Shown here: positions 1 through 60,743 of the stretch, one piece after another | How the letters are laid out: the number at the start of each line of letters is the position of its first letter | How positions within the stretch are numbered: the first letter of the stretch is position 1 | IMG/VR virus record: IMGVR_UViG_3300037851_000839 | Span: 1-60,743 of that record | Strand: one strand, 5' to 3' | From: a virus | Taxonomy: Duplodnaviria > Caudoviricetes | Length of the DNA stretch: 60,743 nt | The notes under the pieces: model-generated | Database searches by the model: none | Told to the model about the DNA's origin: nothing | What the model saw: only the letters and a program-made list of their open reading frames with translations | Made by a program: the position numbers and the translations under genes

Positions 1-471
1 CCCGTACGCCCAGAGACGTTGCCCCACGACGCGCAGGATCCGATCTGCCTGCCCCCTCAGCCGTGCGCGGAGATGCACGTCGTAGGAGATGTCGAACGGG
101 TACGTCCAGCCCTTGATCTCGACACGACTGGGTCCACGCAGGGCCCCTGACGACACCTCGCGCGCTCCCCTGGCCGGGACCATGTACTCGTGCCCACCGC
201 CGAACCATCTCGCCATCGCTGGCTGGATTGAGCCACGCGAGATGACGATCTGAGGAAGCAGTTCGTCTGAGAACGCGTCTTCCGCGTCCGACATGACGAT
301 GGGGACGAGCCCGCTGTACTGGTCGGGACCGGTCACGCTCGGCACGCGCAGCGCGTAGACCTCGGCGATCTCTCCATCCAGCTCGATCTGGACCTTCTCG
401 CCGCCGATGGTCTCAGCGAGACCGATGTCGAAGTCCTCGATGAAGACCTCGCCCGTCCGACCATTCGCCAT
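1..471 (-). CDS. Putative tail-completion/terminator-like virion protein (3' end runs off window)
   Basis: ATG at 471 (MANGRTGEVFIEDFDIG...), frame open to window edge; function inferred only from position downstream of neck genes. Confidence 0.4.
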   Translation of the reverse strand, partial: MANGRTGEVFIEDFDIGLAETIGGEKVQIELDGEIAEVYALRVPSVTGPDQYSGLVPIVMSDAEDAFSDELLPQIVISRGSIQPAMARWFGGGHEYMVPARGAREVSSGALRGPSRVEIKGWTYPFDISYDVHLRARLRGQADRILRVVGQRLWAYG

Positions 472-539
472 CGGAAGACCTCACGGTGATAGCGCGCCGC
501 CAGGACTGGCCTGACGACGCGCTTGTCCCCGAGACCGGA

Positions 540-1004
540 TCAGGCCGCGCCGCCGCCGACGCCCTGCGTGATGTCGCCGGCCGCGTCCATGCACGCGCGG
601 ATCACCTCGGCGCCGAGCTGGGCGGTCTTGGCCGCGCCGGCCCACGCCGACAGCGCCTCGGCGCTCGCCTCGTCCGGGTCGGGCATCGGTGGAATGAGGC
701 CCTGCTCGGCCATCTCGTCGGCGACGGTGACGAGCATCTCCAGCGCGTCGTCCATCGACACGTCGCACCGAGCCGAGACCGACATCATGGTCTGCTCGAT
801 GTAGGACTCGAACGCCTCGGCGTCCGAGTTCATGTTGTTGACGCCGCCGTCGCCACCGCGGAGCGGATCGCCCGTCGGAGCCATGTCGGGCGCGCCGAAG
901 CTGCCACCGGTCCCGGTGTACATCTCGATGAGCCCCTGGTTCTCCGACATCTGGAAGATGCTGAGGCCCTTGAGAAGGGCACTGTTGACTCGGTGGACGT
1001 TCAT
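540..1004 (-). CDS. Hypothetical acidic protein
   Basis: 154-aa ORF with GAGG SD upstream, in operon orientation. Confidence 0.6.
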   Translation of the reverse strand: MNVHRVNSALLKGLSIFQMSENQGLIEMYTGTGGSFGAPDMAPTGDPLRGGDGGVNNMNSDAEAFESYIEQTMMSVSARCDVSMDDALEMLVTVADEMAEQGLIPPMPDPDEASAEALSAWAGAAKTAQLGAEVIRACMDAAGDITQGVGGGAA

Positions 1005-1030
1005 GACCTTGTTCCTCCGCAGATCGTCGA

Positions 1031-1837
1031 TCAGGCCCGGATGAAGCGCTGGAAGCGCTGGACCCTTCGGATGTCTGAGACCTTACCAGTTTTCGCGACC
1101 AACGGCCTCTTCCATCGCCTCTCGGAGGGGACCGCCAGCCACCGGAGGTACTTCTTGAGCTGCTGCTTGGCAAGCACCGTCTTCACGTACCGGATGGCCG
1201 GCCTCCAGTGAGACACGTGCGGCGCATCTCCCACGCCGAACTCTCTCCGGAGCACCTCGTAGGCCAGATCCACGGTGACCTTCTGGTCGAGCAGCACCTT
1301 GTTCCGCCGGAAAGTCTCGACGCCGTGCGTCCTCAGTTCGGCCTCCACCCTCGGACGCTCCGCCGCTCGCATCGCCTCGATCTTCTCCGCGTCCTTCCGC
1401 GACACCCTCCTGGAGATGATCTGAGCCACCCTCTTGGACGGCTCGTAGGGCAACGTGTCCATCGTCCACGGGTTGGACCGCCAGAGGGTCACCGCCGCTG
1501 GATCCATCGCCTTCCCACCGGCGAGCTTGGGCTTCACGTAGAGCACGGTCCTCGGGGCATCCCCCTTGGTCAGCCACCGGCGGTGGGCGTACGCGGGCAG
1601 GCCGATCATCGCCGCCCCAGCCATCCCGCGGATCTTCAACCTCCTGACGGCCAGGTTCTCTTGGTACCCGGGGATGTCCTGAGGGGCCATCCCTTGGAGA
1701 ACCGGTAGCAGCGCCTTCGCGAGGTCGAAGGAGTAGTGCTCCTCGATCGCATCGACACGACGCTGCATCTCCTCGGCCAGCCGGTAGATCCGCTGGTTCT
1801 GCGAGCGCTGCGTGATTGAGAACGACAGACCTGTCAC
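1031..1837 (-). CDS. Hypothetical basic protein (virion morphogenesis region)
   Basis: GTG start overlaps TGA of upstream ORF (GTGA coupling). Confidence 0.6.
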   Translation of the reverse strand: MTGLSFSITQRSQNQRIYRLAEEMQRRVDAIEEHYSFDLAKALLPVLQGMAPQDIPGYQENLAVRRLKIRGMAGAAMIGLPAYAHRRWLTKGDAPRTVLYVKPKLAGGKAMDPAAVTLWRSNPWTMDTLPYEPSKRVAQIISRRVSRKDAEKIEAMRAAERPRVEAELRTHGVETFRRNKVLLDQKVTVDLAYEVLRREFGVGDAPHVSHWRPAIRYVKTVLAKQQLKKYLRWLAVPSERRWKRPLVAKTGKVSDIRRVQRFQRFIRA

Positions 1838-2235
1838 CGGTTCACCGTCGTGTGGGTGTCGATCGGCTTCCACGGGTCATCGCCGTCCTCCATGACCCTC
1901 GTCAGCACCGGCAGGTGCTTCTTGCACACGCCGACGAGACCCGGACCCCTGTTCCCCTCGACGACCTTCGATGCCGGCTGCCCGCACCGGAAGCAGAGCT
2001 TCGCGATCAGGTCCCTGGTGAGCGGGCCCTCGTACTCCGGGAACCCCATCCCGGCGAGCGGGCCAGCGCACTCCTTGCCCTCATGGCCCGCACGGCACTG
2101 GTCGAGGTTGCGATCGAGCCCCCAGTGGAGCTTCACGCACATCGCACACGGGAACGCGTACCCGCGCGCGAGAGCCGCCTGAACCTGGTCTTTCGGGATG
2201 GTGTAGATCACTGGCCGGCCGTGCTGTGCGCCCAC
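1834..2235 (-). CDS. Cys-rich Zn-finger protein
   Basis: CAMC, CFRC, CKKH motifs. Confidence 0.65.
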   Translation of the reverse strand: MGAQHGRPVIYTIPKDQVQAALARGYAFPCAMCVKLHWGLDRNLDQCRAGHEGKECAGPLAGMGFPEYEGPLTRDLIAKLCFRCGQPASKVVEGNRGPGLVGVCKKHLPVLTRVMEDGDDPWKPIDTHTTVNR

Positions 2236-2531
2236 TGCCTTCCGTACGGGCCCGGTTTACTCGAACGCACGAAGAGGTTCTGAGGATCGGACCCCTGGGG
2301 CGATCCGAAGGTCGGCGGCGTGACCCAGAGCTTGTAGAACGACGTGTCCACGTCCACGTTCACATCGGTCCCGTCCTCGGTGGACCTGACGCGCACCAGC
2401 CCACGCTTCGGATCCATGTCCTCGATGTAGCCGCTGGTCACGGCCTCGCCGTCGGCCGTGCGCACCACGACGAGCTGGCCGACGTGGATGCTGACCTTGA
2501 TGGCGTCTTCGAGCTGTTCGGAGAGGCTCAT
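2208..2531 (-). CDS. Hypothetical protein (small beta-rich domain)
   Basis: 107-aa ORF in operon; N-terminus MSLSEQLEDA. Confidence 0.6.
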   Translation of the reverse strand: MSLSEQLEDAIKVSIHVGQLVVVRTADGEAVTSGYIEDMDPKRGLVRVRSTEDGTDVNVDVDTSFYKLWVTPPTFGSPQGSDPQNLFVRSSKPGPYGRQWAHSTAGQ

Positions 2532-2534
2532 GGA

Positions 2535-3113
2535 TCAGATCCTCGTGTTCTCGGTCTTGCGCGCCGGGTCGAACGAGGTTCGCGCCTCCAGGGCGATCTT
2601 CCACTGCACGAAGACCTCGGACGAGATGATGTTGCCGTCCGGGTTGGCCTTCACGATGTCCCAAAACTGGAACTTCCCGGCCCGCGCGTACGGCTGGAGG
2701 TCCCAGAACTCGATCACGTCACCGATCTTCGGGTCCGGCGACCCTGCGTCCTCCAGCTCCTTGCGCGCCAACCAGAGCGTGGCGGTCGCCGACTTCTTGA
2801 GACCCTCGGTGCCAGCAGACGTGTCGATGTCGTCGGCCTGGCTGAACTCGATGGCGCCCATCATCTGCCACGGGCCCTGGAACGCCCAGTCCTTGGCTTC
2901 GGCGCTCGGCTCCCTGTAGAGGGGGTGCATGTTCTTCGCGCGCCTGATCGAGTAGAGCTTGATCGGCGTGCCCGACAGCCGTGCCGGCTCCTGGGCCACG
3001 GAGTCCCAGAGAGGGCGCTCCACCGTGACCTCGGCCTCGTCCGGAAAGATCCTTCGGATCCGGTCGATGCCGCCGTCGCGATAGAGCGTGTCGAGCTTGG
3101 GCTTCGACATCAC
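2535..3113 (-). CDS. Neck/head-completion protein (T4 gp14-like)
   Basis: HPLYREP and PKIGDVIEF motifs typical of gp14-like proteins; synteny with gp13-like gene. Confidence 0.65.
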   Translation of the reverse strand: MMSKPKLDTLYRDGGIDRIRRIFPDEAEVTVERPLWDSVAQEPARLSGTPIKLYSIRRAKNMHPLYREPSAEAKDWAFQGPWQMMGAIEFSQADDIDTSAGTEGLKKSATATLWLARKELEDAGSPDPKIGDVIEFWDLQPYARAGKFQFWDIVKANPDGNIISSEVFVQWKIALEARTSFDPARKTENTRI

Positions 3114-3397
3114 CGGCCCTGGAAGAGGATGTCTCCGATGTTGACGAAGCCCGGGGCCGACAGTTCTCCAGCGAGAGCTGCCTTGGTCTTCGCGAGGTTC
3201 GCCCGCAGCACGGTGCGCATGACGCTCTCCGTCTTGCCCTTGGCACGGTGCAGGCGCCGAAGCTGCCTCACGACGCGCAGCCGCTCACCGTTGCGCGTGG
3301 CCGTCACGGCGGAAGCCGGCGATGCGAACTTGCCGTCCTTCCCGTGGTAGGTCGTCCGCGCCATGAGCCTGTCCTTGAGGTCCTGGTCCATGATCAC
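3110..3397 (-). CDS. Small basic hypothetical protein
   Basis: Translationally coupled on both sides; YHGKDGKF motif. Confidence 0.55.
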   Translation of the reverse strand: MIMDQDLKDRLMARTTYHGKDGKFASPASAVTATRNGERLRVVRQLRRLHRAKGKTESVMRTVLRANLAKTKAALAGELSAPGFVNIGDILFQGR

Positions 3398-4110
3398 ACC
3401 GTGGGCTCGATGTCCTTGAAGATGCGCCGGAACTTCTGGAACTTCGCAGGCGGAGTCCCGAGGATGCCGCCATTCAGCGGATGCTTCTCGTTGGCGTGCT
3501 GCATGGCCCGACGCGAACCCTTCTGGGTCGCCTTCACGTCCTTGACCTTGCCGTCCTCGCGATAGGGGCCCTTGAGGTACCCGTACTTCGTCAAGCTCGC
3601 CCGGCAGATGTTCCAGGCCCCCCGCACGCTCTTCTTGCGCTTGACGTGAACGGCGAGGATGCAGTGAGCGAGCTGGGCGTTGATCTGCCCGGCCTTGTCG
3701 GCCGCCTTCTCGGCCGACTTCTTCATGATCTTCTCCAGGCCGGCCTTCCGGCGCGCCTGCCGCTCCGCCTTCCGTTCCGCTTGGTTCTTCTCGCGGGCCG
3801 CCTTCATGGCCTCGCGGCGCTTCTTGGCGATCGTCGCTGCGCGCTTCTCCTGCGATGTCCGCTCGCGACGCTTCTCTGCGGCTGCCTGGGCCACCGCGCG
3901 GGCCGCCTTCTTCTTGGCCGCCGTGGCGTCCCTCTCGGCCTCCGCCTCGTTGTCCTTGACCGCCTTGACGACCGGCTTGGGCGGCTCCGGAGGCTCCGGT
4001 GCCTTCGGCTTCTTGGCCTCCCCGAGACGCCGCACGAAGACCTTGCCGTTCGCGACGGCGTAGGTCGTTGGCCGATCGGCCTCGAACAGCGAGTTGATGG
4101 AAACCAGCAC
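3394..4110 (-). CDS. Lys/Arg/Ala-rich basic protein, possible head-internal protein
   Basis: GTG start after GGAGG; highly basic helical middle. Confidence 0.55.
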   Translation of the reverse strand: MLVSINSLFEADRPTTYAVANGKVFVRRLGEAKKPKAPEPPEPPKPVVKAVKDNEAEAERDATAAKKKAARAVAQAAAEKRRERTSQEKRAATIAKKRREAMKAAREKNQAERKAERQARRKAGLEKIMKKSAEKAADKAGQINAQLAHCILAVHVKRKKSVRGAWNICRASLTKYGYLKGPYREDGKVKDVKATQKGSRRAMQHANEKHPLNGGILGTPPAKFQKFRRIFKDIEPTV

Positions 4111-4114
4111 GGAG

Positions 4115-4510
4115 TCACCCCTCCCCAACAGGACGAATCGCCGCCGCCCTGTGCCGTTCTAGGTACTCAGCAGCGCGGCGAAGACGCTCAGGATCCTCCC
4201 CCAGCCTTGCGAGGCCGACGTTGCAGTCGTTGCACAAGAGCTGCCGAACCTTCCCCGTCTCGTGGTCGTGATCTACGCAGAAGTACCGCTTCTTCTGTCC
4301 CGGCTCTTGTGTTCCACAGATCGCGCACACACCACCCTGCGACGCCGCCATGGATTCGTAGTCGGCATGTGAGATGCCGTAGTGGCGACGAAGATTGTCG
4401 TTGCGGATCTGCATCCGGTTCTTCTGGTTGTTTCGACGGTTCTGGTCCGCCACCCGGTCCGGATGCCGAAGTCGATACCGCTTTCTCTTTTCCGCCTGAG
4501 TGAGTGCCAC
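4115..4510 (-). CDS. Endonuclease VII-family HNH (free-standing homing endonuclease)
   Basis: YGIS..Y..M...QGGVCAIC, VDHDHETGKVRQLLCNDCN, LRRAAEYL signature. Confidence 0.9.
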   Translation of the reverse strand: MALTQAEKRKRYRLRHPDRVADQNRRNNQKNRMQIRNDNLRRHYGISHADYESMAASQGGVCAICGTQEPGQKKRYFCVDHDHETGKVRQLLCNDCNVGLARLGEDPERLRRAAEYLERHRAAAIRPVGEG

Positions 4511-4513
4511 AGC

Positions 4514-5299
4514 CTATCCCGTGATGAATGGCACGGGCTCGCTGAGGGCCTTGATCTCCTCGTTGAGCGCCTCGATCTCTCCCTGAGCTTCGCCGAGCAG
4601 CGTGTCGCCGTCCAGGTTCTTCGACCCTCCGGCGCTCGGCATCCCGTCGGTGTACTTCCCGCGGACGCGAGCCAGCATCCACTTCGTCTTGGCGTGCGCG
4701 TAGCGCAGGATGATGTCCCGGTCTCGGAAGGTCATCCTTCGACGAAAGTCGTTCACCGGGGTCACGGCCGGAGAGACCGGATCCTCCGTGACCACGACGG
4801 TCGAGAGGTAGTACGCCACCATCGCCCCCGACCGCTGGGCGTTGGGGTAGACGTGGACCGTGTTGGTCCCCTTGTCGTACTCCCACGCCGGCTCGGAACC
4901 GACGATCCTCCTGGCCGTCTCGGCGTGCTGGAGGATGAGCTTGAAGGTTCCGTAGAAGCTGCCGCCTGGCACTCCGGTGATCGAACTGTAGGCGACCGGC
5001 ACCTGGTCCACGTCGATGAAGGCGTAGGGGTTGACGGCGCCGATGATGTCCAGCGCCACCCCAGGGAACACGACCTGGAAGACCACGTCGCAGTCGTCCG
5101 GCATCACGTAGTCCACGATGCCGGGCACGAGGTTGACGACGGCTCTCCGCTGGATGCCCTTGCGGGCCACGTACCATCGGAGAGCGTCGTTGAACGCGGT
5201 CTCGAAGTGCTCCTGGAGCAGTTCGATCACGACCGATCCACCACCGAGCTGGAGCTTGAGCCACTCGATGGCCTCGGTCCTGTTCATGGGGTCGGTCAC
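4514..5299 (-). CDS. Neck protein (T4 gp13-like head-tail adaptor)
   Basis: LKLQLGGGSVVIEL...F..AL.WY N-terminus and RGKY...P..GG...LDG..L..EA..EI..L.EE C-terminus. Confidence 0.85.
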   Translation of the reverse strand: MTDPMNRTEAIEWLKLQLGGGSVVIELLQEHFETAFNDALRWYVARKGIQRRAVVNLVPGIVDYVMPDDCDVVFQVVFPGVALDIIGAVNPYAFIDVDQVPVAYSSITGVPGGSFYGTFKLILQHAETARRIVGSEPAWEYDKGTNTVHVYPNAQRSGAMVAYYLSTVVVTEDPVSPAVTPVNDFRRRMTFRDRDIILRYAHAKTKWMLARVRGKYTDGMPSAGGSKNLDGDTLLGEAQGEIEALNEEIKALSEPVPFITG

Positions 5300-5321
5300 G
5301 ATCTACCTCCGATGGGGCGGT

Positions 5322-5774
5322 TCACTCCTTGGGGGCCGAGTCGGTCTCCTCGCTGGCCCCGGGGCCAGGGTCCGCCTTCTCCGCGTCGCCTTCCGCCGGC
5401 TTGCTCTCCTCCGGCTTCTCCGTCGTGGCGGCGACCTCCGCCGGCTTCTCGCTCTCGGCCGGCTTGCCCTTGGTCTTGGTCTTGGCCCCCTGCGCCGACA
5501 GCTTGCCGGCGTGCGACTTGGTCGTGGTCCCATCCGGCGTGGACGGAGGACTCGGCGGAGCTGCCGGTGCCGGCGGGGTGGCCGGGCTCGTCTTCGCCAC
5601 GGGTGCGGCGGCCGGCTCCTTGACCTCCTGGAGGAAGCCCATCCCCCCGAACCTCGCCCACTGCGGACCTTCGAGGATGTCGCGATCGTTGATCTTCCGA
5701 TCGCCGCCGCCGACATGCAGCGTGAGGTCCTTGCCGATCCACTGCTTGGCCTTCTTGAACTTGGGGGTGCTCAT
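5322..5774 (-). CDS. Hypothetical protein with Pro/Ala/Glu-rich disordered tail
   Basis: AGGAG SD; directly downstream of capsid gene. Confidence 0.6.
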   Translation of the reverse strand: MSTPKFKKAKQWIGKDLTLHVGGGDRKINDRDILEGPQWARFGGMGFLQEVKEPAAAPVAKTSPATPPAPAAPPSPPSTPDGTTTKSHAGKLSAQGAKTKTKGKPAESEKPAEVAATTEKPEESKPAEGDAEKADPGPGASEETDSAPKE

Positions 5775-5804
5775 GGGTCTTCTTCTCCTGGAAATGTGTC
5801 CCGC

Positions 5805-5850
5805 AAAAGCGAGACGGGCGAGACCGTTGTACCGGTCCCGCCCGTCGTCG
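5805..5850 (-). terminator. Intrinsic terminator after major capsid gene
   Basis: GACGGGCGGGACCG...CGGTCTCGCCCGTC hairpin followed by CTTTT on minus strand. Confidence 0.6.
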
Positions 5851-5877
5851 TCTACCGAGACGCGCTCGGCCGTCAGC

Positions 5878-7389
5878 TCAGAGGCCGCCGGTGATCGTCA
5901 CGCGGCCGTACCACTCCGAGCGGAGCAGCTTGGTCGCGTACCGCGTGCGCATCCCCTTCCGGTACGTCTGGTCCTCGGGGTCGAGGAACGTCGGCGTCAT
6001 CTGGAGGGGGACGTACGGCGAGAACACGAACCCGGCGTCCAGGTAGCTCTGGCCGCGGAGGCCGAGCATGATCTGGTTGAACCGGAAGAACGGGTCCTGG
6101 TAGCCGTACCACTTGTTGGCGACGGGGCCGAGCTTGATGATGCCCTGGTGCGACGAGATCGGGCCGTAGCTCGGGGGAACCACGGTGCCGTCGTACGCGG
6201 CGCCGCCCGGCGTCGCGGGGCCCATGCCGCTCAGCCACGGCGGCTGGTAGTCGCCGTGCGTCTGGAGCTGGACGATCTTCGCCGAGACCTCGGGCGAGGT
6301 CACGAACCAGTTCGCGGGCGCGCGCAGCGTCTTCTTGTGGATGAGGAAGCTGACCGCGCTCATGCGGGTGAGCACCGAGCGGATGTGATCCACCTCGGAG
6401 ATGCCCGCCGGGACCGTGAAGTCGAACGTCGAGGTCGTCGTGGCCGAGGCCGCGAAGAGCTGATCGAGGATGTCGCGGTCCAGTTCCAGGGCGATCTCCT
6501 GCGAGATGCCGGCGACCAGCTCCGTCTCCGCGTCGATGCCGTGGAGCGAGCGCAGGTCGTCCGCCGCCTCCGCCGACCAGCGCGCCTTGAGCTTGCGCGT
6601 GCGGGCGCGGATCGTCTCGAAGTCGATGTCGATGAACACGTCCGGCACCTGACGGTTGCCTTCCGAGTCGTAGAAGTAGGTGGCCACGATCTTCCGGCCC
6701 GCGCCGGCCGCCGGGGCCGCCGTGAACAGGAAGCCCGTCACCTGGCCGGTGGCGTAGTTGACCGAGCCCGCCGCCACGTCACCGGTGAAGCCGCCGGAAC
6801 CGTTGTCCACGGCCTCCTGGATCACCGTGCCATCCGCGTCCACGTCCTGGATGGTGACCGAGTAGCCCTCGGACGCATCGAGCGGCCGGACCGGGCTGTA
6901 CTGGAGCACCACGGAGAGCGCCGTGCCCGCGCCGCCGTAGGCCACGCCATCGGGGATCGCGAGCGTCTCGTCGGTCACCTTCTCCGAGGTGTAGTCACGG
7001 TCGAAGTTCTGGATCAGGTTCGACCCCGCCGAGGTCGTGCCCTTCGCCTTGCCGTGCTTGTACTCGAAGTAGAAGACCGCGCCGACCGGGGCGGTCATCG
7101 GCTGCACCGAGACGACCTCGTTCGCGATCAGGTTCGGGAACACCCTCCGGAGAACCGGGAAGATGTACTTGGTGTACGCGCCCGCGTTCGCCGCGAGCGT
7201 GTCCTCCTGGAGCTGGCGCTGCATGTCGCGCAGCTCGTTCTCGAACAGGATCGCCATCACCTTGCGGGTGTAGGGATCCTTCACGCCGCCCAGGAACCGC
7301 TGGAACTTCTGCTCCAGGAGGGCGGTGTAGGACTCGTCGCGGATGGTTCCGCCGCCCGCCTCTCGGAGCATCTGTCGTGCTTCGCTCAT
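5878..7389 (-). CDS. Major capsid protein (T4 gp23 family)
   Basis: RRVFPNLIANEVVSVQPMTAPVG, ARTRKLKARWS.E...DL...HGID, FSPYVPLQ, KGMRTRY motifs. Confidence 0.95.
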   Translation of the reverse strand: MSEARQMLREAGGGTIRDESYTALLEQKFQRFLGGVKDPYTRKVMAILFENELRDMQRQLQEDTLAANAGAYTKYIFPVLRRVFPNLIANEVVSVQPMTAPVGAVFYFEYKHGKAKGTTSAGSNLIQNFDRDYTSEKVTDETLAIPDGVAYGGAGTALSVVLQYSPVRPLDASEGYSVTIQDVDADGTVIQEAVDNGSGGFTGDVAAGSVNYATGQVTGFLFTAAPAAGAGRKIVATYFYDSEGNRQVPDVFIDIDFETIRARTRKLKARWSAEAADDLRSLHGIDAETELVAGISQEIALELDRDILDQLFAASATTTSTFDFTVPAGISEVDHIRSVLTRMSAVSFLIHKKTLRAPANWFVTSPEVSAKIVQLQTHGDYQPPWLSGMGPATPGGAAYDGTVVPPSYGPISSHQGIIKLGPVANKWYGYQDPFFRFNQIMLGLRGQSYLDAGFVFSPYVPLQMTPTFLDPEDQTYRKGMRTRYATKLLRSEWYGRVTITGGL

Positions 7390-7453
7390 CGTCGTTTCTC
7401 CTCGGGTTCAGGTCTCTGGCAGTTGGTCTCGCGCTACTTCTACCGACAGTCGC

Positions 7454-9058
7454 TCACTGGTGGCGGGGGTTGCCCACGAGCCTGTCGAACTCCTCGTCTC
7501 CGAGACCGAGCTGCTCCAGGAGGCCACCCCCCTGGATCCCGTTGCCGTTCTTCTTGGAACCGATGGAGGAGTCCTCCACCAGATCCGAAGCCTTGCCGCG
7601 CTGCGCCCTCATGCGGATGCGCTCGGCCGCATCACCAAACAGATCCGGCGACGAAGACATGCTGAACTTGCCCAGCCACGAGTCCACGTCCTCGGTCGTG
7701 GCGAAGGTCGCGTCCTCGGCGAGCTGCCTCACGCGAACCGCGTCCGGGCGACCCGCGATCTTCTTCTCCAGGTGGAGCTGGATCTGGAAGCTCTCGGAGA
7801 CCCGAACGGCCTCTCGCGCCGTCGCGAGAGCGGTGTCGCGCTCCTCGTGCGCCTTGGCGACCTTCTTGTCGCTCTCGGCCACCTGGGCCCTGAGGCTCTC
7901 GATCTGCTTGGTCAGTTCGTCGTGGCGCTCCGCCGTCTCCTGAGCCGCCGGCTTGGCGTGGACGAACTCCCTGAGCAGCGCGTCCACCTTCCCGTCCATC
8001 TCGGCGATCGACGAGTAGCTCGTCACGTCACCGATCAGGCGGAGGATCGTGTCCTTGGACGGGTGATCCGACACGCGACGCTCCAGGTGGAGCTGGTAGC
8101 CGGCCGCCTTGGCCAGCTTCTCGAACTCCTGGCGCTCGCGGATGGTCTTCTGGACCTCCAGTTCGCGGTCGGCCACCTGGGCGCGGAGCTTGGCGTTCTC
8201 CTGCTCCTTCGCCTCCATCTCGGCGCGCACCTTCTCGTTCATGCCGAACGAGGACACGAGCGAGACGATCTGCTCCAGCACCGTCTTGGCGCCGGCCACC
8301 TCGGGATCGCTCTCCAGCTCGGAGCGCGCCTTGCGGTACGCCTCCTCGGTGAGGTTCTCGATGGTCTTGCGCAGTTCCGCCTGGAACGTGCTCTTGAGGC
8401 GCTCCTTGGCGCGATCCTCCGCCTCGGTGATCTGGCGAGCCACGTCGCCCAGCGACGACTCGGCGATCTCCTTGAGGAGGCCGGGGTAGTCGCGACGCAG
8501 CGACTCGATGGTCAGCCCGGTCTCGGCCTGGGAGATGTGCTCCCGCTCCTCCTGGAACACCTTCGGGTAGGCGGTCTTCGTGGCCGGATCGGCGACGAAG
8601 TCGAAGGTGTCGAGCCGGAAGTCCTCCAGGACCTCCTCGATGCCGTCGGGCAGGCTCTTGGTCGAACCGTAGCCGCGCGAGGAGACGCCGACCTGCGCCC
8701 CGGCCTGGAAGAGGCTCTTGAGGATGCGGCCGTTGGGGGTGTCGAGGATCTCGGCCTCGCCGACCACCTCGTTGCCCTCGATGCGGAGGTTCGTCATGAG
8801 GTGGGAGACGCGCTGGAGCTTCGTGCGACCATCCGCGGGGTGGTCCAGTTCGCCGAACGCGCGACGCGCCTTCATCGACTCGTTGAGCCGACCGATCTCA
8901 CGGCGCCAGAGATGCTCCTTGTAGAGGCGCTTGTTCTCCGTCGCCTTGTCCGAACGCGCGAACTGACCACGCACGACGTAGCGTGCGTTGCCGGCGCTGT
9001 CCTTCGACTCTTCCAGGCGAAGGACGAAGGGCGCGTTCTCGATGAGGAGCTGGGTCAT
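7454..9058 (-). CDS. Prohead protease (gp21-like) fused to coiled-coil scaffold
   Basis: N.RLY, GELDHP, RVSH, LDTPNGRI, GVSSRGYGS, DFVADP protease motifs followed by a long acidic coiled coil. Confidence 0.9.
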   Translation of the reverse strand: MTQLLIENAPFVLRLEESKDSAGNARYVVRGQFARSDKATENKRLYKEHLWRREIGRLNESMKARRAFGELDHPADGRTKLQRVSHLMTNLRIEGNEVVGEAEILDTPNGRILKSLFQAGAQVGVSSRGYGSTKSLPDGIEEVLEDFRLDTFDFVADPATKTAYPKVFQEEREHISQAETGLTIESLRRDYPGLLKEIAESSLGDVARQITEAEDRAKERLKSTFQAELRKTIENLTEEAYRKARSELESDPEVAGAKTVLEQIVSLVSSFGMNEKVRAEMEAKEQENAKLRAQVADRELEVQKTIRERQEFEKLAKAAGYQLHLERRVSDHPSKDTILRLIGDVTSYSSIAEMDGKVDALLREFVHAKPAAQETAERHDELTKQIESLRAQVAESDKKVAKAHEERDTALATAREAVRVSESFQIQLHLEKKIAGRPDAVRVRQLAEDATFATTEDVDSWLGKFSMSSSPDLFGDAAERIRMRAQRGKASDLVEDSSIGSKKNGNGIQGGGLLEQLGLGDEEFDRLVGNPRHQ

Positions 9059-9077
9059 GGTCTCGTCTTCCTCGGTT

Positions 9078-9281
9078 TCAGAAGACCCGCCACCGCTTGT
9101 AGGCGAAGGGGGTCCGCGCGATCAGTCGTCCGGGCTTCTTCTTCGGTGGCTTCCGCTTGGGCCTGGGCACGATGTCCTTGGGAACCTCGTACCCGATGAG
9201 TTCGCGCCGTCCGCTGGAGTAGGCTGTTCGCCGCTTGCGAGCCCCCTCCCCCAGCAGGAGGGAGAGGGGGATCGGCGTCAC
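9078..9281 (-). CDS. Small basic head-region protein
   Basis: 67-aa ORF between core and protease genes. Confidence 0.5.
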   Translation of the reverse strand: MTPIPLSLLLGEGARKRRTAYSSGRRELIGYEVPKDIVPRPKRKPPKKKPGRLIARTPFAYKRWRVF

Positions 9282-9282
9282 C

Positions 9283-10179
9283 TCAGGCCCCCGCGCCCTT
9301 CGCCACCACCTCGATGGCCTGGAAGAGGGTGGGCGAGCCCATGCCCTCCCAGACCTTGGCCGCCTTCGTGACGGAGTCGAGGACCCTGCGGAGCTTCTCG
9401 TCCTGACCCTCGGACAGGTCGCCCTCGGCGATCTTCTCCAGATCCTCCGAGAGGTCAGCCGCGATGTCGGAGACCGAGAACATCGTCTCGGCGCTCTCCT
9501 TGTCGCCGACCGCCTCGAACACCTCGCCGAGGTACATCGCGAGCAGGCCGGCGTTGTAGGCCGCCTCCTCGTACGAGTTCTCGGTGTCGGGGCCCCCGGC
9601 GGAGGGGTTGTTCAGCGCCTCGCGGAGGTTCGCGAGCGCCTGATCGTTGTGCGCCATCACGACGCGCTTGCCGGCCGCGTGGAGCTTCGCCAGCATCTTG
9701 CTGCCGAACTTCTTGAGCTTCTTCTTGGCGCGCAGGAGGATCTTGCGCTTGTTCCGCTTGCGGTACATGCGCGAGGCCACGCGGAGCGCGGCCTTCTTGC
9801 CCTTGCGGTAGAGGCGCGCGGCGAGCTTCTGGGCCGCCGACTTCCGGATCTTCTTGACGGCCCGGAACGCCTCCTCCTTGTTCGCGGCCGGATCCACGCC
9901 GGCCGCACGCAGCTCGGCACGCGCCTGCTCGGCGAGGGTCTTGGCCTTGCCGCCGCCCTGGGCCGGACGACCGCCGCCGCCGCCGAGGAGGTTCCTGTCC
10001 TCGGCGAGGCGCGACGGGACCTGACCCTGCGGCGCCACCGGCGGGGACGCCGAACCGGGGCGCGCCTCGGCGAGCTTGCCGGTCATGCGGTCGATCTCGC
10101 CGAGGACCTTCCCGGCGTCGAGACCGACCTCCTTGAGATCCTCCTCCAGCGAACCGACCTTCATCTTGGTGCCCAGCAT
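9283..10179 (-). CDS. Putative prohead core protein (basic central region)
   Basis: AAGGAG SD before ATG 10179; Lys/Arg-rich block; synteny like T4 gp67/gp68. Confidence 0.55.
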   Translation of the reverse strand: MLGTKMKVGSLEEDLKEVGLDAGKVLGEIDRMTGKLAEARPGSASPPVAPQGQVPSRLAEDRNLLGGGGGRPAQGGGKAKTLAEQARAELRAAGVDPAANKEEAFRAVKKIRKSAAQKLAARLYRKGKKAALRVASRMYRKRNKRKILLRAKKKLKKFGSKMLAKLHAAGKRVVMAHNDQALANLREALNNPSAGGPDTENSYEEAAYNAGLLAMYLGEVFEAVGDKESAETMFSVSDIAADLSEDLEKIAEGDLSEGQDEKLRRVLDSVTKAAKVWEGMGSPTLFQAIEVVAKGAGA

Positions 10180-10196
10180 GTCTCGCTCCTTCGTTC

Positions 10197-11141
10197 TCAG
10201 GCGGCCTTCGACTCGAACCGGCGAGCCATCTTCTCGGTGAAGGCTGCCGCGAGGGACCACTCCCTCATCTGCCCAGCGATTCCATCGTGGAGACGGGCCA
10301 GGCACTTCGCGCACCCGTCCTCTGCCACTGCCACTGCATCGTCCACGATGGAGATCATGCCGTCCAGGTCTTCTGCGAACCCGGAGGCGAACTCGACGAA
10401 GTCCGCGGTCGTCTCCGCATCGTCTGCGGATCCACGAACCCTGTACCCCTCGTTCACCTGCCTGGCGAGCAAGGTCTGCTCACGCAGGCGCCCGAGGAAG
10501 GAGCGAAGCTCCCCCATCGCGCGAACGACCGACTCCCTGCGACCCTCGGCCACCGACTCGTCGATGGCGTCGCCGGTGATGTTCTCGAACTGCGGCTTCG
10601 GGTAGACCAGCCTGAGTGCCTCGGCGCCGAGGAACTTGCGGATCTCCGCCTCCCTCTCCGAGACCATCTTGGCCCAGTCGGCATCGGCGAACCGGTCGCG
10701 GTTCTCCAGGAACACGGTCTCCACGGCCTCGGCCGTCATCGGCACGCCGCCGGTGGCGAGGTCGAGCAGCTCCCTGAGCTTCTCCTCCGCCGACTCGGAG
10801 TTGCACTCCAGGAGGTCGGAGACCGCCTCCTCGTACTTCTTGCGGATGGCGGACTGGCGGACCTCGCCCTCGATCACGGGAACATCGATCTGCCTCACGT
10901 GGGTGAGGGTCACGCCGTCCTCGCCTTCGGTCCACTCGCACCGGAAGAACTCGCCATCGGTGTTCGCGACGATGGCGTGGTCGGTGTAGGTGCCGATCAC
11001 GCGAACCGACGCCTCATCCTCCGCCCCGAACAGCTCGGAGTGGTTCGCGACGGCCTCCTCGACCGCGCCCATGCGGACCTCGAACGAGCCCGCCAGGAGC
11101 TTCGCCAGGAAGTCGCCGTCCACCAGCTTCTCAGAGGCCAT
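10197..11141 (-). CDS. Acidic hypothetical head-assembly protein
   Basis: GGAGG SD; between portal and core genes. Confidence 0.55.
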   Translation of the reverse strand: MASEKLVDGDFLAKLLAGSFEVRMGAVEEAVANHSELFGAEDEASVRVIGTYTDHAIVANTDGEFFRCEWTEGEDGVTLTHVRQIDVPVIEGEVRQSAIRKKYEEAVSDLLECNSESAEEKLRELLDLATGGVPMTAEAVETVFLENRDRFADADWAKMVSEREAEIRKFLGAEALRLVYPKPQFENITGDAIDESVAEGRRESVVRAMGELRSFLGRLREQTLLARQVNEGYRVRGSADDAETTADFVEFASGFAEDLDGMISIVDDAVAVAEDGCAKCLARLHDGIAGQMREWSLAAAFTEKMARRFESKAA

Positions 11142-11220
11142 TGGTTCCTCCGTATGACATTCGCATCGTTCGCCTGTCAAGTATGGTCAGACCACATATT
11201 GTCACGTCACCACGGTCTGT

Positions 11221-13068
11221 TCACCGCAAGTTCTGTCGGATGTCGGCGAGCATCCCCTCGATCGAGGTGAGCCTCTTGGCCAACGCCCGGTCGTTCTTCA
11301 ACACCTCGTGGAGCCTGTCCTCGCCGTACCTGGTTCGGTTCTTGGACTCGAACTCCTTGCGCCAACCCTCCCGGGTCGCGCGCATGACCTCGGACAGCTT
11401 CTTGGCGCGCCCGGCGTTGACCTTGCGTCGTTCCTGGAGAGCCTTCCCGTACCTCCTGGCCGCCTCTTGACCTGGCTCTCCACCCTGCTCTTCTCCGCCC
11501 CCTTCCTCGCCCGGCTGCTCCTCGGCGCCGGCCTGGAAATCGCTCTGGACTTCGGCCTGAGCCTGCATCGCCATCTGCTGGATGTTGGCCTCGGTCTCGC
11601 CCTTCCGAAGCTGCTCCTCCTCGCGCTCATCCATGAGCTGGGCGGCCTCTTCCTCGGAGAACTTGTAGAGCTTCGTCAGGATCCATCGCGTGCTGACCTG
11701 CTCGCCCATGCGGGTCGCCACGTCGGCCGTCGCAGACAGCACCTCCAGCTTCGCCAGTTCCAGGATCGCGGACGGGACGGACATCTGCACGTCGAAGTCG
11801 AGCCTGTCCGGGTCAGCTCCGATGGCCACCAGGTGAACCCTCAGCGCCCGCCGATACCCCGACCTGGTCTCGCGCTGGATGCGCATGACGGTCCGAGCGA
11901 ACCGAATGTCCTCCGACGAGAGAGACGCCCGAGTCGCCTCGCCGCCGTAGCCGAGGTACGCCTTCGGAACCTTGAGGCCGGCGACCAGCTTGTCCCGGTG
12001 GTAGTCGAGCGTGTCTGTCTCGGCGTAGTCGGGCCCCTGGAGCACCTCGATGCGCGTCGAGTCCTTGCCGTTGCGCGACGGGATGAAGAAGTCCTCGTCG
12101 TGCGCCAGCGGGTTGTGACGCATGTCGAGCTTGCCCGTCTGCGGGTTCATGAACTTCTTCTTGATGAAGTTGTTCTTGACCTGGTTCACGTAGGCGAGAC
12201 CGCGGACGTTATCCAGCTCGCCCACGTCGATGTAGAACGCGTAGCGCGCGGGCGCGCGCGAGAGCTTGTAGATGAGGATGGCGTCTTCCAGTAGCGCCAG
12301 GCGCTTCCAGATCCATCGCGCTGGATCGGCCACGCCATGGCCGTAGACCGAGCGCATGTGCTTGCCGCGCAGGCGCCAGTGGATCAGCTCCCAGTCCTCG
12401 AAGACCGTCATCTCGCCGGGGGTTCTCCCGCGCGACCGTCCAGCCGCCTGCTCCTTGGCGAGCTGATAGAAGTCTTCGAGCGAGATGTTGAACTCGCCGC
12501 GCGTGTCCTGGATGAACCCGAGGAGCTTGCCCTTCGGATCCTCGACGCGCCTGACCGTGGGCGGCGGGAGGTAGTTGATGCCGACGAGACCCTGCTCGGC
12601 GACCACCAGTTCCCCGTACGCGTTGCCGTACTTCCCGAGCGTCCGGTTCAGGCCCCAGATGTCGTCCTCGACCATGATCCGCTTGTGCAGGACCATGTCC
12701 AGTTCCTTGGCGACCTGACCATTCTCGCTGGTGACCCAGATCGACTTGCCCTCCTCCATGTCGGGCATCGTCGAGTCGTCGGCGTAGATGTCGTACGCGG
12801 AGCTGATCTCCGGGTACTCGTCCATCTCCTCGTAGTCCGCGTAGCGGGCCATGAGGTCCTGATCGATCCGAAGGTGCTCGGCGAGCGTGTCGTAGCCGAA
12901 CTGGGAGACGAGGTTGTACGGCAGGCCGGCGCGCTCGACGCTGGGCATCCCGCCCTTGCGCAGATCCGCGGCGACGAACTCGGGGGACCTGGCGAAGAAC
13001 TGCCGAAGGCCCTGGCCGACCTGTTGGATGAACCCCTCGACGAGGGAGCGCTGCTTCTTGGGTGCCAC
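11221..13068 (-). CDS. Portal protein (T4 gp20 family)
   Basis: LEDAILIYKLSRAPARYAFYIDVG, EDFFIP, T.IEVLQG, LKVPKAYL, EDIRFARTV.RIQ. Confidence 0.93.
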   Translation of the reverse strand: MAPKKQRSLVEGFIQQVGQGLRQFFARSPEFVAADLRKGGMPSVERAGLPYNLVSQFGYDTLAEHLRIDQDLMARYADYEEMDEYPEISSAYDIYADDSTMPDMEEGKSIWVTSENGQVAKELDMVLHKRIMVEDDIWGLNRTLGKYGNAYGELVVAEQGLVGINYLPPPTVRRVEDPKGKLLGFIQDTRGEFNISLEDFYQLAKEQAAGRSRGRTPGEMTVFEDWELIHWRLRGKHMRSVYGHGVADPARWIWKRLALLEDAILIYKLSRAPARYAFYIDVGELDNVRGLAYVNQVKNNFIKKKFMNPQTGKLDMRHNPLAHDEDFFIPSRNGKDSTRIEVLQGPDYAETDTLDYHRDKLVAGLKVPKAYLGYGGEATRASLSSEDIRFARTVMRIQRETRSGYRRALRVHLVAIGADPDRLDFDVQMSVPSAILELAKLEVLSATADVATRMGEQVSTRWILTKLYKFSEEEAAQLMDEREEEQLRKGETEANIQQMAMQAQAEVQSDFQAGAEEQPGEEGGGEEQGGEPGQEAARRYGKALQERRKVNAGRAKKLSEVMRATREGWRKEFESKNRTRYGEDRLHEVLKNDRALAKRLTSIEGMLADIRQNLR

Positions 13069-13069
13069 G

Positions 13070-15202
13070 TCACCCCTTCACGAAGGGAAGAGGAGGAGCG
13101 CCGCTGCCGCCGCTGCCTCCGGAGCCTGAGCCGGGCTTCACCATACCGCCTCGGGGCGCACTTCTGCCACCTTCCTCTCCTACCATGACGGCCCCGCCCG
13201 TCACCCAGGACGGGTCGTCTTTCCTCTCGGCGCCCGAGTCGCTGACGCCCAGCAGCGGCGGGATGGGTCTCCCCGGGCTCCGCTGGGTAACAGAGTAGAC
13301 CAGGCCGCCGAGCGCGTCGGCCAGGTCCTTCGATCCACGGACCTGGTTCCCCTTCGGCCCGGTCATGGTCTTCGGGTGGTCGATCTTGACCTTGCCGCCC
13401 GACGTTGGCACCCGCTGTAGGTTCCGCAGCTCCGCGGCCAGGTACAGGTGCCGCTGGGTGCGGATCCGCCGTTCGTAGAGAGCACCCTTGAGCACGTCGT
13501 ACGGCTCGGTCGTCCGGTCCAGCGACACCAGCTCGACCTCGATGCCGCGCTTCTTGAACTGCTGCATCGAGTCGGCCGACTGGTACTGGTCCATCGAGAC
13601 GAAGCCGATCTGGAACCCGTGCTCGATGAACTGGTAGACGATGGACCGAACGTCGGAGAGCAGGATCTCATCGCCAGGGGGCGGAACGATCCTGAGAAGC
13701 AGGTCGGTCTCGATGATCGGCGCCAGCTCGCTGTACTCTTCGCCCCTCCAGTCGCGCCGCACGACCTCGGTCCAGTTGGCGATGTGGCCGATGGCCAGGC
13801 CCGTCGCGTCTCCGGTGAGCGACGCGTCGATGTGCGCATAGCGGATGGCGTTCGGGTGGCGATGCGGCAGCCAGGCCATCTCGACGAACCCGCCCGCGAG
13901 CTTGCGCTCGTACTGCCTCGCGACCGACGACCACTGGATCTGGAGCGGCGTCGATGGCACCCACTCCTCGATGACCGCCCCGCCGTCGTCCATCGTTCCG
14001 ATGGGCAACGTCTCGTCCACGGCGTCGAAGATGGTGTCCGTCCGCTGGATGAACGGGCTGATCGACTCGGTCGCAACGCCTGCGATGTCCCGGAGCGAGC
14101 CGTCGATGTCGCGCTCGAAGTCGTTGCGGTAGTCGATCGGGACATCGACGATCTGGAGGCCCATCTCCTTGTACCGGAGGATCTCCCGCTCGTCGGCGTT
14201 GTCCGCCAGGATGCGGCTCTGGACCTTGTCGTTGCCGGCGACGACCCGGAACGTGCCTCGGGAGAAGAACTCCGGCGGCTTCACGTCCCACGTCGCGTAC
14301 TCACGCACGAAGAAGTGCTGGTCGCCGGTCTCGCGAGCCTCGCGCACCCGCTTCTCGATGAAGGCGGTGGGCCGCTCCTTCGACGACACGGTGAGCAGCA
14401 CCCCAGGCAGACGACCCGCCCGCTGGAAGCGCGACTTCATGCGGCGGATGATCGACTTGTAGATCTTCTCGCCCGTGTCGGTCGCGATGAACTTGCCCGA
14501 GCGATCGACCTCCTTGTCGGCGCCCATGAAGCTCGTCTCGTCGATGAACCCGGCGAAGACGTTGAGGCCGATGATCGCGGAGCTGCCCGTCGAACCGGCG
14601 ACGACCTGGACCTGGTTCGGGAACTTGATTTCGAGCTGGCTCGGCGCGGCCTTGAGCGGGAAGTGCTCCTTGAAGTACCGCGAGTGCTCGATCTTGCCGA
14701 TCAGCTCGTTCACCGCGACGCGACGCGCGACCTTCTCGGTGACGCTCAGCATCGCGATGTAGATGTGCGACCCGGCGTCGATGCCGTAGGTCCGCTGCGG
14801 GCTCCTCAGGCACGACATCTGGTACACGACGTACGCCATCGCGCACGTGGCGAAGAAGCTCTTGCCCCACCCGATGGAGCCGCCGAGGACGCCCTCGTAG
14901 TAGTCGCCCTCGAACAGTTCGATCATGTCCTCGCGGAGACGCGGCCAGAGAGACTGCCCCGTGTCTCCCAGGAAGTACGGATCGGTCAGGAACGTCTCGA
15001 TGGAGACCGGCTTCCGCGCGTACTCCGCCTCGGCGAGCTTCTCGTACTCGCGCGCCCTCCCGCGCGCGAGCTGATCGTGGACCTCCTCCAGCGCCTCCCG
15101 TTCGTGTGGCGGCAGCCGCGAGATCTGTTCGTAGAGCAGCTCCTCGTCCTCGTCCTCGGTGCGGACCGACCGAGGGCGGCCCTTGTCATCGAGGATGGGC
15201 AC
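13070..15202 (-). CDS. Terminase large subunit
   Basis: Walker A GSIGWGKS, Walker B FIDE, nuclease HIDASLTGD, DQYQS, KIDHP, SKDLADA. Confidence 0.92.
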   Translation of the reverse strand: MPILDDKGRPRSVRTEDEDEELLYEQISRLPPHEREALEEVHDQLARGRAREYEKLAEAEYARKPVSIETFLTDPYFLGDTGQSLWPRLREDMIELFEGDYYEGVLGGSIGWGKSFFATCAMAYVVYQMSCLRSPQRTYGIDAGSHIYIAMLSVTEKVARRVAVNELIGKIEHSRYFKEHFPLKAAPSQLEIKFPNQVQVVAGSTGSSAIIGLNVFAGFIDETSFMGADKEVDRSGKFIATDTGEKIYKSIIRRMKSRFQRAGRLPGVLLTVSSKERPTAFIEKRVREARETGDQHFFVREYATWDVKPPEFFSRGTFRVVAGNDKVQSRILADNADEREILRYKEMGLQIVDVPIDYRNDFERDIDGSLRDIAGVATESISPFIQRTDTIFDAVDETLPIGTMDDGGAVIEEWVPSTPLQIQWSSVARQYERKLAGGFVEMAWLPHRHPNAIRYAHIDASLTGDATGLAIGHIANWTEVVRRDWRGEEYSELAPIIETDLLLRIVPPPGDEILLSDVRSIVYQFIEHGFQIGFVSMDQYQSADSMQQFKKRGIEVELVSLDRTTEPYDVLKGALYERRIRTQRHLYLAAELRNLQRVPTSGGKVKIDHPKTMTGPKGNQVRGSKDLADALGGLVYSVTQRSPGRPIPPLLGVSDSGAERKDDPSWVTGGAVMVGEEGGRSAPRGGMVKPGSGSGGSGGSGAPPLPFVKG

Positions 15203-15205
15203 AGA

Positions 15206-15991
15206 TCACCCGGTCGCCTTGTCGCCCCCGCTCGCCTCGGTCTCCTTCCTTCGCTTCCTCTCCTCCATCCGAGCGAGCTTCTCCACGAGCGAGACGACGC
15301 GGTGCCTGGACTCGGGATTGGACAACGTCTGCTGCGTCTTCTCCGAGTAGCCCTTGATGTCGAGCTGCTCCCTGAACTTCTGGTCGCCGTCGGTGAGACC
15401 CAGGGTCTTCTTCATCTCGATGCGGAGACCCAGCATCGCGTGGGCGACGGCGAACTCCCTGTTGAGGTTGTCGATGTAGCCGCCCTTCTCCGCTTCGAGA
15501 CGGGTCAGCCGATCGATTCGGTGCCGCTGAGCGATGTAGAGGGCCTCGACCTCCACCAGCTCGTCGATGCCTCGCTCGACGTGCCGTTCGTAGATCTTCT
15601 TGGCGATGACGCTCGGGAGCATCTGCCCCACCTCACCGACGCGTCCCCCCGGAAGGGCCTCAGGCTCGGAGCCGTCGTCCATGTCCCCGTCGTCGTCCTC
15701 ATCGTCGTCAAGCAGCTCGTCGTTCGCCGGGTTCCCCGCGGTGTTGAACCAGCGCTTGCTGTCCTCGGCCACCCGCTCCGACGCCTGCTTCCGCAGATCG
15801 TCACGCCTGCGCAGGAGCGCGTTCGCCAGGGAGACGGTCTTGACCTCGGTCAGCGCCCGCTGGTCCTCCTGGATGAACTTGGCCACGTCCACCGCCGGTG
15901 TCCCCTCCATGAGCATGAGGTCCACCGTCTTGACAAACGGAAGATTCCCGATGAGAACGGGGATGCTCGGCTTGTTCTTGATGTACGTCAC
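15206..15991 (-). CDS. Putative terminase small subunit
   Basis: Immediately upstream of large terminase; helical. Confidence 0.45.
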   Translation of the reverse strand: MTYIKNKPSIPVLIGNLPFVKTVDLMLMEGTPAVDVAKFIQEDQRALTEVKTVSLANALLRRRDDLRKQASERVAEDSKRWFNTAGNPANDELLDDDEDDDGDMDDGSEPEALPGGRVGEVGQMLPSVIAKKIYERHVERGIDELVEVEALYIAQRHRIDRLTRLEAEKGGYIDNLNREFAVAHAMLGLRIEMKKTLGLTDGDQKFREQLDIKGYSEKTQQTLSNPESRHRVVSLVEKLARMEERKRRKETEASGGDKATG

Positions 15992-16038
15992 ACCAAAAGT
16001 GTGCCTGAGCGCTAGTTATCAGGCAAGTTCCGTTGGTA

Positions 16039-16284
16039 TCACTCGCCCGAAGACATGGCGAGCAGGATCCCGGCGTCCGCCGTCAGCTCCGACTTGAACT
16101 GCTCCGCCGGGATCCCTTCCATGGACCCCACGGAGATCCCCTTGGGGATGTTGCCGTCGGGGTAGACCTCGACCTCCTTCCCGCCTTCGAGGATGGTGGG
16201 CTTCTCCAGCTCCCTGATCCAGTCGGACAGGTTCTTGCGGACCTGCTTGAGGTTGGCGAGCACGAACTCTCTGGACAGATTCAT
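16039..16284 (-). CDS. Hypothetical protein
   Basis: ATGA overlap with upstream ORF; 81 aa. Confidence 0.5.
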   Translation of the reverse strand: MNLSREFVLANLKQVRKNLSDWIRELEKPTILEGGKEVEVYPDGNIPKGISVGSMEGIPAEQFKSELTADAGILLAMSSGE

Positions 16285-17597
16285 CGGTCGTCTCCTTCGT
16301 CTTCCTGACCTTCGTCGGCCTCCGAGGAGACCAAGCTCTCGATCTTCTGGGCGGTGTCCCAGCCGAACACCACCTCGTTGGTGCCCTTCTTGAGGGCCAC
16401 GATGTCCACGCCGAGCTTCGCCTCGATGGCTTCCAGGGCCTCGTCGGGAACCCCGTGGACGATGGTGCCCTTCTTCTGGTCGATGGCGATGACGAAGACG
16501 CCGAAGTTCTTCTCCAGCCCCTTCATGATGTCGCGGAAGTAGATCCGGTTGCGCAGGTCCTTCACGGTGGCCGCCGCCCCCGAGTAGAACGAGAGGAAGT
16601 GGGTGGCCATCATCTCCAGCGCCAGGCCGCGCCCCACCTCGGACTTCGCCGGCCTCTTGGTCAGGTCCATCGTCTCCTTGAGCACGTCGTAGGTAGCCGC
16701 GACCGCCGCCTCGATGTGGCGCTCCTGCTCCAGATCCACCTCGGCTGTCCACCTGACCTTGGTGGTGGCCCGCTCCTCCTCGGTCGGCACCGCGATCCCC
16801 TGTCGCGGCTCCTGGTCTCCGGTCGGGTGGCTCGCGGTCGTCCCGGTGGCCACTGGTGTCGTGTTCACCGGCGCCACGTCCACACCCTTGGCCTGAGCCG
16901 ACTTGACCGGATCGGTGTCCACGCCGTCGTGGACATCGTCGTCTTCGCCCGCCGGCTGGCCCTGGCCCTGGGCCAGACCGCCTACTTCGGCCGCCGACGG
17001 TGGCGGCGGCAGGGCGCTCTTCTCGGACGGCCGCTGGAGAGACAACCCCTGGCGCCTCGGGACGCCGGCCTTGTCGAGCGCCACCCTGGCGACCCGCTCC
17101 AGGTCCGGTCGCGCCAGCGCGCGCGCCTCCGCGAACCACTTCTCGTAGTTCGAGTCGTCGGCGAGTCCGACCAACACGCGCGCCTTCGTCCAGCCGACCT
17201 CGCGGATCAGCTCGCGGACCTTCGGGAAGTGCTGGAGCGCGCTGAACCACCACCACATCGCCACCATGTGGTGGATGTTCCGGACGTGGAAGTGCGTCTC
17301 CACGTCCACGTACTCCTCCCAGGTCTGGAACGGCTTGCCGGTGTTCGGGTTCACCCACTTGGAGTAGATGGCCTTGGATCGAACGCTGTAGAAGAGCGCT
17401 CCCAGCTCCAGCCGATCGTCGTCGAGACGCTTCGAGATCTCCTGGATGCGCGATCGGATGCGATCCGCGTGCTCGTCGGTGACGACCTCGGTCGTGATGT
17501 AGCCGCCGGTGAGCGCCACCAGGTTCGAGTCCTCGACGATCCCGTCGATCGCGCCAGCCTCGTCGTTCTGCTCGTCGTCGCTCTTCTTCTTCGTCAC
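16281..17597 (-). CDS. Hypothetical DNA-binding-type protein
   Basis: GTG after AGGAGG; LG..F..V......Y......F.TWEEYV..E and VGWTKARVL pattern seen in phage helical proteins. Confidence 0.55.
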   Translation of the reverse strand: MTKKKSDDEQNDEAGAIDGIVEDSNLVALTGGYITTEVVTDEHADRIRSRIQEISKRLDDDRLELGALFYSVRSKAIYSKWVNPNTGKPFQTWEEYVDVETHFHVRNIHHMVAMWWWFSALQHFPKVRELIREVGWTKARVLVGLADDSNYEKWFAEARALARPDLERVARVALDKAGVPRRQGLSLQRPSEKSALPPPPSAAEVGGLAQGQGQPAGEDDDVHDGVDTDPVKSAQAKGVDVAPVNTTPVATGTTASHPTGDQEPRQGIAVPTEEERATTKVRWTAEVDLEQERHIEAAVAATYDVLKETMDLTKRPAKSEVGRGLALEMMATHFLSFYSGAAATVKDLRNRIYFRDIMKGLEKNFGVFVIAIDQKKGTIVHGVPDEALEAIEAKLGVDIVALKKGTNEVVFGWDTAQKIESLVSSEADEGQEDEGDDR

Positions 17598-17797
17598 AGA
17601 TCTTCTCCTCCTGCCGAGGCGAGCATCCCGCCGTTGGCGCCTTCTTCGTAGACACGAACCCGCACGATTCCCTGATCCAGCCACTTCCTGAGGTGCTGCT
17701 TCGCCACCTCGGCCGGCGGTTCCTCGGACTCCACGGTGGCGCGCTTGAACGGGTACCTGGCGCGCGGCCTGTCGTAGCCGATGACCAAGAGCTTCAT
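17594..17797 (-). CDS. Small hypothetical protein
   Basis: Coupled stop/start overlaps on both sides. Confidence 0.5.
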   Translation of the reverse strand: MKLLVIGYDRPRARYPFKRATVESEEPPAEVAKQHLRKWLDQGIVRVRVYEEGANGGMLASAGGEDL

Positions 17798-18354
17798 CCG
17801 ATGACCTCCTCCGCCACGCGCTTGTCGAACACGAACCTGGCGACCACGCCGGCATCTGCCTCGTGGTCGGTCTTCACGTCGTACCCGAGCCCATCGCGAA
17901 CCACCTCGACGATCTGCTCTTTGCTCGGCCTGCCGTAACCCATGACGTGCTTGCGACCGGTGTTCGGCGGAACGATCTCTGGGACGATGCGAAGCGCGAG
18001 GAAGAGCTGGGTCTTGAGCACCCCCGCCACCTCGCCGATCTGGTGTGCCTGGAACCTCGCGTCCATCGCATAGCCCTCGATGCCGACGTGCCGGATCTTC
18101 CAGGTCTTGCAGATGCCGATGATCTCGTTGGCGATCGCGAGCATCCGCTGGATGCGGTCCGCCTCCGAGATGGGCGGGTCGCTCTTGCGCTGACGCGACA
18201 GCGGGTAGTGAAGCGTCTGCGCCCGCAAGAAGAGCCCCTGCTCGGACAGCACGATCAGCCCGGTGTTCGCTGGAGCCAGGTCAACGCCGAGAACGCGCCC
18301 AGAGCACCGCCACTTCAACGCACGGGCACTCGCCGTACGTGCCTGCTCCACCAT
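17794..18354 (-). CDS. ruvC: RuvC-like Holliday junction resolvase
   Basis: VLGVDLAPANTG, VGIEGY, K....GYG..SKEQI, DHEADA; start uncertain. Confidence 0.85.
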   Translation of the reverse strand: MVEQARTASARALKWRCSGRVLGVDLAPANTGLIVLSEQGLFLRAQTLHYPLSRQRKSDPPISEADRIQRMLAIANEIIGICKTWKIRHVGIEGYAMDARFQAHQIGEVAGVLKTQLFLALRIVPEIVPPNTGRKHVMGYGRPSKEQIVEVVRDGLGYDVKTDHEADAGVVARFVFDKRVAEEVIG

Positions 18355-19213
18355 GCGGACAGTCAGGGATGGGTCGGCTTTCGTCTTCGAGCGCTTCGCG
18401 GAGGCCACGGACCTTCTCCTTCTGGGCGTGGATGTACGCCGCATCGTACGCGACCTGGTGCTCGACCAGAGCCTCTTCGATGGAGGACGCACCGGGGTTG
18501 AAGTACAGGAGCCTCCCCGATCGGAACGACCCGGCGTCCATGTACCACTGGAGCTGGGCCACATCGTTCTTCCTGGGAGCGTCCCTCACGGATGGGACGA
18601 TGGTCCCGTCCCTTCTGGTGAACGACTTGTCGAGGTTCTCGCTTGTCTTGAGATCGAGGACCTCGATCGGGTTCGGAGCCAGGTGCAGCAGACCGTCGCT
18701 CTTCCCCTGAACGAACAGATCGTGATCGCGGAACTCTGGCTCGACGAACCGGAAGCGGTGCCACTTGCCCGGCTTGAGGTCGCACCTTCTGCACTGAGCA
18801 GGGATCGGGACCGCTGATCGGAACGAGACCGATGGCGTGCTCTTCTGGTCCTGCTCCTCGTCCGGGCACGATGCGCCGTCCACGAACGCGCACCGCGGGC
18901 ACTGCCAGCCACCGAGCAGGTTGCCCATCGGCCCGAGCCATAGCTCCTGGACCACCACGTGAAGCGCAGTGCCTCGGTCCATCCTCCATCGACCCTTGAG
19001 GTCGATGTCATCGACCATCCGCACCTTGAGCCGATGAGCCATCACGAGCGCCCTTGGGCACATCTCCGGGATGCGTGAGACGCCGAGCCACGACCTGGGC
19101 CCCGGAGGATCGCTCTCCCGGTGGACGATCAGGCTCTCCATGAGCAACGGAACCAGCGCGCCTCGCTGCTCGCGAAGCTCGCGGATTCCTCCGATCAGGT
19201 CTGCCAGGGCCAT
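18281..19213 (-). CDS. Cas4/RecB-like PD-(D/E)XK exonuclease
   Basis: S.I...CPR, GTALH, GKSDG, VLDLKT, QLQWYM, C-terminal Cys cluster. Confidence 0.85.
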   Translation of the reverse strand: MALADLIGGIRELREQRGALVPLLMESLIVHRESDPPGPRSWLGVSRIPEMCPRALVMAHRLKVRMVDDIDLKGRWRMDRGTALHVVVQELWLGPMGNLLGGWQCPRCAFVDGASCPDEEQDQKSTPSVSFRSAVPIPAQCRRCDLKPGKWHRFRFVEPEFRDHDLFVQGKSDGLLHLAPNPIEVLDLKTSENLDKSFTRRDGTIVPSVRDAPRKNDVAQLQWYMDAGSFRSGRLLYFNPGASSIEEALVEHQVAYDAAYIHAQKEKVRGLREALEDESRPIPDCPHGGAGTYGECPCVEVAVLWARSRR

Positions 19214-19215
19214 GT

Positions 19216-20067
19216 CTATTGCTTCTTACCACCCAAGATGCCGCGATTCAAGAGAACCGACCGCACCTGAGCCAGCGCTACCGATGGTGCGGCCTCGCGA
19301 TCCTTGGCGATCAGGCCGGCGTCGGTCATCTCCACCCGCGCTCCGGGCGGCCTCCAGAATCGCAACTCGTACGGTTGGAATGTCCCCTGTTCGCCACGCT
19401 CGGCGGCGAGCAAGCGCTGCATCACGTCCACGAGCGATCGTGTGTTCAGCAACCACATGGCCACGAGCTGGACTGCCGGATCTGGGTCGAGCAGCGACTC
19501 GACGAACGCCCTCTCCTGGAGATCGTTCAGCGGCTTCTGGTACCCGCGCCGCTTCGCCTGCTCCAGGCACCCGAGCATCTCACGATGCACCGGATCCCAC
19601 TCATCGGTGTCCATGAACCGAGAGAAGAGGTTGAGGCTGTCGGAGCCCCTGATGCTTCCAACCCTCTCCGCGGCGTGTGCCAGCGCGGCACCGAGAACAT
19701 CCTCCCCGGGCCTGGTCCCCTCCCACCTCGACGGCTCTGCGGGAGCATCGTCCGGGTGAAGCGACGCGACCTTCCAGAAGCCGTCCCCGGCGTCCTCGAA
19801 CATCTCCTTGTCCGAGAAGACGCGCTTCCTCCACGCATCATCGAGGTGCGTGGCCAGTTCCCCGCGCGCGACGAGCATCCCCTTGAGCACGTCGGATCGG
19901 ATGAGCCGCTGGTCGTTGCACTTCTCGAACGCCAGCCACTTCGACAGCCTGGTGAGGTACGCCTTGTAGCGCTTGATCTCGTCCGCCGGTGGGTCAGGAA
20001 GATCCGCCTTCCTGAACGTCGGGCGTGCCAACCTGGGATCTGGCCCAGGGCCATCCACCGCCGTCAT
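19216..20067 (-). CDS. Hypothetical protein
   Basis: ATGA coupling to upstream gene; 283 aa. Confidence 0.55.
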   Translation of the reverse strand: MTAVDGPGPDPRLARPTFRKADLPDPPADEIKRYKAYLTRLSKWLAFEKCNDQRLIRSDVLKGMLVARGELATHLDDAWRKRVFSDKEMFEDAGDGFWKVASLHPDDAPAEPSRWEGTRPGEDVLGAALAHAAERVGSIRGSDSLNLFSRFMDTDEWDPVHREMLGCLEQAKRRGYQKPLNDLQERAFVESLLDPDPAVQLVAMWLLNTRSLVDVMQRLLAAERGEQGTFQPYELRFWRPPGARVEMTDAGLIAKDREAAPSVALAQVRSVLLNRGILGGKKQ

Positions 20068-20483
20068 CCTCCAGCTCGCTCCAGAAGCTCCTGGAACACG
20101 GTCAGCGGCAGCGCCATCCACGTGGCCTCCGGCTTTCCTGGGAAGCCGGACATGACCTCGTCGTCGAACTCGATGCTCAGGCCGGGATAGCTCCCCTGCG
20201 CGTGCGCCTCGCGCGTGACCTTGGCCAACCACTCCGCCTCGACGCGGATGGACTTCTGACCGCTGGTGCGCTTGCACTCGATCACCATGGGAAACTCGCC
20301 CGCGGAGCGCACGTCTCCCTTCGCCTCGAAGGCACCGGAACCGGGCTGTCTCTTGCCGCCCACCGCAGCAGCGACCTTCCGCTCCTGCGCCTTCGGCTTT
20401 CGCCGATTGGTCTTGTCCTTCTTCCGCTCTTTCTCGCTGCCGTCGCGAAGCAGGAACGGAACGGGGCCGTCCTTCGCCATCAC
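20064..20483 (-). CDS. Archaeal-type Holliday junction resolvase-like PD-(D/E)XK nuclease
   Basis: QERKVA...GGKRQPGSGA...KGDV.......IECK. Confidence 0.8.
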   Translation of the reverse strand: MMAKDGPVPFLLRDGSEKERKKDKTNRRKPKAQERKVAAAVGGKRQPGSGAFEAKGDVRSAGEFPMVIECKRTSGQKSIRVEAEWLAKVTREAHAQGSYPGLSIEFDDEVMSGFPGKPEATWMALPLTVFQELLERAGG

Positions 20484-22036
20484 CCCTCCGCTGGCGCTGA
20501 CTTGCCCGCCCCGATCGCGCTGGTCGAGTGAAGCACGTGGTCGAGCAGCGTGGTCTTGACGATGCGCTTGAACGACTTGTCCTCTCGGACCTTCGAGAGG
20601 ATCTCCTTCTGCGAGGTCCAGGTGTAGTCGCCGATGGTCTCCCGGATGGACCCCTCACGCGGAGCGTAGATCCCCTTCTTCTTGTCGTTGACGATGAGGT
20701 AGTGCATCGCGAGCTTGAAGATGTAGTCGTCCTCCAGCACGGTGCCCTGGGGTCCGAAGTCGTTGTCGCGCATCGACTGCACGTATTCGCCCTCGGAACC
20801 GTTCGTCGCTGCGACGCGGTTCTTGGTCGTCTTGAACGAGATGGTCTCCTCGATCGGGATGGTCACCACCTCATCCTTCGACCCGTACTGCTCGGCGACC
20901 GTCTTGCGCTTGCTGCGCATGAACTTCACCTCGGCGTGGATGACGAAGTCCTGTCCCTTCCCGCCAGGCTTGACCGTCGGGTCGCCGAACATCACGCCGA
21001 TCTTCTCGCGCGTCTGGTTCGTCCACATCTGGGTCATCGGCCTGGCCCGCACTTCCTGCTGGGTCATCGCCGAGACGAGCTTGCGGCCGGCCTTGTTGAC
21101 GATGCGTGCCTGGAGGCCCTGCTGCCACTCCTCCATCGACGCCGTGATCTCCTTCTGCGGGACGAGCTGCGCGATGGAGTCGATGACCATGAGGTCCACC
21201 TCGTTGGTCAGCGCCATCGCGTGGCAGATGTCGATCGCCTCTTCGGCGTTCGTCGGCTTGATCAGGAGCACGCGCCGGCTGTCCACGCCGAGCTTGGAGA
21301 ACCAGCCCTTGTGGTACGCGTTCTCCAGGTCCACCCAGGCGATCACGAACTCCTCGTAGGAGTTGAGCTGGAGGCAGAGCTTCCAGCGCTCGACGCGCGC
21401 GGCGTACTCCTTCGGCTTCTCGGACGACTCCTTCTTCGGCTCCTCTTCGGTCTTGAAGAGGCCCTCGGCGTGGCAGTCGCAGTAGCCGCTCGCCGACCAT
21501 CGCGCGTCCTCGCCCAGCTCGGCGATCTCCTCGTCGGACGGCGGAACCGACTCGACGGGGCCCGGAACGCGCTCGACGCGCGCCGACACCACGTCGGCCT
21601 TCGAGTAGAAGGCGTATCCTTCCGAACCGCGCGCGGCCAGTTCCATCCCGAGGCCCACCAGGTGGTCGTGCGCCTCGACGCGGCTGAACACGCGCACCTC
21701 TCCCTCGCCTTCCGCCATGATGAGAGACCCCCCGGTGCCGTCCTCGCCGGTCTCCACGAAGACGCTCCACGCGTCACGCACCGCAGGTCGGAAGCAGTTG
21801 CGGCAGATGCCCTGCGCGATGCCGCATGTCCTGGCGATGGACGTGGTCTTGCCCCCCGACTTCTCGCCGTAGAACATCGTGATGTAGCCGACGGCGACGC
21901 CGCCACCGAGCGCCGTGTCGAGGGACAGAGACCCGGTCGAAAGCCAGCGATCGTCCCGCTGGCGAGAGGCGACGCCGCCGGCCTTCTTGGGCTTCACGAC
22001 GTTCTTGGAGAAGAGGAACAGTTCTTTCTTGCCCAT
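20480..22036 (-). CDS. recA: RecA/UvsX recombinase with internal insertion
   Basis: STGSLSLDTALGGG, GEKSGGKTT, VDLEN, VIDSIAQLVP..E, GLQAR, NQTREKIGVMFGDP..KPGG. Confidence 0.92.
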   Translation of the reverse strand: MGKKELFLFSKNVVKPKKAGGVASRQRDDRWLSTGSLSLDTALGGGVAVGYITMFYGEKSGGKTTSIARTCGIAQGICRNCFRPAVRDAWSVFVETGEDGTGGSLIMAEGEGEVRVFSRVEAHDHLVGLGMELAARGSEGYAFYSKADVVSARVERVPGPVESVPPSDEEIAELGEDARWSASGYCDCHAEGLFKTEEEPKKESSEKPKEYAARVERWKLCLQLNSYEEFVIAWVDLENAYHKGWFSKLGVDSRRVLLIKPTNAEEAIDICHAMALTNEVDLMVIDSIAQLVPQKEITASMEEWQQGLQARIVNKAGRKLVSAMTQQEVRARPMTQMWTNQTREKIGVMFGDPTVKPGGKGQDFVIHAEVKFMRSKRKTVAEQYGSKDEVVTIPIEETISFKTTKNRVAATNGSEGEYVQSMRDNDFGPQGTVLEDDYIFKLAMHYLIVNDKKKGIYAPREGSIRETIGDYTWTSQKEILSKVREDKSFKRIVKTTLLDHVLHSTSAIGAGKSAPAEG

Positions 22037-22039
22037 GGA

Positions 22040-22381
22040 TCAGAAGCCCTTGCTGGAGCCGCCGCTCTTGCCACCCTTGCTTCCGCGGACCGCTGAGACC
22101 TCGGCCTGCACCCGCTGCTCGGTCCACGCGGCGCACCACTTGTCGCACGCGTCCACGTCCTCCGGGTAGCACGGCATGGAGAGAGACACGTCGAACCGCG
22201 CGGACTCGTAGTTGCCGAGGTTGAGGGTGAGGCCGTACCCGCGGGTGACGATCGCCGGTGCCGACGTGAAGACGGCCGGGTCGATGATCTCCTCGGTCTC
22301 CGCGACGACCTCCTCCTTGCCGCTGCGGACGAACCGCCCGCTGATCCTGGCGATGCCTGCGTACTCTCCGGGCTTGCTCAT
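22040..22381 (-). CDS. Hypothetical protein
   Basis: TLNLGNYESARFDV motif recurrent in phage proteins. Confidence 0.6.
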   Translation of the reverse strand: MSKPGEYAGIARISGRFVRSGKEEVVAETEEIIDPAVFTSAPAIVTRGYGLTLNLGNYESARFDVSLSMPCYPEDVDACDKWCAAWTEQRVQAEVSAVRGSKGGKSGGSSKGF

Positions 22382-22423
22382 CTTCTTCTTCTCCTGCTTC
22401 TGCTTCTGCTTCTGGTTGCCGGG

Positions 22424-22948
22424 TCAGACCTTGGGCGCGGTGGTCAGCCGGATGGCCTCGTCGATGCTCTCGCCGGTGTACGACACGGGAACCCCGCACG
22501 ACGCCCACTTCTGGCGAATCCTCTCGCGCATGTCCGGATCGACCGGGAAGAGACGCCGCTTCGCGCCGACCTCCGTCGCGATGGCGTCCATCATGGCGGG
22601 CGTGTAGAAGCGGAAGCCGCGCCCGTCCTGGTAGGGGGTCTCGGGGATCAGCTCCTTCTTCTGCCAGTGGTTGATCGCCTGGACGCTGCGCTGGAGGCGG
22701 ATGGCCAGGGCTCCCACCGAGCAGAGCTGCACCTCCGTGCCGTCCGCGCTGGTCCCCACGATGGGCTTCTGGTAGCGCCTGGTCTTCACCCGAGGCGTTC
22801 GCCGCTGGTTCTTGCGGTACTCCCGCGAGGACTTGAGCACCTTCTCCCGGTACTCCGGATCGGAGGCGTACCTCTCTCGTCGCGCCTTGAGGATCTGCTC
22901 CTTGTTCTCGGAGTAGTACCCCTGGAAATAGCCTGGCCGGTTCGCCAC
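22424..22948 (-). CDS. MerR-like HTH DNA-binding protein
   Basis: SVGALA..LQRSVQAINHWQKKELIP...RGFRFYT. Confidence 0.75.
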   Translation of the reverse strand: MANRPGYFQGYYSENKEQILKARRERYASDPEYREKVLKSSREYRKNQRRTPRVKTRRYQKPIVGTSADGTEVQLCSVGALAIRLQRSVQAINHWQKKELIPETPYQDGRGFRFYTPAMMDAIATEVGAKRRLFPVDPDMRERIRQKWASCGVPVSYTGESIDEAIRLTTAPKV

Positions 22949-22977
22949 TTGAACTCCTCTTCTCCTTCTAACCTCTC

Positions 22978-23005
22978 ATCTTACGAGGTGAAAAGGAATA
23001 GTCAA
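22978..23005 (-). promoter_or_regulatory. Sigma70-type promoter TTGACT-N16-TAAGAT
   Basis: Member of a repeated motif family in this window. Confidence 0.65.
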
Positions 23006-24831
23006 GCCTTGACTTCCGCAACGCGAACGCCCTCTTCCTTGTAGAAGGCCAGCCTGTACCGCTGGGAGCGCTTGGCGATGGGGACGGTAGCATCGACGAT
23101 GTCGAGCGCGATGGGCTTCGGCTTCCCCTGGCATCCAGAGGCTCTCCACGGGCAGAGGTGCTGGCAGGTCTCCGGGTCGATCTCTCCTCCGAGCGCCTTG
23201 GGCACGCAGTTGCGTCGTGCGCGCCCGAACGACTGCTCGATGTCGGACATCGGCGTGGCGAAGACCAGCGTGTCCACGGCGGGGATGTCCACGCCCTCGG
23301 AGCACATCTGGTAGGTGGCGAAGATGACGCGAGCCCCCTCCGCCTCGTGCAACTCCTCCTCGGTCAGGGTCCGCTTCTTCTCCTTGGCCTTCTCCTGGGC
23401 GACACCGTAGTCCTTCGCCATCGCGATGAGACCCTTGTCCTCCATGTCGTCGAGGCACCTGGGCCGGAAGCCATGCTTGTAGAGCGCCACGAAGCGCTTG
23501 CCATCGACGACCTCGGCGCATCGCCACGGCCGATCCGCCTTCCTGACTGCCGCGCGCATGATCGTCTCGTCCACGGTGTCGTCCGCCGGATCGCCCAGCT
23601 CGAAGTACCTCCGACGGAAGTGCCGGAACAGAGCGTCGATCGCCCTCTCCCTGTCGGCGTCGAGCGGCGGCTTGCGCTTGAGCAAGGACAACGTGCTCTC
23701 GCTGCTGAACCACTCCCCGACGTAGAAGCTGGTCGTGATGTCGGGCTCCCCGAGATCGACCATCCTCCCGCGGAACTTCGCTTCCAGGTCGCGGAGGTGG
23801 TCGAGGAAGTGAGAGAGCACCAGGATCTTCCTCTTGGCCGGCGCCTGGACCGCCTTCGCCAGTTCGCTCACGATGAAGTCGTTCCTCTCGTCGTTCTGGT
23901 AGAGGAGCTTCATGACCAGCCCGCGCGGAGCCCCCTGCGAGTGCAGCGCGTTCGGCCCGCGGGTGTTCCGCGTCGCCATCCGCACGTCCGGCTTGGGGGT
24001 CTCAGTCTTGGCGGTGAAGACGATCTCTCCGAGGTGCCACCAGAAGACCTTGTCGGCGCCGTCCTTCCTCCTCGGCGTGGCCGTGAGCCCGAGTCGGTAC
24101 TTCGCTGGGAAGAGCGTCGGGATCGGAGACCACGTCGGTGCCCCGACGCGGTGGACCTCGTCCACGATCAGCATCCCGAAGTGCCGGTAGAACTCCTCCG
24201 GGTACCTGTCCGGGGCGTCAGGATCTTCCCTCGCGAGCGACTGGGCCATCGCGATGACGATGTCCTTGTTCTCGAAGTCGCACTTGGTCCCGCGGCAGAT
24301 CCCGACACGAGCGTCCGGCAGGAACTTCGCGATGCGCTTCTGCCACTGGGTGAAAAGGAACTCCTTGTGGACGATGATCACCGTCGAGACCTGCATCCGG
24401 TGGATGACCGCCAGCGCCGTGTTCGTCTTCCCGAAGCCCGTCTTCCCCCTCAGGATGCCGGTGAGCCTGTCGCCCGTCTCTTGCGTTCCGTCGAACGCGC
24501 GGAACCGGCTCACGACTGCCTCGATCGCCTCCGCCTGCTCCGCGTACGGCCCCTCCTGACGCAGGAGAGAGGTGACCTCCACCCTCTTCCCCTCGCACAG
24601 ATCCCACTCGATCTGGTGCCGCTGGTCCGCTGCGCCGAAGAAGTAAGACCTCGGCACGCCCACCTCGTCAAGGGTCTCGGCCCAGCACTGGATGGGCGCC
24701 GGAGGCCGCTCGTCTTCTCCTCCGTACGACGGCTTCCTCGGCACGATCACCAGCGACTTCTTCACGGTCGGCACGGCGTCGCCGAGGGCCACCTTGGGCA
24801 GCCACACCATTCCTGATACACGTACCCGCAC
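23002..24831 (-). CDS. SF2 DEAD-like helicase (UvsW-like)
   Basis: TGFGKT, IVDEVH, GLTATPRRKDG, EGVDIP, QSFGRARR. Confidence 0.92.
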   Translation of the reverse strand: MRVRVSGMVWLPKVALGDAVPTVKKSLVIVPRKPSYGGEDERPPAPIQCWAETLDEVGVPRSYFFGAADQRHQIEWDLCEGKRVEVTSLLRQEGPYAEQAEAIEAVVSRFRAFDGTQETGDRLTGILRGKTGFGKTNTALAVIHRMQVSTVIIVHKEFLFTQWQKRIAKFLPDARVGICRGTKCDFENKDIVIAMAQSLAREDPDAPDRYPEEFYRHFGMLIVDEVHRVGAPTWSPIPTLFPAKYRLGLTATPRRKDGADKVFWWHLGEIVFTAKTETPKPDVRMATRNTRGPNALHSQGAPRGLVMKLLYQNDERNDFIVSELAKAVQAPAKRKILVLSHFLDHLRDLEAKFRGRMVDLGEPDITTSFYVGEWFSSESTLSLLKRKPPLDADRERAIDALFRHFRRRYFELGDPADDTVDETIMRAAVRKADRPWRCAEVVDGKRFVALYKHGFRPRCLDDMEDKGLIAMAKDYGVAQEKAKEKKRTLTEEELHEAEGARVIFATYQMCSEGVDIPAVDTLVFATPMSDIEQSFGRARRNCVPKALGGEIDPETCQHLCPWRASGCQGKPKPIALDIVDATVPIAKRSQRYRLAFYKEEGVRVAEVKA

Positions 24832-24850
24832 GCAGCCTCCTGGCCGGATG

Positions 24851-24889
24851 AAAGAGGGGGCACCCCCCTACGCGGGAAGCGCCCCCTCG
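24851..24889 (-). terminator. Intrinsic terminator-like hairpin after SSB gene
   Basis: GAGGGGGCGC...GTGCCCCCTC followed by TTT. Confidence 0.5.
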
Positions 24890-24905
24890 TGCCGCTGACC
24901 GAAGC

Positions 24906-25709
24906 TCAGTACGGGATGTCGTCGTCGCTGCCGCCGTCGTCGCTGCCGCCGCCGTCGCCGCCGCTCGTGTCGTCGCTGCCGCCGGACGCTCCGCCGCCAC
25001 GCGCGAAGAGCCGATCCAGCTCGGCCAGCGATCGCGGCTTCCAGTCGGTGTCGAAGAGCTTCTCGAAGTTGATCGAGCGCCAGGGGTTGCGCTCCAGCAG
25101 CTTCTCGACGCTGACGGCGTCCTTCGCCGGGACCTTCGCGTTGATGCGCTTGGCGTACTTCTCGACCTCGGCGCGACCGTACTTCTCGATCTCGGCCGGG
25201 TCGATCTTCTCGATCAGCTTGAAGTCGTCGCCGACCGACTCGGTCTTCTTCCCCGAGCGGTAGACCTCGTAGATGCAGCCCTTGAGTCGCCCCTCGGACG
25301 CCTTCATGCGCTCGATCTTCTTGAGGATGCCGGGCTTCTCCTTGGAGCCCATGCGCGCGCCGAAGACCTCTCGCACGAGGCTGATCTCCTTGTTGTCCTT
25401 CTTCGTGAACCACGGCGTGAGGTTCACGATCGTGAAGAACCCGATGAAGTAGGGCCACATCTTGTCGCCCGAGTCGCAGATGGGGCACCGCTCCTGGATC
25501 TTGTTCTTCGTCAGGCAGAACTCGTGGTGCCCCCACTTCCCGTTCATCTTGAACGAGTGCTCCCAGACGCCCGTGGGATCGTCGTCCAGGAAGATGATCC
25601 TTGCGGACTTCTCGGGGGGGATCCAGAAGCGGCGGGGGCCCTTGCTCTCGAACGGGCTCTTGGAGCCCTCCTCGTTCACGTCACCCCAACCAGTCTTGAA
25701 CCAGCTCAT
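24906..25709 (-). CDS. Single-stranded DNA-binding protein (gp32-like)
   Basis: RFW, H/C zinc ligands (WEH..C..CPIC), acidic tail DDDIPY. Confidence 0.75.
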   Translation of the reverse strand: MSWFKTGWGDVNEEGSKSPFESKGPRRFWIPPEKSARIIFLDDDPTGVWEHSFKMNGKWGHHEFCLTKNKIQERCPICDSGDKMWPYFIGFFTIVNLTPWFTKKDNKEISLVREVFGARMGSKEKPGILKKIERMKASEGRLKGCIYEVYRSGKKTESVGDDFKLIEKIDPAEIEKYGRAEVEKYAKRINAKVPAKDAVSVEKLLERNPWRSINFEKLFDTDWKPRSLAELDRLFARGGGASGGSDDTSGGDGGGSDDGGSDDDIPY

Positions 25710-25770
25710 AGTGGTTCCTCTCTTTCGTTTTGCGTTTTCCGTGTTCGCTTCTGCGAACGTGTGAAATGGC

Positions 25771-25799
25771 ATCCTAAGCTATAAGCTATCGCGAGTCAA
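25771..25799 (-). promoter_or_regulatory. Promoter TTGACT-N17-TAGGAT upstream of SSB
   Basis: Motif family match in an AT-richer intergenic gap. Confidence 0.6.
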
Positions 25800-26952
25800 C
25801 ACGTACGGTCGGATCCCCGAGGATCGACCTGACATCGGATTCGCTGATCTCCTGACGCTGGAGCGCCAGCAGCACTGACGCTGGGTCGGCCTTGTCCGGC
25901 AGCTTCCTCCGCTGGACGCTGACCCTGTCCGCGACGAACTGCTTGACCTTGACGACCATGTCCTCGCCGGCCTTGTCGCCGTCCGGCACGACGGTGATCT
26001 GCCGTCCCCAGTAGGCGATCAGCTTCTCGATCTGACAGCGGCCCGGCGCGCTTCCCAGCATGGAGACGACCGGCCTGTACCCGTGCTGCCAGAGCATGAG
26101 CATGTCGAGGTGGCCTTCGACCAGGAAGACGTTGCCGTCCACGTTGTCGCGACGATGCTCCCCGTAGAGCACCAAGTTCCGCTTGAACCCGTCGGTGTGC
26201 AGGTACTTCGGTGGCTCGTTCAGCCCGCACACGGTGCAGGCGTCACGGATCCTCTTCCCGTCGTGGTCCTTGCGACCCCTGGCGATCAGACCGCCGCACC
26301 GAAGGCATTCCGTGGCGTAGAGGCGGCCCGAGATGGCGACCAGCCTGTTCTTGTGGTCCCGGATCGGGAAGAGCAGCCGCTTGCCCTCCCGATCGTGCCC
26401 CAGGTCCCACTCCTTGCACGTCTCGACGGTCAGCCCACGCTGGATGGCGTACCTGGGGATGCTGCCGCGGTACGGCGCGAAGACCGCGTCGGGGATCTCC
26501 GGCGCCTGTTCGGCCTCGGCGATGGACTTGTAGTCGTAGAACGGCTTGCCGTCGTTGAACTTCTTCTGTTGGAGGGTCTCGATGAAGGCGCGCTTCCTGA
26601 ACCCCGGATCGTCGGGAACCGACAACGCGCGCGCCGAAGCCTTCGGCGGCGGCCCCGAGTCGCCGTCGATGGCCATCACCAGGTGCATGTAGTTGCGGCC
26701 GGTCGCCGCCCACAGTTCCATCACCAGGTCGCGAAGAGACCCTTCCTCGTGGCAGCCCATGCACTTGTAGATGGGCTCGCCGTGCTGACCGGCCTGGTAG
26801 ATCACCATCGACGGCTTGGAGTCGGACCCGCTGTAGTGCGTCCACCTGGAGAGGAGGCACGAGCAGGTCACCTTGCCGACCTTCTCCTTGACCTCCCTGG
26901 CCCCCAGCTCCCGCGCGATGTCCGCCAACGTCCCGGTGCTGATCACGATCAT
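25786..26952 (-). CDS. DNA primase (Zn-binding + TOPRIM)
   Basis: C..H..S.......Y.C.GC zinc domain, LLFPI......ISGR, PKY, LVEGHLD, PDGDKAG, DPAS. Confidence 0.9.
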   Translation of the reverse strand: MIVISTGTLADIARELGAREVKEKVGKVTCSCLLSRWTHYSGSDSKPSMVIYQAGQHGEPIYKCMGCHEEGSLRDLVMELWAATGRNYMHLVMAIDGDSGPPPKASARALSVPDDPGFRKRAFIETLQQKKFNDGKPFYDYKSIAEAEQAPEIPDAVFAPYRGSIPRYAIQRGLTVETCKEWDLGHDREGKRLLFPIRDHKNRLVAISGRLYATECLRCGGLIARGRKDHDGKRIRDACTVCGLNEPPKYLHTDGFKRNLVLYGEHRRDNVDGNVFLVEGHLDMLMLWQHGYRPVVSMLGSAPGRCQIEKLIAYWGRQITVVPDGDKAGEDMVVKVKQFVADRVSVQRRKLPDKADPASVLLALQRQEISESDVRSILGDPTVRVDSR

Positions 26953-27386
26953 CCCGAGAAGTGGATGCCGGGGTCGAGCTGGCGGTCGGCCACGGACCAC
27001 CACGGCTTGAAGCCTTCGATCACGGCGACCGTCTTCTCGGGATCGAGCACCCGCACGAGCAGCCCATCCTTGGACGGGATCGTTGGGTGGATGTACCTGA
27101 CCTCTCCGGGCAGACGGGTCCCGTGCTTCCGGCTGAACATGACCACGTCGCCGAGCTTGATGTCCGGCATCGGTCGGATGATGCCGCGCTTCCCCATGCG
27201 GCCCGGTCCGATGGCGATCACCTCGCCGTACCTCCAGGTGTCGAACCTGTACCCGCCGAAGTCGTAGTCGCCGAGGTAGAGGCCGCCTTCGGACCTGTCC
27301 GGCTGGCCGTAGTCGGCGACGAAGATGAAGTCGAGGATGGGTCGCCACGGCCACCCCGGAACCTTCTTGCCTGCGTCGATGCTCAT
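26949..27386 (-). CDS. groES: GroES-like co-chaperonin
   Basis: RPILDFIFV, GGLYL, GEVIAIGPG, IKLGDVVMFSRKHGT, VAVIE. Confidence 0.8.
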   Translation of the reverse strand: MSIDAGKKVPGWPWRPILDFIFVADYGQPDRSEGGLYLGDYDFGGYRFDTWRYGEVIAIGPGRMGKRGIIRPMPDIKLGDVVMFSRKHGTRLPGEVRYIHPTIPSKDGLLVRVLDPEKTVAVIEGFKPWWSVADRQLDPGIHFSG

Positions 27387-27538
27387 CGTCTGCTCTCCTT
27401 CTGCTCCTGCTGCTCCTGCTCGATCGCTTCGTCGAGCTGACGCGCCAGCTCCACGTCCGACTCGTCTTCCATGTCCATGTCACGCCGTAGCAGCTTGCGC
27501 AGCGCGGTGAGGACTAGGATGCGGAACGTCGGCTTCAT
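27383..27538 (-). CDS. Small hypothetical protein
   Basis: ATGA-coupled on both sides; 51 aa. Confidence 0.5.
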   Translation of the reverse strand: MKPTFRILVLTALRKLLRRDMDMEDESDVELARQLDEAIEQEQQEQKESRR

Positions 27539-27993
27539 CCCTGCCCGCCGGACTCGTCGGCCCGATCGTTCTCCTCGTCGAGGATCCGATCGGCGTCGTC
27601 CTCGGTGATCGCCGGCTCCTGGTCGGGGACCCTCGGCGCCCTCGGCATCGGAGCCGGGATCTGGGGTGCGGGAGGCGCTCTCCTGACGAGGCGAATGCTC
27701 ACGGCCGCCACGATGGCCAGCAGCTCGTCGGACAGGTAGGAGAGGACGCTCACCAAGCCGCCGACGACCACGCTCGTGATGATCGGGTCTCCAGAGTAGA
27801 TCCCCCACCAGAACCCCACCCACCAGCCAGCGCACATCGTGCAGCTCATGCCCTCGCCGAGAATGCGCAGCGGGTTCCACGGATGCGCGAATCCCTTGAG
27901 CCATTCGCGAGCTGGCTCGAAGATCTTGCCGACGGCCACCACGAGGGTGACGCCGATGAGGCCGATGATGGTGATGGCGTTGAGCTGGTCCAT
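27535..27993 (-). CDS. Membrane protein with CxxC motif (DUF1360-like)
   Basis: Hydrophobic segments, IFEPAR, SCTMCAGWWVG. Confidence 0.65.
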   Translation of the reverse strand: MDQLNAITIIGLIGVTLVVAVGKIFEPAREWLKGFAHPWNPLRILGEGMSCTMCAGWWVGFWWGIYSGDPIITSVVVGGLVSVLSYLSDELLAIVAAVSIRLVRRAPPAPQIPAPMPRAPRVPDQEPAITEDDADRILDEENDRADESGGQG

Positions 27994-27999
27994 GGGTCC

Positions 28000-30426
28000 T
28001 CAGAAGGCCGTCTCGTAGTCCTTGTCCTCGTAGCCGCTCCCGGCCGAACTTCCAGACGAGTTCGGCACGAAGGTGCCGATCTCCGAGAAGTCCATGGCGG
28101 TCATGTCCCACCGGATGACGACGTGCGAGCGCATCGCGCTTCGCCGGACCTTGAGCGGCACGTAGATGAGCTGCTTGTCCAGCATGAGGTCCTGGTCCTG
28201 GAAGAGCGCGAAGAGGTTGTGCGCGTCCATGAAGAGGGTGTCGGTCATCGCCACCGCGTCCTCCAGGCCGCCGGTACCCTTGCCCCTCTTGATCTGGTCC
28301 GCGCTCTCCTTCTTCATCTTCGCGTCGCGGCTGAGCTGCGAGATGCCGACGACCGGAACCTGGTGCCTGCGCGACGTGCCACGCAGCCAGTCGATGGTCT
28401 CCAGGATCCGATCGTACCGGCCGCCCTTGGACCCAGCGCCCTTCTTCACCTTCCCGTCGGCGACCCGCATCATGTAGATGGAGTCCACGAAGACGATGTC
28501 GGGCTCGACAACCTCGATGGCCTGCTCGATCGACTCAGGACCGATGTGGTCCTCGTCGTCCAGGACGAAGAAGTTCTGCCCGATGCGCTCCAGCTCCTCG
28601 ACCTGCTTTTTGAGGGCCGCCTCGCCCATGACGCCGAGCGTCGCGGAGACCATGTCGGTGTAGGCGAACTTGCCGTGCTTGGAGACCAGGCGCTCGCCCA
28701 GTTCCACGCGCGACAGCTCGGGGCTGACGATCAAGACCTTCTTGCCTGCCTGCCACGCGTGGAGGGCCATGATGACCGCCGTCCAGGTGTTGTGGACGAT
28801 GATGTCGTTGGCGACGAAGTTAGAGGTCGGCCTGACAGTCAGGTCGAAAATGCGACGCACGCCCGCGTCGCTCACCCGAACGACACGCTCCCAGAACACG
28901 CCAGGGAGCTTTTTGACTCGCTTCGGACTGCCCGCGTTGGGGTTGCGGACGCCTACGCGCGCCACCGCTTCCTTCATCCGACGATCCTTCTCGCCCCACA
29001 GCGGGATCGCTTCGGCGAATCGCGGCCAACTCAGCGAGTAGACTCTCAGCCGCCACGAGTGGAAGCCGCCCTTGATGGGCTTGTAGACGACGCTCGACTG
29101 GACACCGAACCGAAGCAGTAGGTGCTGGATCTGCCTGACCATCTCCTCGCTGGCAAGCGTGATGCTTGGTGCCCCCCTGTCCACATACCCGTCAGCCATC
29201 CAGAAGACCGACAAGAACTCGGACAACTCCGAATCTGGAAGGCTGTAGACGGCGTCGGGGATCCGCTTCTCGCGAGCGGTGCACCCGTCGATGCCCAGTG
29301 ACCTGAGCAGTTGGCGTGCCGGGTTCGGGGCAACCGTGCCGCCACCCACGTTGCCGGTCGAGATGTCGTAGTCGTACTTGCTCCGCTGAACGACTGTCGC
29401 ACCACGTGGCGCCGAAAATACCCTGGCGATCTCGATCATCCTCTCGTCGGACGTGCTGAACCCCACGTGGTTACCGGAGTAGCTCCCCTCCGCGAGAAGT
29501 AGCGCGAGCACCCTGACGACCTCGATGCCCATCGGCACCGGGCGCTGCGGCTCCGGCAACCCCGCTGGAACACCAACGATTGCACGGTGCCCCAGTTCGT
29601 CGGCCCTGACCCATCCACTGGGAGTCAGAAACGGATGCTCGGGGGTCACGACGATCGACCGGCCCGAAGCCAGGACGACCTCCATGCACCGCTTGACGCC
29701 GGTATCGACCTTCGCGTCGATTGGCAGGATATCGATCCCCGACGCCGATCGTTCGTCCCACGAGTAGACGCCAAGCTGGTCTCCCTCGACGACCTGGCGA
29801 ACCGTCGTCTCCACCCCGGTGACCGGATTGACGATCTTCGTGTTCTCCTCGACGCACTTGCCGACGCCCGGTCGCGCAACGAAGAACGTCAAGGTCCCAG
29901 GCCAGAGACCCATCGTCATCTGGGTCATCGTCGGCCATGGAAACGGAATGCCGATCTCGCCCTTCTTCGTGCGCTGGTACAGCTCGTACACCTCCGGCGC
30001 GATCTGTCCGAGCGTCCGGAGCTGGACCTGAGCGATGCGCCTCTTGCGCAGGTGGTCGGAGAGCTTGATCACCTCCGTGACGGAATCGTCCTGCTTGTCC
30101 TGTTCCAGCGCTTCGAGGCTCTTGGCCAGCCCGTACTTGAGCGCCCGGTGGATGGCTCGCTCGTGGAGCCGCTCGACCAGGTACCCGACGGCCACCTCCT
30201 CGCCTTCCTCGGGAGGCCGGATTGCTGCTCCGGTGTTCTCGGCGATGATGGTGACGCCCGGGATCTCTCCGTGCGCCGCCCAGTATTCGGCGACGAACTT
30301 CCACGCCGCCTTGCCCGACCCCACCATGAGGTCGGCGTCCACGCCCATGTCGCGCACGCGCTTGAAGGCGTCGGGCGACCGCGTCGCGATCCACAGCGTC
30401 GTTGCGTCCAGATCCACGAGAGACAA
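28000..30426 (-). CDS. dnaB: Replicative DnaB-type helicase containing an intein
   Basis: ARPGVGK|intein|TW Walker A, SPEL, FVDSIYMM, VPVVGISQLSR. Confidence 0.92.
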   Translation of the reverse strand: MSLVDLDATTLWIATRSPDAFKRVRDMGVDADLMVGSGKAAWKFVAEYWAAHGEIPGVTIIAENTGAAIRPPEEGEEVAVGYLVERLHERAIHRALKYGLAKSLEALEQDKQDDSVTEVIKLSDHLRKRRIAQVQLRTLGQIAPEVYELYQRTKKGEIGIPFPWPTMTQMTMGLWPGTLTFFVARPGVGKCVEENTKIVNPVTGVETTVRQVVEGDQLGVYSWDERSASGIDILPIDAKVDTGVKRCMEVVLASGRSIVVTPEHPFLTPSGWVRADELGHRAIVGVPAGLPEPQRPVPMGIEVVRVLALLLAEGSYSGNHVGFSTSDERMIEIARVFSAPRGATVVQRSKYDYDISTGNVGGGTVAPNPARQLLRSLGIDGCTAREKRIPDAVYSLPDSELSEFLSVFWMADGYVDRGAPSITLASEEMVRQIQHLLLRFGVQSSVVYKPIKGGFHSWRLRVYSLSWPRFAEAIPLWGEKDRRMKEAVARVGVRNPNAGSPKRVKKLPGVFWERVVRVSDAGVRRIFDLTVRPTSNFVANDIIVHNTWTAVIMALHAWQAGKKVLIVSPELSRVELGERLVSKHGKFAYTDMVSATLGVMGEAALKKQVEELERIGQNFFVLDDEDHIGPESIEQAIEVVEPDIVFVDSIYMMRVADGKVKKGAGSKGGRYDRILETIDWLRGTSRRHQVPVVGISQLSRDAKMKKESADQIKRGKGTGGLEDAVAMTDTLFMDAHNLFALFQDQDLMLDKQLIYVPLKVRRSAMRSHVVIRWDMTAMDFSEIGTFVPNSSGSSAGSGYEDKDYETAF
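28789..29856 (-). mobile_element. Intein (356 aa) with LAGLIDADG-type endonuclease
   Basis: Starts CVEENT, TPEHPF block B, LALLLAEGS and FWMADGY motifs, ends NFVANDIIVHN followed by Thr. Confidence 0.93.
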
Positions 30427-30481
30427 GACCTCTTCTGCCGTCCTGGCTGAGACGGCGAACCCTGGCTGAGGGACAGTTACC

Positions 30482-31150
30482 CTAACCCGCGGCGAGACGC
30501 GTGCGTAGGAGCGTGCTCGCCTGGTCTCGGAGGGACTCGCCCTCCATCTGGACCGGGAAGCACGTCTCCTTGAGGACCTCCATCATGGAGGTGGAGTACC
30601 TCCCCTCCATGTCACCCCGGTTGGCGTTCGTGGTGATGACGGTGGACTTGCAGTTCGAGGCCCGGACGCGGAGCAGGTTCTCGATCAGCCTCTCCGACCA
30701 TCCGGAGCCGGATCTCTTGTCCGAGTGCTCCTTGCCCAGTTCGTCGAGCACCAGCAGATCGACCTGCATCGCGCGGTCCGTCACCAGCAGATCCCCGTCG
30801 AACTTCTCCTTGTCGAGGCTCGCCTGCCGCAGCGACTCCGCGGTGATGAAGAGCACGCTCGCCCCGAGGCGCCTCGCCTCCTTGGCGATGACCACCGCCG
30901 CGCAGGTTTTCCCGGTCCCGTTGGGACCCCAGAAGAGGATCCCCTCTCCACGGTCGAGGAACCCATCGAGGTCCTTGATGTACGCCTGGGTGGCGCCGCG
31001 CACGCCGTCGTCCTGGATCCCGTCGAACGAGGCAACCCAGAACCGGCGCGGAATCCTCATCCACGCCAGGTGATCCTCGGTGAGCTTCGTCCTATGTCCT
31101 TGCAGACGCATCTTCACGTATGCGATTCCCTCTGATTCTACGGCACCCAC
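30482..31150 (-). CDS. DnaC/IstB-like AAA+ helicase loader
   Basis: IPRRF, GPNGTGKT, LLVLDELGKE, TVITTN. Confidence 0.88.
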   Translation of the reverse strand: MGAVESEGIAYVKMRLQGHRTKLTEDHLAWMRIPRRFWVASFDGIQDDGVRGATQAYIKDLDGFLDRGEGILFWGPNGTGKTCAAVVIAKEARRLGASVLFITAESLRQASLDKEKFDGDLLVTDRAMQVDLLVLDELGKEHSDKRSGSGWSERLIENLLRVRASNCKSTVITTNANRGDMEGRYSTSMMEVLKETCFPVQMEGESLRDQASTLLRTRLAAG

Positions 31151-31156
31151 GATCGG

Positions 31157-31621
31157 TCACCAACCGAACTTGGGGAACTTCTTCGCGTCCTCCGGCTTGA
31201 ACTCCATGGCGTCGATGCGGTCCTTCCGCGACTCCTGCTTCTTGATGGCGCCCACCATCTCGGCGTGGAGCTGACCGCGCACGGTCCAGAAGAGCTTGAA
31301 GGTCGGGAACGTCTCGCGCGCGGGGCACCAGACATCGACGAAGTGCCTGACGAGCTTCGCGGCGTCGTCGAAGGACATCTCGTCCCCGCCGTCGCCGTCC
31401 TTCGCGAACAGCTTCTTGGCCAGCTCGCGTTCCGGCGTCCCCCACTTGATCCCAGGGACGCGCCCGTGGCGCTCACCGACAACCTCTCGCCACCGGTCCT
31501 CCAGCGCCTTGGCTGGGCTGTCCGCCGCCTTCTTGGCAGCTCTTGCCCTCCGCTCGGCCTCCGTCTCCTTCGGCTTGTCCCTGACGACCTTCTGGGCGTT
31601 GACCGTGCTGCGCCTGTTCAC
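31157..31621 (-). CDS. Hypothetical protein, possible replication initiator partner
   Basis: Directly upstream of loader; promoter upstream. Confidence 0.55.
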   Translation of the reverse strand: MNRRSTVNAQKVVRDKPKETEAERRARAAKKAADSPAKALEDRWREVVGERHGRVPGIKWGTPERELAKKLFAKDGDGGDEMSFDDAAKLVRHFVDVWCPARETFPTFKLFWTVRGQLHAEMVGAIKKQESRKDRIDAMEFKPEDAKKFPKFGW

Positions 31622-31627
31622 AACCGC

Positions 31628-31656
31628 TTCTTAGCCTATCGCTAAGCGTTGGTCAA
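31628..31656 (-). promoter_or_regulatory. Promoter TTGACC-N17-TAAGAA
   Basis: Motif family; shares TTGACCAACGCT with the promoter at 35226-35253. Confidence 0.55.
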
Positions 31657-31919
31657 TCGCCATCCAGAATGGAATCGACATCCCTCGGCGTGACGATCAC
31701 CATCTCCATGGTGGGAAGCTGGATCGTCGCCTCGTAGTAGCGGTTCATCCAGTCGGAGCCGAGCGATGCCATCATGGACGGCACCAGCTCCAAGATCTGG
31801 ATCTCGGTCTTCGGCCGCAGCGCTTCCACTCCGCGGAGCACGACGACCACGTCGCCGATCTTGCCGTGACGGGTGAGGATCTTCTGTCCTACCCTCGGCC
31901 ACGCCGGCTGGTCAGCCAT
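31653..31919 (-). CDS. Hypothetical protein
   Basis: 88-aa ORF. Confidence 0.5.
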   Translation of the reverse strand: MADQPAWPRVGQKILTRHGKIGDVVVVLRGVEALRPKTEIQILELVPSMMASLGSDWMNRYYEATIQLPTMEMVIVTPRDVDSILDGD

Positions 31920-32298
31920 CTTCCCTGAGGGCCGCGACAGATCCCAGGAGAGACCCGCGCAGGTGCGAAGACGTGTACCCGACCCCGAGCATAAGCTTCT
32001 CGGCGTCGTCCGGCGTGAGCCGATGGCGCTCGTCCAGTTCCGGCACGTGCTTCTTCGGGTTCCGTGATGCCAGCGCCGACTGTCTGATCCGGACGCCGGC
32101 AGCCAGGACCTCGTTCCTCATGCGGTGCCCCCAGTCGGACCCGCCGTAGAGCACGCACCAGGCGCACATGGGCATGTCCGCGTCGCCGTCGTGCGGCTTG
32201 GCCATCCAGCTCGCCAGACGCTCCGAGCACCTCTGGCACCTCGTCCCCGTCCGCCTGTCGATGGGCCGGAGGCGATCCCTCTCGTCGATGAAGAGCAT
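31912..32298 (-). CDS. Zn-finger hypothetical protein
   Basis: CQRC...CAWC. Confidence 0.55.
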   Translation of the reverse strand: MLFIDERDRLRPIDRRTGTRCQRCSERLASWMAKPHDGDADMPMCAWCVLYGGSDWGHRMRNEVLAAGVRIRQSALASRNPKKHVPELDERHRLTPDDAEKLMLGVGYTSSHLRGSLLGSVAALREDG

Positions 32299-32335
32299 CC
32301 GACGCTATGATAGCGCACATCCAAGGAGGCACGCC

Positions 32336-33148
32336 ATGACCGAGCCGAAGCTCACGACGCCGCGGAAGATCCTGATCCTGCTCCCCGACCGCGACTCGCC
32401 GCCGAAGAAGGACTTCTCCCACGTCTTCCTGCCCGAGGCGAACTCGTTGAAGCGCGCCTACGAGAAGGAGGGCGCCTCGGTCACGATGGAACGTGTCGAG
32501 GTCCCGGTTGTGGACCCGAGGTCGCTCACGATCGACTCGGCCGACAAGCAGCGTGGGTACGAGCAGGCCGCCAGGACCGCGATCTCCGCCGTGCAGCGCG
32601 GACCGTGGGACCACATCATCATGCTCTGCCACGGCTGGGACGCCGGCATCCAGCTCGGCTTCCGGATCCGGAAGCAGCGCGGTCGGGACAAGGACAGCCT
32701 CGCCTCCCTGATCTCCGCGCTGCGTGCCGTCGCGAAGCCTCGGACGATCGCCCTCTTCGCCTGCTCCGCGGGCGACGAGCCTGCCTCCAGCGCATCGAGC
32801 CCCGGCACCGGAGACAACTCCTTCGCCGACTACCTGCGGGACAACGTCCCCGGATGCAGCGTCCTGGCCCACTGGACCGTCGGCCACGCGACACGCAACC
32901 CGGACCTGATCTTCTTCCGGAAGACCGATGGCGCGCCGCTGATCGGTGGCGTCGCGTTCCCGGCCCGTGGCACCGAGGCGTACCGGAACACGGTCAAGCT
33001 GCTGACGCAGACGCGGAAGAACGCCCGTGGCCAGGCGAGCGGCTCTCTCCCGCCCAAGGGTGGCCTGCGCCCCGCGTTCGCCTCGCTCCCTCTCTGTGAG
33101 ACCGTCGAGGATCTCCAGGCGCTTCTCTCGTCCGAGCCGGCGTTCTGA
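32336..33148 (+). CDS. Putative clan CD (caspase-like/DUF4347-like) His-Cys hydrolase
   Basis: AAGGAGG SD; IMLCHG and ALFACS motifs. Confidence 0.55.
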   Translation: MTEPKLTTPRKILILLPDRDSPPKKDFSHVFLPEANSLKRAYEKEGASVTMERVEVPVVDPRSLTIDSADKQRGYEQAARTAISAVQRGPWDHIIMLCHGWDAGIQLGFRIRKQRGRDKDSLASLISALRAVAKPRTIALFACSAGDEPASSASSPGTGDNSFADYLRDNVPGCSVLAHWTVGHATRNPDLIFFRKTDGAPLIGGVAFPARGTEAYRNTVKLLTQTRKNARGQASGSLPPKGGLRPAFASLPLCETVEDLQALLSSEPAF

Positions 33149-33152
33149 TCGA

Positions 33153-33797
33153 TCAGTCCGGGTCGATCTCCATGCACTCGGGATCGGACGGGCGGCAATA
33201 GAAGTCGTTGCGCGTGCCGTCGTCGGTGGTTCCGCACCTGACGGGCACGAGCCCGATCCTCTCCGCCCTGTCCCGGTCCATCCATCCACCCCAGTCGTGG
33301 ACCGGCATGTCGCACACGCCCCAGTCGGCGATGTTGGCCATGGTCATGGTGGCCACGACCTCCTCCGCCCTCGCCAGCACCGCGAGCCAGCGCTCCCTGT
33401 ATGCCGCCCACGGAGCGTGCGTCTCCACGCGCACTTCTCCGCGCACGCGCCTGGTCACCGTGGTCGGCCACGACGGTGGAGCGTCCCCGTTCGCGTTCAG
33501 TTCGCCGACCCATCGGAGCCTCGCCACGTCGTGCGGCCGAGCCCCGAACAGCCTCCTCGCGTACGCGCGTGCGTACGACGTGTAGCGGATCGACTGCCGC
33601 TCGCTCCCCCTGAGCAGCACCTCGTGGATGCCGAACCCATCCTCGGTGTCGAAGCAGGTCCACCCGGCCTCCGACACGCAGAGACGTGCAAGAGCCAGAG
33701 CCGGAGTGAGCGTGCTCGTGCTGGTCCCCTGAGCGCCCGCGCCACCAACCAGCGCGAGAACCAGAAGGGCGACGGCTGCCGTTGCGATTCGGTTCAT
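33153..33797 (-). CDS. Secreted SleB-like cell wall hydrolase candidate
   Basis: Signal peptide; LARLCVSEA...GIHEVLL resembles Hydrolase_2 N-terminal motif; C-terminal NDFY. Confidence 0.55.
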   Translation of the reverse strand: MNRIATAAVALLVLALVGGAGAQGTSTSTLTPALALARLCVSEAGWTCFDTEDGFGIHEVLLRGSERQSIRYTSYARAYARRLFGARPHDVARLRWVGELNANGDAPPSWPTTVTRRVRGEVRVETHAPWAAYRERWLAVLARAEEVVATMTMANIADWGVCDMPVHDWGGWMDRDRAERIGLVPVRCGTTDDGTRNDFYCRPSDPECMEIDPD

Positions 33798-33841
33798 GAG
33801 AGTCCTCCTGAATGGGGGCGCGAACGCTAGCCCGTGTCGCC

Positions 33842-34282
33842 CTAGCCGTCCACCTCGGACGCTGAACGCTTGCGCAGCCCATTGGCGAGCTGGTGTGCGT
33901 ACGCGGAGAAGTCGTTGAGGCTGGTCCTCTTCGCGTCGTTGAACCTGGCCAGCGCCTCGGGGGCTGCATCGACTCCGACTGCGGCCACGATGGCCTTCCG
34001 ATCGGAGAGATGCCCGTAGACGATCGACTCCAGGCACTTGGCGACGGCTTCCCGGTGCGCGCCGATGAACTCGCCGAGCTTCTCGGGATAGAGCTTCCCG
34101 AGGAAGTCGTCGATGTACGACTCCGGCGCGAGGAACATGAGCGGAAGGACCTCGCGACCATCCTCCGACGTGAGACCGATCTTCCCTTTTCCCAGGAGGA
34201 TTCCGGCTGCGACGGCAACGCGGTCGTCCTCCGCCTCGATGGTCATCGCGTCGCTCGGGTTGATGATCTCGTAGACGATCAC
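33842..34282 (-). CDS. Hypothetical protein
   Basis: YEIINPSD...RTSLND pattern; GTGA coupling. Confidence 0.55.
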   Translation of the reverse strand: MIVYEIINPSDAMTIEAEDDRVAVAAGILLGKGKIGLTSEDGREVLPLMFLAPESYIDDFLGKLYPEKLGEFIGAHREAVAKCLESIVYGHLSDRKAIVAAVGVDAAPEALARFNDAKRTSLNDFSAYAHQLANGLRKRSASEVDG

Positions 34283-34698
34283 GGCTTTTTCTCCTGGTTC
34301 CGATGTTTCACGTGCAACTGCGAGAGCCGCTCGGACGGCGGCTTCTCCTTCGCCTTCCTGACTCCATTGGCCAGGCACATCGCCTTGATGGTCGGGTACA
34401 GGTCGAGGCCGCCGCTCGTGATCTCGTCGAGCTGCTCGACGGTGATCCCGTTGGTGATGAGGAACATCCTCAGGTGCAGCGACGGGTAGCCGCGCTCCTT
34501 CTGGTCCAGCAGCCAACCCGCGCAGAAATGCTGCTCCTCGCTCGGGCGGAACCGGAACTTGTGGCACCCGAACATCCGACCAAACTGGTCCTGGTCCTGG
34601 GCCAGGAGATTCTCGAACTCGGATCGGTGCCACGTCTTCACGGGCACGTCCTTCCGGTATGGGCAGGACGCGCACGGTGTCTTGGTGTCGAGCTTCAT
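34279..34698 (-). CDS. DUF6283-like Zn-binding protein
   Basis: PCASCPYRKD..FGCH...CAGWL. Confidence 0.7.
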   Translation of the reverse strand: MKLDTKTPCASCPYRKDVPVKTWHRSEFENLLAQDQDQFGRMFGCHKFRFRPSEEQHFCAGWLLDQKERGYPSLHLRMFLITNGITVEQLDEITSGGLDLYPTIKAMCLANGVRKAKEKPPSERLSQLHVKHRNQEKKP

Positions 34699-35216
34699 GC
34701 GACCGACGCCAGCGCCTTCCCGGCCGCCACGAAGAAAGCAACCTCCAGGTCGTGGTTCACGGGGCCCATGGCCCGCACCACCATGGTCGCGCTCTCGACG
34801 TACCCCTTCACGCTCTCCGGCTTCCAGCCAGGCGGCGACTTCACGAGGCTGTCCACGTTGTCCAGCTTGTCTGCGAGCTTCACCAGCTTCGCCCGATGGC
34901 TCATCGTGGGCGCCTTCTCGATCTGCGCCTTCTTGGCCTTGGTCTTGGACCCCGGCGCGTCGGAGACCTCCATGACCACGGAAGCCACCTCCGAGCCGAA
35001 CTCGGCGACCATCTCCTCCTCGGTCACACCGCAGTCCTCGACCACGTCGTGAAGCAGCGCTGCCGCCAGCACCACCTGGTCATCGACCCCGTGGGCCGCC
35101 AGCGTGGCCGCCACGTTCTTCGGATGGGTCACGTACGGGATCCCGTGACCTCCCTTCCGGAACTGGCCTTCGTGAGCCTTCTCTGCGAAGGCCGTTGCCT
35201 TGTCCAACAAGCTCAT
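34695..35216 (-). CDS. HD-domain small alarmone hydrolase (SpoT/Mesh1-like)
   Basis: AH.GQ.RK...PY.THP, AALLHDVVED, VKLADKLDN. Confidence 0.9.
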   Translation of the reverse strand: MSLLDKATAFAEKAHEGQFRKGGHGIPYVTHPKNVAATLAAHGVDDQVVLAAALLHDVVEDCGVTEEEMVAEFGSEVASVVMEVSDAPGSKTKAKKAQIEKAPTMSHRAKLVKLADKLDNVDSLVKSPPGWKPESVKGYVESATMVVRAMGPVNHDLEVAFFVAAGKALASVA

Positions 35217-35225
35217 GACGTTCTC

Positions 35226-35253
35226 ATCTTACGTCATACATAGCGTTGGTCAA
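35226..35253 (-). promoter_or_regulatory. Promoter TTGACC-N16-TAAGAT
   Basis: Motif family, 9 nt upstream of HD gene ATG. Confidence 0.65.
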
Positions 35254-35263
35254 GCAGACTGGT

Positions 35264-37297
35264 TCAGAAGAGGGAAAGCTGAGGGTTTTCTTCAACTTCC
35301 TTGGGCTTGACGACCCTGGCCTCGATAGGCGGCGCTGGCGTGCGCTTCGCGTAGTCCAGTCTGGCCCTGCCGATGCGGAGGAACGGCTGCTCGTCGGTGT
35401 CTGTCAGCTCCATGCCGATGTAGGACATCCCCTCCCACACGGCTGCCATGCCGCCGGCCGCCGACCCGGCGAACGTGTCGAGCACGGTCCCTCCGGGCGG
35501 GGTGACCATCCGGATGATGTGCCGCATGAGGGAGATGGGCTTGACGGTCGGGTGGATGTTCTTGCGCTTGGCCTTCCTGCCCGCGCCCGCGCGAGGGTTG
35601 TCCCTGCCGGCCGACCCTTCCTTGCGCGAAGGGTCCACCCAGGCTTCCTCCATCTCATCGCATCCCAGTTCCCGCTCGGCCGGTCCAACCTTGGGGCAGA
35701 CCACCAGGGTGGGAAGGAGACGGGCGAACAGGTCGTCCGGAACGGACGCCAAGACCTGATCGCCGATCCGGAAGTGCTTGGTGTAGGGGCCGAGCACCCC
35801 GTCGAGATCGTCGTCCTCGGCGCCGAACACCTCGACGCCCGCTACCGGACCTTCGAGATCGAGGTCCGAGCACACCAACAAGGACGGCCAGCGCCCAACA
35901 TCCGTGTCTCCGGCCGCCCTCGAACCGAGAGACAGGCTGCCGTCGTCGGCGGCACTGTACACGCCTCCAGACCGATCTAGCCCGCCGGGGCCGCGTACCC
36001 TGAGCGGTCTGACCATCGCGTTCGGAAGCCTGCATCCGTCGATGTTGAGCGCTCCGACGCCCCACTTCGTGAGGTTCTCGGCCAGCGTCCCCTCCATGGG
36101 CTTCCGCACGAGCACCCACGGTTCGAGCGTCTTGAGCGCCGTACCCCAGCCGCGCCACTTCTCCGCGCCAGCCATCCCCTTGGCCTCCATGGCCTTCATG
36201 GCGTCTAGGCTCTTGGGAAAGACTTGGGCCGAGACCCAGGCTCCGGTCGCTCGGACCTCGAATCCAGCGTCCTCCAGCGCGCTGATCACCCGGTGCATCT
36301 TCCGGTCGGCGCCGAACACCGCTCCGTGAGCACCGGGCTTGAGCACCCGGAAGACCTCTCGCCAGAGGTCCACGTCGAACGCGATGCCGGTCGCGTCCCA
36401 GCCTTGATTCATAAACCCGCCACTGCCAGACTTGGTCCGTGCGTGGGTGATCAAGTCGAACGTCAGTGCCCGGTCTGCGATCGGAGCTACCACGCGGACA
36501 CGAACCGTTTGAAGCACGGCAGGCAGACCACCTGCTCCCGCTCGTGCAGCTACCAGCTTCGCGCCTCCGAGTTGGAGAAGAGCCAGCAGTATGAGTGCCC
36601 GGTCTGCGGGGAGCTGTTCTTCCGGAGCCCCTCCCAGGCTCAGCGCACACGACATGGGCGTCTCGCCTGCTCGAACGCCTGCGGCTACCAGATCCGCCAG
36701 CGCGTGGTGACTCAACCCTACTCCATCCGGGCGGAGTACGACCGAAAGGCTGCTGCGCAGAAGGCCGTCCAGACCAGACATGCCAACGCGAAACCCTACC
36801 CGGAAGCCGCTCGTCAGGCTGCCGCAGCCCGCATGACGAAGCTGATCGCAGAGGGGCTCGTAGCCCCCGTCAGCCGTTTCGAGAAGGAAGCGGCCGAGGT
36901 GTACCGACGCCTGGGATTCGAGGTTCTGACCCAGGTTCCCGTCCGTCGCCCCGACGGCACCTTCTTCTGCGTGTACGACATCGTACTGCCAGCCCGACGC
37001 ATCGTGGTCGAGTGCCATGGAACCTTCTGGCACGGCGGACGATGGACGTGGGAGACCCCCTCCGCGGCACAGGTGAAGAACCTGGGCTACGAGATGAGGA
37101 AGCACATCGTGACGCGCAGCCTTGGGCTCGACCTTCGGGTGCTTCACGAGAAGCACTTCCGCCAGGACCCGCTCGGGGCTTGCCTGGTGTGCGTTCGATA
37201 GCTCGTACGGCGGGTCCGTCGCGAGGGAGTCCACGGAGTTGTCCGGCAACCCCCTCAGCAGGTCCCGGCAGTCACCATGAAGGATCTCAGCTCTCAT
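35264..37297 (-). CDS. N6/N4 DNA methyltransferase (beta class) with 260-codon in-frame insertion
   Basis: HGDC, TDPPY, GFM...WD, RVLKPG, GWGTALK, HPTVKP, VLDTFAGS. Confidence 0.9.
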   Translation of the reverse strand: MRAEILHGDCRDLLRGLPDNSVDSLATDPPYELSNAHQASPERVLAEVLLVKHPKVEPKAARHDVLPHLVAQVLHLCRGGGLPRPSSAVPEGSMALDHDASGWQYDVVHAEEGAVGATDGNLGQNLESQASVHLGRFLLETADGGYEPLCDQLRHAGCGSLTSGFRVGFRVGMSGLDGLLRSSLSVVLRPDGVGLSHHALADLVAAGVRAGETPMSCALSLGGAPEEQLPADRALILLALLQLGGAKLVAARAGAGGLPAVLQTVRVRVVAPIADRALTFDLITHARTKSGSGGFMNQGWDATGIAFDVDLWREVFRVLKPGAHGAVFGADRKMHRVISALEDAGFEVRATGAWVSAQVFPKSLDAMKAMEAKGMAGAEKWRGWGTALKTLEPWVLVRKPMEGTLAENLTKWGVGALNIDGCRLPNAMVRPLRVRGPGGLDRSGGVYSAADDGSLSLGSRAAGDTDVGRWPSLLVCSDLDLEGPVAGVEVFGAEDDDLDGVLGPYTKHFRIGDQVLASVPDDLFARLLPTLVVCPKVGPAERELGCDEMEEAWVDPSRKEGSAGRDNPRAGAGRKAKRKNIHPTVKPISLMRHIIRMVTPPGGTVLDTFAGSAAGGMAAVWEGMSYIGMELTDTDEQPFLRIGRARLDYAKRTPAPPIEARVVKPKEVEENPQLSLF
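36443..37201 (+). CDS. Zn-finger + Vsr/DUF559-like endonuclease, nested antisense in methyltransferase
   Basis: Two CPVC...CS..C repeats, SRFE, YD.......IVVECHGTFWHG, GLDLRVLHE. Confidence 0.85.
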   Translation: MGDQVERQCPVCDRSYHADTNRLKHGRQTTCSRSCSYQLRASELEKSQQYECPVCGELFFRSPSQAQRTRHGRLACSNACGYQIRQRVVTQPYSIRAEYDRKAAAQKAVQTRHANAKPYPEAARQAAAARMTKLIAEGLVAPVSRFEKEAAEVYRRLGFEVLTQVPVRRPDGTFFCVYDIVLPARRIVVECHGTFWHGGRWTWETPSAAQVKNLGYEMRKHIVTRSLGLDLRVLHEKHFRQDPLGACLVCVR

Positions 37298-37520
37298 CGA
37301 CCGGCTCCTTGTCGAAGGGCAGGTCGAGCTGCTTCTTGTTCTTCCGCCTGCGCCTCCCACGCGCTCGGACACGCGCCGAGCTGGCTTTCTGGCTGACACG
37401 CTGACGGTCGGTGCGGTGCGCGCACGCCATCTCGTGCTCACGGAAGTTGCGAGCCTTGAACCCGTGATCCCAGAAGATGGGCCTGCCGCAGATGCGGCAA
37501 TCTCGGGTCGTCCTGTCCAC
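37287..37520 (-). CDS. Small C2HC Zn-finger basic protein
   Basis: CRICG...HEMAC. Confidence 0.5.
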   Translation of the reverse strand: MDRTTRDCRICGRPIFWDHGFKARNFREHEMACAHRTDRQRVSQKASSARVRARGRRRRKNKKQLDLPFDKEPVDES

Positions 37521-37564
37521 TTCCGGACAGCTCTAGCATGGCGCTCTTCACCATACAAGATGCG

Positions 37565-37635
37565 TTCGGGCGGCTGGGGTCGAACCAGCGTCTCCAGATC
37601 CAAAGGCCGGCGTCCTGCCGTTAGACGACACCCGA
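37565..37635 (-). tRNA. tRNA-Gln(TTG)
   Basis: Cloverleaf, loop CTTTGGA. Confidence 0.9.
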
Positions 37636-37636
37636 G

Positions 37637-37711
37637 CACCGCCGACCGGAGTTGAACCGGCGACCTCCTACTTGAAAGGTAGGCGACCCAACCACCAGGG
37701 TCTTCGGCGGC
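37637..37711 (-). tRNA. tRNA-Glu(TTC)
   Basis: Cloverleaf, loop CTTTCAA. Confidence 0.85.
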
Positions 37712-37736
37712 ATGACGACCGCCGTGACCCGTGCGG

Positions 37737-38081
37737 TCACCAGCGGTCGGAGTCTCGTTGCCGGCGGCGGTCGCGACGGTCGTCGTCTCGGTGACCGTCG
37801 TGGCGCTGGCCACGCCCGCCGGCAGGACGTTCTCGCTCGTGGGCCTCGTTGACGCGGATCGGACGGCCGGAGATCAGCGTGCCGTCGGCGACGGCGATGG
37901 CCTCCTTGGCCTTCTCCGGAGACTCCAGCTCGACGAAGCCGAAGCCACGCGCCTGACCGGTCTCCCGGTCGGTGACGATGGTCACCGTGCGCGGCGGATA
38001 GCCGAGGCCGACGAAGGCGTCGCGCAGATCGCGCTCGGTGGCGGTGTAGGACAGGTTCCCGATGAACAGACGAGAGGACAT
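37737..38081 (-). CDS. RRM RNA-binding protein
   Basis: RNP2 LFIGNL, RNP1 RGFGFVEL, IRVNEA. Confidence 0.93.
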   Translation of the reverse strand: MSSRLFIGNLSYTATERDLRDAFVGLGYPPRTVTIVTDRETGQARGFGFVELESPEKAKEAIAVADGTLISGRPIRVNEAHERERPAGGRGQRHDGHRDDDRRDRRRQRDSDRW

Positions 38082-38127
38082 GAGACGTTCATCCTAGCAC
38101 GTGAAGCCCGCGGAGGGACCTCGTCTT

Positions 38128-38733
38128 CTAGTACGTGAGCCCGGCGGCGTACCGGGCGTTCTTCCTTCGCTGCCTCGACCCGCCGTTTCCGCGGTTGCAC
38201 CCTCGGTGGGTCGGTGTCAACGCATGGCAGTTGCAGCACAGTAGTCTCAGGTTTTCCCTGGCGTTGTTGTCGCTGTCGCCGTCTACGTGGTCCAGTTCGA
38301 GCGGGATCGCCTCTCCCTGCCACTCCTCGTGGCCGCATCGCTGACACCTGACCCCGCACTCAGCGATCAAGATCGCCTTCCTGGTATGGTCTGTCCTGGC
38401 CTCGTCCAACGAGGCCACCTTGGCCTTGTGCTTCCCAGCGTTGATGCACACCTGGCAGAAGTGCAGCCACCGCCGATTCCGAGCCGGGACACCGCCGCAA
38501 GATCGACACTTCCACGGCGGTGGCTTAGAAGCGCCTCGCAACTTTGCTGCACAGGATCGGCTGCAACAGCGACTCCGTCGCTTCTCGAACGGCATCGCGT
38601 AGCCGCATTGGGCACACGTCTGCCCGCTCTGCGCAGTTCGCGCTTCGGCGGAGCGTGCCTCGTTCCGAGCCAGATGCAGATCTCTGGTCTTCTCCCAACC
38701 CAGCCTACCAGATTCGCTGTTGTTCAAAGCCAC
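38128..38733 (-). CDS. HNH endonuclease with Zn fingers
   Basis: CQRCG..W.G..IPLELDHVDG...NN..ENLRLLCCNCHALT; true start probably just after the tRNA-Thr. Confidence 0.88.
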   Translation of the reverse strand: MALNNSESGRLGWEKTRDLHLARNEARSAEARTAQSGQTCAQCGYAMPFEKRRSRCCSRSCAAKLRGASKPPPWKCRSCGGVPARNRRWLHFCQVCINAGKHKAKVASLDEARTDHTRKAILIAECGVRCQRCGHEEWQGEAIPLELDHVDGDSDNNARENLRLLCCNCHALTPTHRGCNRGNGGSRQRRKNARYAAGLTY

Positions 38734-38799
38734 CGCCCGGAATCGAACCGAGATCCCCTCAGTACGAAAGAGGGATACTTGCCTTTGTACTACGGTGGC
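38728..38799 (-). tRNA. tRNA-Thr(CGT)
   Basis: Cloverleaf, loop TTCGTAC. Confidence 0.85.
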
Positions 38800-38846
38800 A
38801 CCGTTATGTCAATCAGGTGCGTCGCTGTCTACGCTTCGCGGGCGGA

Positions 38847-38915
38847 AGCCGGCTACGGGGATCGAACCCGCTGTCCCGAGCTACAAGGACGGGATGCCCT
38901 CCATGGGCCGCCGGC
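38847..38915 (-). ncRNA. tRNA-like RNA with 11-nt anticodon loop, downstream of Ro60
   Basis: GCCGGC acceptor, GCGGG-TTCGATC-CCCGT T arm, TCCCG/CGGGA stem with loop TCCTTGTAGCT. Confidence 0.55.
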
Positions 38916-38951
38916 ATGGCCCCAGGGCCAGATGGCCCTGAGGGTTGAGGT

Positions 38952-40544
38952 TCAGAGGGTGACGGCCTCGACCTTCTTCATCCAGTGATCCCGACCGTTG
39001 CCGGCCGAGAACTCGGAGATGAGGGTGAAGACCTCATCGGAGAAGCCGCCGACGTTGAGGATGTCCTCGCGCGTCGGAGCCTGACGGGTGCCGTTCGGCG
39101 TGATGTCGATGCAGACCATCTTCGCATTCGGGCAGCGAGCGCGCAGCGCCTCCCACTCGACCATGGTCTGGGTGGGCGAACTGGTGAGGCCGGGGTACAG
39201 CGAAGTCGCGAAGCCCGGCCGGCTGTCCATCCACGACTCGTTGTCCGAGACGAAGACGGCCAGGTCGATCTTGGCCTTCTCGTGGTTCAGGTAGCGGAGC
39301 GGCGCCGAGCAGTTGGTGCCGCCGGAGCCGCACTTCGCGATCTTCTCGGCGATGGAGACGATCGAGTCGCGCGGGTTGATCCGCAGCCGGACCACGTCCT
39401 CCTTGAAGGGCAGCACGATGGCGTCCGGGTTCCGACGCATGAGCGTCGCGGCGACAAGCGCCGCCACGTCACGGCACTTGACCTTGGTGGTCGCGGTGCC
39501 GCGCGCCCCGGTGACCGGAGAGTCCATCGAGCCGGACACGTCCGGGAAGACGGCCAGGCGCCCCTGGACCTCGGGGACGTTCTTGGTCGCGATCTCCATC
39601 GCGTCCTGGAGCGCCGACTGGATCTCCATCGGGACCCCCTCGGTGTTCTGGTACGCGACGAGGAGCTGGTACGGGAAGACCCGCGCCCGCTCGATCGCCT
39701 TCTCGTCCCGGAGCTTGTCCGCGACGAACTTGACCATCTCGCGGTCGTCGAACACGCCGTGCCGCTGGAAGGTGTTCAGGTTCATCCTGACGGTCTGCCA
39801 GGACGCCTGACGCGCGACGGACGCCCACTGCTCCTTCGTGAGCTTCACGGAGGTGAGCATCTGGAACGGCACGTCCGGCACCGGACGCGACGGGTCCAGC
39901 TTCCACGCCTCGAACGCCTGAACCAGTTCGTCGAGCGTCGCCACGTCGTGCGGCTTGCCGATCAGGTAGGCATAGAGACCCTTCCGAGCGTCCGAAGACG
40001 GCTTCGGGTGGACCATCTTGACCACGTCCGCGAGGCTCGGGTCGTTGCCGACCGATCCGCGGAAGAGCTGTGCATCCGACCTCGCACCGAACCAGCCCTG
40101 GATGAGCTTCTTCGGAGCGGAACCGAGCGACTTCCGGCCAACCTTGCCCGACCGGAGGATCTGGACGAACGTCCTGAGCATCCTCGGGTTGTCGATCACG
40201 CGCGGGAACGCCACGCGCATCGCGGCGATACCGTCCTCACCGCGGGTCGCGAGATGGGCGACCAGAAGTGCCGGCGTATCCTTCATGAAGGCCGAACTGC
40301 GTCCGTAGATCGCGAGCTTCGCCAGGAACTCCGGTGAGCACTTCGCCGCCAGTTCCAGGATCTTGTCGAGCTGCTCCTCCGCCGAGGCGTAGAAGGTGGC
40401 TCCGAGGCATCCCGTGGTGACGTACTGGGCCAGCGCCTCCTGGGGCCCCGCCTCGTACGCGATCCCGCCCGCGCTGTTGATGGTGTTCGTGGCCGGCGGC
40501 GTACGCCCCGGCTTCGCCGACTTGAAGAGCTGCTTGTTGGCCAT
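38952..40544 (-). CDS. rsr: Ro60/TROVE domain RNA-binding protein (Rsr)
   Basis: N.AGG.AY, TG....TFY, MKDTPA, HPKP, RMNLNTF.R, RVFPYQL, vWA DVSGSM, GGTNC, SDNESW, VGGFSD. Confidence 0.95.
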   Translation of the reverse strand: MANKQLFKSAKPGRTPPATNTINSAGGIAYEAGPQEALAQYVTTGCLGATFYASAEEQLDKILELAAKCSPEFLAKLAIYGRSSAFMKDTPALLVAHLATRGEDGIAAMRVAFPRVIDNPRMLRTFVQILRSGKVGRKSLGSAPKKLIQGWFGARSDAQLFRGSVGNDPSLADVVKMVHPKPSSDARKGLYAYLIGKPHDVATLDELVQAFEAWKLDPSRPVPDVPFQMLTSVKLTKEQWASVARQASWQTVRMNLNTFQRHGVFDDREMVKFVADKLRDEKAIERARVFPYQLLVAYQNTEGVPMEIQSALQDAMEIATKNVPEVQGRLAVFPDVSGSMDSPVTGARGTATTKVKCRDVAALVAATLMRRNPDAIVLPFKEDVVRLRINPRDSIVSIAEKIAKCGSGGTNCSAPLRYLNHEKAKIDLAVFVSDNESWMDSRPGFATSLYPGLTSSPTQTMVEWEALRARCPNAKMVCIDITPNGTRQAPTREDILNVGGFSDEVFTLISEFSAGNGRDHWMKKVEAVTL

Positions 40545-40567
40545 AGTCCAACCTCCTGTATCAGCGC

Positions 40568-40595
40568 ATCTTGCGTGATGCGATGAGTTTGTCAA
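40568..40595 (-). promoter_or_regulatory. Promoter TTGACA-N16-CAAGAT upstream of Ro60
   Basis: Motif family. Confidence 0.55.
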
Positions 40596-40622
40596 CTACT
40601 GAACAGGAAGCCATTCCATGAG

Positions 40623-40694
40623 AGCGGCCAGCGGGAGTCGAACCCGCTTCGACCTCGTTGGCAACGAGGTGCCTTACCGTTCGGCCCTGACCGC
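40623..40694 (-). tRNA. tRNA-Gly(GCC)
   Basis: Cloverleaf, loop TTGCCAA. Confidence 0.88.
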
Positions 40695-40699
40695 GTGAG

Positions 40700-40784
40700 C
40701 GGAGGAAGGAGGTCCCGACCCCCATGCCCTTGCAGGCACCCTTCGGTTAGCAACCGAGGCCGGCCCCTGACCGGTTCTTCCTCC
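40700..40784 (-). tRNA. tRNA-Ser(GCT), atypical T loop
   Basis: Long variable arm, loop TTGCTAA, T region GGTCGGGAC. Confidence 0.8.
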
Positions 40785-41280
40785 TCTTGTCGTAGCACCG
40801 ACCACACATCCCCTTGGCGTAGTGCGGCCTCTCCGAGGTCCCGCACGAGACGCATCCTTCTGGCTTGGGTCCTCCGCGGCCCGGTCCGCCCCAGGCACCC
40901 TTGACCTCGGCCCTGATCCGCGCGCCGTCCGGCCTCGACCCGAGGAACGCGATGATGCGCTCCACGTCCTCTTCGTCGATCGACGTGTACCTCCGGTTCC
41001 GATGCTTGGCGACGTACGCGGAGGTCCGCTTCCCGATGACGATCCCGAGCGCGCGGGCGGCGCTCCGGATCTGGCTGCGCCCGTACCCAGTGGCCTCAGC
41101 CAAGCCGCACACGGTGAGCGTCCCCCTGGACGGGGCCCCGAGAGAGAGCTTCTTGGCTCTCTGGACGATGGCCATCGGCGTTCTTCCGTGCCGGCGCGCG
41201 ATGGTGTCCAGCGAGAACACGCCCCAGTCGAAGGCGAGCTGCCTGTCTTGCTCCTCGGTCCACGGTCGTCGCTTGATCAT
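40747..41280 (-). CDS. HTH DNA-binding protein with C-terminal Zn finger
   Basis: WTEEQD..L......IARRHGRT..AI..RA, CVSCG...HYAKGMCGRCY; ends inside tRNA-Ser(GCT). Confidence 0.7.
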   Translation of the reverse strand: MIKRRPWTEEQDRQLAFDWGVFSLDTIARRHGRTPMAIVQRAKKLSLGAPSRGTLTVCGLAEATGYGRSQIRSAARALGIVIGKRTSAYVAKHRNRRYTSIDEEDVERIIAFLGSRPDGARIRAEVKGAWGGPGRGGPKPEGCVSCGTSERPHYAKGMCGRCYDKRRKNRSGAGLGC

Positions 41281-41287
41281 CTCGTAG

Positions 41288-41373
41288 CGGAAGACGGAGG
41301 TCCCGACCCCCACACCCTTGCGGGTGCGTTCCGCTTTCGAGGCGGACCTGGCTCCCTGGCCAGTTCGTCTTCC
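41288..41373 (-). tRNA. tRNA-Ser(CGA), atypical T loop
   Basis: Loop CTCGAAA, long variable arm. Confidence 0.8.
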
Positions 41374-41375
41374 AA

Positions 41376-41460
41376 CGGAAACCGGAGGTCCCGACCCTCA
41401 GACCCTTGCGGGTCCCCGCTCGCTTCCAACGAGGGCTGGCCCCTGGCCAGTTCGGCTTCC
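41376..41460 (-). tRNA. tRNA-Ser(GGA), atypical T loop
   Basis: Loop TTGGAAG, long variable arm. Confidence 0.8.
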
Positions 41461-41464
41461 AGTG

Positions 41465-41548
41465 CGGAGAGAGGAGGTCTCGAACCTCAGCGCCGAAGCG
41501 CCCCTCCGCTTTCAAGGCGGTGCCGGCGTCCTAGCCGGTTCCCTCTCC
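41465..41548 (-). tRNA. tRNA-Ser(TGA)
   Basis: Loop CTTGAAA, long variable arm. Confidence 0.82.
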
Positions 41549-41698
41549 GTGCTTCATCTCCCGAAGCTCCACCGCCTCGACGCGGCCCCGCTTCGTCATG
41601 TTCCAGCTCTTGGCCTTGGCGGCCCCGTTCAGCTTCCACGGCTTGCAGAGCTTGCACGCAGCCCTCGCCGCCGGTGGCTTCCTCTTCTTGTGGTGCAT
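41531..41698 (-). CDS. Small basic CxxC peptide (55 aa, not in ORF track)
   Basis: GGAGG SD; MHHKKRKPPAARAACKLCKPWKLNG...; ends inside tRNA-Ser(TGA). Confidence 0.6.
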   Translation of the reverse strand: MHHKKRKPPAARAACKLCKPWKLNGAAKAKSWNMTKRGRVEAVELREMKHGEGTG

Positions 41699-41766
41699 GG
41701 TGTCCTCCTCGGACGCGGCGGCCAGCCGCGTCTACATGGAGGACTTCGATGGCGTCTGCATGACGT

Positions 41767-41910
41767 TCACCCGTGCTTCTTCGTGAGGTGGTACTGCCCG
41801 CACTGGTCGCACCGGTAGACCCGGAGCGCGGCGGCCAGGTGTCGCATGACACGCCTCGCGTGCTCCTTCGAGCCGTAGCAGTGCTTCCCTGTCTTGGTGC
41901 AGACCTTCAT
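41767..41910 (-). CDS. Small Zn-ribbon protein (47 aa)
   Basis: AGGAG SD; C..TGK.CY.S..HA...RVYRCDQCGQYHLT. Confidence 0.65.
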   Translation of the reverse strand: MKVCTKTGKHCYGSKEHARRVMRHLAAALRVYRCDQCGQYHLTKKHG

Positions 41911-41944
41911 GATGGACTCCTGTCGGGGAGGCCCATCGTACCAG

Positions 41945-42016
41945 TCGGGGTAGCCGGGATCGAACCGGCGACCTCTCGTCCCCCAGACGAGCGCGCTTCC
42001 GCTGCGCCATACCCCG
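41945..42016 (-). tRNA. tRNA-Pro(GGG)
   Basis: Cloverleaf, loop CTGGGGG. Confidence 0.9.
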
Positions 42017-42159
42017 AGAGATCGTTGCCCTGGGCTTTCCCGAACGACGCAGCGGACGCACGCCGCCTTCGCCGGTACTCGCCCAGGGCTGTCACACGCA
42101 GCGTCCCGCCCCACGATCCGAGGGCAGGTGCGGCACCTGGTTGCCCAGGTGCGGACTCG

Positions 42160-42696
42160 TCAGGACCCCTCTTCGAGGGCCCCGTTCCAGTAGAACCAGC
42201 TCGCCCACGCGTCGGGCATGTTGGTCAGCTCGAAGCGCATCGTCACCGCCGGCAGGTACACCGGCTTCACGGGCTTCTTGAGCAGCTTCATGCCGGCCTG
42301 CTCGGGCGTCCGGTCCCGCTTGCCCTCGTTGCATGGGTAGCACGCCATCACGATGTTCTCCCAGACCGTCTTGCCGCCCTGCGCGCGTGGCGTGACGTGG
42401 TCGTAGGTGAGCTTCGAGAGGGGGTGCTTCGTCCCGCAATACTGGCAGGTGAAGGCGTCCCGCGTGGCCACGTTGATGCGCGAGAACTTGACCATCTGCT
42501 TGCGCCCGCGCACGCGCGAGAGCAGGCGGACGACCGCCGGCATCTTGATGGAGATCGAGACGCTGCGGATGACCTCGTCCTCGTACTCCGACACGACCTC
42601 GACCTTGCCGTCGAAGATCATGTGGATCGCTCGCTGCCAAGAGACGATGCGGTGGGGCTGGTAGCCCTGATCCAGAACCAATGTTGACCTACTCAC
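42160..42696 (-). CDS. HNH endonuclease (McrA-like)
   Basis: AGGAGG SD; LVLDQGYQP, FSR.NV..RD..TCQYCG, LTYDHV.PR..GG...WENIV.AC..CN..K. Confidence 0.92.
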   Translation of the reverse strand: MSRSTLVLDQGYQPHRIVSWQRAIHMIFDGKVEVVSEYEDEVIRSVSISIKMPAVVRLLSRVRGRKQMVKFSRINVATRDAFTCQYCGTKHPLSKLTYDHVTPRAQGGKTVWENIVMACYPCNEGKRDRTPEQAGMKLLKKPVKPVYLPAVTMRFELTNMPDAWASWFYWNGALEEGS

Positions 42697-42723
42697 GGGA
42701 CTCCTCCTTTCTTCGCCAGTTAG

Positions 42724-42810
42724 TGCGAGCGGCGGGAATCGAACCCGCACGACCACGGAGGGGTCGCCTGATCTTGAGGCAGGTGTGTCTACCAGTTCCA
42801 CCACGCTCGC
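42724..42810 (-). tRNA. tRNA-Leu(CAA)
   Basis: Loop CTCAAGA, long variable arm. Confidence 0.88.
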
Positions 42811-42817
42811 GTTTCGA

Positions 42818-42900
42818 TGTCCAGGGAGGGAGTCGAACCCTCACGGTACGAAGACCACCGGCTTCTGAGACCGGCGCGGCTGCCATTACGCCACCTGGAC
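42818..42900 (-). tRNA. tRNA-Leu(CAG)
   Basis: Loop CTCAGAA. Confidence 0.9.
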
Positions 42901-42905
42901 GAACA

Positions 42906-42988
42906 TGCGGACGGAGGGAGTCGAACCCTCACGGTACAAAGACCACCAGCACCTCAAGCTGGCGCGGCTGCCATTACGCCACGTCCGC
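42906..42988 (-). tRNA. tRNA-Leu(GAG)
   Basis: Loop TTGAGGT. Confidence 0.9.
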
Positions 42989-42991
42989 GAA

Positions 42992-43122
42992 TCGATCTAC
43001 GACGGGAGGGGTCGTTCTGGGACAGAACCCACGGACACTGAGGACCATCGGCGCCGACGGCCCACTGCGCAGCGACCGGTTCCAGGCGTTGGCGCCTGGT
43101 GACCCCTCTCGTCGTAGATCGA
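42992..43122 (-). ncRNA. Unassigned structured RNA with 22-bp terminal stem
   Basis: TCGATCTACGACGAGAGGGGTC pairs with GACCCCTCCCGTCGTAGATCGA (one mismatch); internal hairpins. Confidence 0.55.
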
Positions 43123-43123
43123 G

Positions 43124-43195
43124 TACACGGGGTGGGGATCGAACCCACGGCCTGCGGTGTGTGGGACCGCCGCTCTTCCTCTGAGCTACCCGTGC
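43124..43195 (-). tRNA. tRNA-Val(CAC), C33
   Basis: Loop CCCACAC. Confidence 0.82.
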
Positions 43196-43240
43196 TCATC
43201 GAACTATCAATCCCGAACCGGATTGAGAGTTCGCTGATAG

Positions 43241-43312
43241 TCGGGGTGGTGGGGGTCGAACCCACGACCTCTCGGTCCCGAACCGAGCGCGCTTCCACTG
43301 CGCCACACCCCG
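43241..43312 (-). tRNA. tRNA-Pro(CGG)
   Basis: Loop TTCGGGA. Confidence 0.9.
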
Positions 43313-43415
43313 AGGTTCCTGGCGGATCGTACGCGGGTCGCCCCCAGCACGTTGTCTCCCACGGATGCCGCCAGGCTCACCCGTGCATTCGCCGGTCCCG
43401 AAGGACCGTCTGGAG

Positions 43416-43490
43416 TGGTGCCTGAGGAGGGACTCGAACCCCACGCGGCCGGGCTTATGATGCCCGCCGCCGCATCCCGCGGTCCCAGGC
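43416..43490 (-). tRNA. Atypical tRNA(CAT) (Met or Ile2), encoded CCA
   Basis: Loop ATCATAA, irregular D arm, ends ACCA. Confidence 0.65.
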
Positions 43491-43548
43491 GTTACATTGT
43501 CCGCGGTCGCCCCGTGTTCTCCTCTCGGAGGGTTCGGGACGCCGGGTA

Positions 43549-43623
43549 TTGCGAGAGGTTGGATTTGAACCAACGACCTCCGGCTTATGAGGCCGGCGAG
43601 CTACCAGACTGCTCCACTCCGCA
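43549..43623 (-). tRNA. tRNA-Met(CAT), initiator-like D and T arms
   Basis: GAGCAGTCTGGTAGCTCG, loop CTCATAA, TTCAAAT. Confidence 0.85.
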
Positions 43624-43658
43624 TCGTGATGCTGGCCCGAGATGGGCCAGCAGTCAAG

Positions 43659-45341
43659 TCACTCCCGTTCGAGCAGGCGCCGAAGGATCTTCGACTGCTG
43701 CTCCATCCGGCGGACCTCGTCGAGGACCGCCTTGCGGAGCCAGTCCTCGTCGCCCTTGCCGCTCTTCATGTAGGCCACGCGGTTGCGCATGGTCTTCACG
43801 ATGTTGTCGTACTCCTCGATGGCCTCCTCGATGTCGTCCGACCCGGCGAGGCGCGCTTCGATGATGGCCTCCTCCAGCGCCTCGACCTTCATCCGCGACT
43901 TCACCGCGCCGATGTGATCGGACTCGGTCTCGAAGTAGCGCTTGAGGATGATGTCGGCCATGTCGCGACCGGAGACGCGCACGACCGTGAGGTAGAAGAG
44001 CAGCGACGCGTTCTCCGGCACGGCCCGCACGGTCTTGCCGAGCTTCGGGCTGACCTTGGCGGTCATCATGAGCCACTTGTTGAACGCCTTGCGCGGGTTG
44101 CCAGCGATGGCGTCCTGGGCGAGATCGATCCGCTCGGCGCCGAACAGCTCGGCCAACTCCTCCTGGGAGAGGTCGTCGATGATCTGGCGCTGGCGCTTGA
44201 AGAGCGCCTGTTCCGGCTGCCAGTCGGCGCCCAGCTCCTTCTTGAAGAGCCCGAGAGCCTTCGAGCTGATCTTGAACCCACCCGGCTTGGCCTGCTCGTC
44301 CTCGCCCGGGAACGCGAGCGCGGCGTCGGTCTGCTGCGCCTCGTGCAGACCCGGACCCCTGCGCTCGTCGGACTCGAACGCACCGAGGTCGTAGGGCTTG
44401 CTGCCGTCGAGCGGCACCGCCCGGTCCTTGCCACGGGTGGAGGAACTGAGCCCCCACTTCTGGCCGGCGACCTTGACCGCGCTCCCGATGAGGCCGGCCT
44501 TCACGTTCGAGGGGATCTCGATCCCGAACTGCTTCTCGATGGCGGCCAGCTCCTCGCGGACCGTGTCCTCGATCGTCGGCTGGGCGGCGACGAGCTTGAC
44601 CAGCTTCTCGGCCGTCTCCGGGTCGATCTGGGTGAACCCGCTGGCGTTCATCGAACCGATCCGGCGACCGTCATCGACGGAGGACCAGCCCGGCTTGATG
44701 ATGAGCGCGTTCTTGTCCTTGCGGAACGCCCGCGCGATGCCGCCGTACCCCGAGAAGAGGCGGAACCTCCAGAGGTTGATGCCCATGAGAGCCTGGTTGA
44801 CCAGGAGGTTGTGCGGCGGCTTCCACCAGCCGTGACCCTTCTTGGTCTTCGTGAGCTTCTGGTTGAGGACCTCGACGCCGGCCTTGTCCTGGGCCCACTC
44901 GTCCTCGGGCTCGGCCGCTGGCTCGTAGTCCTCGTCGAGAGGAGCCGCGCCGTACCAGTAGTCGAAGCCCTCGGAGAGGTCGTCGTCGATCCCGAGCCCT
45001 TCGTGGATGGCATCGAACCCGAGCTGGTCGATGTCCTCCTTGCGCGCGAACTTCTCGGCGTCCTTGACGAAGTCCTCGGGCGACATCGTCCGGAGATCCG
45101 AGTGCAGCGACCTCGCTCCGTTCATGGAGTGGGCGTTGCCGAAGGTGTAGTAGACCGCCTGCGACTTGAACCAGAGGCGAACTTGACCGTCCGGCGACGT
45201 GGCGTGCGGGATCTTGAGGCTCCGGTCCGAGAGCTTCCAGCCGTCCTTCTGGAGCTTGTCGAGCACGGCGTTGCGCGCCGCAGCGAAGGTCGGCCCCTTC
45301 TCGGTCAGAAGGGCCTCGGAAAGCAGCGTGGCGATGCTCAT
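43659..45341 (-). CDS. Large multi-domain hypothetical protein, possible head-internal protein
   Basis: 560 aa; N-terminus LLSEALLTE and C-terminus RRLLERE. Confidence 0.6.
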   Translation of the reverse strand: MSIATLLSEALLTEKGPTFAAARNAVLDKLQKDGWKLSDRSLKIPHATSPDGQVRLWFKSQAVYYTFGNAHSMNGARSLHSDLRTMSPEDFVKDAEKFARKEDIDQLGFDAIHEGLGIDDDLSEGFDYWYGAAPLDEDYEPAAEPEDEWAQDKAGVEVLNQKLTKTKKGHGWWKPPHNLLVNQALMGINLWRFRLFSGYGGIARAFRKDKNALIIKPGWSSVDDGRRIGSMNASGFTQIDPETAEKLVKLVAAQPTIEDTVREELAAIEKQFGIEIPSNVKAGLIGSAVKVAGQKWGLSSSTRGKDRAVPLDGSKPYDLGAFESDERRGPGLHEAQQTDAALAFPGEDEQAKPGGFKISSKALGLFKKELGADWQPEQALFKRQRQIIDDLSQEELAELFGAERIDLAQDAIAGNPRKAFNKWLMMTAKVSPKLGKTVRAVPENASLLFYLTVVRVSGRDMADIILKRYFETESDHIGAVKSRMKVEALEEAIIEARLAGSDDIEEAIEEYDNIVKTMRNRVAYMKSGKGDEDWLRKAVLDEVRRMEQQSKILRRLLERE

Positions 45342-45343
45342 GG

Positions 45344-45865
45344 TCAGACCTGCTCGGCGTGGATGTGGATGTCGGGCAGCGAGCTGGCCGCCACCTGATC
45401 GGCGATGTTGGCCGCGAACTGGATCCAGGTGACCTCGCTGAGGAGCGTCGTGCGGTCGAAGTTCGACCACGGGTCGCCCGACGCCAGCCGGTACTGGAGG
45501 GTGATGCCCGCCTGCGCGACCAGCGGCAGCACGCTGGTGCCGGCCACGCCGGGCATGAACCCGCGCACCCCCTTGGTGCCGTCCACGGTGACCGGGACGA
45601 AGAACTGGATCGGGTCGAACTCGACCCTGTTCGTCCCGAGCGCGGCGATGGCCACGTCGATCGACTGGGTCGTCGGGTTCTCCGTGACCGCGCCGGACGT
45701 GGACGACGCCTTCGGCTGGCCGAGAACGATCTCCTGCTCGCGGGCGAGGTTCTGGATCCTCGTCTTCATCGCCGCCTTCGTGGCGGAGTCGAGGTTCGGA
45801 TCGAGGTCCACCGACCGCTGGAGGAGGGTCTGGAAGACGGCGAAGGTGGTGACCGTGCTGGCCAT
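45344..45865 (-). CDS. Hypothetical (possibly virion) protein
   Basis: AGGAGG SD; 173 aa. Confidence 0.6.
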   Translation of the reverse strand: MASTVTTFAVFQTLLQRSVDLDPNLDSATKAAMKTRIQNLAREQEIVLGQPKASSTSGAVTENPTTQSIDVAIAALGTNRVEFDPIQFFVPVTVDGTKGVRGFMPGVAGTSVLPLVAQAGITLQYRLASGDPWSNFDRTTLLSEVTWIQFAANIADQVAASSLPDIHIHAEQV

Positions 45866-45923
45866 GAAGTGGGCCTCCTGACGGGCGAGTGTAGGCCGAC
45901 CTCGCCGCCGGATCTACCTCTAG

Positions 45924-45997
45924 CACCCCCGGCAGGGATCGAACCTGCGGACCTTCGCCTTCGGAGGGCGACGCTCTTCCATCTGAGCTACGAGGGC
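45924..45997 (-). tRNA. tRNA-Arg(CCG)
   Basis: Loop CTCCGAA. Confidence 0.9.
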
Positions 45998-46011
45998 ATG
46001 GATCCGTCGAG

Positions 46012-46087
46012 CACCCGCGGGGGGAGTTGAACCCTAACCAACCTCCCGGTTCGTAGCCGGGCGCTCATCCAGTTGAGCTTCGCGGGC
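46012..46087 (-). tRNA. tRNA-Arg(ACG)
   Basis: Loop CTACGAA; imperfect T stem. Confidence 0.8.
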
Positions 46088-46113
46088 AAGTCTGTCGTGC
46101 GTTCGCCGCCTAG

Positions 46114-46186
46114 CATCCTCGGCGGGGATCGAACCCGCGACCGACCGCTTAGAAGGCGGCTGCTCCTCCTGCTGAGCTACGAGGAC
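46114..46186 (-). tRNA. tRNA-Arg(TCT)
   Basis: Loop CTTCTAA. Confidence 0.9.
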
Positions 46187-46191
46187 ACGAG

Positions 46192-46259
46192 AGGCGCGAG
46201 GCGGAGTCGAGCCGCCCTTCACCGGGTTGCAGCCGGTGTCCTTCCCGGAAGATCGCGCC
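46192..46259 (-). tRNA. tRNA-Cys(GCA), reduced D arm
   Basis: Loop CTGCAAC, U73, T loop CTCGACT. Confidence 0.7.
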
Positions 46260-46316
46260 AAGGCCAGGACCATCGAGCATCCCCTGGCGAGAGGACACCG
46301 TCTGGCCCTGGGCCAG

Positions 46317-46388
46317 AGCGGGCGGCGAGGATCGAACTCGCGTAGGTCTGCTTGGAAGGCAGGTGCCTCACCTCTCGGCCACGCCCGC
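46317..46388 (-). tRNA. tRNA-Gly(TCC)
   Basis: Loop CTTCCAA. Confidence 0.88.
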
Positions 46389-46393
46389 ATGAG

Positions 46394-46466
46394 AGCCGCT
46401 CGCGGGAATCGAACCCGCCACCTCCCCCGTACCAAGGGGGTGCCCCGCCATCTGGACCTGAGCGGC
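46394..46466 (-). tRNA. tRNA-Thr(GGT)
   Basis: Loop TTGGTAC. Confidence 0.85.
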
Positions 46467-46471
46467 AAAAG

Positions 46472-46544
46472 TGGACCCGACGGGGGTTGAACCCGCGACC
46501 TTCCGCTTGCAAGGCGGATGCTCTCCCACTGAGCTACGGAGCCC
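46472..46544 (-). tRNA. tRNA-Ala(TGC)
   Basis: Loop CTTGCAA; G3:U70-type pair. Confidence 0.85.
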
Positions 46545-46871
46545 TCAGACGCTTCGGATCTTGCCGTCCTCGCCACGTTCGCGCTCGACCATCTTCATGA
46601 TCTGACGCGTCCGGCCATTCGCGAGGACCTGGTAGACCTCGACCTTGGACGTGAACTCGGAGGCGAAGTCCTCGTCGCCGTTGACCAGGTCCTTGGCCCT
46701 TCCCAGCGCGGCCTCCTTCGTCTTGAAGGTCGCCCTGTTCGAGCCGACGCTGACCTTGTCCCTGACCTTGTAGGACGCGTCGCGCTTCTCCGGGTGGTCC
46801 ACCTTGGTGACCCACCTCACCACGTACTGCGCTTCCTGCGTGGCTTCTTCGAGCTGGTCGGCGAGGCCCAT
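46545..46871 (-). CDS. Hypothetical protein between two tRNA-Ala genes
   Basis: MGLADQLEEATQEA..., 108 aa. Confidence 0.6.
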   Translation of the reverse strand: MGLADQLEEATQEAQYVVRWVTKVDHPEKRDASYKVRDKVSVGSNRATFKTKEAALGRAKDLVNGDEDFASEFTSKVEVYQVLANGRTRQIMKMVERERGEDGKIRSV

Positions 46872-46888
46872 GCCTCCACCGTACCACA

Positions 46889-46961
46889 TGGATCCGAGCG
46901 GGGTCGAACCGCTGGCCTCCTCGATGCCATCGAGGCGCTCTCCCAACTGAGCTACGGACCC
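46889..46961 (-). tRNA. tRNA-Ala(GGC)
   Basis: Loop ATGGCAT; G3:U70. Confidence 0.9.
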
Positions 46962-46964
46962 GAG

Positions 46965-47036
46965 TCGTCCAGGTGGGAGCCGAACCCACGGCCTCCTGCG
47001 TGTCGAGCAGGTGCTCTTCCGTTGAGCTACTGGACG
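46965..47036 (-). tRNA. tRNA-Val(GAC), C33
   Basis: Loop TCGACAC. Confidence 0.82.
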
Positions 47037-47043
47037 GTGGTGA

Positions 47044-47117
47044 TGGTGCAGGAGGGAGTCGAACCCTTCCTCAGTCCGTGTATCAGACGGACCAGAGCAA
47101 CCGGCTACTTCCGCACC
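47044..47117 (-). tRNA. tRNA-Ile(GAT), irregular D arm
   Basis: Loop CTGATAC. Confidence 0.7.
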
Positions 47118-47122
47118 TTGGT

Positions 47123-47195
47123 GTGGTCGAGCGGAGTCGAACCGCCTTGCACCCGGGTCACAACCGAGCCCCTCCACCACTTCGGGATCGACCAC
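47123..47195 (-). tRNA. tRNA-His(GTG)
   Basis: G-1:C73 pair, loop TTGTGAC. Confidence 0.82.
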
Positions 47196-47207
47196 CATGT
47201 GAAAGAT

Positions 47208-47344
47208 GGGAGACAAGAGATGCTAGGACGTGTTTTTCCCGCTCTACCAACTGAGCTACCACCCCATGAGAAGTGGGGCGGGCTGGACTCGAACCAGCGA
47301 CCAGGGGCTTATGTGGCCATGTAGTCCTTCGCGAACATTCTCCC
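47208..47344 (-). ncRNA. yrlA: YrlA-type Y RNA
   Basis: 5' GGGAGAATG...GGACTACAT, T arm GCTGGTTCGAGTCCAGC, loop-closed acceptor stem, D arm TAGCTCAGTTGGTAGAGC, 3' GTCC...CTTGTCTCCC; Ro60 gene in the same array. Confidence 0.85.
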
Positions 47345-47347
47345 AAG

Positions 47348-47420
47348 CGTCCTCGGCAGGACTCGAACCTGCGACCACCCGCTTAGGAAGCGGATGCTCT
47401 ATCCACTGAGCTACGAGGAC
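47348..47420 (-). tRNA. tRNA-Arg(CCT)
   Basis: Loop TTCCTAA. Confidence 0.92.
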
Positions 47421-47421
47421 A

Positions 47422-47544
47422 TGGTGGAGGCTGACCGGTCGGGGATCCCGGTCTTTGGTCGAAGTTACGGTTCGATTGTGATGTAGTCCCTGCCCAGCAT
47501 TCGCTTGCGCGACAAGTTCGGGTGGACAGCCCTATCGAGCCTCC
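47422..47544 (-). ncRNA. Circularly permuted Y-RNA-like RNA with acceptor stem and ACCA end
   Basis: GGAGGCT/AGCCTCC-ACCA; GTCC..CTTGTCGC-GCAA-GCGAATG..GGACTACAT. Confidence 0.7.
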
Positions 47545-47559
47545 GTATGAGGAAAGAAA

Positions 47560-47634
47560 CGTCCCGTGGGGGATTTGAACCCACCGTCGCCCGAGTGAGA
47601 GTCGAGCATCCTTGGCCATCTAGACGAACGGGAC
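47560..47634 (-). tRNA. tRNA-Glu(CTC)
   Basis: Loop CTCTCAC. Confidence 0.88.
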
Positions 47635-47721
47635 ATTGAGTGAGACGAGGGACGCAGTGACAGACCTGACCAGCCGGAGCTGGACTCGCCCGGTTACCCA
47701 GACCGTGACCTATGGAACCAG

Positions 47722-47795
47722 CTCCAGGGGAGGGACTCGAACCCCCAACATCCCGTTGAACAGACGGGCGTCGCTCCATTTGACTCTTCCCTGGA
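47722..47795 (-). tRNA. tRNA-Asn(GTT), C37
   Basis: TCC acceptor start, G73, loop CTGTTCA. Confidence 0.8.
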
Positions 47796-47799
47796 ATAC

Positions 47800-47863
47800 G
47801 GGCGACGAGAGATCGCGAGAGGGTTGATCTGTACAAGAGATGTACTCCCGCTGGCATTCGCCC
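47800..47863 (-). ncRNA. Minimal Y-RNA-like hairpin (64 nt)
   Basis: GGGCGAATG...TACAT / ATCTCTCGTCGCCC mirrors the YrlA terminal stem. Confidence 0.7.
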
Positions 47864-47865
47864 TA

Positions 47866-47931
47866 CGATGGGGGTGGGAGTTGAACCCACGCACTTCGGT
47901 CTAAACAGACCGAACTGCACCCTGACCCATC
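47866..47931 (-). pseudogene. Degenerate tRNA-like copy overlapping HNH 3' end
   Basis: T arm GTGGG-TTCAACT-CCCAC, 3' CCCCATCG identical to the tRNA at 48288; 8-nt loop CTGTTTAG; no D arm. Confidence 0.6.
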
Positions 47932-48266
47932 TCCTCGTGAATCTCCCGGTGACAGTTCGCGCACACGAGAATGCACTTAGCTGCTTCGGCTCGCATGGTT
48001 GCGATGCCGTTCGTGTTGCCTGAACCGAGTACCACCGGGTCTTTCTGACTCGGATCCTTATGGTGGAACTCCAGAGCCGCCTTGCACTTGGAGTACCCGC
48101 ACCGAGAACAGGCTCCGCCGTGCTCCGCAACAAGTATCTCCCTCACCCGCCTTCGGCGACCCGTGACGGAATCGATCTGACACCGCTTGCACCGCACTCG
48201 GTGCTTGAAGACGTAGTAGTCGCACTCGCCATGCTTCGGACAGAACCTTCGTACCATTTGCGGCAT
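47901..48266 (-). CDS. Small HNH endonuclease
   Basis: CPKHG, CKRC, GGACSRCGY....ALEFHH.DP..K, KCILVCANCHREIH. Confidence 0.88.
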   Translation of the reverse strand: MPQMVRRFCPKHGECDYYVFKHRVRCKRCQIDSVTGRRRRVREILVAEHGGACSRCGYSKCKAALEFHHKDPSQKDPVVLGSGNTNGIATMRAEAAKCILVCANCHREIHEEMGQGAVRSV

Positions 48267-48287
48267 AACTTCCTAAGTTCTACCACA

Positions 48288-48360
48288 CGATGGGGGAGGG
48301 AGTCGAACCCCCGACCAACAGGCTAACAGTCTGCCGCTCTAACCACTGAGCTACCCCACC
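48288..48360 (-). tRNA. tRNA-Asn(GTT), second copy with different acceptor
   Basis: GGTGGGG/CCCCATC, loop CTGTTAG, G73. Confidence 0.8.
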
Positions 48361-48457
48361 ATCTGGTCGGGCCCTCGCACGCGCGCGCCCGTATGGGCAC
48401 GACCGCGCGTGCGAGTCCCTTCCCGCGGCCCCCGTGGGGACCGCCTGAATGGCTTCC

Positions 48458-48476
48458 TATTCAGTTGTCAGAGAGC
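48458..48476 (-). promoter_or_regulatory. boxA-like antitermination sequence
   Basis: GCTCTCTGACAACTGAATA resembles rrn boxA GCTCTTTAACAA. Confidence 0.55.
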
Positions 48477-48496
48477 TTCGGTGGGTGACCACCTAG

Positions 48497-48567
48497 TTCC
48501 AGGCCAGGGACTCGAACCCCGCTTCACGGTTCCAGAGACCGTTGTCCTGCCACTAGACGAGCCTGGA
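48497..48567 (-). tRNA. tRNA-Gln(CTG)
   Basis: Loop CTCTGGA. Confidence 0.88.
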
Positions 48568-48641
48568 TGCGTCGGGAGGGGATCGAACCCTCGAATCTCC
48601 CGGGTAAGAGCCGGGTGCTGTTCCTATCTAGCTTCCGACGC
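48568..48641 (-). tRNA. tRNA-Lys(CTT)
   Basis: Loop CTCTTAC. Confidence 0.82.
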
Positions 48642-48644
48642 GAG

Positions 48645-48667
48645 TGGGGCCGGAGGGGGTTGAACCC
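48645..48667 (-). pseudogene. 3' fragment of split tRNA-Lys(TTT)
   Basis: GGGTTCAACCCCCTCCGGCCCCA; acceptor strand complements GGGGTCG at 49203-49209. Confidence 0.8.
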
Positions 48668-48669
48668 AG

Positions 48670-48740
48670 TGGGACGCCTGAGAATCGAACTCAGCCCGAC
48701 CGGGTAAAAACCGGCTGCTCCGCCTTGGAGCTAACGTCCC
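48670..48740 (-). tRNA. tRNA-Lys(TTT) carried inside the insertion
   Basis: GGGACGT/GCGTCCC, loop TTTTTAC, T arm CTGAG-TTCGATT-CTCAG. Confidence 0.85.
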
Positions 48741-49146
48741 GCCACGATCCCTTGTGGGTGCGCCTCCGATGGCAGTTGGCACACACCACGTCGCACTTCT
48801 CGATCTCGACTCGGATGGTCTCCAGGCCGTAGCCGTCCGACACCATCCTGCTCACCGCCTTCCTCTTGGTTCCTCGAACATGATCGAACTCCAGAACCAG
48901 AACATCGCCCTCTCCGCAGTCCTTGCACACCTTCCCGGTCAACAGCTCCAGGAGCATCTCCTTTGCCGCGGCCCTCGATCGTGCCTGACCAGCACGGATT
49001 CGAGACCTGTTCTTCCGGTAGAACTCCTGCGACTTCCTTCTGTTGCACTCTCGGCAGTAGGACTGCTTGCCGCTCTTCCTCTCTGGTCTGTCTGCGAACA
49101 ACTCCAACGGCAGCTCTCTGGAACACCCGGGGCACTTCTTGGTCAT
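48691..49146 (-). CDS. HNH endonuclease (inserted in tRNA-Lys)
   Basis: KKCPGC....L..F......G.QSYCREC, CKDCG.....LEFDHVRG.K, EIEKCDVVCANCHRRRT. Confidence 0.9.
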   Translation of the reverse strand: MTKKCPGCSRELPLELFADRPERKSGKQSYCRECNRRKSQEFYRKNRSRIRAGQARSRAAAKEMLLELLTGKVCKDCGEGDVLVLEFDHVRGTKRKAVSRMVSDGYGLETIRVEIEKCDVVCANCHRRRTHKGSWRDVSSKAEQPVFTRSG

Positions 49147-49161
49147 GCCGGTAATGTACCA

Positions 49162-49209
49162 TCGATCCGCGGGTAAAAGCCGGCTGTTCTGCCGTTGAAC
49201 TACGACCCC
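49162..49209 (-). pseudogene. 5' fragment of split tRNA-Lys(TTT)
   Basis: GGGGTCG-TA-GTTC AACGGCA GAAC-A-GCCGG CTTTTAC CCGC GGATC GA. Confidence 0.8.
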
Positions 49210-49246
49210 AAGACGGGGTCTCGTTTCTCCTTGGTGGTCATCGTCA

Positions 49247-49327
49247 TGGAGCTGGAAGGAATCGAACCTTCCGTCCCCGAAGGGAACCGGGTTACAGCCG
49301 GCCTGCGGCCCCAGCCGCGTCAGCTCC
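49247..49327 (-). tRNA. tRNA-Tyr(GTA)
   Basis: Loop CTGTAAC, long variable arm. Confidence 0.82.
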
Positions 49328-49347
49328 GTTGTGCAGGCCCATGAACG

Positions 49348-49381
49348 CCGAAGGCCGCCTCGGTTTCCCGGGCGGCCTTCG
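49348..49381 (-). terminator. Strong GC hairpin ahead of first tRNA (attenuator-like)
   Basis: GAAGGCCGCC-CGG-GAAA-CCG-A-GGCGGCCTTC; lacks a clear U tract. Confidence 0.45.
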
Positions 49382-49408
49382 CTTCACGATCCCTGGTTGG
49401 GATGAAAG

Positions 49409-49555
49409 CTAGGTCGCCCCGGAGGTACCCTCCTGGTGGCGGATGGCGTTGACGAAGAGCGAATCCAGGCACCCTTCGGCCAAGGCACACCACACCGTCG
49501 CCGGCATGGATGCCGGATACGTCGAGGTGCTGGGCTTGAGGGTTCTGGAAGACAT
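49409..49555 (-). CDS. Candidate leader peptide of the tRNA array (48 aa)
   Basis: ATG at 49555 after TTGACC-N17-TACACC promoter-like sequence; stop shortly before hairpin. Confidence 0.4.
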   Translation of the reverse strand: MSSRTLKPSTSTYPASMPATVWCALAEGCLDSLFVNAIRHQEGTSGAT

Positions 49556-49724
49556 GATCTCGCTCTTGGGTCTCCGTGGTGTACTTCTGGTCAAACGAGA
49601 GGTCAAGAAGAAAAAGCTAAGCCGCGTTCTTTTTTCTTCCGGAGCCTCCGGCGGGGCACCCCTCGCGATGGAAGGAGGGGGGGTGGGACGCTCAGGGTAT
49701 CCCGCCGGAGGTCTCCGGGAGAAC

Positions 49725-50675
49725 CTACTCGGCCGCCCCCGGCTCGTCACCGCGAAGCAGGGCCACCAGGCCCTTGACCTTGGTGGGGGGCGCGTCGCCG
49801 ATCGCGATGCGGAGGCCGAGGATGAGGTCCTCGGAGAGGACGCCCTTGCCGTTCTCGATGGCCTTCTTGATGGCCCGCTTCGACGGAGCGACCACCGGAG
49901 CGTCGGCGCCGGCCTTCTGACCCTTGGACCCGCTGCCGTTCGCCTTCGATCCCTTCGCGATGACGGTCGCCGCCTTGGCGCCGCCACCCTCCGTGGCGAG
50001 CTTCTGGAGAGCCTCCTTCATCTCGTCCTTCGGCATCCCGGCGAGCTTGACGACCGCGCTCGCCGACACGGAGCCGGTCTCGACCGCGTCCTGGGCGAAC
50101 GACGGCATGTCGAGCAGCTTCACCCACTCGTTGATGGTCTGCTCCGACCGTCCGAAGAGCCGCGCGACCGTCTCGACCGTGTCGCCGGTGCTCAGGAGGT
50201 ACTGCGCCTTCTGCGCGCGGTTGAGGATCGAGTCCTCGGTCCGGTGCTCGTTGAGCACGATGCCGAGGGCACGGTCGATCTTCTCGATGTTCGCGTTGGC
50301 GCGGCGCGCGATGCACGGCACCGGCTTGCCCTCGCGGCCCTCCTTCTTGAGAAGCCGGTCGGCGATGCGCTGCTTGAGCACGCGCCCGCGCCCATCGACG
50401 ACGATGTAGAGGTCCTTGCCATCGACCTCCACGACCTCGATCAGGACCGGCTGCTGGACGCCGTACTCCTTCATGGAGAGGACGTGCGGATGGTCGTCGG
50501 GGATCCCCTGGTGGCCACCCTGATCGAACGGCAGGTGGACGCGCTTGTCGTAGAGCCGATGCTCGGACATCGACTTGTGCGGCGTGTCGATGCCGATGAC
50601 GGTGAGCATGTGCGCGGGCACCGCGAACCCGTTCGTGCGCGAGACACCCTTGCCTTCGATGAGCTGGCCACCCAT
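49725..50675 (-). CDS. ParB/Srx-like N-terminal domain protein with HTH
   Basis: SMKEYGVQQPV...IVVDGRGR, NEHR, VARLFGRSEQTINEWVKLL. Confidence 0.8.
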   Translation of the reverse strand: MGGQLIEGKGVSRTNGFAVPAHMLTVIGIDTPHKSMSEHRLYDKRVHLPFDQGGHQGIPDDHPHVLSMKEYGVQQPVLIEVVEVDGKDLYIVVDGRGRVLKQRIADRLLKKEGREGKPVPCIARRANANIEKIDRALGIVLNEHRTEDSILNRAQKAQYLLSTGDTVETVARLFGRSEQTINEWVKLLDMPSFAQDAVETGSVSASAVVKLAGMPKDEMKEALQKLATEGGGAKAATVIAKGSKANGSGSKGQKAGADAPVVAPSKRAIKKAIENGKGVLSEDLILGLRIAIGDAPPTKVKGLVALLRGDEPGAAE

Positions 50676-50680
50676 GGGAT

Positions 50681-52498
50681 CTACCCTCCTTCTGCTTCTG
50701 CTTGTGGTTCTGCTTCTTCTTGCTGAGACCCTCCCATCTTATCATCTGACTTTGGTTCGTCAAGCGGGATGATGGTAGACAGGTCGATGCCCTGCGACCT
50801 GAGGACGGACTCGGCGAGCTGGCGGATGCCGTTCTCGGGGGGCTCCGCGCGTTCCAGAAGTTCGGCGTCTGGGTCGCGCACGCCTTCGATCTGCGCCTTC
50901 TTGAGGCCGAGCACGTCGGCGATGACCGGATCGCTGCCCTCCTCGGAGACCAGGAAGTAGGCGACGACAGGGTCCTGCTGTCCGTCGCGGTACACGCGCC
51001 CGACGCACTGCTCGTGGACGCCGGGTGACCAGTCCAGCTCACCGAAGACGACCGTTCGGCACACGTGCTGGAGACCGTCCAAGCCGGCGCCGGCCCTGAG
51101 GCTCATGATGAGGATGTTGGTGTCGCCCTCGATGAAGTCGGCCCTGGCCTTCTCCTTCTGGGTCGGACTCTCCTGCCCGGTGAACAGCCCGACCTTCAAG
51201 CCGTGAGCCTTGAAGCGGTCGATCCAGACTTGGTAGACGGCGTGGTGCCAGCCGTAGAGGACGACCTTCTCTCCGGACTCGGCGATCATCCGCACGAACT
51301 CGGCGACGAACGGAGCCTTGGCCAGCCCGGTCGCCTGCCGCATCTTCCAGTCCAGCTCGCCCCCCGCCTTCATCCGATCGAAGGTCGAGCCCTGCTTCTC
51401 CAGCAAGAACCTGGCGAGGGCGACGGCGCTCGACTTCACCTTGTCGAGCACCTTCGCGTCGGAATCGACGTAGTGCGGCGTGCGCGTCAGCGCCGGCAGC
51501 TCCCTGCCCACGTCGCGCCTCGTTCGGCGGATCATGAGCCCCTGCTCCCTGAGGTACGTGCCGAACGCCTTGGGATCTCCGACCCTGCCGCGCCCCTGCA
51601 TGTCCATGGTGTTGTTGCACCACTCGCGGACGAACTCGATCTTGGACCCGAGGGCGTCGGGGTTCAGGACGTTGATCACGTTCCAGAACTCCGACCCGTA
51701 GTTGTAGATCGGCGTGGCCGACAGCCCGATGCGGAACGACGCCGCGCTGGCGATGTGCTCGGCCGCCCTGTACTTGTCCGAGCCGTCGTGACGCAGCTCT
51801 TGGACTTCGTCGAAGACGACGCTGCGCATGATGCCGGAGAGCACGTGCCTCCAGCCCGAGAGCTTGTGGTAGTTGATGATCAGCACGTCGGGGAACTCTG
51901 GCTCGATGAGCGAGAGCTGCCCCTTCTTCGGCTTGTTGAGGACGATGTCGTACGGCGTCCCCTTCTTGACGATGTGCGTCGTGAGCGACGGCGCGAACTT
52001 CTTGATCTCCCGCTCCCACTGCTTCGGAAGGTGGGTCAGCGTCACCACCAGGGCCGGCCTGGTCCTGGGATCGGTCATGGCGCCGATCGCCATCGCCGTC
52101 TTGCCGATGCCCAGCTCGTCGGCGATCAGCAGCCCTCTCACCCGGAGAGCCAGGTCCGACGCCACGCGCTGGTAGTGCCTCATCGGCACCGCCAGCTCGA
52201 TCGGCTTCGGCTCCATCCGGCCCGAGAGGATCCCGGAGAACGCGTCCGCACGGGCGTCGTAGGTCTTGGCGGACTGGAGTAGGTGCGCGCGATGCTCCGG
52301 TGCCACTCCGAGTGGGTACCGCTCCATGAACCAGAGCAGGTCCTTGCAGACCTCCTCCGAGTCACGAAGCTCCATCACCCCGAGCTTGAACTGGGCGCGC
52401 GTGAAGACCCTTCGGATCTTCATCATCACGTGCGGCTCCGCGTGGATCGTCCACGTGTTGCCTTCGAGGATCATCGACCCGTAGGTGCGGACGGTCAT
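50681..52498 (-). CDS. SNF2/HARP-like helicase
   Basis: ADELGIGKT, VFDEVQ, LSATPIYN, GAGLDGLQ, ELDWSPG..EQCVGRVYRDGQ. Confidence 0.92.
   Translation of the reverse strand: MTVRTYGSMILEGNTWTIHAEPHVMMKIRRVFTRAQFKLGVMELRDSEEVCKDLLWFMERYPLGVAPEHRAHLLQSAKTYDARADAFSGILSGRMEPKPIELAVPMRHYQRVASDLALRVRGLLIADELGIGKTAMAIGAMTDPRTRPALVVTLTHLPKQWEREIKKFAPSLTTHIVKKGTPYDIVLNKPKKGQLSLIEPEFPDVLIINYHKLSGWRHVLSGIMRSVVFDEVQELRHDGSDKYRAAEHIASAASFRIGLSATPIYNYGSEFWNVINVLNPDALGSKIEFVREWCNNTMDMQGRGRVGDPKAFGTYLREQGLMIRRTRRDVGRELPALTRTPHYVDSDAKVLDKVKSSAVALARFLLEKQGSTFDRMKAGGELDWKMRQATGLAKAPFVAEFVRMIAESGEKVVLYGWHHAVYQVWIDRFKAHGLKVGLFTGQESPTQKEKARADFIEGDTNILIMSLRAGAGLDGLQHVCRTVVFGELDWSPGVHEQCVGRVYRDGQQDPVVAYFLVSEEGSDPVIADVLGLKKAQIEGVRDPDAELLERAEPPENGIRQLAESVLRSQGIDLSTIIPLDEPKSDDKMGGSQQEEAEPQAEAEGG
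50736..50763 (-). promoter_or_regulatory. Promoter TTGACG-N16-TAAGAT upstream of ParB-like gene
   Basis: Motif family. Confidence 0.6.
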
Positions 52499-52500
52499 GC

Positions 52501-52860
52501 TCAGAACGCGCTGGTGAAGAGGTAGACGACCCACACCGGCTTCCCCTCCATCTCGCGAGGGAGGTCCCGGTGCGACGACCGCGACGTGACGACCACGATG
52601 CCGCTCACCGCCTCGTGCTTGAGGTAGCGGAGCACCTGGTACCCGAGGTCGCTGACCGAGCCGTCGATCTTCACCTCGATGCCCAGCCCGCCATCGACCA
52701 TGAAGTCGAGGCGGGACTGGGCGTCGAGACGAAACTCCCGCTGGTGCGGGATCGACCGCTCCTCCAGCAGCTTGGCGATGCCGCGCTGGAGGTCGTCCTC
52801 GGAGGTGAACCGAAACCGTGTCTGCCGGAGAGCCTCCAGCAGGGTCTTCGGTTCCTGCAC
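52501..52860 (-). CDS. PD-(D/E)XK nuclease
   Basis: SEDDLQ, RE..L....RLDF......IEVK, QVLRY. Confidence 0.8.
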   Translation of the reverse strand: MQEPKTLLEALRQTRFRFTSEDDLQRGIAKLLEERSIPHQREFRLDAQSRLDFMVDGGLGIEVKIDGSVSDLGYQVLRYLKHEAVSGIVVVTSRSSHRDLPREMEGKPVWVVYLFTSAF

Positions 52861-53157
52861 TCAGCCCTCGCTGAGGCCGGCCTTCTTGAGGTCCTCCGCC
52901 GAGTAGAGCTTCCCGGCCTCGCGGCTGGCGCGCCTGGCGGCCTGGAGGGCCATCGTGCGCCGCTGCGCGGCCTTGTCCTTCGCGGCCTTGATCTGCTCGT
53001 CGAGCTTGGCGATCTGAGCGTCGGCCTCCTCGGCCTCCTTCTCGAAGGACATCACCGTGTCGATGATGCCCTTGCCCCACGCCCCGCCCTTGTCGGGCAG
53101 GCCGTCGATCCACGAGACGAGGTCGAGAGCGCTCTTCTTCTCCGCCTTCTTCGGCAT
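52861..53157 (-). CDS. Small coiled-coil protein
   Basis: AAGGAG SD; 98 aa. Confidence 0.55.
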   Translation of the reverse strand: MPKKAEKKSALDLVSWIDGLPDKGGAWGKGIIDTVMSFEKEAEEADAQIAKLDEQIKAAKDKAAQRRTMALQAARRASREAGKLYSAEDLKKAGLSEG

Positions 53158-53262
53158 CTGCTTCTCCTTCTTCGCGGTGGTTCTTCCGCGATTGGAAGTG
53201 CCATCGTACACTGTCAGGAGCCAGGGCTCAACCGCTTGGAAGGAAGAAGGAGCAGATCGGAC

Positions 53263-53583
53263 ATGGGTGAACCCGTCCCGATGAAGAAGTTGAAGTCGAG
53301 AACGCTCGACGAGGCGGTGGACGAGCTGGAGTTCATGCTCTCCACCATGTGCAAGTCGATCGTCGATCACCCGGCCGACATCGTCATCGGTCGCGCCGTG
53401 TCGCCGACCGGCTTCGTGGCTTTCGAGGTCACCTGCCGGGAGGAAGAGGCTGGGTCCCTGGTCGGCAAGCGTGGCGCCAACGCCGAGGCCATGCGGCTGC
53501 TCCTCATGGCCGCGGCGGCTGCCCGCGGGATCAGGGTGACCGTCCAGCTCATGTCCGCCCACGGCGGCATGGCGCGCAGGTGA
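53263..53583 (+). CDS. khpA: KH-domain RNA-binding protein (KhpA-like)
   Basis: KSIVDHP..I, E.GSLVGKRG.NAEAMR.LL (GxxG loop). Confidence 0.8.
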   Translation: MGEPVPMKKLKSRTLDEAVDELEFMLSTMCKSIVDHPADIVIGRAVSPTGFVAFEVTCREEEAGSLVGKRGANAEAMRLLLMAAAAARGIRVTVQLMSAHGGMARR

Positions 53584-53587
53584 CCAC

Positions 53588-54340
53588 GTGGACCGCGTCC
53601 CGACGATCGACATGGGTGTGTTGGGCGTGGTCCTCTCCGACCCCGAGGTGATCGCCGTGTTCCCCGAGCTGTCGTCCACCATCCTCCCGCACGCCCAGGA
53701 GATCCGCTTCTACCGGGGCGACGACCTGGACATCGGCGTCCAGATCCAGAACGACCTCGACCCGCCGGACAAGGTGGCGATCTCCGACTCGGTCTTGCGG
53801 TTCGCCGCCAAGATCGGAGCCGGCGGCGTCCCCACCTCCCTCCGCAACAGGGTCGTCCTGGGGAATGAAGCCGCGCTGATCGTGAAGCGGTCCTACGACC
53901 CCGAGGAGATCGAGATCGTCTCCGACACGAACGGCCAGGTCATCGTTCACGTTCGTCGAGAGGACACCTGGGACCTCCCCCTCGTCGCGGCGAGCTGGGA
54001 CCTGGAGATCACGAAGCCGGTCTCCGACATCGCTCTTCCCTCCGGGTCCGTCCTGCTCTCCGCCGGGTCCGACATCGCGATGTCCACGACCCCGTCTCTC
54101 GACTGGACGGCGCTGCGCATCCGCCCAGGAGACCTGTTCCAGGCCCAGGGCCGCACGGTGCTCGTGAGGGCGGTCCTGAGCGCCCAGCATCTCCAGGTGG
54201 ACTGGTCGGACTGGACCGCCGGCATCCTCCCGACGAGCGGCTCTCCGCCGCCGTGCTCGGACGCGGTGTGCATGTTCCGAGGGCGCACGAAGACGGTCGC
54301 GTTCGGACCGTTCGTGCCCCTCGGAGACGTGGTCCGCTGA
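53588..54340 (+). CDS. Beta-rich protein, BppU-like/virion candidate
   Basis: FYRGDD...I.IQ, F.AK, EDT..L, WDLEI pattern. Confidence 0.45.
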   Translation: MDRVPTIDMGVLGVVLSDPEVIAVFPELSSTILPHAQEIRFYRGDDLDIGVQIQNDLDPPDKVAISDSVLRFAAKIGAGGVPTSLRNRVVLGNEAALIVKRSYDPEEIEIVSDTNGQVIVHVRREDTWDLPLVAASWDLEITKPVSDIALPSGSVLLSAGSDIAMSTTPSLDWTALRIRPGDLFQAQGRTVLVRAVLSAQHLQVDWSDWTAGILPTSGSPPPCSDAVCMFRGRTKTVAFGPFVPLGDVVR

Positions 54341-54345
54341 TCATC

Positions 54346-54567
54346 TCAGGACGGATCCACACGCCTCGCGTACACGACTGACCCGTCGCTCGTGTCGGTG
54401 GTTCGCCTGAACGCCGCTCCGGGACCCGCCTCGCATCGAGTGAACGGCTGCCGGTAGTAGGCGACCTTCACGATCCACCCTCTCGTGAGGACCGTCGTGT
54501 CCCAGATGCCGTCTCGAACCGCATCTGGGACCAGCGACACGTCGATCGGTTCGTAGACGGCCACCAC
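54346..54567 (-). CDS. Small hypothetical protein
   Basis: 73-aa ORF downstream of UvrD. Confidence 0.35.
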   Translation of the reverse strand: MVAVYEPIDVSLVPDAVRDGIWDTTVLTRGWIVKVAYYRQPFTRCEAGPGAAFRRTTDTSDGSVVYARRVDPS

Positions 54568-54574
54568 GGTGGAG

Positions 54575-56728
54575 TCAGTTCTCGTCCTCGTCGCGGCTGG
54601 CCGAGTCCGTGTCCGCGCGCGTGACCGAGTCCTCGTCGTGGTAGCGGAGGTCGCCGACTTCGTCGTGGAAGACCGGCACGAGACCGGCCTCGGTGATGAA
54701 CTTCGAGGGCTCGGTCATGATGACCTTGGAACCGAGGGAGACGTTGATCACCGCCGAGACGTGGAGCAGGTCACGCGCGCGCGTGACGCCCACGTAGAAG
54801 AGCCGGCGCTCTTCCTCTTCGTCCTCGCACCGCGCGTGCGGCAGGATCCCGTCCGAGACGCCGACCAGGAAGACCACCGGCCACTCCAGGCCCTTCGAGC
54901 GATGCAGGGTGGTCAGGGTGACCTTGTTCGGGTTCTCCCCGTCGTCCTTGCGAGCGCGCTTCGACTTCTTGCCGACCTCGTCGATGTAGTCGAGCAGCTC
55001 CTTCACGGTCGGGAACCGACCGGCCGCGCGGACCAGCTCGCGGACGTTGGAGACCCGGCTGTTCTCGGTGCTCTCCTCGCCCTCGTCCTTCTCCAGCCAC
55101 GCCGTGTAGCGGGTGAGGCGGACGATGTCCTCCAGCAGCTTCGCGGGCTTGCCCAGGTTGCGCTGCTCGACCGGGGCGTCGGTCTCCGCGGCGAGCGCGA
55201 TCCCCTTGGCGGCCATGTCGATCATGTCGGCCCATTCGTACGCGCTCTCACGCTGGCGCGACTGGATGCCGGCCTGCTGGGCCACGGAGCGCACGAGTGA
55301 GGTCCAGTCGATCTTCTGGTCCGTGCCCTTGATCCGCGAGAACTCGCGACGGGCGCCGTCGGTGACCCGCTCGACGAACGCGCGACCGAGAAAGCGGAAG
55401 GGAGCGTTGATGCACTTCTCGATGTCCTCCAGCTCCCCGCGCCCATCCGCCAGGCGGAGGTAGGCGAGCAGCGAGCGAACCTCGCGGCGCTCGTAGAAGT
55501 TCGTGCCGCCGATGATCCGGTAGGGGATCCGGGCCGAGAGCATCGCTTCTTCGACCGCGCGGGACTGGGCGTTGGTCCGGTAGAGGACGGCGATGTCGCC
55601 GTACGCCTTGCCGTCCTGGGCCATCGAGAGCACGCGTGCCCCGATCTCCTGGCCCTCCGCGTCGAGGTCCTGGAAGACCTTGGTCACGATCTCGCCGACC
55701 GTGCCTCGCTCGGCGATCATCGAGATCGGGAGCCGCTGAGCCGGGTCCATCGAGTCGAGCGCCTTGTTCGCCGCGTCGATGATGACCGACCCGCACCGGT
55801 AGTTCCGGCCCATCCGCACGACCTTGGCGCCCCACGCTTCCTCGAAACCGAGGAGCTTGCTCGGCTGGGCGCCGCGCCAGGTGTAGATGGTCTGAGCGGG
55901 GTCGCCGACCAGGCAGTAGTTCCGGTGATCCTTGGCGAGCAGCTCGCCCATCATGAGCTGAGCGAGGTTCTGATCCTGGGCCTCGTCCTGGATGACGTAG
56001 TCCCAGCGCGCGGCCCAGCGGTGGCGCAGGTCCTCGTGGACCTGGAACGCCTCGACCGCGTCGAAGAGCATGTCGTCGAAGGTCAGGAGCCGGCGATCCT
56101 TCCGCAGTTCCTCGGCGCGGTGGTACGCGCGGATCAGCATCGAGGGGACCGTCTTCGCCGACGGCGCCTTGCGGTAGAACCCGCGAGCGATCTCTTCCGC
56201 TTCGTCCGAGTCGGGGCGCGCCAGCGCCGCCTTGCACTTGCCGACGAAGTCCACGATGAGGGTCACGTCCGCGACCTTCCAGTCCAGCTCCTTGTACCCG
56301 ACCGCGTCCTTGACGCAGATCCGGTACCGGTCGCGGTCGTCCACGTTCCATCCGTCGGCCATCCCCTCCTTGCGAAGGACCTCGTAGGCCAGCGAGTGGA
56401 AGGTGCCGACGCGCGCCTCCGTCTCTCCGATGAGAGCTTCGAGGCGCTCGTTCATCTCATCCGCGCCCTTGCGGGAGAAGGTCACGGCGAGGATCCGGTT
56501 CGGAGCCACCCCGCGCACGCGAACCAGGTACGCCATTCGGCGCACGATCGCGGCGGTCTTGCCGGCCCCTGCCACGGCGACCGCGAGCAGCGGTCCCTTG
56601 TCGTGGAGGACGACCTCCGTCTGCTCCGGGTTCAGGCCCTTGAGGATGTCACCCTCCGAGTTGGCCGAACCGCCCGACGCACCACGAACCAGATCTCCGA
56701 GTCCCATGATCTTCTCCTTCCGGCTCAT
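54575..56728 (-). CDS. UvrD/PcrA SF1 helicase
   Basis: LNPEQ, AVAGAGKT, DEAQD, VGDPAQTIY.WRGA, NYRC, LYRTNAQSR, TLHRSKGLEW, EERRLFYVGVTRA. Confidence 0.95.
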   Translation of the reverse strand: MSRKEKIMGLGDLVRGASGGSANSEGDILKGLNPEQTEVVLHDKGPLLAVAVAGAGKTAAIVRRMAYLVRVRGVAPNRILAVTFSRKGADEMNERLEALIGETEARVGTFHSLAYEVLRKEGMADGWNVDDRDRYRICVKDAVGYKELDWKVADVTLIVDFVGKCKAALARPDSDEAEEIARGFYRKAPSAKTVPSMLIRAYHRAEELRKDRRLLTFDDMLFDAVEAFQVHEDLRHRWAARWDYVIQDEAQDQNLAQLMMGELLAKDHRNYCLVGDPAQTIYTWRGAQPSKLLGFEEAWGAKVVRMGRNYRCGSVIIDAANKALDSMDPAQRLPISMIAERGTVGEIVTKVFQDLDAEGQEIGARVLSMAQDGKAYGDIAVLYRTNAQSRAVEEAMLSARIPYRIIGGTNFYERREVRSLLAYLRLADGRGELEDIEKCINAPFRFLGRAFVERVTDGARREFSRIKGTDQKIDWTSLVRSVAQQAGIQSRQRESAYEWADMIDMAAKGIALAAETDAPVEQRNLGKPAKLLEDIVRLTRYTAWLEKDEGEESTENSRVSNVRELVRAAGRFPTVKELLDYIDEVGKKSKRARKDDGENPNKVTLTTLHRSKGLEWPVVFLVGVSDGILPHARCEDEEEERRLFYVGVTRARDLLHVSAVINVSLGSKVIMTEPSKFITEAGLVPVFHDEVGDLRYHDEDSVTRADTDSASRDEDEN

Positions 56729-56766
56729 GCCGGGGCGAGTCGCTCATTCATCGAGCCGACAGACCC

Positions 56767-56794
56767 ATGCTAGCTTGTATCTGTCGTCTGTCAA
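56767..56794 (-). promoter_or_regulatory. Promoter TTGACA-N16-TAGCAT upstream of UvrD
   Basis: Motif family. Confidence 0.6.
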
Positions 56795-56800
56795 GAATCA

Positions 56801-57322
56801 TCACGCGGGGCGCGTTCCGCGGCATCCAGGGAACGCCGTGCAGCCCCAGAACTTGCTGTTCTGCGCCTTGTTCGTCCGGAGCTGCATCGGAGCGCCGCAC
56901 GCCGGACACGCGGTCCAGCGGCGCGCTTCGTCGTAGACCTCGCGGAGGGCGACCTTGAAGCGGTCGAGGAACGCCTCGACGCGCTTCTCGTGGGCGAGCT
57001 GGGTCGGAGCCGTCCGGTAGATGCGTCGCCCGTCGGAGAGCGGGAAGAACCGCTCCTGCCCGTCGCGGCCACGACCGATGAAGCCGATCACGAGACGAAC
57101 CGCGTCCTCGCCGCACCCGCGCACCGCGTCCTCACCGCGCGCGAGAGACGTGAAGACGCGCACCACCGTCTTCGACTGGGCGGGCTGTAGGTCCACGACG
57201 CGCTCGCGCCCGACCAACGTCTCGCCCATCCCACCACCCTTGGCGGCGACCTTCTGACCGATGTCGGTCAGCAAGCCCATGATGCTCTCCGCCGGGACCT
57301 CGACGTACCTGGTTCCTTCCAT
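56801..57322 (-). CDS. Protein with topoisomerase-type C4 Zn ribbon
   Basis: CPACGAPMQLR.......FWGCTAFPGCRGTR. Confidence 0.75.
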   Translation of the reverse strand: MEGTRYVEVPAESIMGLLTDIGQKVAAKGGGMGETLVGRERVVDLQPAQSKTVVRVFTSLARGEDAVRGCGEDAVRLVIGFIGRGRDGQERFFPLSDGRRIYRTAPTQLAHEKRVEAFLDRFKVALREVYDEARRWTACPACGAPMQLRTNKAQNSKFWGCTAFPGCRGTRPA

Positions 57323-57340
57323 GACTGACACCTCTCCAGC

Positions 57341-57368
57341 ATCTTATACTGGATTATGCGTTAGTCAA
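57341..57368 (-). promoter_or_regulatory. Promoter TTGACT-N16-TAAGAT
   Basis: Motif family. Confidence 0.65.
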
Positions 57369-57385
57369 GTGGCCCCGGGGCCAGG

Positions 57386-57634
57386 TCAGCTTGGCGGGGA
57401 GGTCTCGACCATGGCCTCGACTGCGCGTGGGTCACCGACCGAGAGGTAGAAGCACCGCAGGTGCATGTAGCCCCAGGGCTCGGACTTACCGTCCCAGTCC
57501 TCGTAGCCTTCGTCCATGCCTCGGATGCGACCCGTCTCGACCCTGACGCACTCGGGAGCCCCCTTCACGAGGTCTCCGCCGCAGCCTCGACACCGGATGG
57601 TCGGAGCGTGCTTGTGCTTGCCGTTTCCACTCAC
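57386..57634 (-). CDS. Small Zn-finger protein
   Basis: CRGCG...HLRC. Confidence 0.55.
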   Translation of the reverse strand: MSGNGKHKHAPTIRCRGCGGDLVKGAPECVRVETGRIRGMDEGYEDWDGKSEPWGYMHLRCFYLSVGDPRAVEAMVETSPPS

Positions 57635-57666
57635 ACTGACGAGTGTTGTCGGCTCAGATCACGTTG

Positions 57667-59046
57667 TCAAAGAGGGTCGTCCGGTGGCTGGTCCTGCCAG
57701 GTCCGAGAGGACCACGTGTCAGGTGTCGCGTGGAGCGCCTTCACCCCGCGGTCGTGGCACTCGCGGAACCATCGGTCGGTCGAGACGAAGGAGGTCCTCC
57801 ACGACCCGACGGTGCCGCAGCACGAGCAGGCGATGTGCGCATCGTCTTCGTTCTCGGGCTTCGAGTCCTCTCCGTGCTCGTCCAGATCCAGCCCGCGGAG
57901 CGCGCCGTACCGCTGGGTCAGGTGCATCCGGTAGGTGGCGAACTCCCACCGGACGGCGAGGAGAGGGGACGCCGTCACGAGCACCGACTCGCCGGTCACC
58001 CAGTCCTCGTCCTGTAGATCCATGGACCGGCACTCGTGGTCGAGCCCCTTGGAGATGTAGCGGGCGACCTTCTTGAGCCCTTCCAGCGAGCCGCGCGGAT
58101 CTTCGTCCTCCTCGAACTCTTCCTCCTGCTCCTTCGGCGACTTCTTCCGGTCCCCCTTCTTGCCGATGACGTTGCGAGAGACCTTCTCCAGGTGCGCGTG
58201 GCCCATGATGGGCGAGACCTTCTTGGCCAGCGCCTCCACCTTGGCGAGGTCGAGCGGCGGGCCGAAGTAGAGGATGTTCGCGTGGACCATGCCGCGCCGG
58301 CTGACCTCGATGGTCCGGATCGCGCCTGTCCCCGGGCCAGACGAGAGGAGCCTCTCCCAGACCTTCGAGCTGGCGGACGCGCAGGCGCGGGCGCGGGCCC
58401 GAAGGGCGGACCAGGAGCAGTCGTCCTCCGAGTAGGGGTCGAACTTCGTCGTGAGGGTGAGCCACCTCCAAGCGTAGTCCTTCCTGCCAGGGGGAGCCGT
58501 TACCGCGTTCCATGCCGTCCCCACCCAGTCGGAGTAACGCTGGGCCCTGAGGCGAGCGCACACCGGGCACGCCTTCGTCTTGCAGGTACGCGTACCACGG
58601 AAGGTGCCGCTCCCTCCCCTGGCCATGCCGCACCCGTCGCACCTCCGGACAGAGACGGCCTTCCCGCACGTCTTGAACCCCTCCAGCCTCTTCTGGAGAG
58701 AGAGACGCAGCGCGACATCGTCATCCCCCAGCTCCTCCTCCAGCATCATCTCCCAGAAGCGCGACGCAGCGAACCTCCACCCCTTCATCGAGGAAGAGCA
58801 GCTCCCCAAGAAGATGGGGGCCTGATTTTTTCCTCCGTCATCTAGGCGGCGCCCGAGCGATGGCTCCTTGGGCGGGGTCTTGCGGGCCGGCTTCGTGGCC
58901 TCACGAAGTGTGACACCGCGTGACGATACGTTGCATGAGCGATCGGCTTCGGGTAGATCGGTGAGCGTCACGTTCCCTGGCTTTCGTGACCTCCAGTCCG
59001 GGCACACCGAGCCCGTAACCTCCGAGCCGAGATTCCACCTCAGCAC
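57667..59046 (-). CDS. HUH-superfamily rolling-circle Rep/IS91-like protein (start uncertain)
   Basis: CDGCG...TCKTKACPVC, motif I WLTLTT, motif II variant VHANIL, motif III RYISK, YGALRG, CSCCG. Confidence 0.7.
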   Translation of the reverse strand: MLRWNLGSEVTGSVCPDWRSRKPGNVTLTDLPEADRSCNVSSRGVTLREATKPARKTPPKEPSLGRRLDDGGKNQAPIFLGSCSSSMKGWRFAASRFWEMMLEEELGDDDVALRLSLQKRLEGFKTCGKAVSVRRCDGCGMARGGSGTFRGTRTCKTKACPVCARLRAQRYSDWVGTAWNAVTAPPGRKDYAWRWLTLTTKFDPYSEDDCSWSALRARARACASASSKVWERLLSSGPGTGAIRTIEVSRRGMVHANILYFGPPLDLAKVEALAKKVSPIMGHAHLEKVSRNVIGKKGDRKKSPKEQEEEFEEDEDPRGSLEGLKKVARYISKGLDHECRSMDLQDEDWVTGESVLVTASPLLAVRWEFATYRMHLTQRYGALRGLDLDEHGEDSKPENEDDAHIACSCCGTVGSWRTSFVSTDRWFRECHDRGVKALHATPDTWSSRTWQDQPPDDPL

Positions 59047-59178
59047 GGCGGGACTGGTGTTCCTTCCTGGAGGGGAAGGGAACCGAAGCTACCGACGCGA
59101 CAATATGCGCGCAAGCCCTAAAAACATGGGCAATACGCGTTGTGTCGGTGTCGAGCGACCACCACTACAGGTGGTGTC

Positions 59179-59709
59179 TCAGCGATGCCAGCCGTGGGGG
59201 ACGACGAACGCGTCGCGGTGAGCGGCTGGATCCGGACAAGCCTCGAAGCGTCGCCGGTTGAGCCCCACGGCACGCATGAGCGATGGGTGGACCGGCACGT
59301 CGATCGCCACGCTGTACACGAGGTCGGCCTCCCATGCGGTCACGACGGCGCCGCGGGAGACGCGATCGACGATCGCGAGGAACAGCGCTTGGTCTTCCTC
59401 GAACACGTCGCGGGAGTGGCTCTTGTCGAACACGACGAGCTGCACGGCGGGCTTGCCGACGGCGGTGTGTGCGCGCGCGTTGAGCTGGTAGGTGCCCCTC
59501 GTGAGGGTGAAGGCTCCGTCCGTCACGATCCCGTGCTGCGTCCCGACCGCTGTCTCGGGCTGCTCCGCACCGAGCCATCGGATCGCCCTGGCCACTTCTC
59601 GAACGAGACCTACGGCCCCGGTCGCCTCGGTCTTGAGGCGGCTGACGATGGCGCTCTCCCTGAGCAGGAAGTCCTGCCATGGGATCGTCTGCGCGTCCGA
59701 GCTGTGCAT
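59179..59709 (-). CDS. Hypothetical protein
   Basis: ATG 59709 just after upstream stop; 176 aa. Confidence 0.5.
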   Translation of the reverse strand: MHSSDAQTIPWQDFLLRESAIVSRLKTEATGAVGLVREVARAIRWLGAEQPETAVGTQHGIVTDGAFTLTRGTYQLNARAHTAVGKPAVQLVVFDKSHSRDVFEEDQALFLAIVDRVSRGAVVTAWEADLVYSVAIDVPVHPSLMRAVGLNRRRFEACPDPAAHRDAFVVPHGWHR

Positions 59710-59719
59710 CGGTGGCCTT

Positions 59720-60736
59720 TCACCCAGGAAGGTCTGCGGGCATGATGGCCGAGGCCCCCTCGAAGAGGCTCCGCGGCCAGAGACCAGAGGCCATCGCGTG
59801 ATCGCGTGTGCGCTGATAGCGCCCGGTCCGGATGTCGTCGTCCCAGCGCCCGAACGGGTTGTTCCCGAGCTTCTGGATGAGCAGCCTGGCGAACCCCGCC
59901 GGGTTCGACGATGGGTGGTGCGCACGAGCGGCTTCGCCGAGCGCCGCGCTGGCCGGCGTCGGACCGTTCACGCTGTTCGCGTGGTAGACGCACATCGCCA
60001 GGTCCAGTTCGGACGGGATGGAGTTCGTCCTCGGAGACGAGATTCCCTCGCGACCGTAGACGAGCGTGTCCGCCGTACCGAGGTCACCGATGCGACGACG
60101 CCGAACGCGTTCGATCAGGTGACCCATGCCGAAGTCGAGCTGGGTCTTCCACCCGACGGGATGCACGGTGACGTAGTGCCAGAGCAGCGCCCAGCGCCGG
60201 GCCTTCTCCCACGACGCGCCAGACTTCGGGACTTGGCCCATCGGGGCCGTGTAGGTCTCGCGGATCACGGCTCCGTGCGCCCGATCGCCGGCCTTGACCT
60301 GGATGACCTTCTTGCCCACCGAGACCGCTCGATCCTTCGCGTAGGCGAGGAACCCGCCTCGGTCGAACATGAACCCGTCGGACGCCAGCTCGCTCTCCAG
60401 CGCTCCCAGCGCTTCGTCGAAGGAGTCGTCGGATCCACGAAGCAGGCGCAGGTGCCCCAGGAGCGCCCAGAGCGATCCCTGGTCGTCTTCGGCGCGCCAG
60501 TCCTCTTCGACCAGCTCGCGTGGGAAGACCGCGATGTGCTGGTCCGGCCCTGCCGTCATGCAGGTGCCGTCGTAGGCCATCACGCGACCGAAGTAGCCGC
60601 CCGTTTCGACCTTGGTTGTGAGCCAGTACGCGCGCCCGACGTGGCCGTTGTGGGGGGTCGGGATGCGGACGCCGTCGGAGATGGAGGGACCGGAGAACGA
60701 ACGGAACTGGACCCACCTGACAGTCGGTTCGGACAC
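59720..60736 (-). CDS. Possible lysozyme-like hydrolase
   Basis: E.GG..G.V.AYDG..MTAG..Q pattern resembles lysozyme-superfamily active-site region; weak. Confidence 0.4.
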   Translation of the reverse strand: MSEPTVRWVQFRSFSGPSISDGVRIPTPHNGHVGRAYWLTTKVETGGYFGRVMAYDGTCMTAGPDQHIAVFPRELVEEDWRAEDDQGSLWALLGHLRLLRGSDDSFDEALGALESELASDGFMFDRGGFLAYAKDRAVSVGKKVIQVKAGDRAHGAVIRETYTAPMGQVPKSGASWEKARRWALLWHYVTVHPVGWKTQLDFGMGHLIERVRRRRIGDLGTADTLVYGREGISSPRTNSIPSELDLAMCVYHANSVNGPTPASAALGEAARAHHPSSNPAGFARLLIQKLGNNPFGRWDDDIRTGRYQRTRDHAMASGLWPRSLFEGASAIMPADLPG

Positions 60737-60743
60737 GGTGACC

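What the first reader, a model, noticed from the sequence alone, without database searches (positions are those of the whole stretch)
36419..37201. Endonuclease gene hidden antisense inside a methyltransferase whose frame stays open
Seen: the normally contiguous DPPYEL-GFM...WD segment of the methyltransferase is separated by about 780 nt (260 codons) with no stop on the methyltransferase strand, while the opposite strand encodes a coherent Zn-finger + Vsr/DUF559-like nuclease (GTG 36443 to TAG 37201). The nuclease TAG is exactly the reverse complement of the Leu codon of PPYEL. The sense translation lacks intein blocks (no terminal HN followed by C/S/T), and there is little non-coding room for a group I intron core. 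Inference: a homing element that sits beside the catalytic motif and avoids killing its host gene by dual-strand coding, or is removed by an unknown mechanism. From memory, an out-of-frame HNH insertion in actinobacteriophage methylases (ShiLan) is a partial precedent, which should be verified; antisense orientation and a different nuclease family would be distinct.
Basis: partly seen in the sequence, partly recalled or inferred. Interest (0 to 1): 0.88.

Follow-up and report, generated by a model that had tools for sequence, protein, structure and literature searches.

The report
Backwards nuclease gene inside methylase gene
A selfish DNA-cutting-enzyme gene lies backwards, codon for codon, inside a large phage's DNA methylase gene. 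Related copies never carry a codon that would stop the methylase frame, so the methylase is most likely translated straight through it without an intron or intein.

Summary
A 780-nt insert (36419-37198) splits DPPYEL from GFMNQGWD in a PF01555 methylase (35264-37297, minus strand) and has no stop in the methylase frame. The plus strand encodes a 252-aa nuclease with two zinc fingers and a Vsr-like domain (36443-37201). Its TAG is the complement of the Leu-33 codon.

In this 66% GC genome the open frame alone is not significant: the codon-aligned antisense frame is open in 177 of 285 control windows. The family settles the question. Of 91 distinct homologous nuclease genes, 64 lie antisense directly after DPPY, and 64 of 64 have no antisense stop, down to 38% GC. 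The conservative joint probability is about 1e-76. A syntenic relative (L004) has the uninterrupted methylase.

No intron (Rfam) or intein (Pfam) signal was found. The methylase-frame peptide evolves nearly neutrally and is predicted to be disordered. The insert is far less diverged than its flanks (dS 0.18 against 0.81), which fits homing.

Best reading: a splicing-free homing element tolerated by read-through. It is an antisense, Vsr-type variant of the published ShiLan "hidden HNH" insertions. This scan had already noted the same arrangement on other genomes. No expression, methylation or cleavage data exist.

The parts
35264..37297 (-). DNA methyltransferase ORF read through the insert (677 aa, P0002). 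It has beta-class order: DPPY (motif IV) at residues 28-31 and the FAGSAAGG region near the C end.
   Evidence: Translation. Pfam PF01555, 2.9e-17. Solved relatives by sequence are CcrM 6pbd and M.RsrI 1eg2, E about 1e-6.
37199..37297 (-). Methylase part before the insert (codons 1-33, MRAEILHGDC...TDPPYEL). Its last codon, CTA (Leu-33), is the complement of the nuclease stop TAG.
   Evidence: AlphaFold pLDDT is about 90 for residues 1-30.
36419..37198 (-). Insert as read in the methylase frame: 260 codons (residues 34-293), no stop, predicted disordered.
   Evidence: Alignment with insertion-free L004. pLDDT is below 50 for residues 36-295. GC3 is 0.66 in this frame against 0.80 in the nuclease frame.
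35264..36418 (-). Methylase part after the insert (GFMNQGWD... to the stop).
   Evidence: Window against L003: dS 0.81, dN/dS 0.17 over 383 codons.
36443..37201 (+). Nuclease gene, 252 aa (P0001), GTG start. It is antisense to the methylase and codon-aligned with it.
   Evidence: 40 homologues in the protein collection. AlphaFold mean pLDDT 87. Top fold matches are Vsr 1cw0 (E 6.5e-5) and I-Bth0305I 3r3p (E 0.013).
36467..36682 (+). Two zinc-finger-like repeats of the nuclease (CPVC...TTCSRSCSY and CPVC...ACSNACGY, residues about 9-80). This is the presumed DNA-binding part.
   Evidence: Invariant C12, C31, C35, C52, C55, C76, C80 in alignment A1. DNA direct repeats D1 and D4, spaced 129-135 nt. 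The same module is fused to HNH domains in P0037-P0042.
36872..37162 (+). Vsr-like catalytic domain of the nuclease (residues about 144-240, with D179, E190, H192, H197).
   Evidence: Pfam Vsr 3.2e-5, below the cut-off. The A1 profile matches Vsr 1cw0 at 5.8e-5, with D179/H192/H197 aligned to the Vsr PD, TH and WH positions. Invariant D179, E190, G193, H197.

Best explanation
A mobile, homing-type endonuclease gene is inserted backwards into a phage beta-class DNA methyltransferase gene, two codons after the catalytic DPPY motif. The nuclease has two N-terminal zinc fingers and a Vsr-like catalytic domain of the kind seen in the EDxHD homing endonuclease I-Bth0305I.

The element carries no intron and no intein. 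It sits in the one antisense register where host-frame stops can arise only from three nuclease codons: TTA, CTA and TCA. All three are avoided. The nuclease stop codon is hidden in the complement of a conserved methylase Leu (or Ser) codon, and the insert length is a multiple of three.

The methylase is therefore translated straight through as one 677-aa protein. It carries a roughly 260-residue, essentially unconstrained and probably disordered loop next to its active site.

The nuclease is presumably made from its own antisense transcript. It would cut insertion-free methylase alleles in co-infecting phages, and repair from the invaded allele would copy the element in, together with flanking methylase sequence.

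Shown here: the anatomy, the absence of stops across a diverged family, the existence of an empty allele, the nuclease fold, and the lower divergence of the insert than of its flanks. Inferred: translation through the insert, methylase activity, nuclease expression, and cleavage or homing.
For: 1. Precise insertion. A syntenic relative (L004, a 198-kb contig with the same RRM and HD neighbours) has the uninterrupted gene...DPPYEY-SFMN.... L003 has the same 260-codon insert.

2. Stop avoidance.
- 91 distinct homologous nuclease genes were taken from 155 loci with a nuclease match.
- 64 of them lie antisense directly after a [DNS]PP[YFWH] motif.
- 64 of 64 have 0 stops in the codon-aligned antisense frame, while the other two antisense frames carry 1-44 stops.
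- In 61 of 64 the methylase continues in the same frame.
- Using each locus's own methylase codon usage, P(0 stops) is 6.6e-10 to 0.26 per locus.
- The product is 1e-143 over 53 loci. Taking only the largest P from each of 26 clusters (60% aa identity), it is 1e-76.
- 11 homologues that stand alone carry 3-22 such stops.

3. No splicing signal. Rfam finds only tRNAs. Pfam finds only PF01555. The junction residues are L|S and G|GF, with no C/S/T at +1. No flanking repeats.

4. The nuclease is the constrained frame.
- Eight independent close pairs give 277/131/434 differences at nuclease codon positions 1/2/3.
- Nuclease dN/dS is 0.10-0.38; methylase-frame dN/dS over the insert is 0.39-1.16.
- At deep divergence, codon sharing at identical residues is only 0.396 against 0.374 expected.
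- pLDDT is 87 for the nuclease and below 50 for insert residues 36-295 of the read-through product.

5. The methylase stays conserved in invaded alleles. D28, P29, P30, Y31, L33, G294, F295, M296, W300 and D301 are invariant in 33 of 33 read-through methylases. dN/dS of the C part is 0.17.

6. Mobility.
- Insert dS is 0.18 against 0.81 in the C part (window against L003).
- Identity falls with distance from the insert.
- L030/L031 inserts are 94% identical in methylases with dN 0.43.
- L015/L017 nucleases are identical in aa while the next 110 methylase residues are 75% identical.
- The same zinc-finger module occurs on HNH nucleases that also lie beside methylase genes.

7. Fold. Vsr 1cw0 E 6.5e-5 and I-Bth0305I 3r3p E 0.013. 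23 of 33 family members hit Pfam Vsr.

8. Published precedent of the principle: PMC11855218.
Against: - In this window alone the open frame is unremarkable: P about 0.2-0.6.
- There is no RNA or protein evidence. Only DNA runs hold the sequence. Read-through, methylase activity and nuclease expression are all inferred.
- The window's nuclease has a GTG start, no Shine-Dalgarno-like motif, and no TANNNT box at the spacing seen in 24 of 62 relatives.
- A loop of about 260 residues two residues after DPPY lies next to the active site and could impair the enzyme.
- A few invaded alleles have degenerate motifs (DPSY in L110, DSPY in L137, DVPY in L046), and one (L097) has its N part out of frame.
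- The lower dS of the insert could in part reflect constraint on both strands rather than recent transfer. Window against L003 gives a symmetric 34/7/31 pattern.
- Across 1225 pairs only 1 shows nuclease identity exceeding methylase identity by more than 0.25, so wide phylogenetic discordance was not demonstrated.
- The 'stand-alone' control of 11 genes was picked as the non-embedded genes that have stops. Another 8 non-embedded genes beside methylase genes have none.
- The loci are related by descent, so the joint probabilities overstate independence.
Confidence: 0.75

Rival explanations
1. Restriction-modification-like or exclusion module. The nuclease and the methylase are a functional pair: the nuclease attacks DNA lacking the methylase's mark. 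Nesting the nuclease antisense in the methylase gene gives tight linkage and mutual transcriptional control. The association is functional rather than parasitic.
For: - The nuclease family is found almost only beside or inside methylases of this family. 116 of the 155 loci with a nuclease match have a methylase match.
- The divergent adjacent arrangement (for example L013, L055, L118, L131) is a common R-M layout.
- Some family members hit restriction-enzyme Pfam models (MTES_1575 in 5 of 33, PvuRts1I-like_N in 4 of 33).
- Methylase catalytic motifs are kept in invaded alleles.
Against: - A syntenic relative keeps the methylase without any nuclease (L004), and hundreds of phage homologues are orphan methylases.
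- The insert is much less diverged than its host gene in several pairs, whereas R and M genes of one system should co-diverge.
- The insertion point is a fixed site at the most conserved coding motif, which is the hallmark of homing.
- The zinc-finger module is swapped between Vsr-like and HNH catalytic domains.
- The closest solved homing enzyme, I-Bth0305I, shares the fold.
Confidence: 0.12
2. The insert is removed after all, by an undescribed RNA splicing or protein splicing/processing mechanism, and the mature methylase lacks it.
For: - A 260-residue loop next to the active site seems costly.
- Translation through the insert, which protein-level removal would also need, fits the stop-free frame.
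- The ShiLan authors also left splicing open as unlikely but untested (PMC11855218, discussion).
Against: - RNA splicing would not require a stop-free frame or a length divisible by three, yet both hold in 64 of 64.
- No Rfam intron. The nuclease ORF fills 756 of the 780 insert bases, leaving no room for a ribozyme core.
- Protein splicing needs conserved catalytic residues. The methylase-frame peptide has dN/dS 0.39-1.16, no Hint/intein Pfam hit, no C/S/T at +1, and pLDDT below 50.
Confidence: 0.05
3. GC-rich accident in a dead gene. The nuclease insertion killed a dispensable methylase, and the frame is open only because TTA, CTA and TCA are rare at 66% GC.
For: In this genome the aligned antisense frame is open in 177 of 285 windows of 260 codons. 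The methylase is probably dispensable for phages (stated for ShiLan relatives in PMC11855218).
Against: - Register and length must also fit, a chance of about 1/9 before openness.
- Homologues at 38-50% GC are equally stop-free (P 1e-3 to 1e-9 each).
- Methylase parts of invaded alleles keep their invariant motifs and have dN/dS 0.17-0.36.
Confidence: 0.03

Closest known systems
[quoted passage not shown] 2023, PMC9957025; Arsenault et al. 2025, PMC11855218)
   Same: - It is an insertion at a conserved site of a phage orphan DNA methylase, present in only some homologues.
- It has no stop in the host frame and no detectable intron or intein.
- A second reading frame encodes an endonuclease with zinc fingers.
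- The in-frame product is predicted to be a poorly structured loop.
- Its distribution suggests homing.
- The window's methylase is a 32-36% identical relative of mycobacteriophage methylases.
   Different: - ShiLan's ORF is on the same strand in the third frame; here it is on the opposite strand and codon-aligned.
- The nuclease is HNH (195 aa) there and Vsr-like (252 aa) here.
- The insertion site differs; here it is two codons after DPPY.
- The ShiLan work covers a handful of actinophages. Here 64 distinct copies span 38-70% GC, which allows a statistical test of stop avoidance.
- The paper does not mention antisense cases (0 occurrences).
Pacc40 gp60 hidden insertion versus the free-standing HNH genes upstream of the methylase in phages Tiff81 and Sashimi (PMC11855218, section 3.6)
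   Same: One nuclease family is found either inside the methylase gene or as a separate gene directly upstream of an uninterrupted methylase. The same holds here: embedded in 64 loci, and adjacent-divergent in L013, L055, L118, L131 and others.
   Different: Different nuclease family, strand and site.
EDxHD homing endonucleases, prototype I-Bth0305I (Taylor et al. 2011, PMC3239194; PDB 3r3p)
   Same: - Both have a Vsr-like catalytic domain with the Asp and His of the Vsr active site.
- Both are modular, with an N-terminal DNA-binding part and a C-terminal nuclease.
- Both are phage-borne and target a conserved motif of a DNA-metabolism gene.
   Different: - I-Bth0305I sits in a self-splicing group I intron of recA, and relatives sit in inteins. 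No splicing element is present here.
- Its N-terminal part is NUMOD/HTH, not zinc fingers.
- Sequence similarity is weak (profile E 0.06).
Long antisense overlapping genes of bacteria and viruses (for example PMC9927249; review PMC8227390; seen only as search listings)
   Same: Two long open frames lie on opposite strands of the same DNA.
   Different: In those cases the second protein is usually a new gene born by overprinting. Here an old nuclease gene was inserted, and the host-frame product is an unconstrained passenger peptide kept only free of stops.

Membership tests
ShiLan-type splicing-free 'hidden endonuclease' insertion in a phage methylase | Insertion at a conserved site of a PF01555 phage methylase, absent from close homologues | tested here: met
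   L004 lacks it, while the window and L003 have it at the same codon.
ShiLan-type splicing-free 'hidden endonuclease' insertion in a phage methylase | No stop codon in the host frame, and a length that keeps the frame | tested here: met
   260 codons with 0 stops. 64 of 64 embedded relatives have 0 stops.
ShiLan-type splicing-free 'hidden endonuclease' insertion in a phage methylase | No intron or intein signature | tested here: met
   Rfam at E<=1 gives only tRNAs. Pfam gives only PF01555.
ShiLan-type splicing-free 'hidden endonuclease' insertion in a phage methylase | Hidden ORF on the same strand, out of frame, encoding an HNH endonuclease | tested here: not met
   The ORF is on the opposite strand and codon-aligned. 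Its catalytic domain is Vsr-like, not HNH.
EDxHD (Vsr-like) homing endonucleases | Vsr-like nuclease fold with the active-site Asp and His conserved | tested here: met
   Foldseek gives 1cw0 at 6.5e-5 and 3r3p at 0.013. D179, H192 and H197 align with the Vsr D, H, H positions. D179 and H197 are invariant in 33 sequences. The residue numbers of Vsr and I-Bth0305I are taken from PMC3239194.
EDxHD (Vsr-like) homing endonucleases | Carried by a self-splicing intron or intein, or free-standing beside one | tested here: not met
   No intron or intein was detected.
EDxHD (Vsr-like) homing endonucleases | Cuts the uninterrupted allele next to its insertion site | not testable with these tools
   This needs enzyme assays. 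Only indirect signs of mobility exist.
Intein | Hint-domain blocks in the host-frame peptide, a terminal HN, and C/S/T at +1 | tested here: not met
   The insert peptide begins SNAHQ and ends KSGSG, followed by GFM. No Pfam intein/Hint hit. pLDDT is below 50. Near-neutral dN/dS.
Group I / group II intron | Conserved ribozyme core detectable by covariance models, with no need for an open frame | tested here: not met
   No Rfam intron match in 34000-40000 at E<=1. Only 24 nt of the insert lie outside the nuclease ORF. Frame-keeping in 64 of 64 would be unexplained.
Type II restriction-modification pair | Nuclease and methylase inherited together, with matching specificity | tested here: inconclusive
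   The association with methylase genes is strong. However, an empty allele exists, and the insert and host gene differ in divergence. Specificity is not testable.
Beta-class N6/N4 DNA methyltransferase (PF01555) | DPPY motif IV near the N end and the AdoMet-binding FxGxG region near the C end | tested here: met
   DPPY at residues 28-31 and FAGSAAGG near residue 608. PF01555 at 2.9e-17. CcrM and M.RsrI are the nearest solved relatives.

The most novel reading that the evidence does not exclude
These cassettes form a distinct class of mobile element. They are homing-endonuclease genes adapted as a unit to be read backwards by the host ribosome.

- They keep the codon-aligned opposite strand free of stops even when they sit between or beside methylase genes: 8 of 8 such copies.
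- They hide their own stop codon in a conserved host Leu or Ser codon.
- In many members they appear to be expressed from a leaderless antisense promoter inside the host gene. TANNNT ends 5-7 nt before the start codon in 24 of 62, against a background of 0.055.

If so, 'antisense read-through' would be a third general way, beside introns and inteins, for a homing endonuclease to occupy the catalytic core of a gene without destroying it. The invaded methylase would work with a 260-residue disordered loop beside its active site.
Probability: 0.5. Interest if true: 0.8.

Novelty: new variant of a known kind. Interest (0 to 1): 0.68.

Why it matters
Homing endonucleases are thought to survive inside essential or conserved coding sequence only with the help of a self-splicing intron or intein. 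Otherwise they must stay between genes. The ShiLan papers proposed a splicing-free alternative from a few actinophage genes.

This family is an opposite-strand version with a different nuclease. It has many diverged copies over a wide GC range. That allows the first strong statistical case that selection keeps the host frame open, and so that the host protein is translated through the parasite.

Practical consequences:
- It gives a natural example of a fully nested antisense gene pair about 750 nt long.
- Gene callers will annotate only one of the two genes. The methylase swallows the nuclease.
- It shows that a loop next to a methylase active site tolerates very large insertions.
- It supplies candidate site-specific nucleases aimed at the DPPY-coding sequence.

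Tried and rejected
- Near and protein searches of the phage collection with the window's methylase DNA and nuclease found nothing close.
- A second nuclease query (P0026) found only distant free-standing homologues: Microcystis phage MaeS, and Dickeya phage F-LimVII annotated as a putative homing endonuclease. No cultured phage with the embedded arrangement was found by these three queries.
- The apparent extension of the Rhizobium phage RHph_X2_25 match into the insert was a chance extension. That methylase is 458 aa and uninterrupted.
- The scan of species genomes gave only metagenome-assembled genomes and 3 near-full-length matches. I did not analyse them further.
- Flanking direct or inverted repeats that could mark transposition or inversion: none at the junctions.
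- Promoter and terminator consensus scan: nothing upstream of the nuclease.
- Sequencing runs: no RNA holder is listed. Four DNA runs kept as contigs were laid. One contig of X1 (1443 nt, 0 other letters) bridges both junctions, and no joint skipping the insert was seen. This says nothing about expression or splicing, and a missing empty allele in contigs proves nothing.
- I tested whether the methylase-frame peptide is itself under selection, as the symmetric 34/7/31 pattern of window against L003 suggested. I rejected this as a general feature: eight independent pairs give 277/131/434 and methylase-frame dN/dS 0.39-1.16, and codon sharing at deep divergence is barely above expectation.
- A global test of discordance between nuclease and methylase identities was weak (r 0.36; 1 of 1225 pairs with an excess above 0.25).
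- Literature searches for a published antisense case found none. This covers only the held library. Supplementary files of the ShiLan papers, which may list further insertions, were not seen.
- Not used: complex prediction, the search of protein representatives and the protein-atlas search.
Full report
**What is in the window.** The window is a 60.7-kb viral contig (CheckV 32% complete) of 65.7% GC with 30 tRNA genes. On the minus strand, ATG 37297 to stop 35264 is one open frame of 677 codons. Pfam recognises it as an N6_N4 DNA methylase (PF01555, 2.9e-17). Its nearest solved relatives by sequence are CcrM and M.RsrI.

Two related viral contigs were found with the C part as query. L004 comes from a 198-kb contig and has the same RRM-protein and HD-protein neighbours. 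It encodes a 456-aa methylase reading ...TDPPYEY-SFMNARWD.... L003 and the window carry exactly 260 extra codons between DPPYEL and GFMNQGWD. In window coordinates the insert is 36419-37198.

The plus strand reads GTG 36443 to TAG 37201, 252 aa. The TAG is the complement of the CTA codon of Leu-33.

**Which strand codes.** Inside the insert, the GC-by-position signature of this genome's genes (GC3 0.82-0.84 in the methylase flanks) is found in the nuclease frame (GC3 0.80). It is not found in the methylase frame (GC3 0.66, GC1 0.79).

The nuclease has 40 homologues in the protein collection. They share two CxxC...CSRxCSY zinc-finger-like repeats and a C-terminal domain with invariant D179, E190, G193 and H197.
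- Pfam Vsr is hit by 23 of 33 members.
- A profile of the family matches E. coli Vsr at 5.8e-5, with the active-site Asp and two His aligned.
- The AlphaFold model (pLDDT 87) finds Vsr (1cw0, E 6.5e-5) and the catalytic domain of the homing endonuclease I-Bth0305I (3r3p, E 0.013).

**Is the open methylase frame more than chance?** Not in this window taken alone. The two frames are codon-aligned, so a stop in the methylase frame can arise only from a TTA, CTA or TCA codon of the nuclease. These three are 0.39% of codons in the window's likely genes.
- The aligned antisense frame is open over 260 codons in 177 of 285 control windows. The other two antisense frames are open in 0 of 285 each.

**The family test.** With the nuclease alignment I fetched 78 viral and 80 metagenome loci. 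tblastn found the nuclease in 155 loci and the methylase in 116 of them. After removing identical genes and genes without a complete 3' end, 91 distinct nuclease genes remained, the window included.
- 64 of the 91 lie antisense with their stop within a few codons after a [DNS]PP[YFWH] motif.
- All 64 have 0 stops in the codon-aligned antisense frame, while the other two antisense frames hold 1-44 stops.
- In 61 of 64 the methylase C part follows in the same frame. I did not resolve the other three one by one.
- The stop of the nuclease is opposite a Leu codon in 49 and a Ser codon in 15.
- 256-288 codons separate DPPY from FMxxxWD.
- The set spans 38-70% GC.

For each locus I took the Leu and Ser codon usage of its own methylase C part. 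The chance of no TTA/CTA/TCA is 6.6e-10 to 0.26 per locus. The product is 1e-143 over the 53 loci with at least 100 background codons. Taking only the least significant member of each of 26 clusters (single linkage at 60% aa identity), it is 1e-76. The loci share ancestry, so these are not true probabilities, but the direction is beyond doubt.

Of the 27 genes not classed as embedded:
- 11 carry 3-22 aligned antisense stops.
- 5 are embedded with a variant motif or a shifted site (L046, L110, L137, L114, L097).
- 3 keep a short in-frame methylase remnant (L128, L146, L149).
- 8 lie beside or between methylase genes and still have no stop.

L097 is the only case where the methylase N part is out of frame.

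**What the open frame means.** RNA splicing would require neither a stop-free frame nor a length divisible by three. No Rfam intron is detected, and only 24 of the 780 bases lie outside the nuclease ORF.

Protein splicing would require conserved catalytic residues in the methylase-frame peptide. That peptide has no Pfam hit and no C/S/T at the +1 position. It is predicted with pLDDT below 50 over residues 36-295, while the methylase core on both sides is confident.

The peptide also evolves almost neutrally.
- In eight independent close pairs, the differences fall 277/131/434 on nuclease codon positions 1/2/3.
- Nuclease dN/dS is 0.10-0.38, and methylase-frame dN/dS is 0.39-1.16.
- At 25-40% nuclease identity, identical residues share the same codon in 0.396 of cases against 0.374 expected.

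So the 'dual coding' is asymmetric. The nuclease is the real gene. The opposite strand is a passenger peptide that must simply not stop.

The methylase parts stay conserved in invaded alleles. DPPY, L33 and GFM..WD are invariant in 33 of 33, and dN/dS is 0.17 in window against L003. The simplest reading is translation straight through, giving an active enzyme with a large floppy loop. This was also proposed for ShiLan.

**Mobility.**
- Between the window and L003 the insert has dS 0.18, while the methylase C part has dS 0.81.
- Nucleotide identity is 0.90-0.94 in the insert and the N part, and declines with distance into the C part. This is the pattern expected from homing with co-conversion.
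- L030 and L031 carry 94% identical inserts in methylases with dN 0.43.
- L015 and L017 have identical nuclease proteins next to methylase stretches that are 75% identical.
- The same zinc-finger module occurs fused to HNH domains (P0037-P0042). Loci that match only this zinc-finger part also have methylase matches (L041, L043, L050).
- Relatives of the nuclease stand divergently upstream of uninterrupted methylases (L013, L055, L118, L131).

Against this, a global comparison of identities was weak. Constraint on both strands could depress dS somewhat. Homing is therefore well supported but inferred.

**Expression of the nuclease.** Of 62 embedded genes, 48 start with ATG, 13 with GTG and 1 with TTG. 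23 have a Shine-Dalgarno-like core. 24 have TANNNT ending 5-7 nt before the start codon, against 0.055 at random places, which suggests leaderless antisense transcripts. The window's copy shows neither signal (GTG start, with CAGACT ending 10 nt upstream). Its expression is thus the weakest link locally. No RNA run holds the sequence. DNA contigs confirm the occupied allele but carry no further information.

**Comparison with what is known.** The principle is a homing-type endonuclease hidden in a stop-free, non-splicing insertion of a phage PF01555 methylase. It was published for the ShiLan domain (PMC9957025; PMC11855218). I read the abstracts, the introduction, results and discussion of PMC11855218, and section 3.2 of PMC9957025.
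- There the ORF is on the same strand in the third frame, the nuclease is HNH, and the site differs. Antisense cases are not mentioned.
- Only these two papers in the held library use the term 'ShiLan domain'. Searches for an antisense case found none. Supplements were not available.
- The nuclease resembles the EDxHD family (PMC3239194, passages read) in fold and active site. It lacks that family's intron or intein carrier and its NUMOD region.

I therefore file it as working like a ShiLan-type element and like an EDxHD enzyme. It is not a member of the first as defined (strand, frame and nuclease family differ). Membership of the second is only partly supported.

**Earlier notes of this scan.** After reaching this reading, I found eight earlier notes of this scan that describe the same antisense arrangement on other genomes, with the same conclusion. 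They agree with my own tests. They are not independent evidence.

**Verdict.** The element is a new, opposite-strand, Vsr-type variant of a recently described kind. The comparative evidence for selection on the host frame is unusually strong. There is no experimental evidence yet for read-through, methylase activity or homing.

Noticed in passing
window 38128-38733 (-): A 201-aa ORF with an HNH motif lies between tRNA genes (Pfam HNH 4e-4 and HNH_3 3.5e-4, both below cut-off). Its N part has a CSRSC..KLRG stretch that resembles the zinc-finger repeats of the embedded nuclease. It may be a second, free-standing homing-type nuclease with a related DNA-binding module.
   Followed up: partly
window 37564-49327 (-): 30 tRNA genes, all on the minus strand. 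They are interleaved with a Ro60-like TROVE/vWA protein (38952-40595) and an RRM protein (37737-38081). Beyond the methylase lie an HD-domain protein (34695-35216) and a DUF6283 protein (34279-34698). This is an RNA-centred gene set in a probably large phage of about 190 kb.
   Followed up: no
L128 and L149 (below the nuclease start): The nuclease cassette is followed by a short in-frame remnant of the methylase C-part start. A further methylase then follows whose N part and C part are in different frames, with a stop directly after D(S/P)PY. A few extra bases sit exactly at the usual insertion site. This may be a repair scar or a cleavage-resistant allele, or it may be an assembly error.
   Followed up: partly
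L114 and L097: The insertion lies about 16-20 codons further into the methylase, with the FMxxxWD stretch duplicated on both sides. The ShiLan paper notes that the start of its insert resembles the sequence after its insertion site. L097 is the only locus where the methylase N part is out of frame with the insert.
   Followed up: partly
L033, L132, L134, L038, L104, L116, L120, L121: Eight nuclease genes lie beside or between methylase genes rather than inside one. They still have no stop in the codon-aligned antisense frame (256-278 codons, GC 0.55-0.63). Either they left an embedded position recently, or the cassette is kept stop-free as a unit.
   Followed up: partly
L009, L088, L090, L091, L124, L129 and 18 others: TANNNT hexamers such as TATACT, TATAAT and TAGAAT end 5-7 nt before the nuclease start codon in 24 of 62 embedded copies, against a background of 0.055. 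This looks like a -10 box for a leaderless antisense mRNA inside the methylase gene. It is absent in the window's copy.
   Followed up: partly
window methylase codons about 375-380, against L003 and L004: The window's methylase lacks about 49 residues that L003 and L004 have after ...EAKGMAGAE. Codons 421-481 are almost unalignable between the window and L003 (identity 0.32-0.54). These are hypervariable stretches, perhaps the target-recognition region.
   Followed up: no
window 37287-37520 (-): A 77-aa ORF with CxxC...C..H and an Arg/Lys-rich tail overlaps the methylase start (ATGA). It has no Pfam hit.
   Followed up: no

What the first reader, a model, noticed from the sequence alone, without database searches (positions are those of the whole stretch)
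47422..47544. Circularly permuted, CCA-ended Y RNA (tRNA-order Y RNA)
Seen: this 123-nt minus-strand unit has a perfect 7-bp acceptor stem GGAGGCT/AGCCTCC plus encoded ACCA, preceded by a T-arm-positioned hairpin GACCGG-GATCCCCGA-CCGGTC. Its middle carries both strands of the neighbouring YrlA terminal helix in reversed order (GTCC-N7-CTTGTC first, then GAATG-N8-GGACTACAT; YrlA has GAATG-N8-GGACTACAT ... GTCC-N8-CTTGTC), joined by TCGC-GCAA-GCGA exactly where YrlA has its free ends. Established: YrlA RNAs have free ends at the Ro60-binding stem and a loop-closed acceptor stem. Inference: this is the reciprocal permutation, a Ro60-binding RNA with a processable and possibly aminoacylatable 3' CCA end, which could link Ro60 to tRNA processing or translation. 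I do not recall this topology being described.
Basis: partly seen in the sequence, partly recalled or inferred. Interest (0 to 1): 0.9.

Follow-up and report, generated by a model that had tools for sequence, protein, structure and literature searches.

The report
tRNA-framed Y RNA in phage
A phage that carries the RNA-surveillance protein Ro60 also encodes a small RNA whose ends look like a tRNA's amino-acid-accepting end, while its middle is a closed copy of the helix that Ro60 normally grips; this is an unusual, stripped-down member of a wider and apparently undescribed group of "tRNA-order" Y RNAs.

Summary
On the minus strand, 47544..47422 has a perfect 7-bp terminal stem, an encoded ACCA, a 6-bp hairpin stacked under that stem, and both strands of the Y-RNA Ro60-binding helix in reversed order, closed by UCGC-GCAA-GCGA.

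A covariance model of closed Y modules, built only from other DNA, hits 47529..47481 at 33.6 bits. It is the only significant hit in the window.

The topology recurs. I found at least 26 tRNA-order Y RNAs: a full cloverleaf with the anticodon arm replaced by the closed Y module. Many lie directly downstream of Ro60 genes in Myxococcota genomes and in phage contigs. Covariation is strong, with 22 of 32 pairs showing double changes.

The window's copy is atypical. It has no D arm and no canonical T loop, but it does have an encoded CCA. Between related phages it is as conserved as the tRNAs are.

Ro60 binding, end processing and aminoacylation were not tested. No searched paper describes this gene order. 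Two earlier notes of this scan report the same design on other DNA.

Verdict: a new variant of a known kind.

The parts
47422..47544 (-). The whole 123-nt unit: a tRNA-framed (tRNA-order) Y-like RNA gene.
   Evidence: Sequence read and fold. It is 120/123 identical in the related contig L021:2818-2940. A third relative, a contig of run X3, differs at 2 positions.
47538..47544 (-). Acceptor-like stem, 5' strand (GGAGGCU).
   Evidence: Pairs perfectly with 47426-47432. Pair probabilities are 1.0 for six pairs and 0.61 for the seventh, U7-A113.
47426..47432 (-). Acceptor-like stem, 3' strand (AGCCUCC).
47422..47425 (-). Encoded discriminator A plus CCA. One further nucleotide (U) separates it from the first base of tRNA-Arg.
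   Evidence: Only 1 of 30 tRNA genes in the window (tRNA-His) encodes N-CCA. ACCA is conserved in L021.
47481..47529 (-). Hairpin-closed Y module (putative Ro60-binding helix): GUCC / CCCG / AACUUG / UCGC-GCAA-GCGA / AUGC / UGGG / GGAC-UACAU.
   Evidence: Model R2, built from 16 closed modules of other loci, matches at 33.6 bits over all 48 positions and is the only significant hit in the window. The motifs match the Rfam YrlA consensus strands in reversed order (alignment).
47501..47512 (-). Closing helix UCGC/GCGA with a GCAA tetraloop, at the place where YrlA has its free ends.
   Evidence: Pair probabilities are 0.87-0.91. An identical closure occurs in L189:1556-1682.
47433..47453 (-). 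Hairpin of 6 bp with a 9-nt loop, stacked on the acceptor stem. It sits where a T arm would, but is not a canonical T loop.
   Evidence: pair probabilities 0.95. L021 carries a G-to-A change that makes a C.A mismatch here, and a loop C-to-U change that is shared with the X3 contig.
47459..47475 (-). Alternative hairpin UCGAA-CCGUAAC-UUCGA (5 bp, 7-nt loop). It is mutually exclusive with the short stem listed next.
   Evidence: Pair probabilities are 0.36-0.44. The loop matches the anticodon loop of the window's tRNA-Tyr (CUGUAAC) at 6 of 7 positions.
47472..47475 (-). UCGA, able to pair with UCGA at 47535-47538. This is the equivalent of the upper anticodon stem of the wider class.
   Evidence: Model R1 aligns these to its anticodon-stem-top pairs. 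Pair probabilities are 0.50-0.54.
47204..47345 (-). Neighbouring ordinary YrlA-type Y RNA with free ends at the Ro60 helix and a loop-closed 7-bp acceptor stem.
   Evidence: Rfam RF02553, 42.2 bits, E 7e-8, full length but below the gathering score of 69. The L021 copy scores 52.2 bits.
47800..47863 (-). Small Y-like hairpin in ordinary topology, without a tRNA-like part.
   Evidence: Read. The L021 copy gives a weak Rfam YrlA match of 29.1 bits.
38952..40595 (-). Ro60 (TROVE / vWA_Ro60) gene, the presumed protein partner.
   Evidence: Pfam PF25045 at 2e-20 and PF05731 at 8e-8. Its closest named phage relative is Myxococcus phage Mx1, at 46.5% identity.
47559..47635 (-). tRNA-Glu(CUC), immediately upstream of the unit with a 14-nt spacer.
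   Evidence: ARAGORN and Rfam.
47347..47420 (-). tRNA-Arg(CCU), starting 1 nt after the unit's ACCA. RNase P cleavage at its 5' end would leave the unit with a 1-nt trailer.
   Evidence: The processing step is inferred.

Best explanation
The unit is a phage-encoded Y RNA laid out in tRNA gene order.

- Layout: its two ends pair into a 7-bp acceptor-like stem that carries an encoded ACCA and stacks on a 6-bp hairpin. Its interior is a hairpin-closed copy of the Ro60-binding Y helix.
- Relationship to a wider class: it is a reduced relative of tRNA-order Y RNAs, which have a full tRNA cloverleaf with the anticodon arm replaced by the closed Y module. I found that class next to Ro60 genes in Myxococcota genomes and in phage contigs. 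The window's copy has lost the D arm and the canonical T loop.
- Inferred working: it is transcribed as part of the tRNA array. RNase P cuts its 5' end, and RNase P cleavage of the next tRNA, 1 nt downstream, leaves a one-base 3' trailer that is trimmed back to CCA. The closed module docks on the phage Ro60. The free minihelix-CCA end is then presented as the effector or tether end, in place of the loop-closed tRNA mimic of YrlA.

Shown here: the sequence features, module homology, existence and covariation of the class, linkage to Ro60 genes, and conservation. Inferred: transcription, end processing, Ro60 binding, and any use of the CCA end.
For: 1. All the features are present.
2. Model R2, built from 16 closed modules of other loci, hits 47529..47481 at 33.6 bits over its full length. 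The next best hit in 60.7 kb on both strands, with filters off, is 16.7 bits. The L021 copy scores 34.9 bits.
3. The class is real.
   - In the 14-sequence alignment A4, 97.5% of cells are paired, 22 of 32 pairs have changes on both sides, and 0 of 500 shuffles reach this. Slid controls give 41-49% paired.
   - Model R1 finds 12 further full-length members at 48.9-112.6 bits. Their acceptor stems show 78 of 84 pairs in the CM-fitted alignment.
   - Neighbouring units in one array carry different acceptor sequences that pair only within the tRNA-order reading.
4. Ro60 linkage. Ro60 lies on the same strand, directly upstream of the units, in L178, L189, L190, L196, L223, L225, L084, L145 and L038/L039. 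The window and the record of L156 also encode Ro60/TROVE.
5. Model R1 aligns the unit's UCGA/UCGA pair to the anticodon-stem top of the class.
6. Conservation against L021: the unit is 97.6% identical (3 differences in 123) and the tRNAs 98.7-100%, versus 92.3% for YrlA and 73-75% for the spacers. Fisher's test of unit versus spacers gives p = 5e-4. A third relative, the X3 contig, has only 2 changes in the unit but 4 in the 14-nt spacer.
7. Only 1 of 30 tRNA genes in the window encodes CCA, so the unit's encoded ACCA is not a local habit.
8. L156 shows the same placement: a canonical class member sits inside a phage tRNA array, 5 nt before the next tRNA.
Against: - The unit lacks the D arm and has a 9-nt non-canonical loop. 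Model R1 therefore gives only a partial 21-bit match over model positions 10-93.
- Rfam tRNA, Rfam YrlA and ARAGORN do not detect it.
- Its module scores below the canonical members (33.6 versus 53-70 bits). That is in the range of tandem Y-Y junctions, which score 23-38 bits.
- Only three near-identical copies are known, so the unit itself has no covariation. One of the three changes in L021 breaks a pair in the hairpin.
- None of the relatives with Ro60 68-73% identical (L024-L028) has a closed module at E <= 0.05, so the lineage is narrow.
- The folding z-score is only -1.91.
- My seed set was chosen by requiring a perfect acceptor stem and a T stem, which inflates the pairing figures for those two helices.
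- There is no experimental evidence for expression, RNA ends or Ro60 binding.
Confidence: 0.6

Rival explanations
1. It is a decaying remnant: a former full tRNA-order Y RNA, or a tRNA/Y recombinant, that has lost its D arm and T loop and is no longer functional. It persists only because the lineage is young.
For: There is no D arm and no canonical T loop, and only a partial R1 match. L021 carries a stem-breaking change. The element is seen only in three near-identical genomes. The array contains other debris: a tRNA-Asn 3' fragment after an HNH gene, and a truncated Y at 47640-47720.
Against: All 7 + 6 + 4 + 4 + 4 stem pairs are intact in the window. The unit is conserved at tRNA level, whereas spacers and even YrlA diverge more. 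The encoded ACCA is unusual for this array, found in 1 of 30 tRNAs. The truncated Y fragment beside it is only 60% identical to L021, which shows what neutral decay looks like in this region.
Confidence: 0.2
2. It is a tRNA-Tyr-derived chimera in which the Y module replaces the D arm rather than the anticodon arm. The hairpin UCGAA-CCGUAAC-UUCGA would then be a true anticodon arm with GUA. The RNA might act as a Ro60-bound mimic or decoy of tRNA-Tyr.
For: The hairpin has a 5-bp stem and a 7-nt loop, followed by 5 nt and then the next hairpin, which is tRNA-like spacing. Its loop matches the window tRNA-Tyr anticodon loop at 6 of 7 positions, and the two share GGAG...CUCC-A at the acceptor end. 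This fold has nearly the same predicted energy as the MFE, -41.7 versus -42.5 kcal/mol. Several defence systems are reported to target tRNA-Tyr; I saw only the abstract starts in the listing (PMC11555353, PMC13096335, PMC12673091).
Against: The resemblance was noticed post hoc. My rough estimate, not a tool result, is about 0.04 for a 6-of-7 loop match to any of 30 tRNAs. U33 is replaced by C. Model R1 aligns the region in the other way, with the Y module in the anticodon-arm position. Pair probabilities favour the competing stem slightly, 0.50-0.54 versus 0.36-0.44. No covariation is available.
Confidence: 0.1
3. It is not a separate RNA. The reversed strands are merely the junction of two tandem Y RNAs, the 3' strand of one and the 5' strand of the next, or else a chance arrangement.
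For: Such junctions are common. Many R2 hits of 23-38 bits with 60-80-nt spans are tandem junctions. Most raw pattern matches were chance matches in coding DNA.
Against: Genuine tRNAs flank the unit on both sides. No partner strands exist for a Y RNA on either side. The two strands are joined by a 4-bp stem and a tetraloop, which is the compact form seen in canonical class members. The terminal stem with CCA arises in only 0.12% of shuffles.
Confidence: 0.05

Closest known systems
YrlA (Rfam RF02553), the tRNA-like Y RNA of bacteria and actinophages (Chen et al. 2014, PMC4201824; Wang et al. 2018 preprint, 10.1101/312249)
   Same: It has the same Ro60-helix motifs (GAAUGC ... GGACUACAU on one strand, GUCY ... 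CUYGUC on the other). It is associated with a Ro60 gene, has tRNA-derived parts, and lies in a phage tRNA array.
   Different: The gene order is the circular permutation. The ends lie at the acceptor stem instead of the Ro60 helix, and the Ro60 helix is closed by a tetraloop. There is no D arm and no canonical T loop. The Rfam model gives no match at E <= 10.
Processed M. smegmatis YrlA: cut by RNase P in the acceptor loop and extended with CCA in vivo (Chen et al. 2014; passages read)
   Same: It ends up with an open acceptor stem carrying CCA on a Ro60-bound RNA.
   Different: That RNA becomes two pieces held together by base pairing, and its Ro60 helix keeps free ends. Here a single chain is encoded in tRNA order, with the CCA in the gene.
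tRNA-order Y RNAs found here (models R1 and R2; for example L189:1556-1682, L196:1287-1412, L038:11870-12001, L156:5893-6015). The same design is noted on other DNA in scan notes e1-5529253 and e1-5486589.
   Same: It shares the closed Y module, including an identical UCGC-GCAA-GCGA closure in one member. It also shares the 7-bp acceptor stem, the short upper anticodon stem, the Ro60 context, and placement among tRNAs or after rsr.
   Different: Those members have canonical D and T arms, are hit by Rfam tRNA at 40-55 bits, and do not encode CCA. The window's unit has none of these three properties.
D. radiodurans Yrn1 (Chen et al. 2014; passage read)
   Same: It is a Y RNA with tRNA-like pieces whose orientation relative to the Ro60 helix differs from YrlA, and it includes an anticodon-like arm.
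   Different: Yrn1 still has its ends at the Ro60 helix and has no acceptor end with CCA.
tmRNA and viral tRNA-like structures, as discussed in Wang et al. 2018
   Same: They are non-decoding RNAs with an acceptor stem and a free CCA end.
   Different: Those are aminoacylated and act in translation or replication. No such evidence exists here, there is no Rfam tmRNA match to the unit, and no identity elements are conserved in the class.
Thermus phage phiLo Yrl1/Yrl2 with phage Ro60 (PMC12135203; passages read)
   Same: They are phage-encoded Y-like RNAs bound by a phage Ro60. Their CGAA-type motif lies in an internal bulge.
   Different: Those are described with a 5'-3' stem. No tRNA frame or CCA end is reported in the passages I read.

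Membership tests
YrlA (Rfam RF02553) | Match to the Rfam covariance model at or above the gathering score of 69 bits. | tested here: not met
   There is no YrlA hit on 47422-47544 even at E <= 10. The neighbour at 47204-47345 scores 42.2 bits.
YrlA (Rfam RF02553) | Ro60-binding helix formed by the RNA's own 5' and 3' ends. | tested here: not met
   The strands are in reversed order and joined by UCGC-GCAA-GCGA.
YrlA (Rfam RF02553) | Conserved Ro60-helix sequence motifs. | tested here: met
   GAAUGC, GGACUACAU, GUCC and CUUGUC are all present. Model R2 scores 33.6 bits. Compare the consensus in the alignment.
YrlA (Rfam RF02553) | tRNA-like domain with a T arm, a loop-closed acceptor stem and a D arm. 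| tested here: not met
   The acceptor stem is open, there is no D arm, and the loop is GAUCCCCGA instead of UUCRANY.
YrlA (Rfam RF02553) | Encoded near a Ro60 gene (Chen et al. used a limit of 4 kb). | tested here: inconclusive
   Ro60 is on the same strand but 6.8 kb away, with the tRNA array in between.
tRNA (Rfam RF00005 / ARAGORN) | Cloverleaf detected by tRNA models. | tested here: not met
   There is no RF00005 hit at E <= 10 and ARAGORN makes no call.
tRNA (Rfam RF00005 / ARAGORN) | 7-bp acceptor stem, a discriminator base and a CCA end. | tested here: met
   GGAGGCU/AGCCUCC plus ACCA is encoded. Whether the mature RNA ends there was not tested.
tRNA-order Y RNA (class defined here by R1/R2) | Compact hairpin-closed Y module. 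| tested here: met
   R2 full-length hit at 33.6 bits. This is lower than canonical members, which score 53-70 bits.
tRNA-order Y RNA (class defined here by R1/R2) | Acceptor stem formed by the ends, plus a short upper anticodon stem flanking the module. | tested here: met
   The acceptor stem is perfect. UCGA/UCGA is aligned to the anticodon-stem-top pairs, although it competes with another hairpin.
tRNA-order Y RNA (class defined here by R1/R2) | Canonical D arm and T arm (tRNA elbow). | tested here: not met
   R1 matches only model positions 10-93 at 21 bits. Its 'D arm' alignment uses spacer bases.
tRNA-order Y RNA (class defined here by R1/R2) | Ro60 gene in the same genome or locus. | tested here: met
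Y RNA (functional definition) | Bound by Ro60 in vivo or in vitro. | not testable with these tools
   This needs EMSA or RIP. The complex predictor offered here takes proteins only, so it was not used.

The most novel reading that the evidence does not exclude
The free minihelix-CCA end is functional. The phage would make a Ro60-bound RNA that is charged, or is otherwise handled as a tRNA by CCA-adding enzyme, EF-Tu, an aminoacyl-tRNA synthetase such as TyrRS, or a tRNA-targeting defence nuclease. Ro60 would thereby be coupled physically to the tRNA or translation machinery. Alternatively the RNA could act as a Ro60-guarded decoy for host anticodon or acceptor nucleases during infection. More broadly, tRNA-order Y RNAs would be the ancestral form from which permuted YrlA arose.
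Probability: 0.1. Interest if true: 0.85.

Novelty: new variant of a known kind. Interest (0 to 1): 0.65.

Why it matters
Bacterial Y RNAs are known as tRNA mimics whose acceptor end is sealed. That is why they are thought not to enter tRNA pathways.

A genomically encoded form with tRNA ends turns this round. The class has a full cloverleaf next to rsr in Myxococcota and in phages. The window holds a stripped minihelix version with an encoded CCA. Such RNAs should be substrates of RNase P and of the 3'-end and CCA machinery, while carrying a Ro60 docking arm.

This has three consequences.
- It bears on how YrlA evolved from tRNA.
- It explains why some Ro60 loci lacked detectable YrlA. Chen et al. 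discarded hits overlapping annotated tandem tRNA genes and found few YrlA RNAs in delta-proteobacteria.
- It gives a concrete handle for testing whether Ro60 particles are linked to tRNA metabolism or to phage counter-defence. A Ro60-like phage protein was reported to counter the ppl system, and its authors suggested that some phage 'tRNA genes' may be Y RNAs.

Tried and rejected
- Similarity searches in named phages. Megablast of 47150-47950 found nothing. The sensitive search matched only the tRNA-Arg and part of YrlA.
- Myxococcus phage Mx1 (L022). Its array had no closed module.
- Raw pattern scans returned mostly chance matches in coding DNA or tandem Y-Y junctions.
  - Of the 19 viral stretches, R2 (E <= 0.05) confirmed only L009.
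  - Of the 23 viral stretches, R2 confirmed L156 and L163 (the L021 contig).
  - L014, which looked promising by eye, was not confirmed.
- Whole-unit model R1. It is not specific: it hits all ordinary tRNAs by skipping the module. I used it only with hit length and score, and built R2 for the module.
- Rows dropped before counting. L213 was dropped from the seed alignment because its D region is doubtful. L009 was dropped because MAFFT misaligned its shorter closure. L100 and L079 were dropped because a long variable arm shifts their columns. L009, L100 and L079 were recovered later by R1.
  - The first regex for closed modules was too strict and missed even the window's unit; it was fixed.
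  - A shuffle test for acceptor pairing around R2 hits was uninformative, because with G.U pairs and wide windows 131-200 of 200 shuffles did as well.
  - A positional D-arm/T-arm script was too brittle. I used the CM-fitted alignment instead, which leans towards the model's structure.
- L028 and L037. Their long R1 hits are cross-readings of tandem YrlA-order arrays, not tRNA-order units.
- Sequencing runs.
  - All four runs laid were contigs, so they give no RNA ends.
  - The metatranscriptome run X21 had one 335-nt contig over 47150-47435, covering YrlA, tRNA-Arg and the last 14 nt of the unit. It had no cover over the rest of the unit, and DNA carry-over cannot be excluded.
  - I draw no conclusion on expression.
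- L009's virus record had no TROVE match, but it is a fragment, 12% complete. L096 and L100 could not be searched as whole records.
- Tools not used. I did not re-permute the sequence for the Rfam YrlA model, because that would need a joined sequence to be typed into a tool; I tested the closed module with a model of closed modules instead. Complex prediction, structure prediction and the protein atlas were not used, as they do not address an RNA.
- Papers. The 2020 Annual Review on bacterial Ro60 (PMC10870794) is not held and supplements are closed. Supplemental Tables S1/S2 and Fig. S1 of Chen et al. 2014 could list myxobacterial or phage elements that bear on the novelty claim.
Full report
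**What is there.**
The window is a 60.7-kb virus record, about 32% complete. Its minus strand carries a 30-gene tRNA array and a Ro60 gene at 38952-40595 (Pfam vWA_Ro60 2e-20, TROVE 8e-8). The closest Ro60 in a named phage is that of Myxococcus phage Mx1, at 46.5% identity.

The unit lies between tRNA-Glu (47559-47635) and tRNA-Arg (47347-47420).
- GGAGGCU/AGCCUCC plus ACCA.
- The hairpin GACCGG-GAUCCCCGA-CCGGUC.
- GUCC-N7-CUUGUC, then UCGC-GCAA-GCGA, then (G)AAUG-N8-GGACUACAU.

The neighbour at 47345-47204 is an ordinary YrlA: Rfam RF02553, full length, 42.2 bits, E 7e-8, below the gathering score of 69. The unit itself matches no Rfam family at E <= 10 and is not called by ARAGORN.

**Is it more than chance?**
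- Predicted pair probabilities are about 1.0 for six of seven terminal pairs, 0.95 for the hairpin and about 0.9 for the closing helix. The overall z-score is a modest -1.91.
- Shuffles of the intergenic 138 nt give a perfect 7-bp terminal stem in 3.8% of 200,000 trials, and a stem followed by N-CCA in 0.12%.
- Only 1 of the 30 tRNA genes here, tRNA-His, encodes N-CCA.

**Is the middle really a Y module?**
I could not feed a re-permuted sequence to the Rfam model, so I tested the closed form directly. Pattern scans for the reversed motif order gave mostly chance hits and tandem Y-Y junctions. They also gave a set of compact closed modules.

A covariance model of 16 such modules from other DNA (R2) hits 47529..47481 over its full length at 33.6 bits, with a rough E of 5e-6. 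The next best hit in the whole window, both strands and filters off, is 16.7 bits.

**The topology is a class, not a one-off.**
The compact modules sit inside complete cloverleaves with this order:
- a 7-bp acceptor stem, then U8 and A9;
- a D arm (GCUC...GAGC);
- a 3-4-bp upper anticodon stem;
- the closed Y module;
- a 5-nt variable loop;
- a T arm (GGNGG-UUCGANU-CCNCC);
- the acceptor 3' strand.

Covariation on the 14-sequence alignment A4: 97.5% of cells pair and 22 of 32 pairs show changes on both sides. No shuffle of 500 reaches this, and slid controls give 41-49% paired. I chose these seeds by requiring a perfect acceptor stem and a T stem, so those two helices are biased. The module helices and the upper anticodon stem were not selected for.

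The whole-unit model R1 then found 12 further full-length members at 48.9-112.6 bits. These were not chosen by acceptor pairing, and 78 of 84 of their acceptor pairs form in the CM-fitted alignment.

Adjacent units in one array have different acceptor sequences that pair only in the tRNA-order reading. Rfam's tRNA model hits these elements end to end at 40-55 bits, while Rfam YrlA gives sub-threshold cross-unit readings. ARAGORN calls none of them.

**Link to Ro60.**
The units lie directly downstream of a Ro60 gene, on the same strand, in:
- six Myxococcota genome loci (L178, L189, L190, L196, L223, L225);
- two metagenome loci (L084, L145);
- the viral contigs L038/L039.

They usually come after one or two small ordinary Y RNAs. 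L156, a viral contig whose record has a TROVE ORF, carries a canonical unit inside a tRNA array, 5 nt before tRNA-Asn. That placement is the same as in the window.

**How the window's copy differs.**
- R1 gives only a partial 21-bit match, over model positions 10-93.
- It aligns UCGA (47538-47535) and UCGA (47475-47472) to the upper anticodon stem.
- No D arm exists: 10 nt stand between the acceptor stem and the module.
- The T-positioned loop is non-canonical.
- 18 nt separate the upper stem from the hairpin. Those 18 nt can instead form UCGAA-CCGUAAC-UUCGA, a 5-bp, 7-nt-loop hairpin whose loop matches the phage tRNA-Tyr anticodon loop at 6 of 7 positions.
- The two folds are nearly isoenergetic, at -39.8 and -41.7 kcal/mol against an MFE of -42.5. 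I cannot decide between them.

**Conservation.**
- In the related contig L021 (Ro60 92% identical) the unit is 120/123 identical. The tRNAs are 98.7-100% identical, YrlA 92.3%, the spacers 73-75%, and a truncated Y fragment 60%. Fisher's test of unit versus spacers gives p = 5e-4.
- A third relative, a 1-kb contig of run X3, has two changes in the unit. These are the same CUUG-to-CUCG change and loop C-to-U change seen in L021. It has four changes in the 14-nt spacer.
- One L021 change breaks a pair in the hairpin.
- With three near-identical copies there is no covariation for the unit itself.
- More distant relatives (L024-L028) lack a closed module.

**Mechanism.**
I think the unit is a working Ro60 partner RNA in tRNA order. 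It would be released from the array transcript by RNase P at its own 5' end and at the 5' end of tRNA-Arg, 1 nt past the CCA. The closed module would dock it on Ro60, leaving a free minihelix-CCA end exposed. These steps are inferred. A decaying remnant is the main rival.

Aminoacylation has no support. Discriminators vary in the class, and none of its members encodes N-CCA.

**Literature.**
- Chen et al. 2014 (passages) define YrlA. [quoted passage not shown] - Wang et al. 2018 (passages) call YrlA a circularly permuted tRNA and raise possible processing towards canonical order.
- A 2024 preprint (passage) suggests that some phage tRNA genes may be Y RNAs.
- A 2025 paper shows a phage Ro60 binding phage Y-like RNAs (passages).
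- I found no paper describing a genomically encoded tRNA-order Y RNA. Supplements and the 2020 Annual Review could not be read.
- Two earlier notes of this scan describe the same design on other DNA. They are not independent evidence, but my tests agree with them.

Noticed in passing
L178:2030-2520, L190:3540-4120, L196:960-1740 (-), L223:3895-4320: Myxococcota rsr loci share a fixed layout: the Ro60 gene, a GC-rich hairpin, two small ordinary Y RNAs, then one to three tRNA-order Y RNAs. Sometimes another Y 5' strand follows.
   Followed up: partly
L021:1313-2678: The close relative carries about 1.36 kb that the window lacks. It holds an HNH-like ORF, five extra tRNAs (Trp, Asp, Phe, Pro, Ala) and at least three more ordinary Y RNAs, each starting right after a tRNA. 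The array therefore alternates tRNA and Y RNA.
   Followed up: partly
window 47640-47720 (-): This is a truncated copy of a Y RNA that is complete in L021 (2640-2727). It is only 60% identical to L021 over this stretch, which serves as a local example of decay.
   Followed up: partly
window 47866-48266 (-): An HNH-type ORF (47901-48266; no Pfam hit at E <= 0.01, CxxC...H motifs read by eye) ends inside a tRNA-Asn-like 3' fragment just downstream of the intact tRNA-Asn (48287-48361). This looks like a homing-endonuclease insertion with a partial duplication.
   Followed up: no
window 47724-47793 (-): A tRNA-like element directly after the small Y RNA. Rfam tRNA scores it 31.2 bits (34 bits in L021), but ARAGORN does not call it. 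It has an odd acceptor stem and C at position 37.
   Followed up: no
L026:9423-9588: In a 252-kb viral contig whose Ro60 is 72% identical to the window's, about 400 nt upstream of Ro60, lies a 166-nt element with a tRNA acceptor stem, D and T arms and an encoded ACCA. About 90 nt without Y motifs stand in the anticodon position. It may be another kind of tRNA-framed RNA.
   Followed up: no
L189:1890-2170 (-) and L225:2620-2900: Tandem repeats of about 100 nt, in L189 with a T-arm-like piece and a hairpin, fill the gaps between tRNA-order units.
   Followed up: no
L038:11870-12600: Three tRNA-order Y RNAs lie right after a viral Ro60 gene. Two of them have a long (about 15 bp) closing helix instead of a tetraloop-capped 4-bp one. 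They are interleaved with small ordinary Y RNAs.
   Followed up: partly
window 37737-38081 (-): A stand-alone RRM-domain protein gene (PF00076, 9.7e-18) lies next to the tRNA array and Ro60.
   Followed up: no
window 47545-47552 with 47541-47544 (-): The spacer bases CCUC can pair with GAGG of the unit's 5' strand. Model R1 mistook this for a D arm. In the precursor it could compete with the acceptor stem.
   Followed up: no

What the first reader, a model, noticed from the sequence alone, without database searches (positions are those of the whole stretch)
48645..49209. tRNA-Lys(UUU) split by an HNH cassette that brings its own replacement tRNA-Lys(UUU)
Seen: the 5' fragment (49162-49209, GGGGTCG acceptor, D arm, CTTTTAC loop, GGATC, GA) and the 3' fragment (48645-48667, GGGTTCAACCCCCTC-CGGCCCC-A) join into one cloverleaf with T stem GAGGG/CCCTC, apart from one missing G in the anticodon stem. 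The 494-nt insert holds an extended -10-like TGGTACATT, an HNH ORF and a complete, sequence-divergent tRNA with the same TTT anticodon that overlaps the HNH C-terminal codons. Inference: a selfish 'disrupt and replace' homing cassette in which nuclease and resistant tRNA allele are physically inseparable. tRNA-Lys(UUU) is also the established target of the PrrC anticodon nuclease.
Basis: partly seen in the sequence, partly recalled or inferred. Interest (0 to 1): 0.85.

Follow-up and report, generated by a model that had tools for sequence, protein, structure and literature searches.

The report
Nuclease cassette splits, replaces phage tRNA-Lys
In this uncultured high-GC phage a selfish DNA-cutting-enzyme gene that travels with its own lysine tRNA gene sits inside the phage's original lysine tRNA gene and has broken it, while a sister phage still has that gene whole, so it looks like a natural "cut and bring a spare" mobile element.

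Summary
On the minus strand a resident tRNA-Lys(UUU) gene is cut at the variable-loop/T-stem boundary by about 492 nt (48668-49159). The insert holds an intact HNH endonuclease ORF (49146-48691) and a complete tRNA-Lys(UUU) of another lineage (48740-48669), overlapping by 50 nt. A related IMG/VR contig (L005) has the uninterrupted gene between the same neighbours: its first 40 nt and 21 of its last 23 nt match the window's fragments. A more distant related array (L015) also has it whole, so the split is derived.

The design recurs in this HNH family (phrog_2255):
- 18 of 80 IMG/VR relatives end their ORF inside a downstream tRNA.
- L067/L068 nest a tRNA-Arg(ACG) plus HNH inside a broken tRNA-Arg(ACG).
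- L015 carries a homologous cassette whose tRNA (82% identical) has the CUU anticodon and follows a tRNA-Lys(CUU)-like 5' fragment.

Best reading: a SegB-like homing element that carries a spare tRNA in place of an intron. Cleavage, homing and resistance of the spare are untested. AAA codons are rare, and one low-depth contig from another sample has lost the cassette, so "rescue" may matter little.

Earlier notes of this scan report the same layout on other DNA, tRNA-Lys(UUU) included. Six paper searches found no description.

The parts
49160..49209 (-). 5' fragment of the resident tRNA-Lys(UUU) gene: acceptor strand, D arm, anticodon arm and variable region. It is dead.
   Evidence: The first 40 nt are identical to the intact tRNA-Lys(ttt) of L005. 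After that come a 2-nt insertion and 1 substitution.
48668..49159 (-). The inserted cassette, about 492 nt (+-2). It has no terminal inverted repeats and no target-site duplication.
   Evidence: Absent from L005 at the same place. Repeat scan of 48600-49260.
49153..49161 (-). TGGTACATT, a -10-like string. Its TACATT ends 6 nt before the ATG, so it could be a promoter for a leaderless HNH mRNA. This is inferred only.
   Evidence: Read from the sequence. Similar TA-rich hexamers lie 6-11 nt before the ATG in L015, L017, L022 and L026. The sigma-70 consensus scan found 0 sites.
48691..49146 (-). HNH endonuclease ORF, 151 aa: an N-terminal CxxC...CxxC zinc ribbon, a helical middle, and a C-terminal HNH core (DH...N...CANCH). 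The last 16 codons and the stop are read from the tRNA.
   Evidence: ORF list. phrog_2255, E 2.5e-34. Pfam HNH 14.2 bits, below its cut-off of 21.4. All 26 invariant columns of a 20-sequence family alignment are kept. AlphaFold2 mean pLDDT 90.9.
48669..48740 (-). Intact cassette-borne tRNA-Lys(UUU). It is the only tRNA-Lys(UUU) in the window and belongs to a different lineage from the broken one.
   Evidence: ARAGORN. Rfam tRNA 47 bits. 77% identical to the L005 resident tRNA and 82% to the HNH-linked tRNA-Lys(ctt) of L015.
48645..48667 (-). 3' fragment of the resident tRNA-Lys(UUU) gene: most of the T arm, the acceptor 3' strand and the discriminator.
   Evidence: 21 of 23 nt identical to L005. 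Pairs 7 of 7 with the 5' fragment's acceptor strand.
48568..48641 (-). Resident tRNA-Lys(CUU), intact. It is the right-hand neighbour and a likely homology arm. Its T arm is identical to that of the L005 empty allele.
   Evidence: ARAGORN. 69 of 74 nt identical to L005. Sequences read.
49247..49327 (-). tRNA-Tyr(GUA), the left-hand neighbour and first gene of the array.
   Evidence: ARAGORN. Same neighbour in L005. 67 of 83 nt identical.

Best explanation
A mobile cassette made of an HNH homing-endonuclease gene fused end-to-start with a tRNA-Lys(UUU) gene has entered the phage's resident tRNA-Lys(UUU) gene. The entry point is the boundary between variable loop and T stem.

Shown:
- The resident gene is split, and it is whole in relatives.
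- The nuclease ORF and the spare tRNA are intact.
- The same nuclease family is welded to downstream tRNAs in many phages.
- Nested 'broken tRNA around nuclease plus same-anticodon tRNA' recurs.

Inferred:
- During co-infection the HNH cuts cassette-free tRNA-Lys(UUU) genes near the T arm, as T4 SegB does at the T-psi-C motif.
- Recombinational repair copies the cassette from the carrier, using the tRNA halves and the neighbouring tRNA genes as homology arms.
- The carrier is immune because its site is broken. The spare tRNA escapes because its T stem and variable loop differ.
- The spare keeps the phage's tRNA set complete, so the element can sit inside a gene without an intron.
- Because the ORF stops 50 nt inside the tRNA, RNase P processing would cut the mRNA before its stop codon and keep nuclease levels low. 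The same was proposed for segB and tRNA-Arg.
For: Empty allele:
- L005 has the uninterrupted gene between the same neighbours.
- The more distant related array L015 also has the resident type whole, 82% identical to L005's. This gives the event its direction.

Nuclease integrity: phrog_2255 at E 2.5e-34, all invariant positions kept, pLDDT 90.9.

Spare tRNA: Rfam 47 bits.

Sister cassette: the L015 HNH is 49% identical. Its overlapping tRNA-Lys(ctt) is the closest of the 43 other sequences compared with the window's spare, at 82%. It follows a tRNA-Lys(ctt)-like 5' fragment that scores above all 200 shuffles.

Recurrence among 80 IMG/VR relatives:
- 48 lie with same-strand tRNAs.
- 18 stop inside the next tRNA, 7 of them with the stop at tRNA positions 8-10.
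- 7 more lie within 15 nt of the next tRNA.
- tRNA-Lys is the nearest upstream tRNA in 13 of 36 loci, against 32 of 238 tRNAs overall.

Nested cases at the same variable-loop/T-stem position: L067/L068 (Arg ACG, 7/7 acceptor) and a decayed L031 (Lys UUU).

Precedent:
- SegB recognises the T-psi-C motif, cuts at the 3' ends of tRNA genes, and spreads itself and flanking tRNA genes (PMC2330249, abstract and first part of the Discussion read).
- segB associates with tRNAs and drives their amplification (PMC13096335, abstract and sections 9 and 10 read).
Against: - No enzymology and no cross data exist for this element.
- No donor was found. No close HNH relative turned up among 945 hits: the full-length ones are at most about 50% identical, apart from an identical 88-aa piece. 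Exact-word scans for the spare tRNA found nothing in viral or metagenome contigs.
- The resident tRNA-Lys(CUU) next door has the same 17-nt T arm as the empty allele yet is intact. A T-arm-only target is therefore not enough.
- The two junctions show no homology, so the first insertion must have been illegitimate.
- AAA is 12 of 782 Lys codons in 36 long ORFs. One X2 contig (305 nt, depth 3.4) has lost the 5' fragment, the HNH and most of the spare tRNA. The spare may therefore not be needed for translation.
- The HNH tree is largely unresolved and does not place the window's HNH beside L015's.
- Clean nested splits are few. They appear in the window and L067/L068, with L031 decayed, out of 80 IMG/VR loci and 13 other targets scanned.
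Confidence: 0.65

Rival explanations
1. One-off illegitimate recombination. A piece of another phage's tRNA array (an HNH gene with the tRNA that follows it) was pasted into the tRNA-Lys(UUU) gene by chance. The nuclease has no special link to this site, and nothing drives spread.
For: - The junctions lack homology, a target duplication and inverted repeats.
- No second copy of this exact cassette was found anywhere.
- HNH genes are common passengers of phage tRNA arrays (PMC5966550, passages read).
- The array is in flux anyway. The window lacks 1.36 kb and five tRNAs that L005 has.
Against: - The same nested layout with a matching anticodon recurs in the same nuclease family (L067/L068 and L031), and at the same variable-loop/T-stem position.
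- The nearest relatives of this HNH cluster at tRNA-Lys genes (13 of 36 against 32 of 238).
- L015 has a homologous HNH-tRNA pair at the neighbouring Lys gene.
Confidence: 0.2
2. Adaptive tRNA swap. The variant tRNA-Lys(UUU) was selected because it escapes a host tRNA-Lys-directed defence (an anticodon nuclease such as PrrC, or PARIS-type nucleases). The nuclease is only the vehicle. This can be true together with the main explanation.
For: - AAA codons are too rare (12 of 782) for codon supply to explain why a tRNA-Lys(UUU) is kept.
- The spare differs from the resident at position 32 of the anticodon loop (T in place of C).
- Papers report phage tRNAs that evade tRNA-targeting defences (PMC10264068, PMC11464382; titles and starts of abstracts seen in the search listing only).
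Against: - No defence system, host or tRNA cleavage data are at hand.
- The X2 deletion variant lacks any tRNA-Lys(UUU) at this locus.
- The sister cassette in L015 carries the CUU isoacceptor.
Confidence: 0.1
3. The insert is an intron that is spliced out, so the split tRNA still works.
For: Earlier notes of this scan report relatives of such nucleases inside tRNA group I introns (e1-5681690, e1-5751428). These are unchecked.
Against: - No intron family matched 47000-50000 at E up to 1.
- No intron family reached its gathering score in 20 related loci.
- 478 of the 492 inserted bases are ORF or tRNA.
- The site is the T-stem boundary, not the anticodon loop.
- The 5' fragment has a damaged anticodon stem.
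Confidence: 0.03
4. Assembly chimera.
For: The record is a metagenome contig.
Against: - An independent 8468-nt Logan contig matches 48498-49500 with no differences, though probably from the same sample.
- A contig from another run carries the right-hand junction.
Confidence: 0.02

Closest known systems
T4/T6 SegB, a free-standing GIY-YIG homing endonuclease in the tRNA gene cluster ('intronless homing'; PMC2330249, PMC13096335)
   Same: - A nuclease gene lives in a phage tRNA array.
- It targets tRNA genes at the T-psi-C arm, next to where this insert sits.
- It spreads together with flanking tRNA genes.
- Its ORF ends at the start of the next tRNA, and processing is proposed to limit expression.
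- It shows presence/absence polymorphism among relatives.
   Different: - The nuclease fold is different (HNH, not GIY-YIG).
- SegB sits between genes, whereas this cassette sits inside a tRNA gene, leaves both halves as dead flanks and brings a same-anticodon spare.
- No activity data exist here.
HNH endonucleases of phage T5 (F-Tfl enzymes) and of mycobacteriophage tRNA arrays (mentioned in PMC2330249 and PMC5966550; Pope et al. 2014, cited there, not held)
   Same: HNH genes lie among phage tRNA genes and are said to shape the tRNA repertoire. The best cultured-phage matches to this HNH are such genes: MS810 at 46%, and ArcherS7 at 42% with an overlapping tRNA-Trp.
   Different: - None of the 9 cultured-phage loci scanned showed a clean split tRNA around the nuclease.
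- The passages I read do not describe a nested broken tRNA with a spare.
- I could not read Pope 2014, nor the supplements of any paper.
Homing endonucleases inside self-splicing group I introns of tRNA genes
   Same: A selfish nuclease occupies a tRNA gene while tRNA function is kept.
   Different: Function is kept by a second gene copy, not by splicing. No intron signature was found. The site is the T-stem boundary, not the anticodon loop.
Synthetic 'cleave and rescue' gene drives (recalled from memory, not read here)
   Same: The logic is the same: a nuclease destroys the resident copy of a gene and travels with a cleavage-resistant rescue copy.
   Different: Those drives are engineered Cas9 systems in animals and act on essential genes. 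Here the rescued gene is probably dispensable for codon supply, and the resemblance is one of design only.
Integrase-borne islands that insert in tRNA genes
   Same: They insert in the 3' part of a tRNA gene and keep tRNA function.
   Different: Islands restore the gene by duplicating its 3' end. Here there is no integrase, no att-type direct repeat, and a whole separate tRNA is supplied.

Membership tests
HNH (beta-beta-alpha-Me) endonucleases | Significant match to a family profile | tested here: met
   phrog_2255 'HNH endonuclease', E 2.5e-34, 119.6 bits. Pfam PF01844 gives only 14.2 bits, below its cut-off of 21.4.
HNH (beta-beta-alpha-Me) endonucleases | Catalytic D-H...N...H motif and the two CxxC zinc ligand pairs | tested here: met
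   D88, H89, N124, H126, C74/C77 and C122/C125 are invariant in the 20-sequence alignment A1 and present in the window's protein.
HNH (beta-beta-alpha-Me) endonucleases | Fold resembles solved HNH nucleases | tested here: inconclusive
   The model is confident (pLDDT 90.9). Foldseek gave 0 matches at E <= 0.001; HNH nucleases appear only at E 0.5-4.5. The best VIA-align Z is 4.3, to Hpy99I over 39 residues. No PDB match was found by sequence profile.
Homing endonuclease genes (mobile, SegB-like intronless homing) | Present in some genomes and absent from the same site in close relatives | tested here: met
   L005 lacks the insert between the same neighbours.
Homing endonuclease genes (mobile, SegB-like intronless homing) | Site-specific cleavage of the nuclease-free allele | not testable with these tools
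   Needs purified protein and DNA substrates.
Homing endonuclease genes (mobile, SegB-like intronless homing) | Nuclease-dependent, one-way transfer in mixed infection | not testable with these tools
   The phage is uncultured.
Homing endonuclease genes (mobile, SegB-like intronless homing) | Free-standing: lies between genes, not inside one | tested here: not met
   The cassette lies inside the tRNA-Lys(UUU) gene. It therefore works like a SegB-type element but is not a free-standing one in the strict sense.
tRNA (Rfam RF00005), cassette copy | Covariance-model score above the gathering threshold, with a cloverleaf and anticodon | tested here: met
   47 bits against a threshold of 29. ARAGORN calls tRNA-Lys(ttt).
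tRNA, broken resident copy | The joined halves make a tRNA | tested here: met
   ARAGORN draws a cloverleaf with a 7/7 acceptor stem but a defective anticodon arm. The fragments are identical or near-identical to the intact L005 gene. Rfam could not be run on a joined sequence.
Group I intron in a tRNA gene | Intron ribozyme signature; insertion in the anticodon loop | tested here: not met
   No intron family matched at E <= 1 in 47000-50000. The insertion is at the T-stem boundary.
Integrase-mediated tRNA-targeting island | Integrase gene and direct repeat of the tRNA 3' end at both ends | tested here: not met
   The insert holds only the HNH ORF and the tRNA. There is no flanking direct repeat.

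The most novel reading that the evidence does not exclude
Phages carry a family of natural 'cleave-and-rescue' elements: HNH nucleases welded to a cargo tRNA that invade the cognate tRNA gene at its T-arm boundary. The cargo's anticodon tracks the isoacceptor that is destroyed: UUU here, CUU in the sister cassette of L015, ACG in L067. Running the nuclease ORF into the tRNA ties nuclease dosage to tRNA processing. Such elements would be a main engine of turnover in phage tRNA arrays and a third way, beside introns and inteins, for a homing nuclease to live inside a gene.
Probability: 0.35. Interest if true: 0.8.

Novelty: new variant of a known kind. Interest (0 to 1): 0.64.

Why it matters
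Homing endonucleases are thought to survive inside genes only by hiding in self-splicing introns or inteins, or else by sitting between genes. A cassette that breaks a gene and supplies a spare copy is a third solution. It has the same logic as engineered cleave-and-rescue gene drives.

It would help explain three things: why phage tRNA arrays are littered with tRNA fragments and duplicate isoacceptors, why HNH genes are their commonest protein-coding passengers, and how anti-defence tRNAs move between phages.

The window offers the 'after' state and L005 the 'before' state of one such event. L015 offers a sister cassette on the neighbouring isoacceptor. A direct cleavage test is therefore easy to design.

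Tried and rejected
- Nucleotide searches of the phage collection with 48300-49500 found nothing (near mode) or only three short trivial matches (distant mode).
- Exact-word scans for the resident tRNA found only L005's contig in viral contigs and nothing in metagenome contigs.
- Scans for the spare tRNA found nothing in either collection, so no donor is known.
- A first virtual-excision scan without masking intact tRNAs was too permissive and was discarded.
- In the masked scans, the Mildred21 hit was an artefact: ARAGORN had not called and masked the annotated tRNA-Phe. The second window hit was a degenerate tRNA-Asn-like element, not a split gene.
- Among the 14 of 80 IMG/VR loci with any clean call, I inspected 8. 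I accept only L067/L068 and, weakly, L031 as nested spare-bearing cases. L023, L039 and L069 are an HNH beside tRNA-like pieces. L053 is a lone split tRNA without a spare. L021 and L064 were weak. L024, L035, L054, L055 and L063 had 1-8 joins and were not inspected further.
- The HNH tree (71 rows, quick method, 45 of 68 inner branches open) gave little. Only the three Trp-linked rows grouped, with support 63. All labels together needed 21 changes against a shuffled mean of 24.5, a value as low in 0 of 200 shuffles. Dropped before the tree: L027 and L039 (stop in the match), L048 (same contig as L005) and 8 identical duplicates.
- Structure comparison gave no significant match, and neither did a PDB sequence-profile search.
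- The consensus promoter scan found none.
- Runs X5 and X8 gave only short pieces of neighbouring tRNAs and say nothing about this locus. No contig with the empty allele was seen in X1, which proves nothing.
- Six paper searches gave no description of a tRNA gene split by a nuclease-plus-spare-tRNA cassette.
- Pope et al. 2014 (PMC3958112) is not held, and supplements are closed. Either could hold such a description, for example the gene-neighbourhood data of PMC13096335.
Full report
WHAT THE WINDOW IS. The window is a 60.7-kb fragment of an IMG/VR virus record. Its completeness is estimated at 32% and it is 65% G+C. Its minus strand carries an array of 30 tRNA genes between 37.5 and 49.3 kb, with one tRNA-Lys(ttt) and one tRNA-Lys(ctt). 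No cultured phage is close at the DNA level.

THE OBSERVATION. Read on the minus strand, the locus holds, in order:
- tRNA-Tyr (49327-49247);
- a 5' tRNA piece starting at 49209;
- an ATG at 49146 opening a 151-aa ORF that ends at 48691;
- an intact tRNA-Lys(ttt) at 48740-48669 (ARAGORN; Rfam 47 bits);
- one base;
- a 23-nt T-arm-plus-acceptor piece (48667-48645);
- three bases;
- tRNA-Lys(ctt) (48641-48568).

ARAGORN by itself is lenient. It accepted 26 of 90 joins of the 5' piece to the 3' ends of other tRNAs, though only 3 of 5000 joins to random 23-mers. I therefore relied on two sharper tests. First, the acceptor strand pairs 7 of 7 only with the true 3' piece; none of the 30 native tRNAs does. 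Second, a relative supplies the intact gene.

THE EMPTY ALLELE. A search of IMG/VR with the ParB-like protein upstream of the array found one relative, L005, with 88% protein identity. Its array starts tRNA-Tyr, tRNA-Lys(ttt), tRNA-Lys(ctt), tRNA-Gln(ctg), tRNA-Asn(gtt).
- Its tRNA-Lys(ttt) is identical to the window's 5' piece for 40 nt and to the 3' piece at 21 of 23 nt.
- The neighbours are alike: tRNA-Lys(ctt) 69 of 74, tRNA-Gln 72 of 72, tRNA-Asn 74 of 75.
- Guided by L005, the insert is 48668-49159 (492 nt, give or take 2). It sits where the variable loop meets the T stem.
- The only other differences lie beside it: a 2-nt insertion and one substitution on the left, and two T-loop substitutions on the right.
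- There are no terminal inverted repeats and no target duplication.

A more distant array with the same gene order, L015, also has the resident-type tRNA-Lys(ttt) whole, 82% identical to L005's. The whole gene is therefore ancestral and the split is an insertion.

An 8468-nt Logan contig from run X1 reproduces 48498-49500 exactly. It probably comes from the source sample, so it speaks against an assembler artefact rather than being independent biology.

THE NUCLEASE.
- The ORF matches phrog_2255 (HNH endonuclease) at E 2.5e-34. Pfam's HNH model reaches only 14.2 bits, below its cut-off.
- In an alignment with 19 relatives, 26 columns are invariant. They include an N-terminal CxxC...CxxC pair and the DH...N...CxNCH core, and all are kept.
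- The AlphaFold2 model is confident (pLDDT 90.9). Structure searches gave no significant match; solved HNH nucleases appear only among weak rows.
- Conserved residues run up to ...GSWRD. The tRNA begins inside the codons for R-D, and the remaining 14 residues plus the stop codon are simply the tRNA read in frame.

THE SAME DESIGN ELSEWHERE.
Cultured phages. tblastn found 240 phage records with relatives, none above 46% identity. In 6 of the 9 loci I fetched, a tRNA overlaps the ORF or starts within 10 nt of its stop: ArcherS7, MarvelLand, Mildred21, PegLeg, Finemlucis and Tribute. It does not in MS810, Paradiddles or Daredevil.

IMG/VR. A profile scan kept the best 80 of 426 relatives.
- 48 have same-strand tRNAs within 1.5 kb.
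- 18 ORFs stop inside the next tRNA.
- 7 of those stop exactly at tRNA positions 8-10 (five TAG, one TAA, one TGA), so the conserved start of the D arm supplies the stop.
- 7 more end within 15 nt.
- After removing duplicates, tRNA-Lys is the nearest upstream tRNA in 13 of 36 loci, against 32 of 238 tRNAs overall. The binomial p is 5e-4, but relatedness is not corrected for.

Virtual-excision scan. A masked scan removes candidate inserts in silico and asks ARAGORN for a tRNA across the joint that uses no intact tRNA.
- It recovered the window's split: 119 joins, all with the same outer ends.
- It recovered no true split in the 12 other targets.
- In the 80 IMG/VR loci it flagged 14.
- On inspection, L067 and L068 (the same protein) are a clean second case: a tRNA-Arg(acg) 5' piece, then an intact tRNA-Arg(acg), the HNH, and a T-arm-plus-acceptor piece. 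The joined halves have a 7/7 acceptor stem, and the break is again between variable region and T stem.
- L031 is a decayed tRNA-Lys(ttt) example.
- L053 is a lone tRNA split by an HNH without a spare.
- The other flagged loci are not clean.

A SISTER CASSETTE ON THE NEIGHBOURING ISOACCEPTOR. L015 reads: resident tRNA-Lys(ttt), about 110 nt, HNH (49% identical to the window's), tRNA-Lys(ctt) overlapping the stop by 10 nt, tRNA-Gln, tRNA-Asn.
- Its HNH-linked tRNA is the closest of the 43 other sequences compared with the window's spare, at 82%. The next is the L005 resident gene at 77%.
- The 110 nt hold a tRNA-Lys(ctt)-like 5' fragment that breaks off in the anticodon loop. It scores above all 200 shuffles against the L005 and L015 tRNA-Lys(ctt) genes.
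- Related cassettes thus sit on adjacent Lys genes in related arrays, and each carries the anticodon of the gene it displaces.
- The fragment is most similar to L015's own cassette tRNA, so a partial duplication is not excluded.
- The protein tree does not resolve whether the two nucleases are sisters.

THE ARRAY AROUND IT.
- L005 has a third member of the family whose ORF overlaps tRNA-Trp and is preceded by a tRNA-Trp 5' fragment.
- The window keeps part of that fragment but lacks the next 1.36 kb, which in L005 holds this HNH and tRNA-Trp, Asp, Phe, Pro(tgg) and Ala(cgc).
- Both phages have a 121-aa HNH after tRNA-Asn whose stop lies in the loop of a degenerate tRNA-Asn-like copy.
- The array is therefore being remodelled repeatedly by such cassettes.

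HOW IT MOST LIKELY WORKS. The structure is shown; the mechanism is inferred by analogy.
- T4 SegB is a GIY-YIG nuclease encoded in the tRNA cluster. It recognises the T-psi-C motif, cuts at the 3' ends of tRNA genes in phages that lack it, and is inherited with the surrounding tRNA genes. Its ORF abuts tRNA-Arg, so tRNA maturation may disable its mRNA (PMC2330249, abstract and first part of the Discussion).
- segB associates with tRNAs across phages and drives their amplification (PMC13096335, abstract and sections 9 and 10).
- The present insert sits at the 5' edge of the T arm, as do those of L067 and L031. This fits a nuclease that reads that region.
- After one illegitimate insertion, the tRNA halves and neighbouring genes would serve as homology arms for ordinary homing.

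AGAINST A SIMPLE VERSION.
- The neighbouring tRNA-Lys(ctt) has the same 17-nt T arm as the empty allele and is intact, so recognition must reach beyond the T arm or expression must be tightly limited.
- The need for 'rescue' is doubtful. AAA is 12 of 782 Lys codons.
- A 305-nt contig from run X2 (depth 3.4, a different study) joins 48681 to 49236. It has lost the 5' fragment, the nuclease and most of the spare, while keeping the right-hand junction. If real, this shows loss of the element, as expected in the life cycle of homing genes, and dispensability of tRNA-Lys(UUU).
- The tRNA may be kept for counter-defence rather than codon supply. I could not test this.

KNOWN OR NEW. HNH genes in phage tRNA arrays are well known (PMC5966550, passages read; it cites Pope 2014, which I could not read). 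SegB supplies the mechanism. I found no paper that describes a tRNA gene broken by a nuclease that brings a same-anticodon spare. Closed supplements and unheld papers may hold one.

This scan has noted the layout before on other DNA, for Pro, Arg, Met, Leu, Thr, Gln, Tyr, Asn and three times for Lys(UUU). Those are unchecked AI notes and I do not count them as support.

This locus adds four things: a clean before/after pair; the T-stem-boundary position (the notes shown that name a site give the anticodon); a sister cassette with the other Lys anticodon; and a probable deletion derivative.

I class it as a new variant of a known kind.

Noticed in passing
L005:10459-11025; window 47690-47730 (-): L005 has a same-family HNH (10515-10970). 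A tRNA-Trp 5' fragment precedes it and it overlaps an intact tRNA-Trp by 14 nt. No 3' fragment was found. The window keeps part of the 5' fragment but lacks the next 1.36 kb, which in L005 holds this HNH and tRNA-Trp, Asp, Phe, Pro(tgg) and Ala(cgc).
   Followed up: partly
window 47866-48361 (-); L005:9815-10310: A 121-aa HNH (phrog_2255) lies between an intact tRNA-Asn(gtt) and a degenerate tRNA-Asn-like copy with the same 3' end. The HNH stop TAG lies in that copy's 8-nt loop (Rfam tRNA 20 bits). A further tRNA-like element with a GTT loop lies at 47724-47793 (Rfam 31 bits; ARAGORN does not call it).
   Followed up: partly
L067:1340-1941 (and the identical L068): This is a clean nested case with the order reversed: tRNA-Arg(acg) 5' fragment, intact tRNA-Arg(acg), HNH, then a T-arm-plus-acceptor fragment. 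The HNH stop TAG lies in the T stem of that fragment.
   Followed up: partly
L053:1371-2023: A lone tRNA, with no other tRNA within 1.5 kb, is split near its anticodon arm by an HNH of this family without any spare tRNA. Its acceptor strands pair perfectly. No intron family reached its gathering score.
   Followed up: partly
18 of the loci L015-L094 (list): HNH ORFs of this family have no stop of their own and run into the next tRNA. In 7 loci the stop codon is tRNA positions 8-10, the conserved T8-A9-G10 in five of them.
   Followed up: partly
window 48682-49235: One 305-nt, depth-3.4 contig of run X2 (another study) joins 48681 to 49236. This 554-nt deletion removes the 5' fragment, the HNH and most of the spare tRNA but keeps the right-hand junction. 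On its long side the contig differs from the window at 4 letters and 2 gaps over about 238 nt.
   Followed up: no
window 47204-47345, 47330-47345, 47490-47510, 47845-47865 (-); several in L005:10310-11830: A repeated intergenic motif, GAATGC, about 8-10 nt, then GACTACAT, follows many tRNAs. Orphan T-arm-plus-acceptor mini-helices are scattered in the array. Rfam gives a sub-threshold YrlA (Y RNA-like) match at 47204-47345 (42 bits against 69).
   Followed up: no
L016, L059 (and L031): Two divergent intact tRNA-Lys(ttt) genes flank the HNH, one upstream and one overlapping or abutting its stop. It looks as if the same kind of cassette landed just after the resident gene instead of inside it.
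   Followed up: no
L011 (Mycobacterium phage Finemlucis) 1198-1872: The annotated 675-nt 'HNH endonuclease' CDS reads through a tRNA-Trp that ARAGORN calls at 1789-1862 and that the record does not annotate.
   Followed up: no
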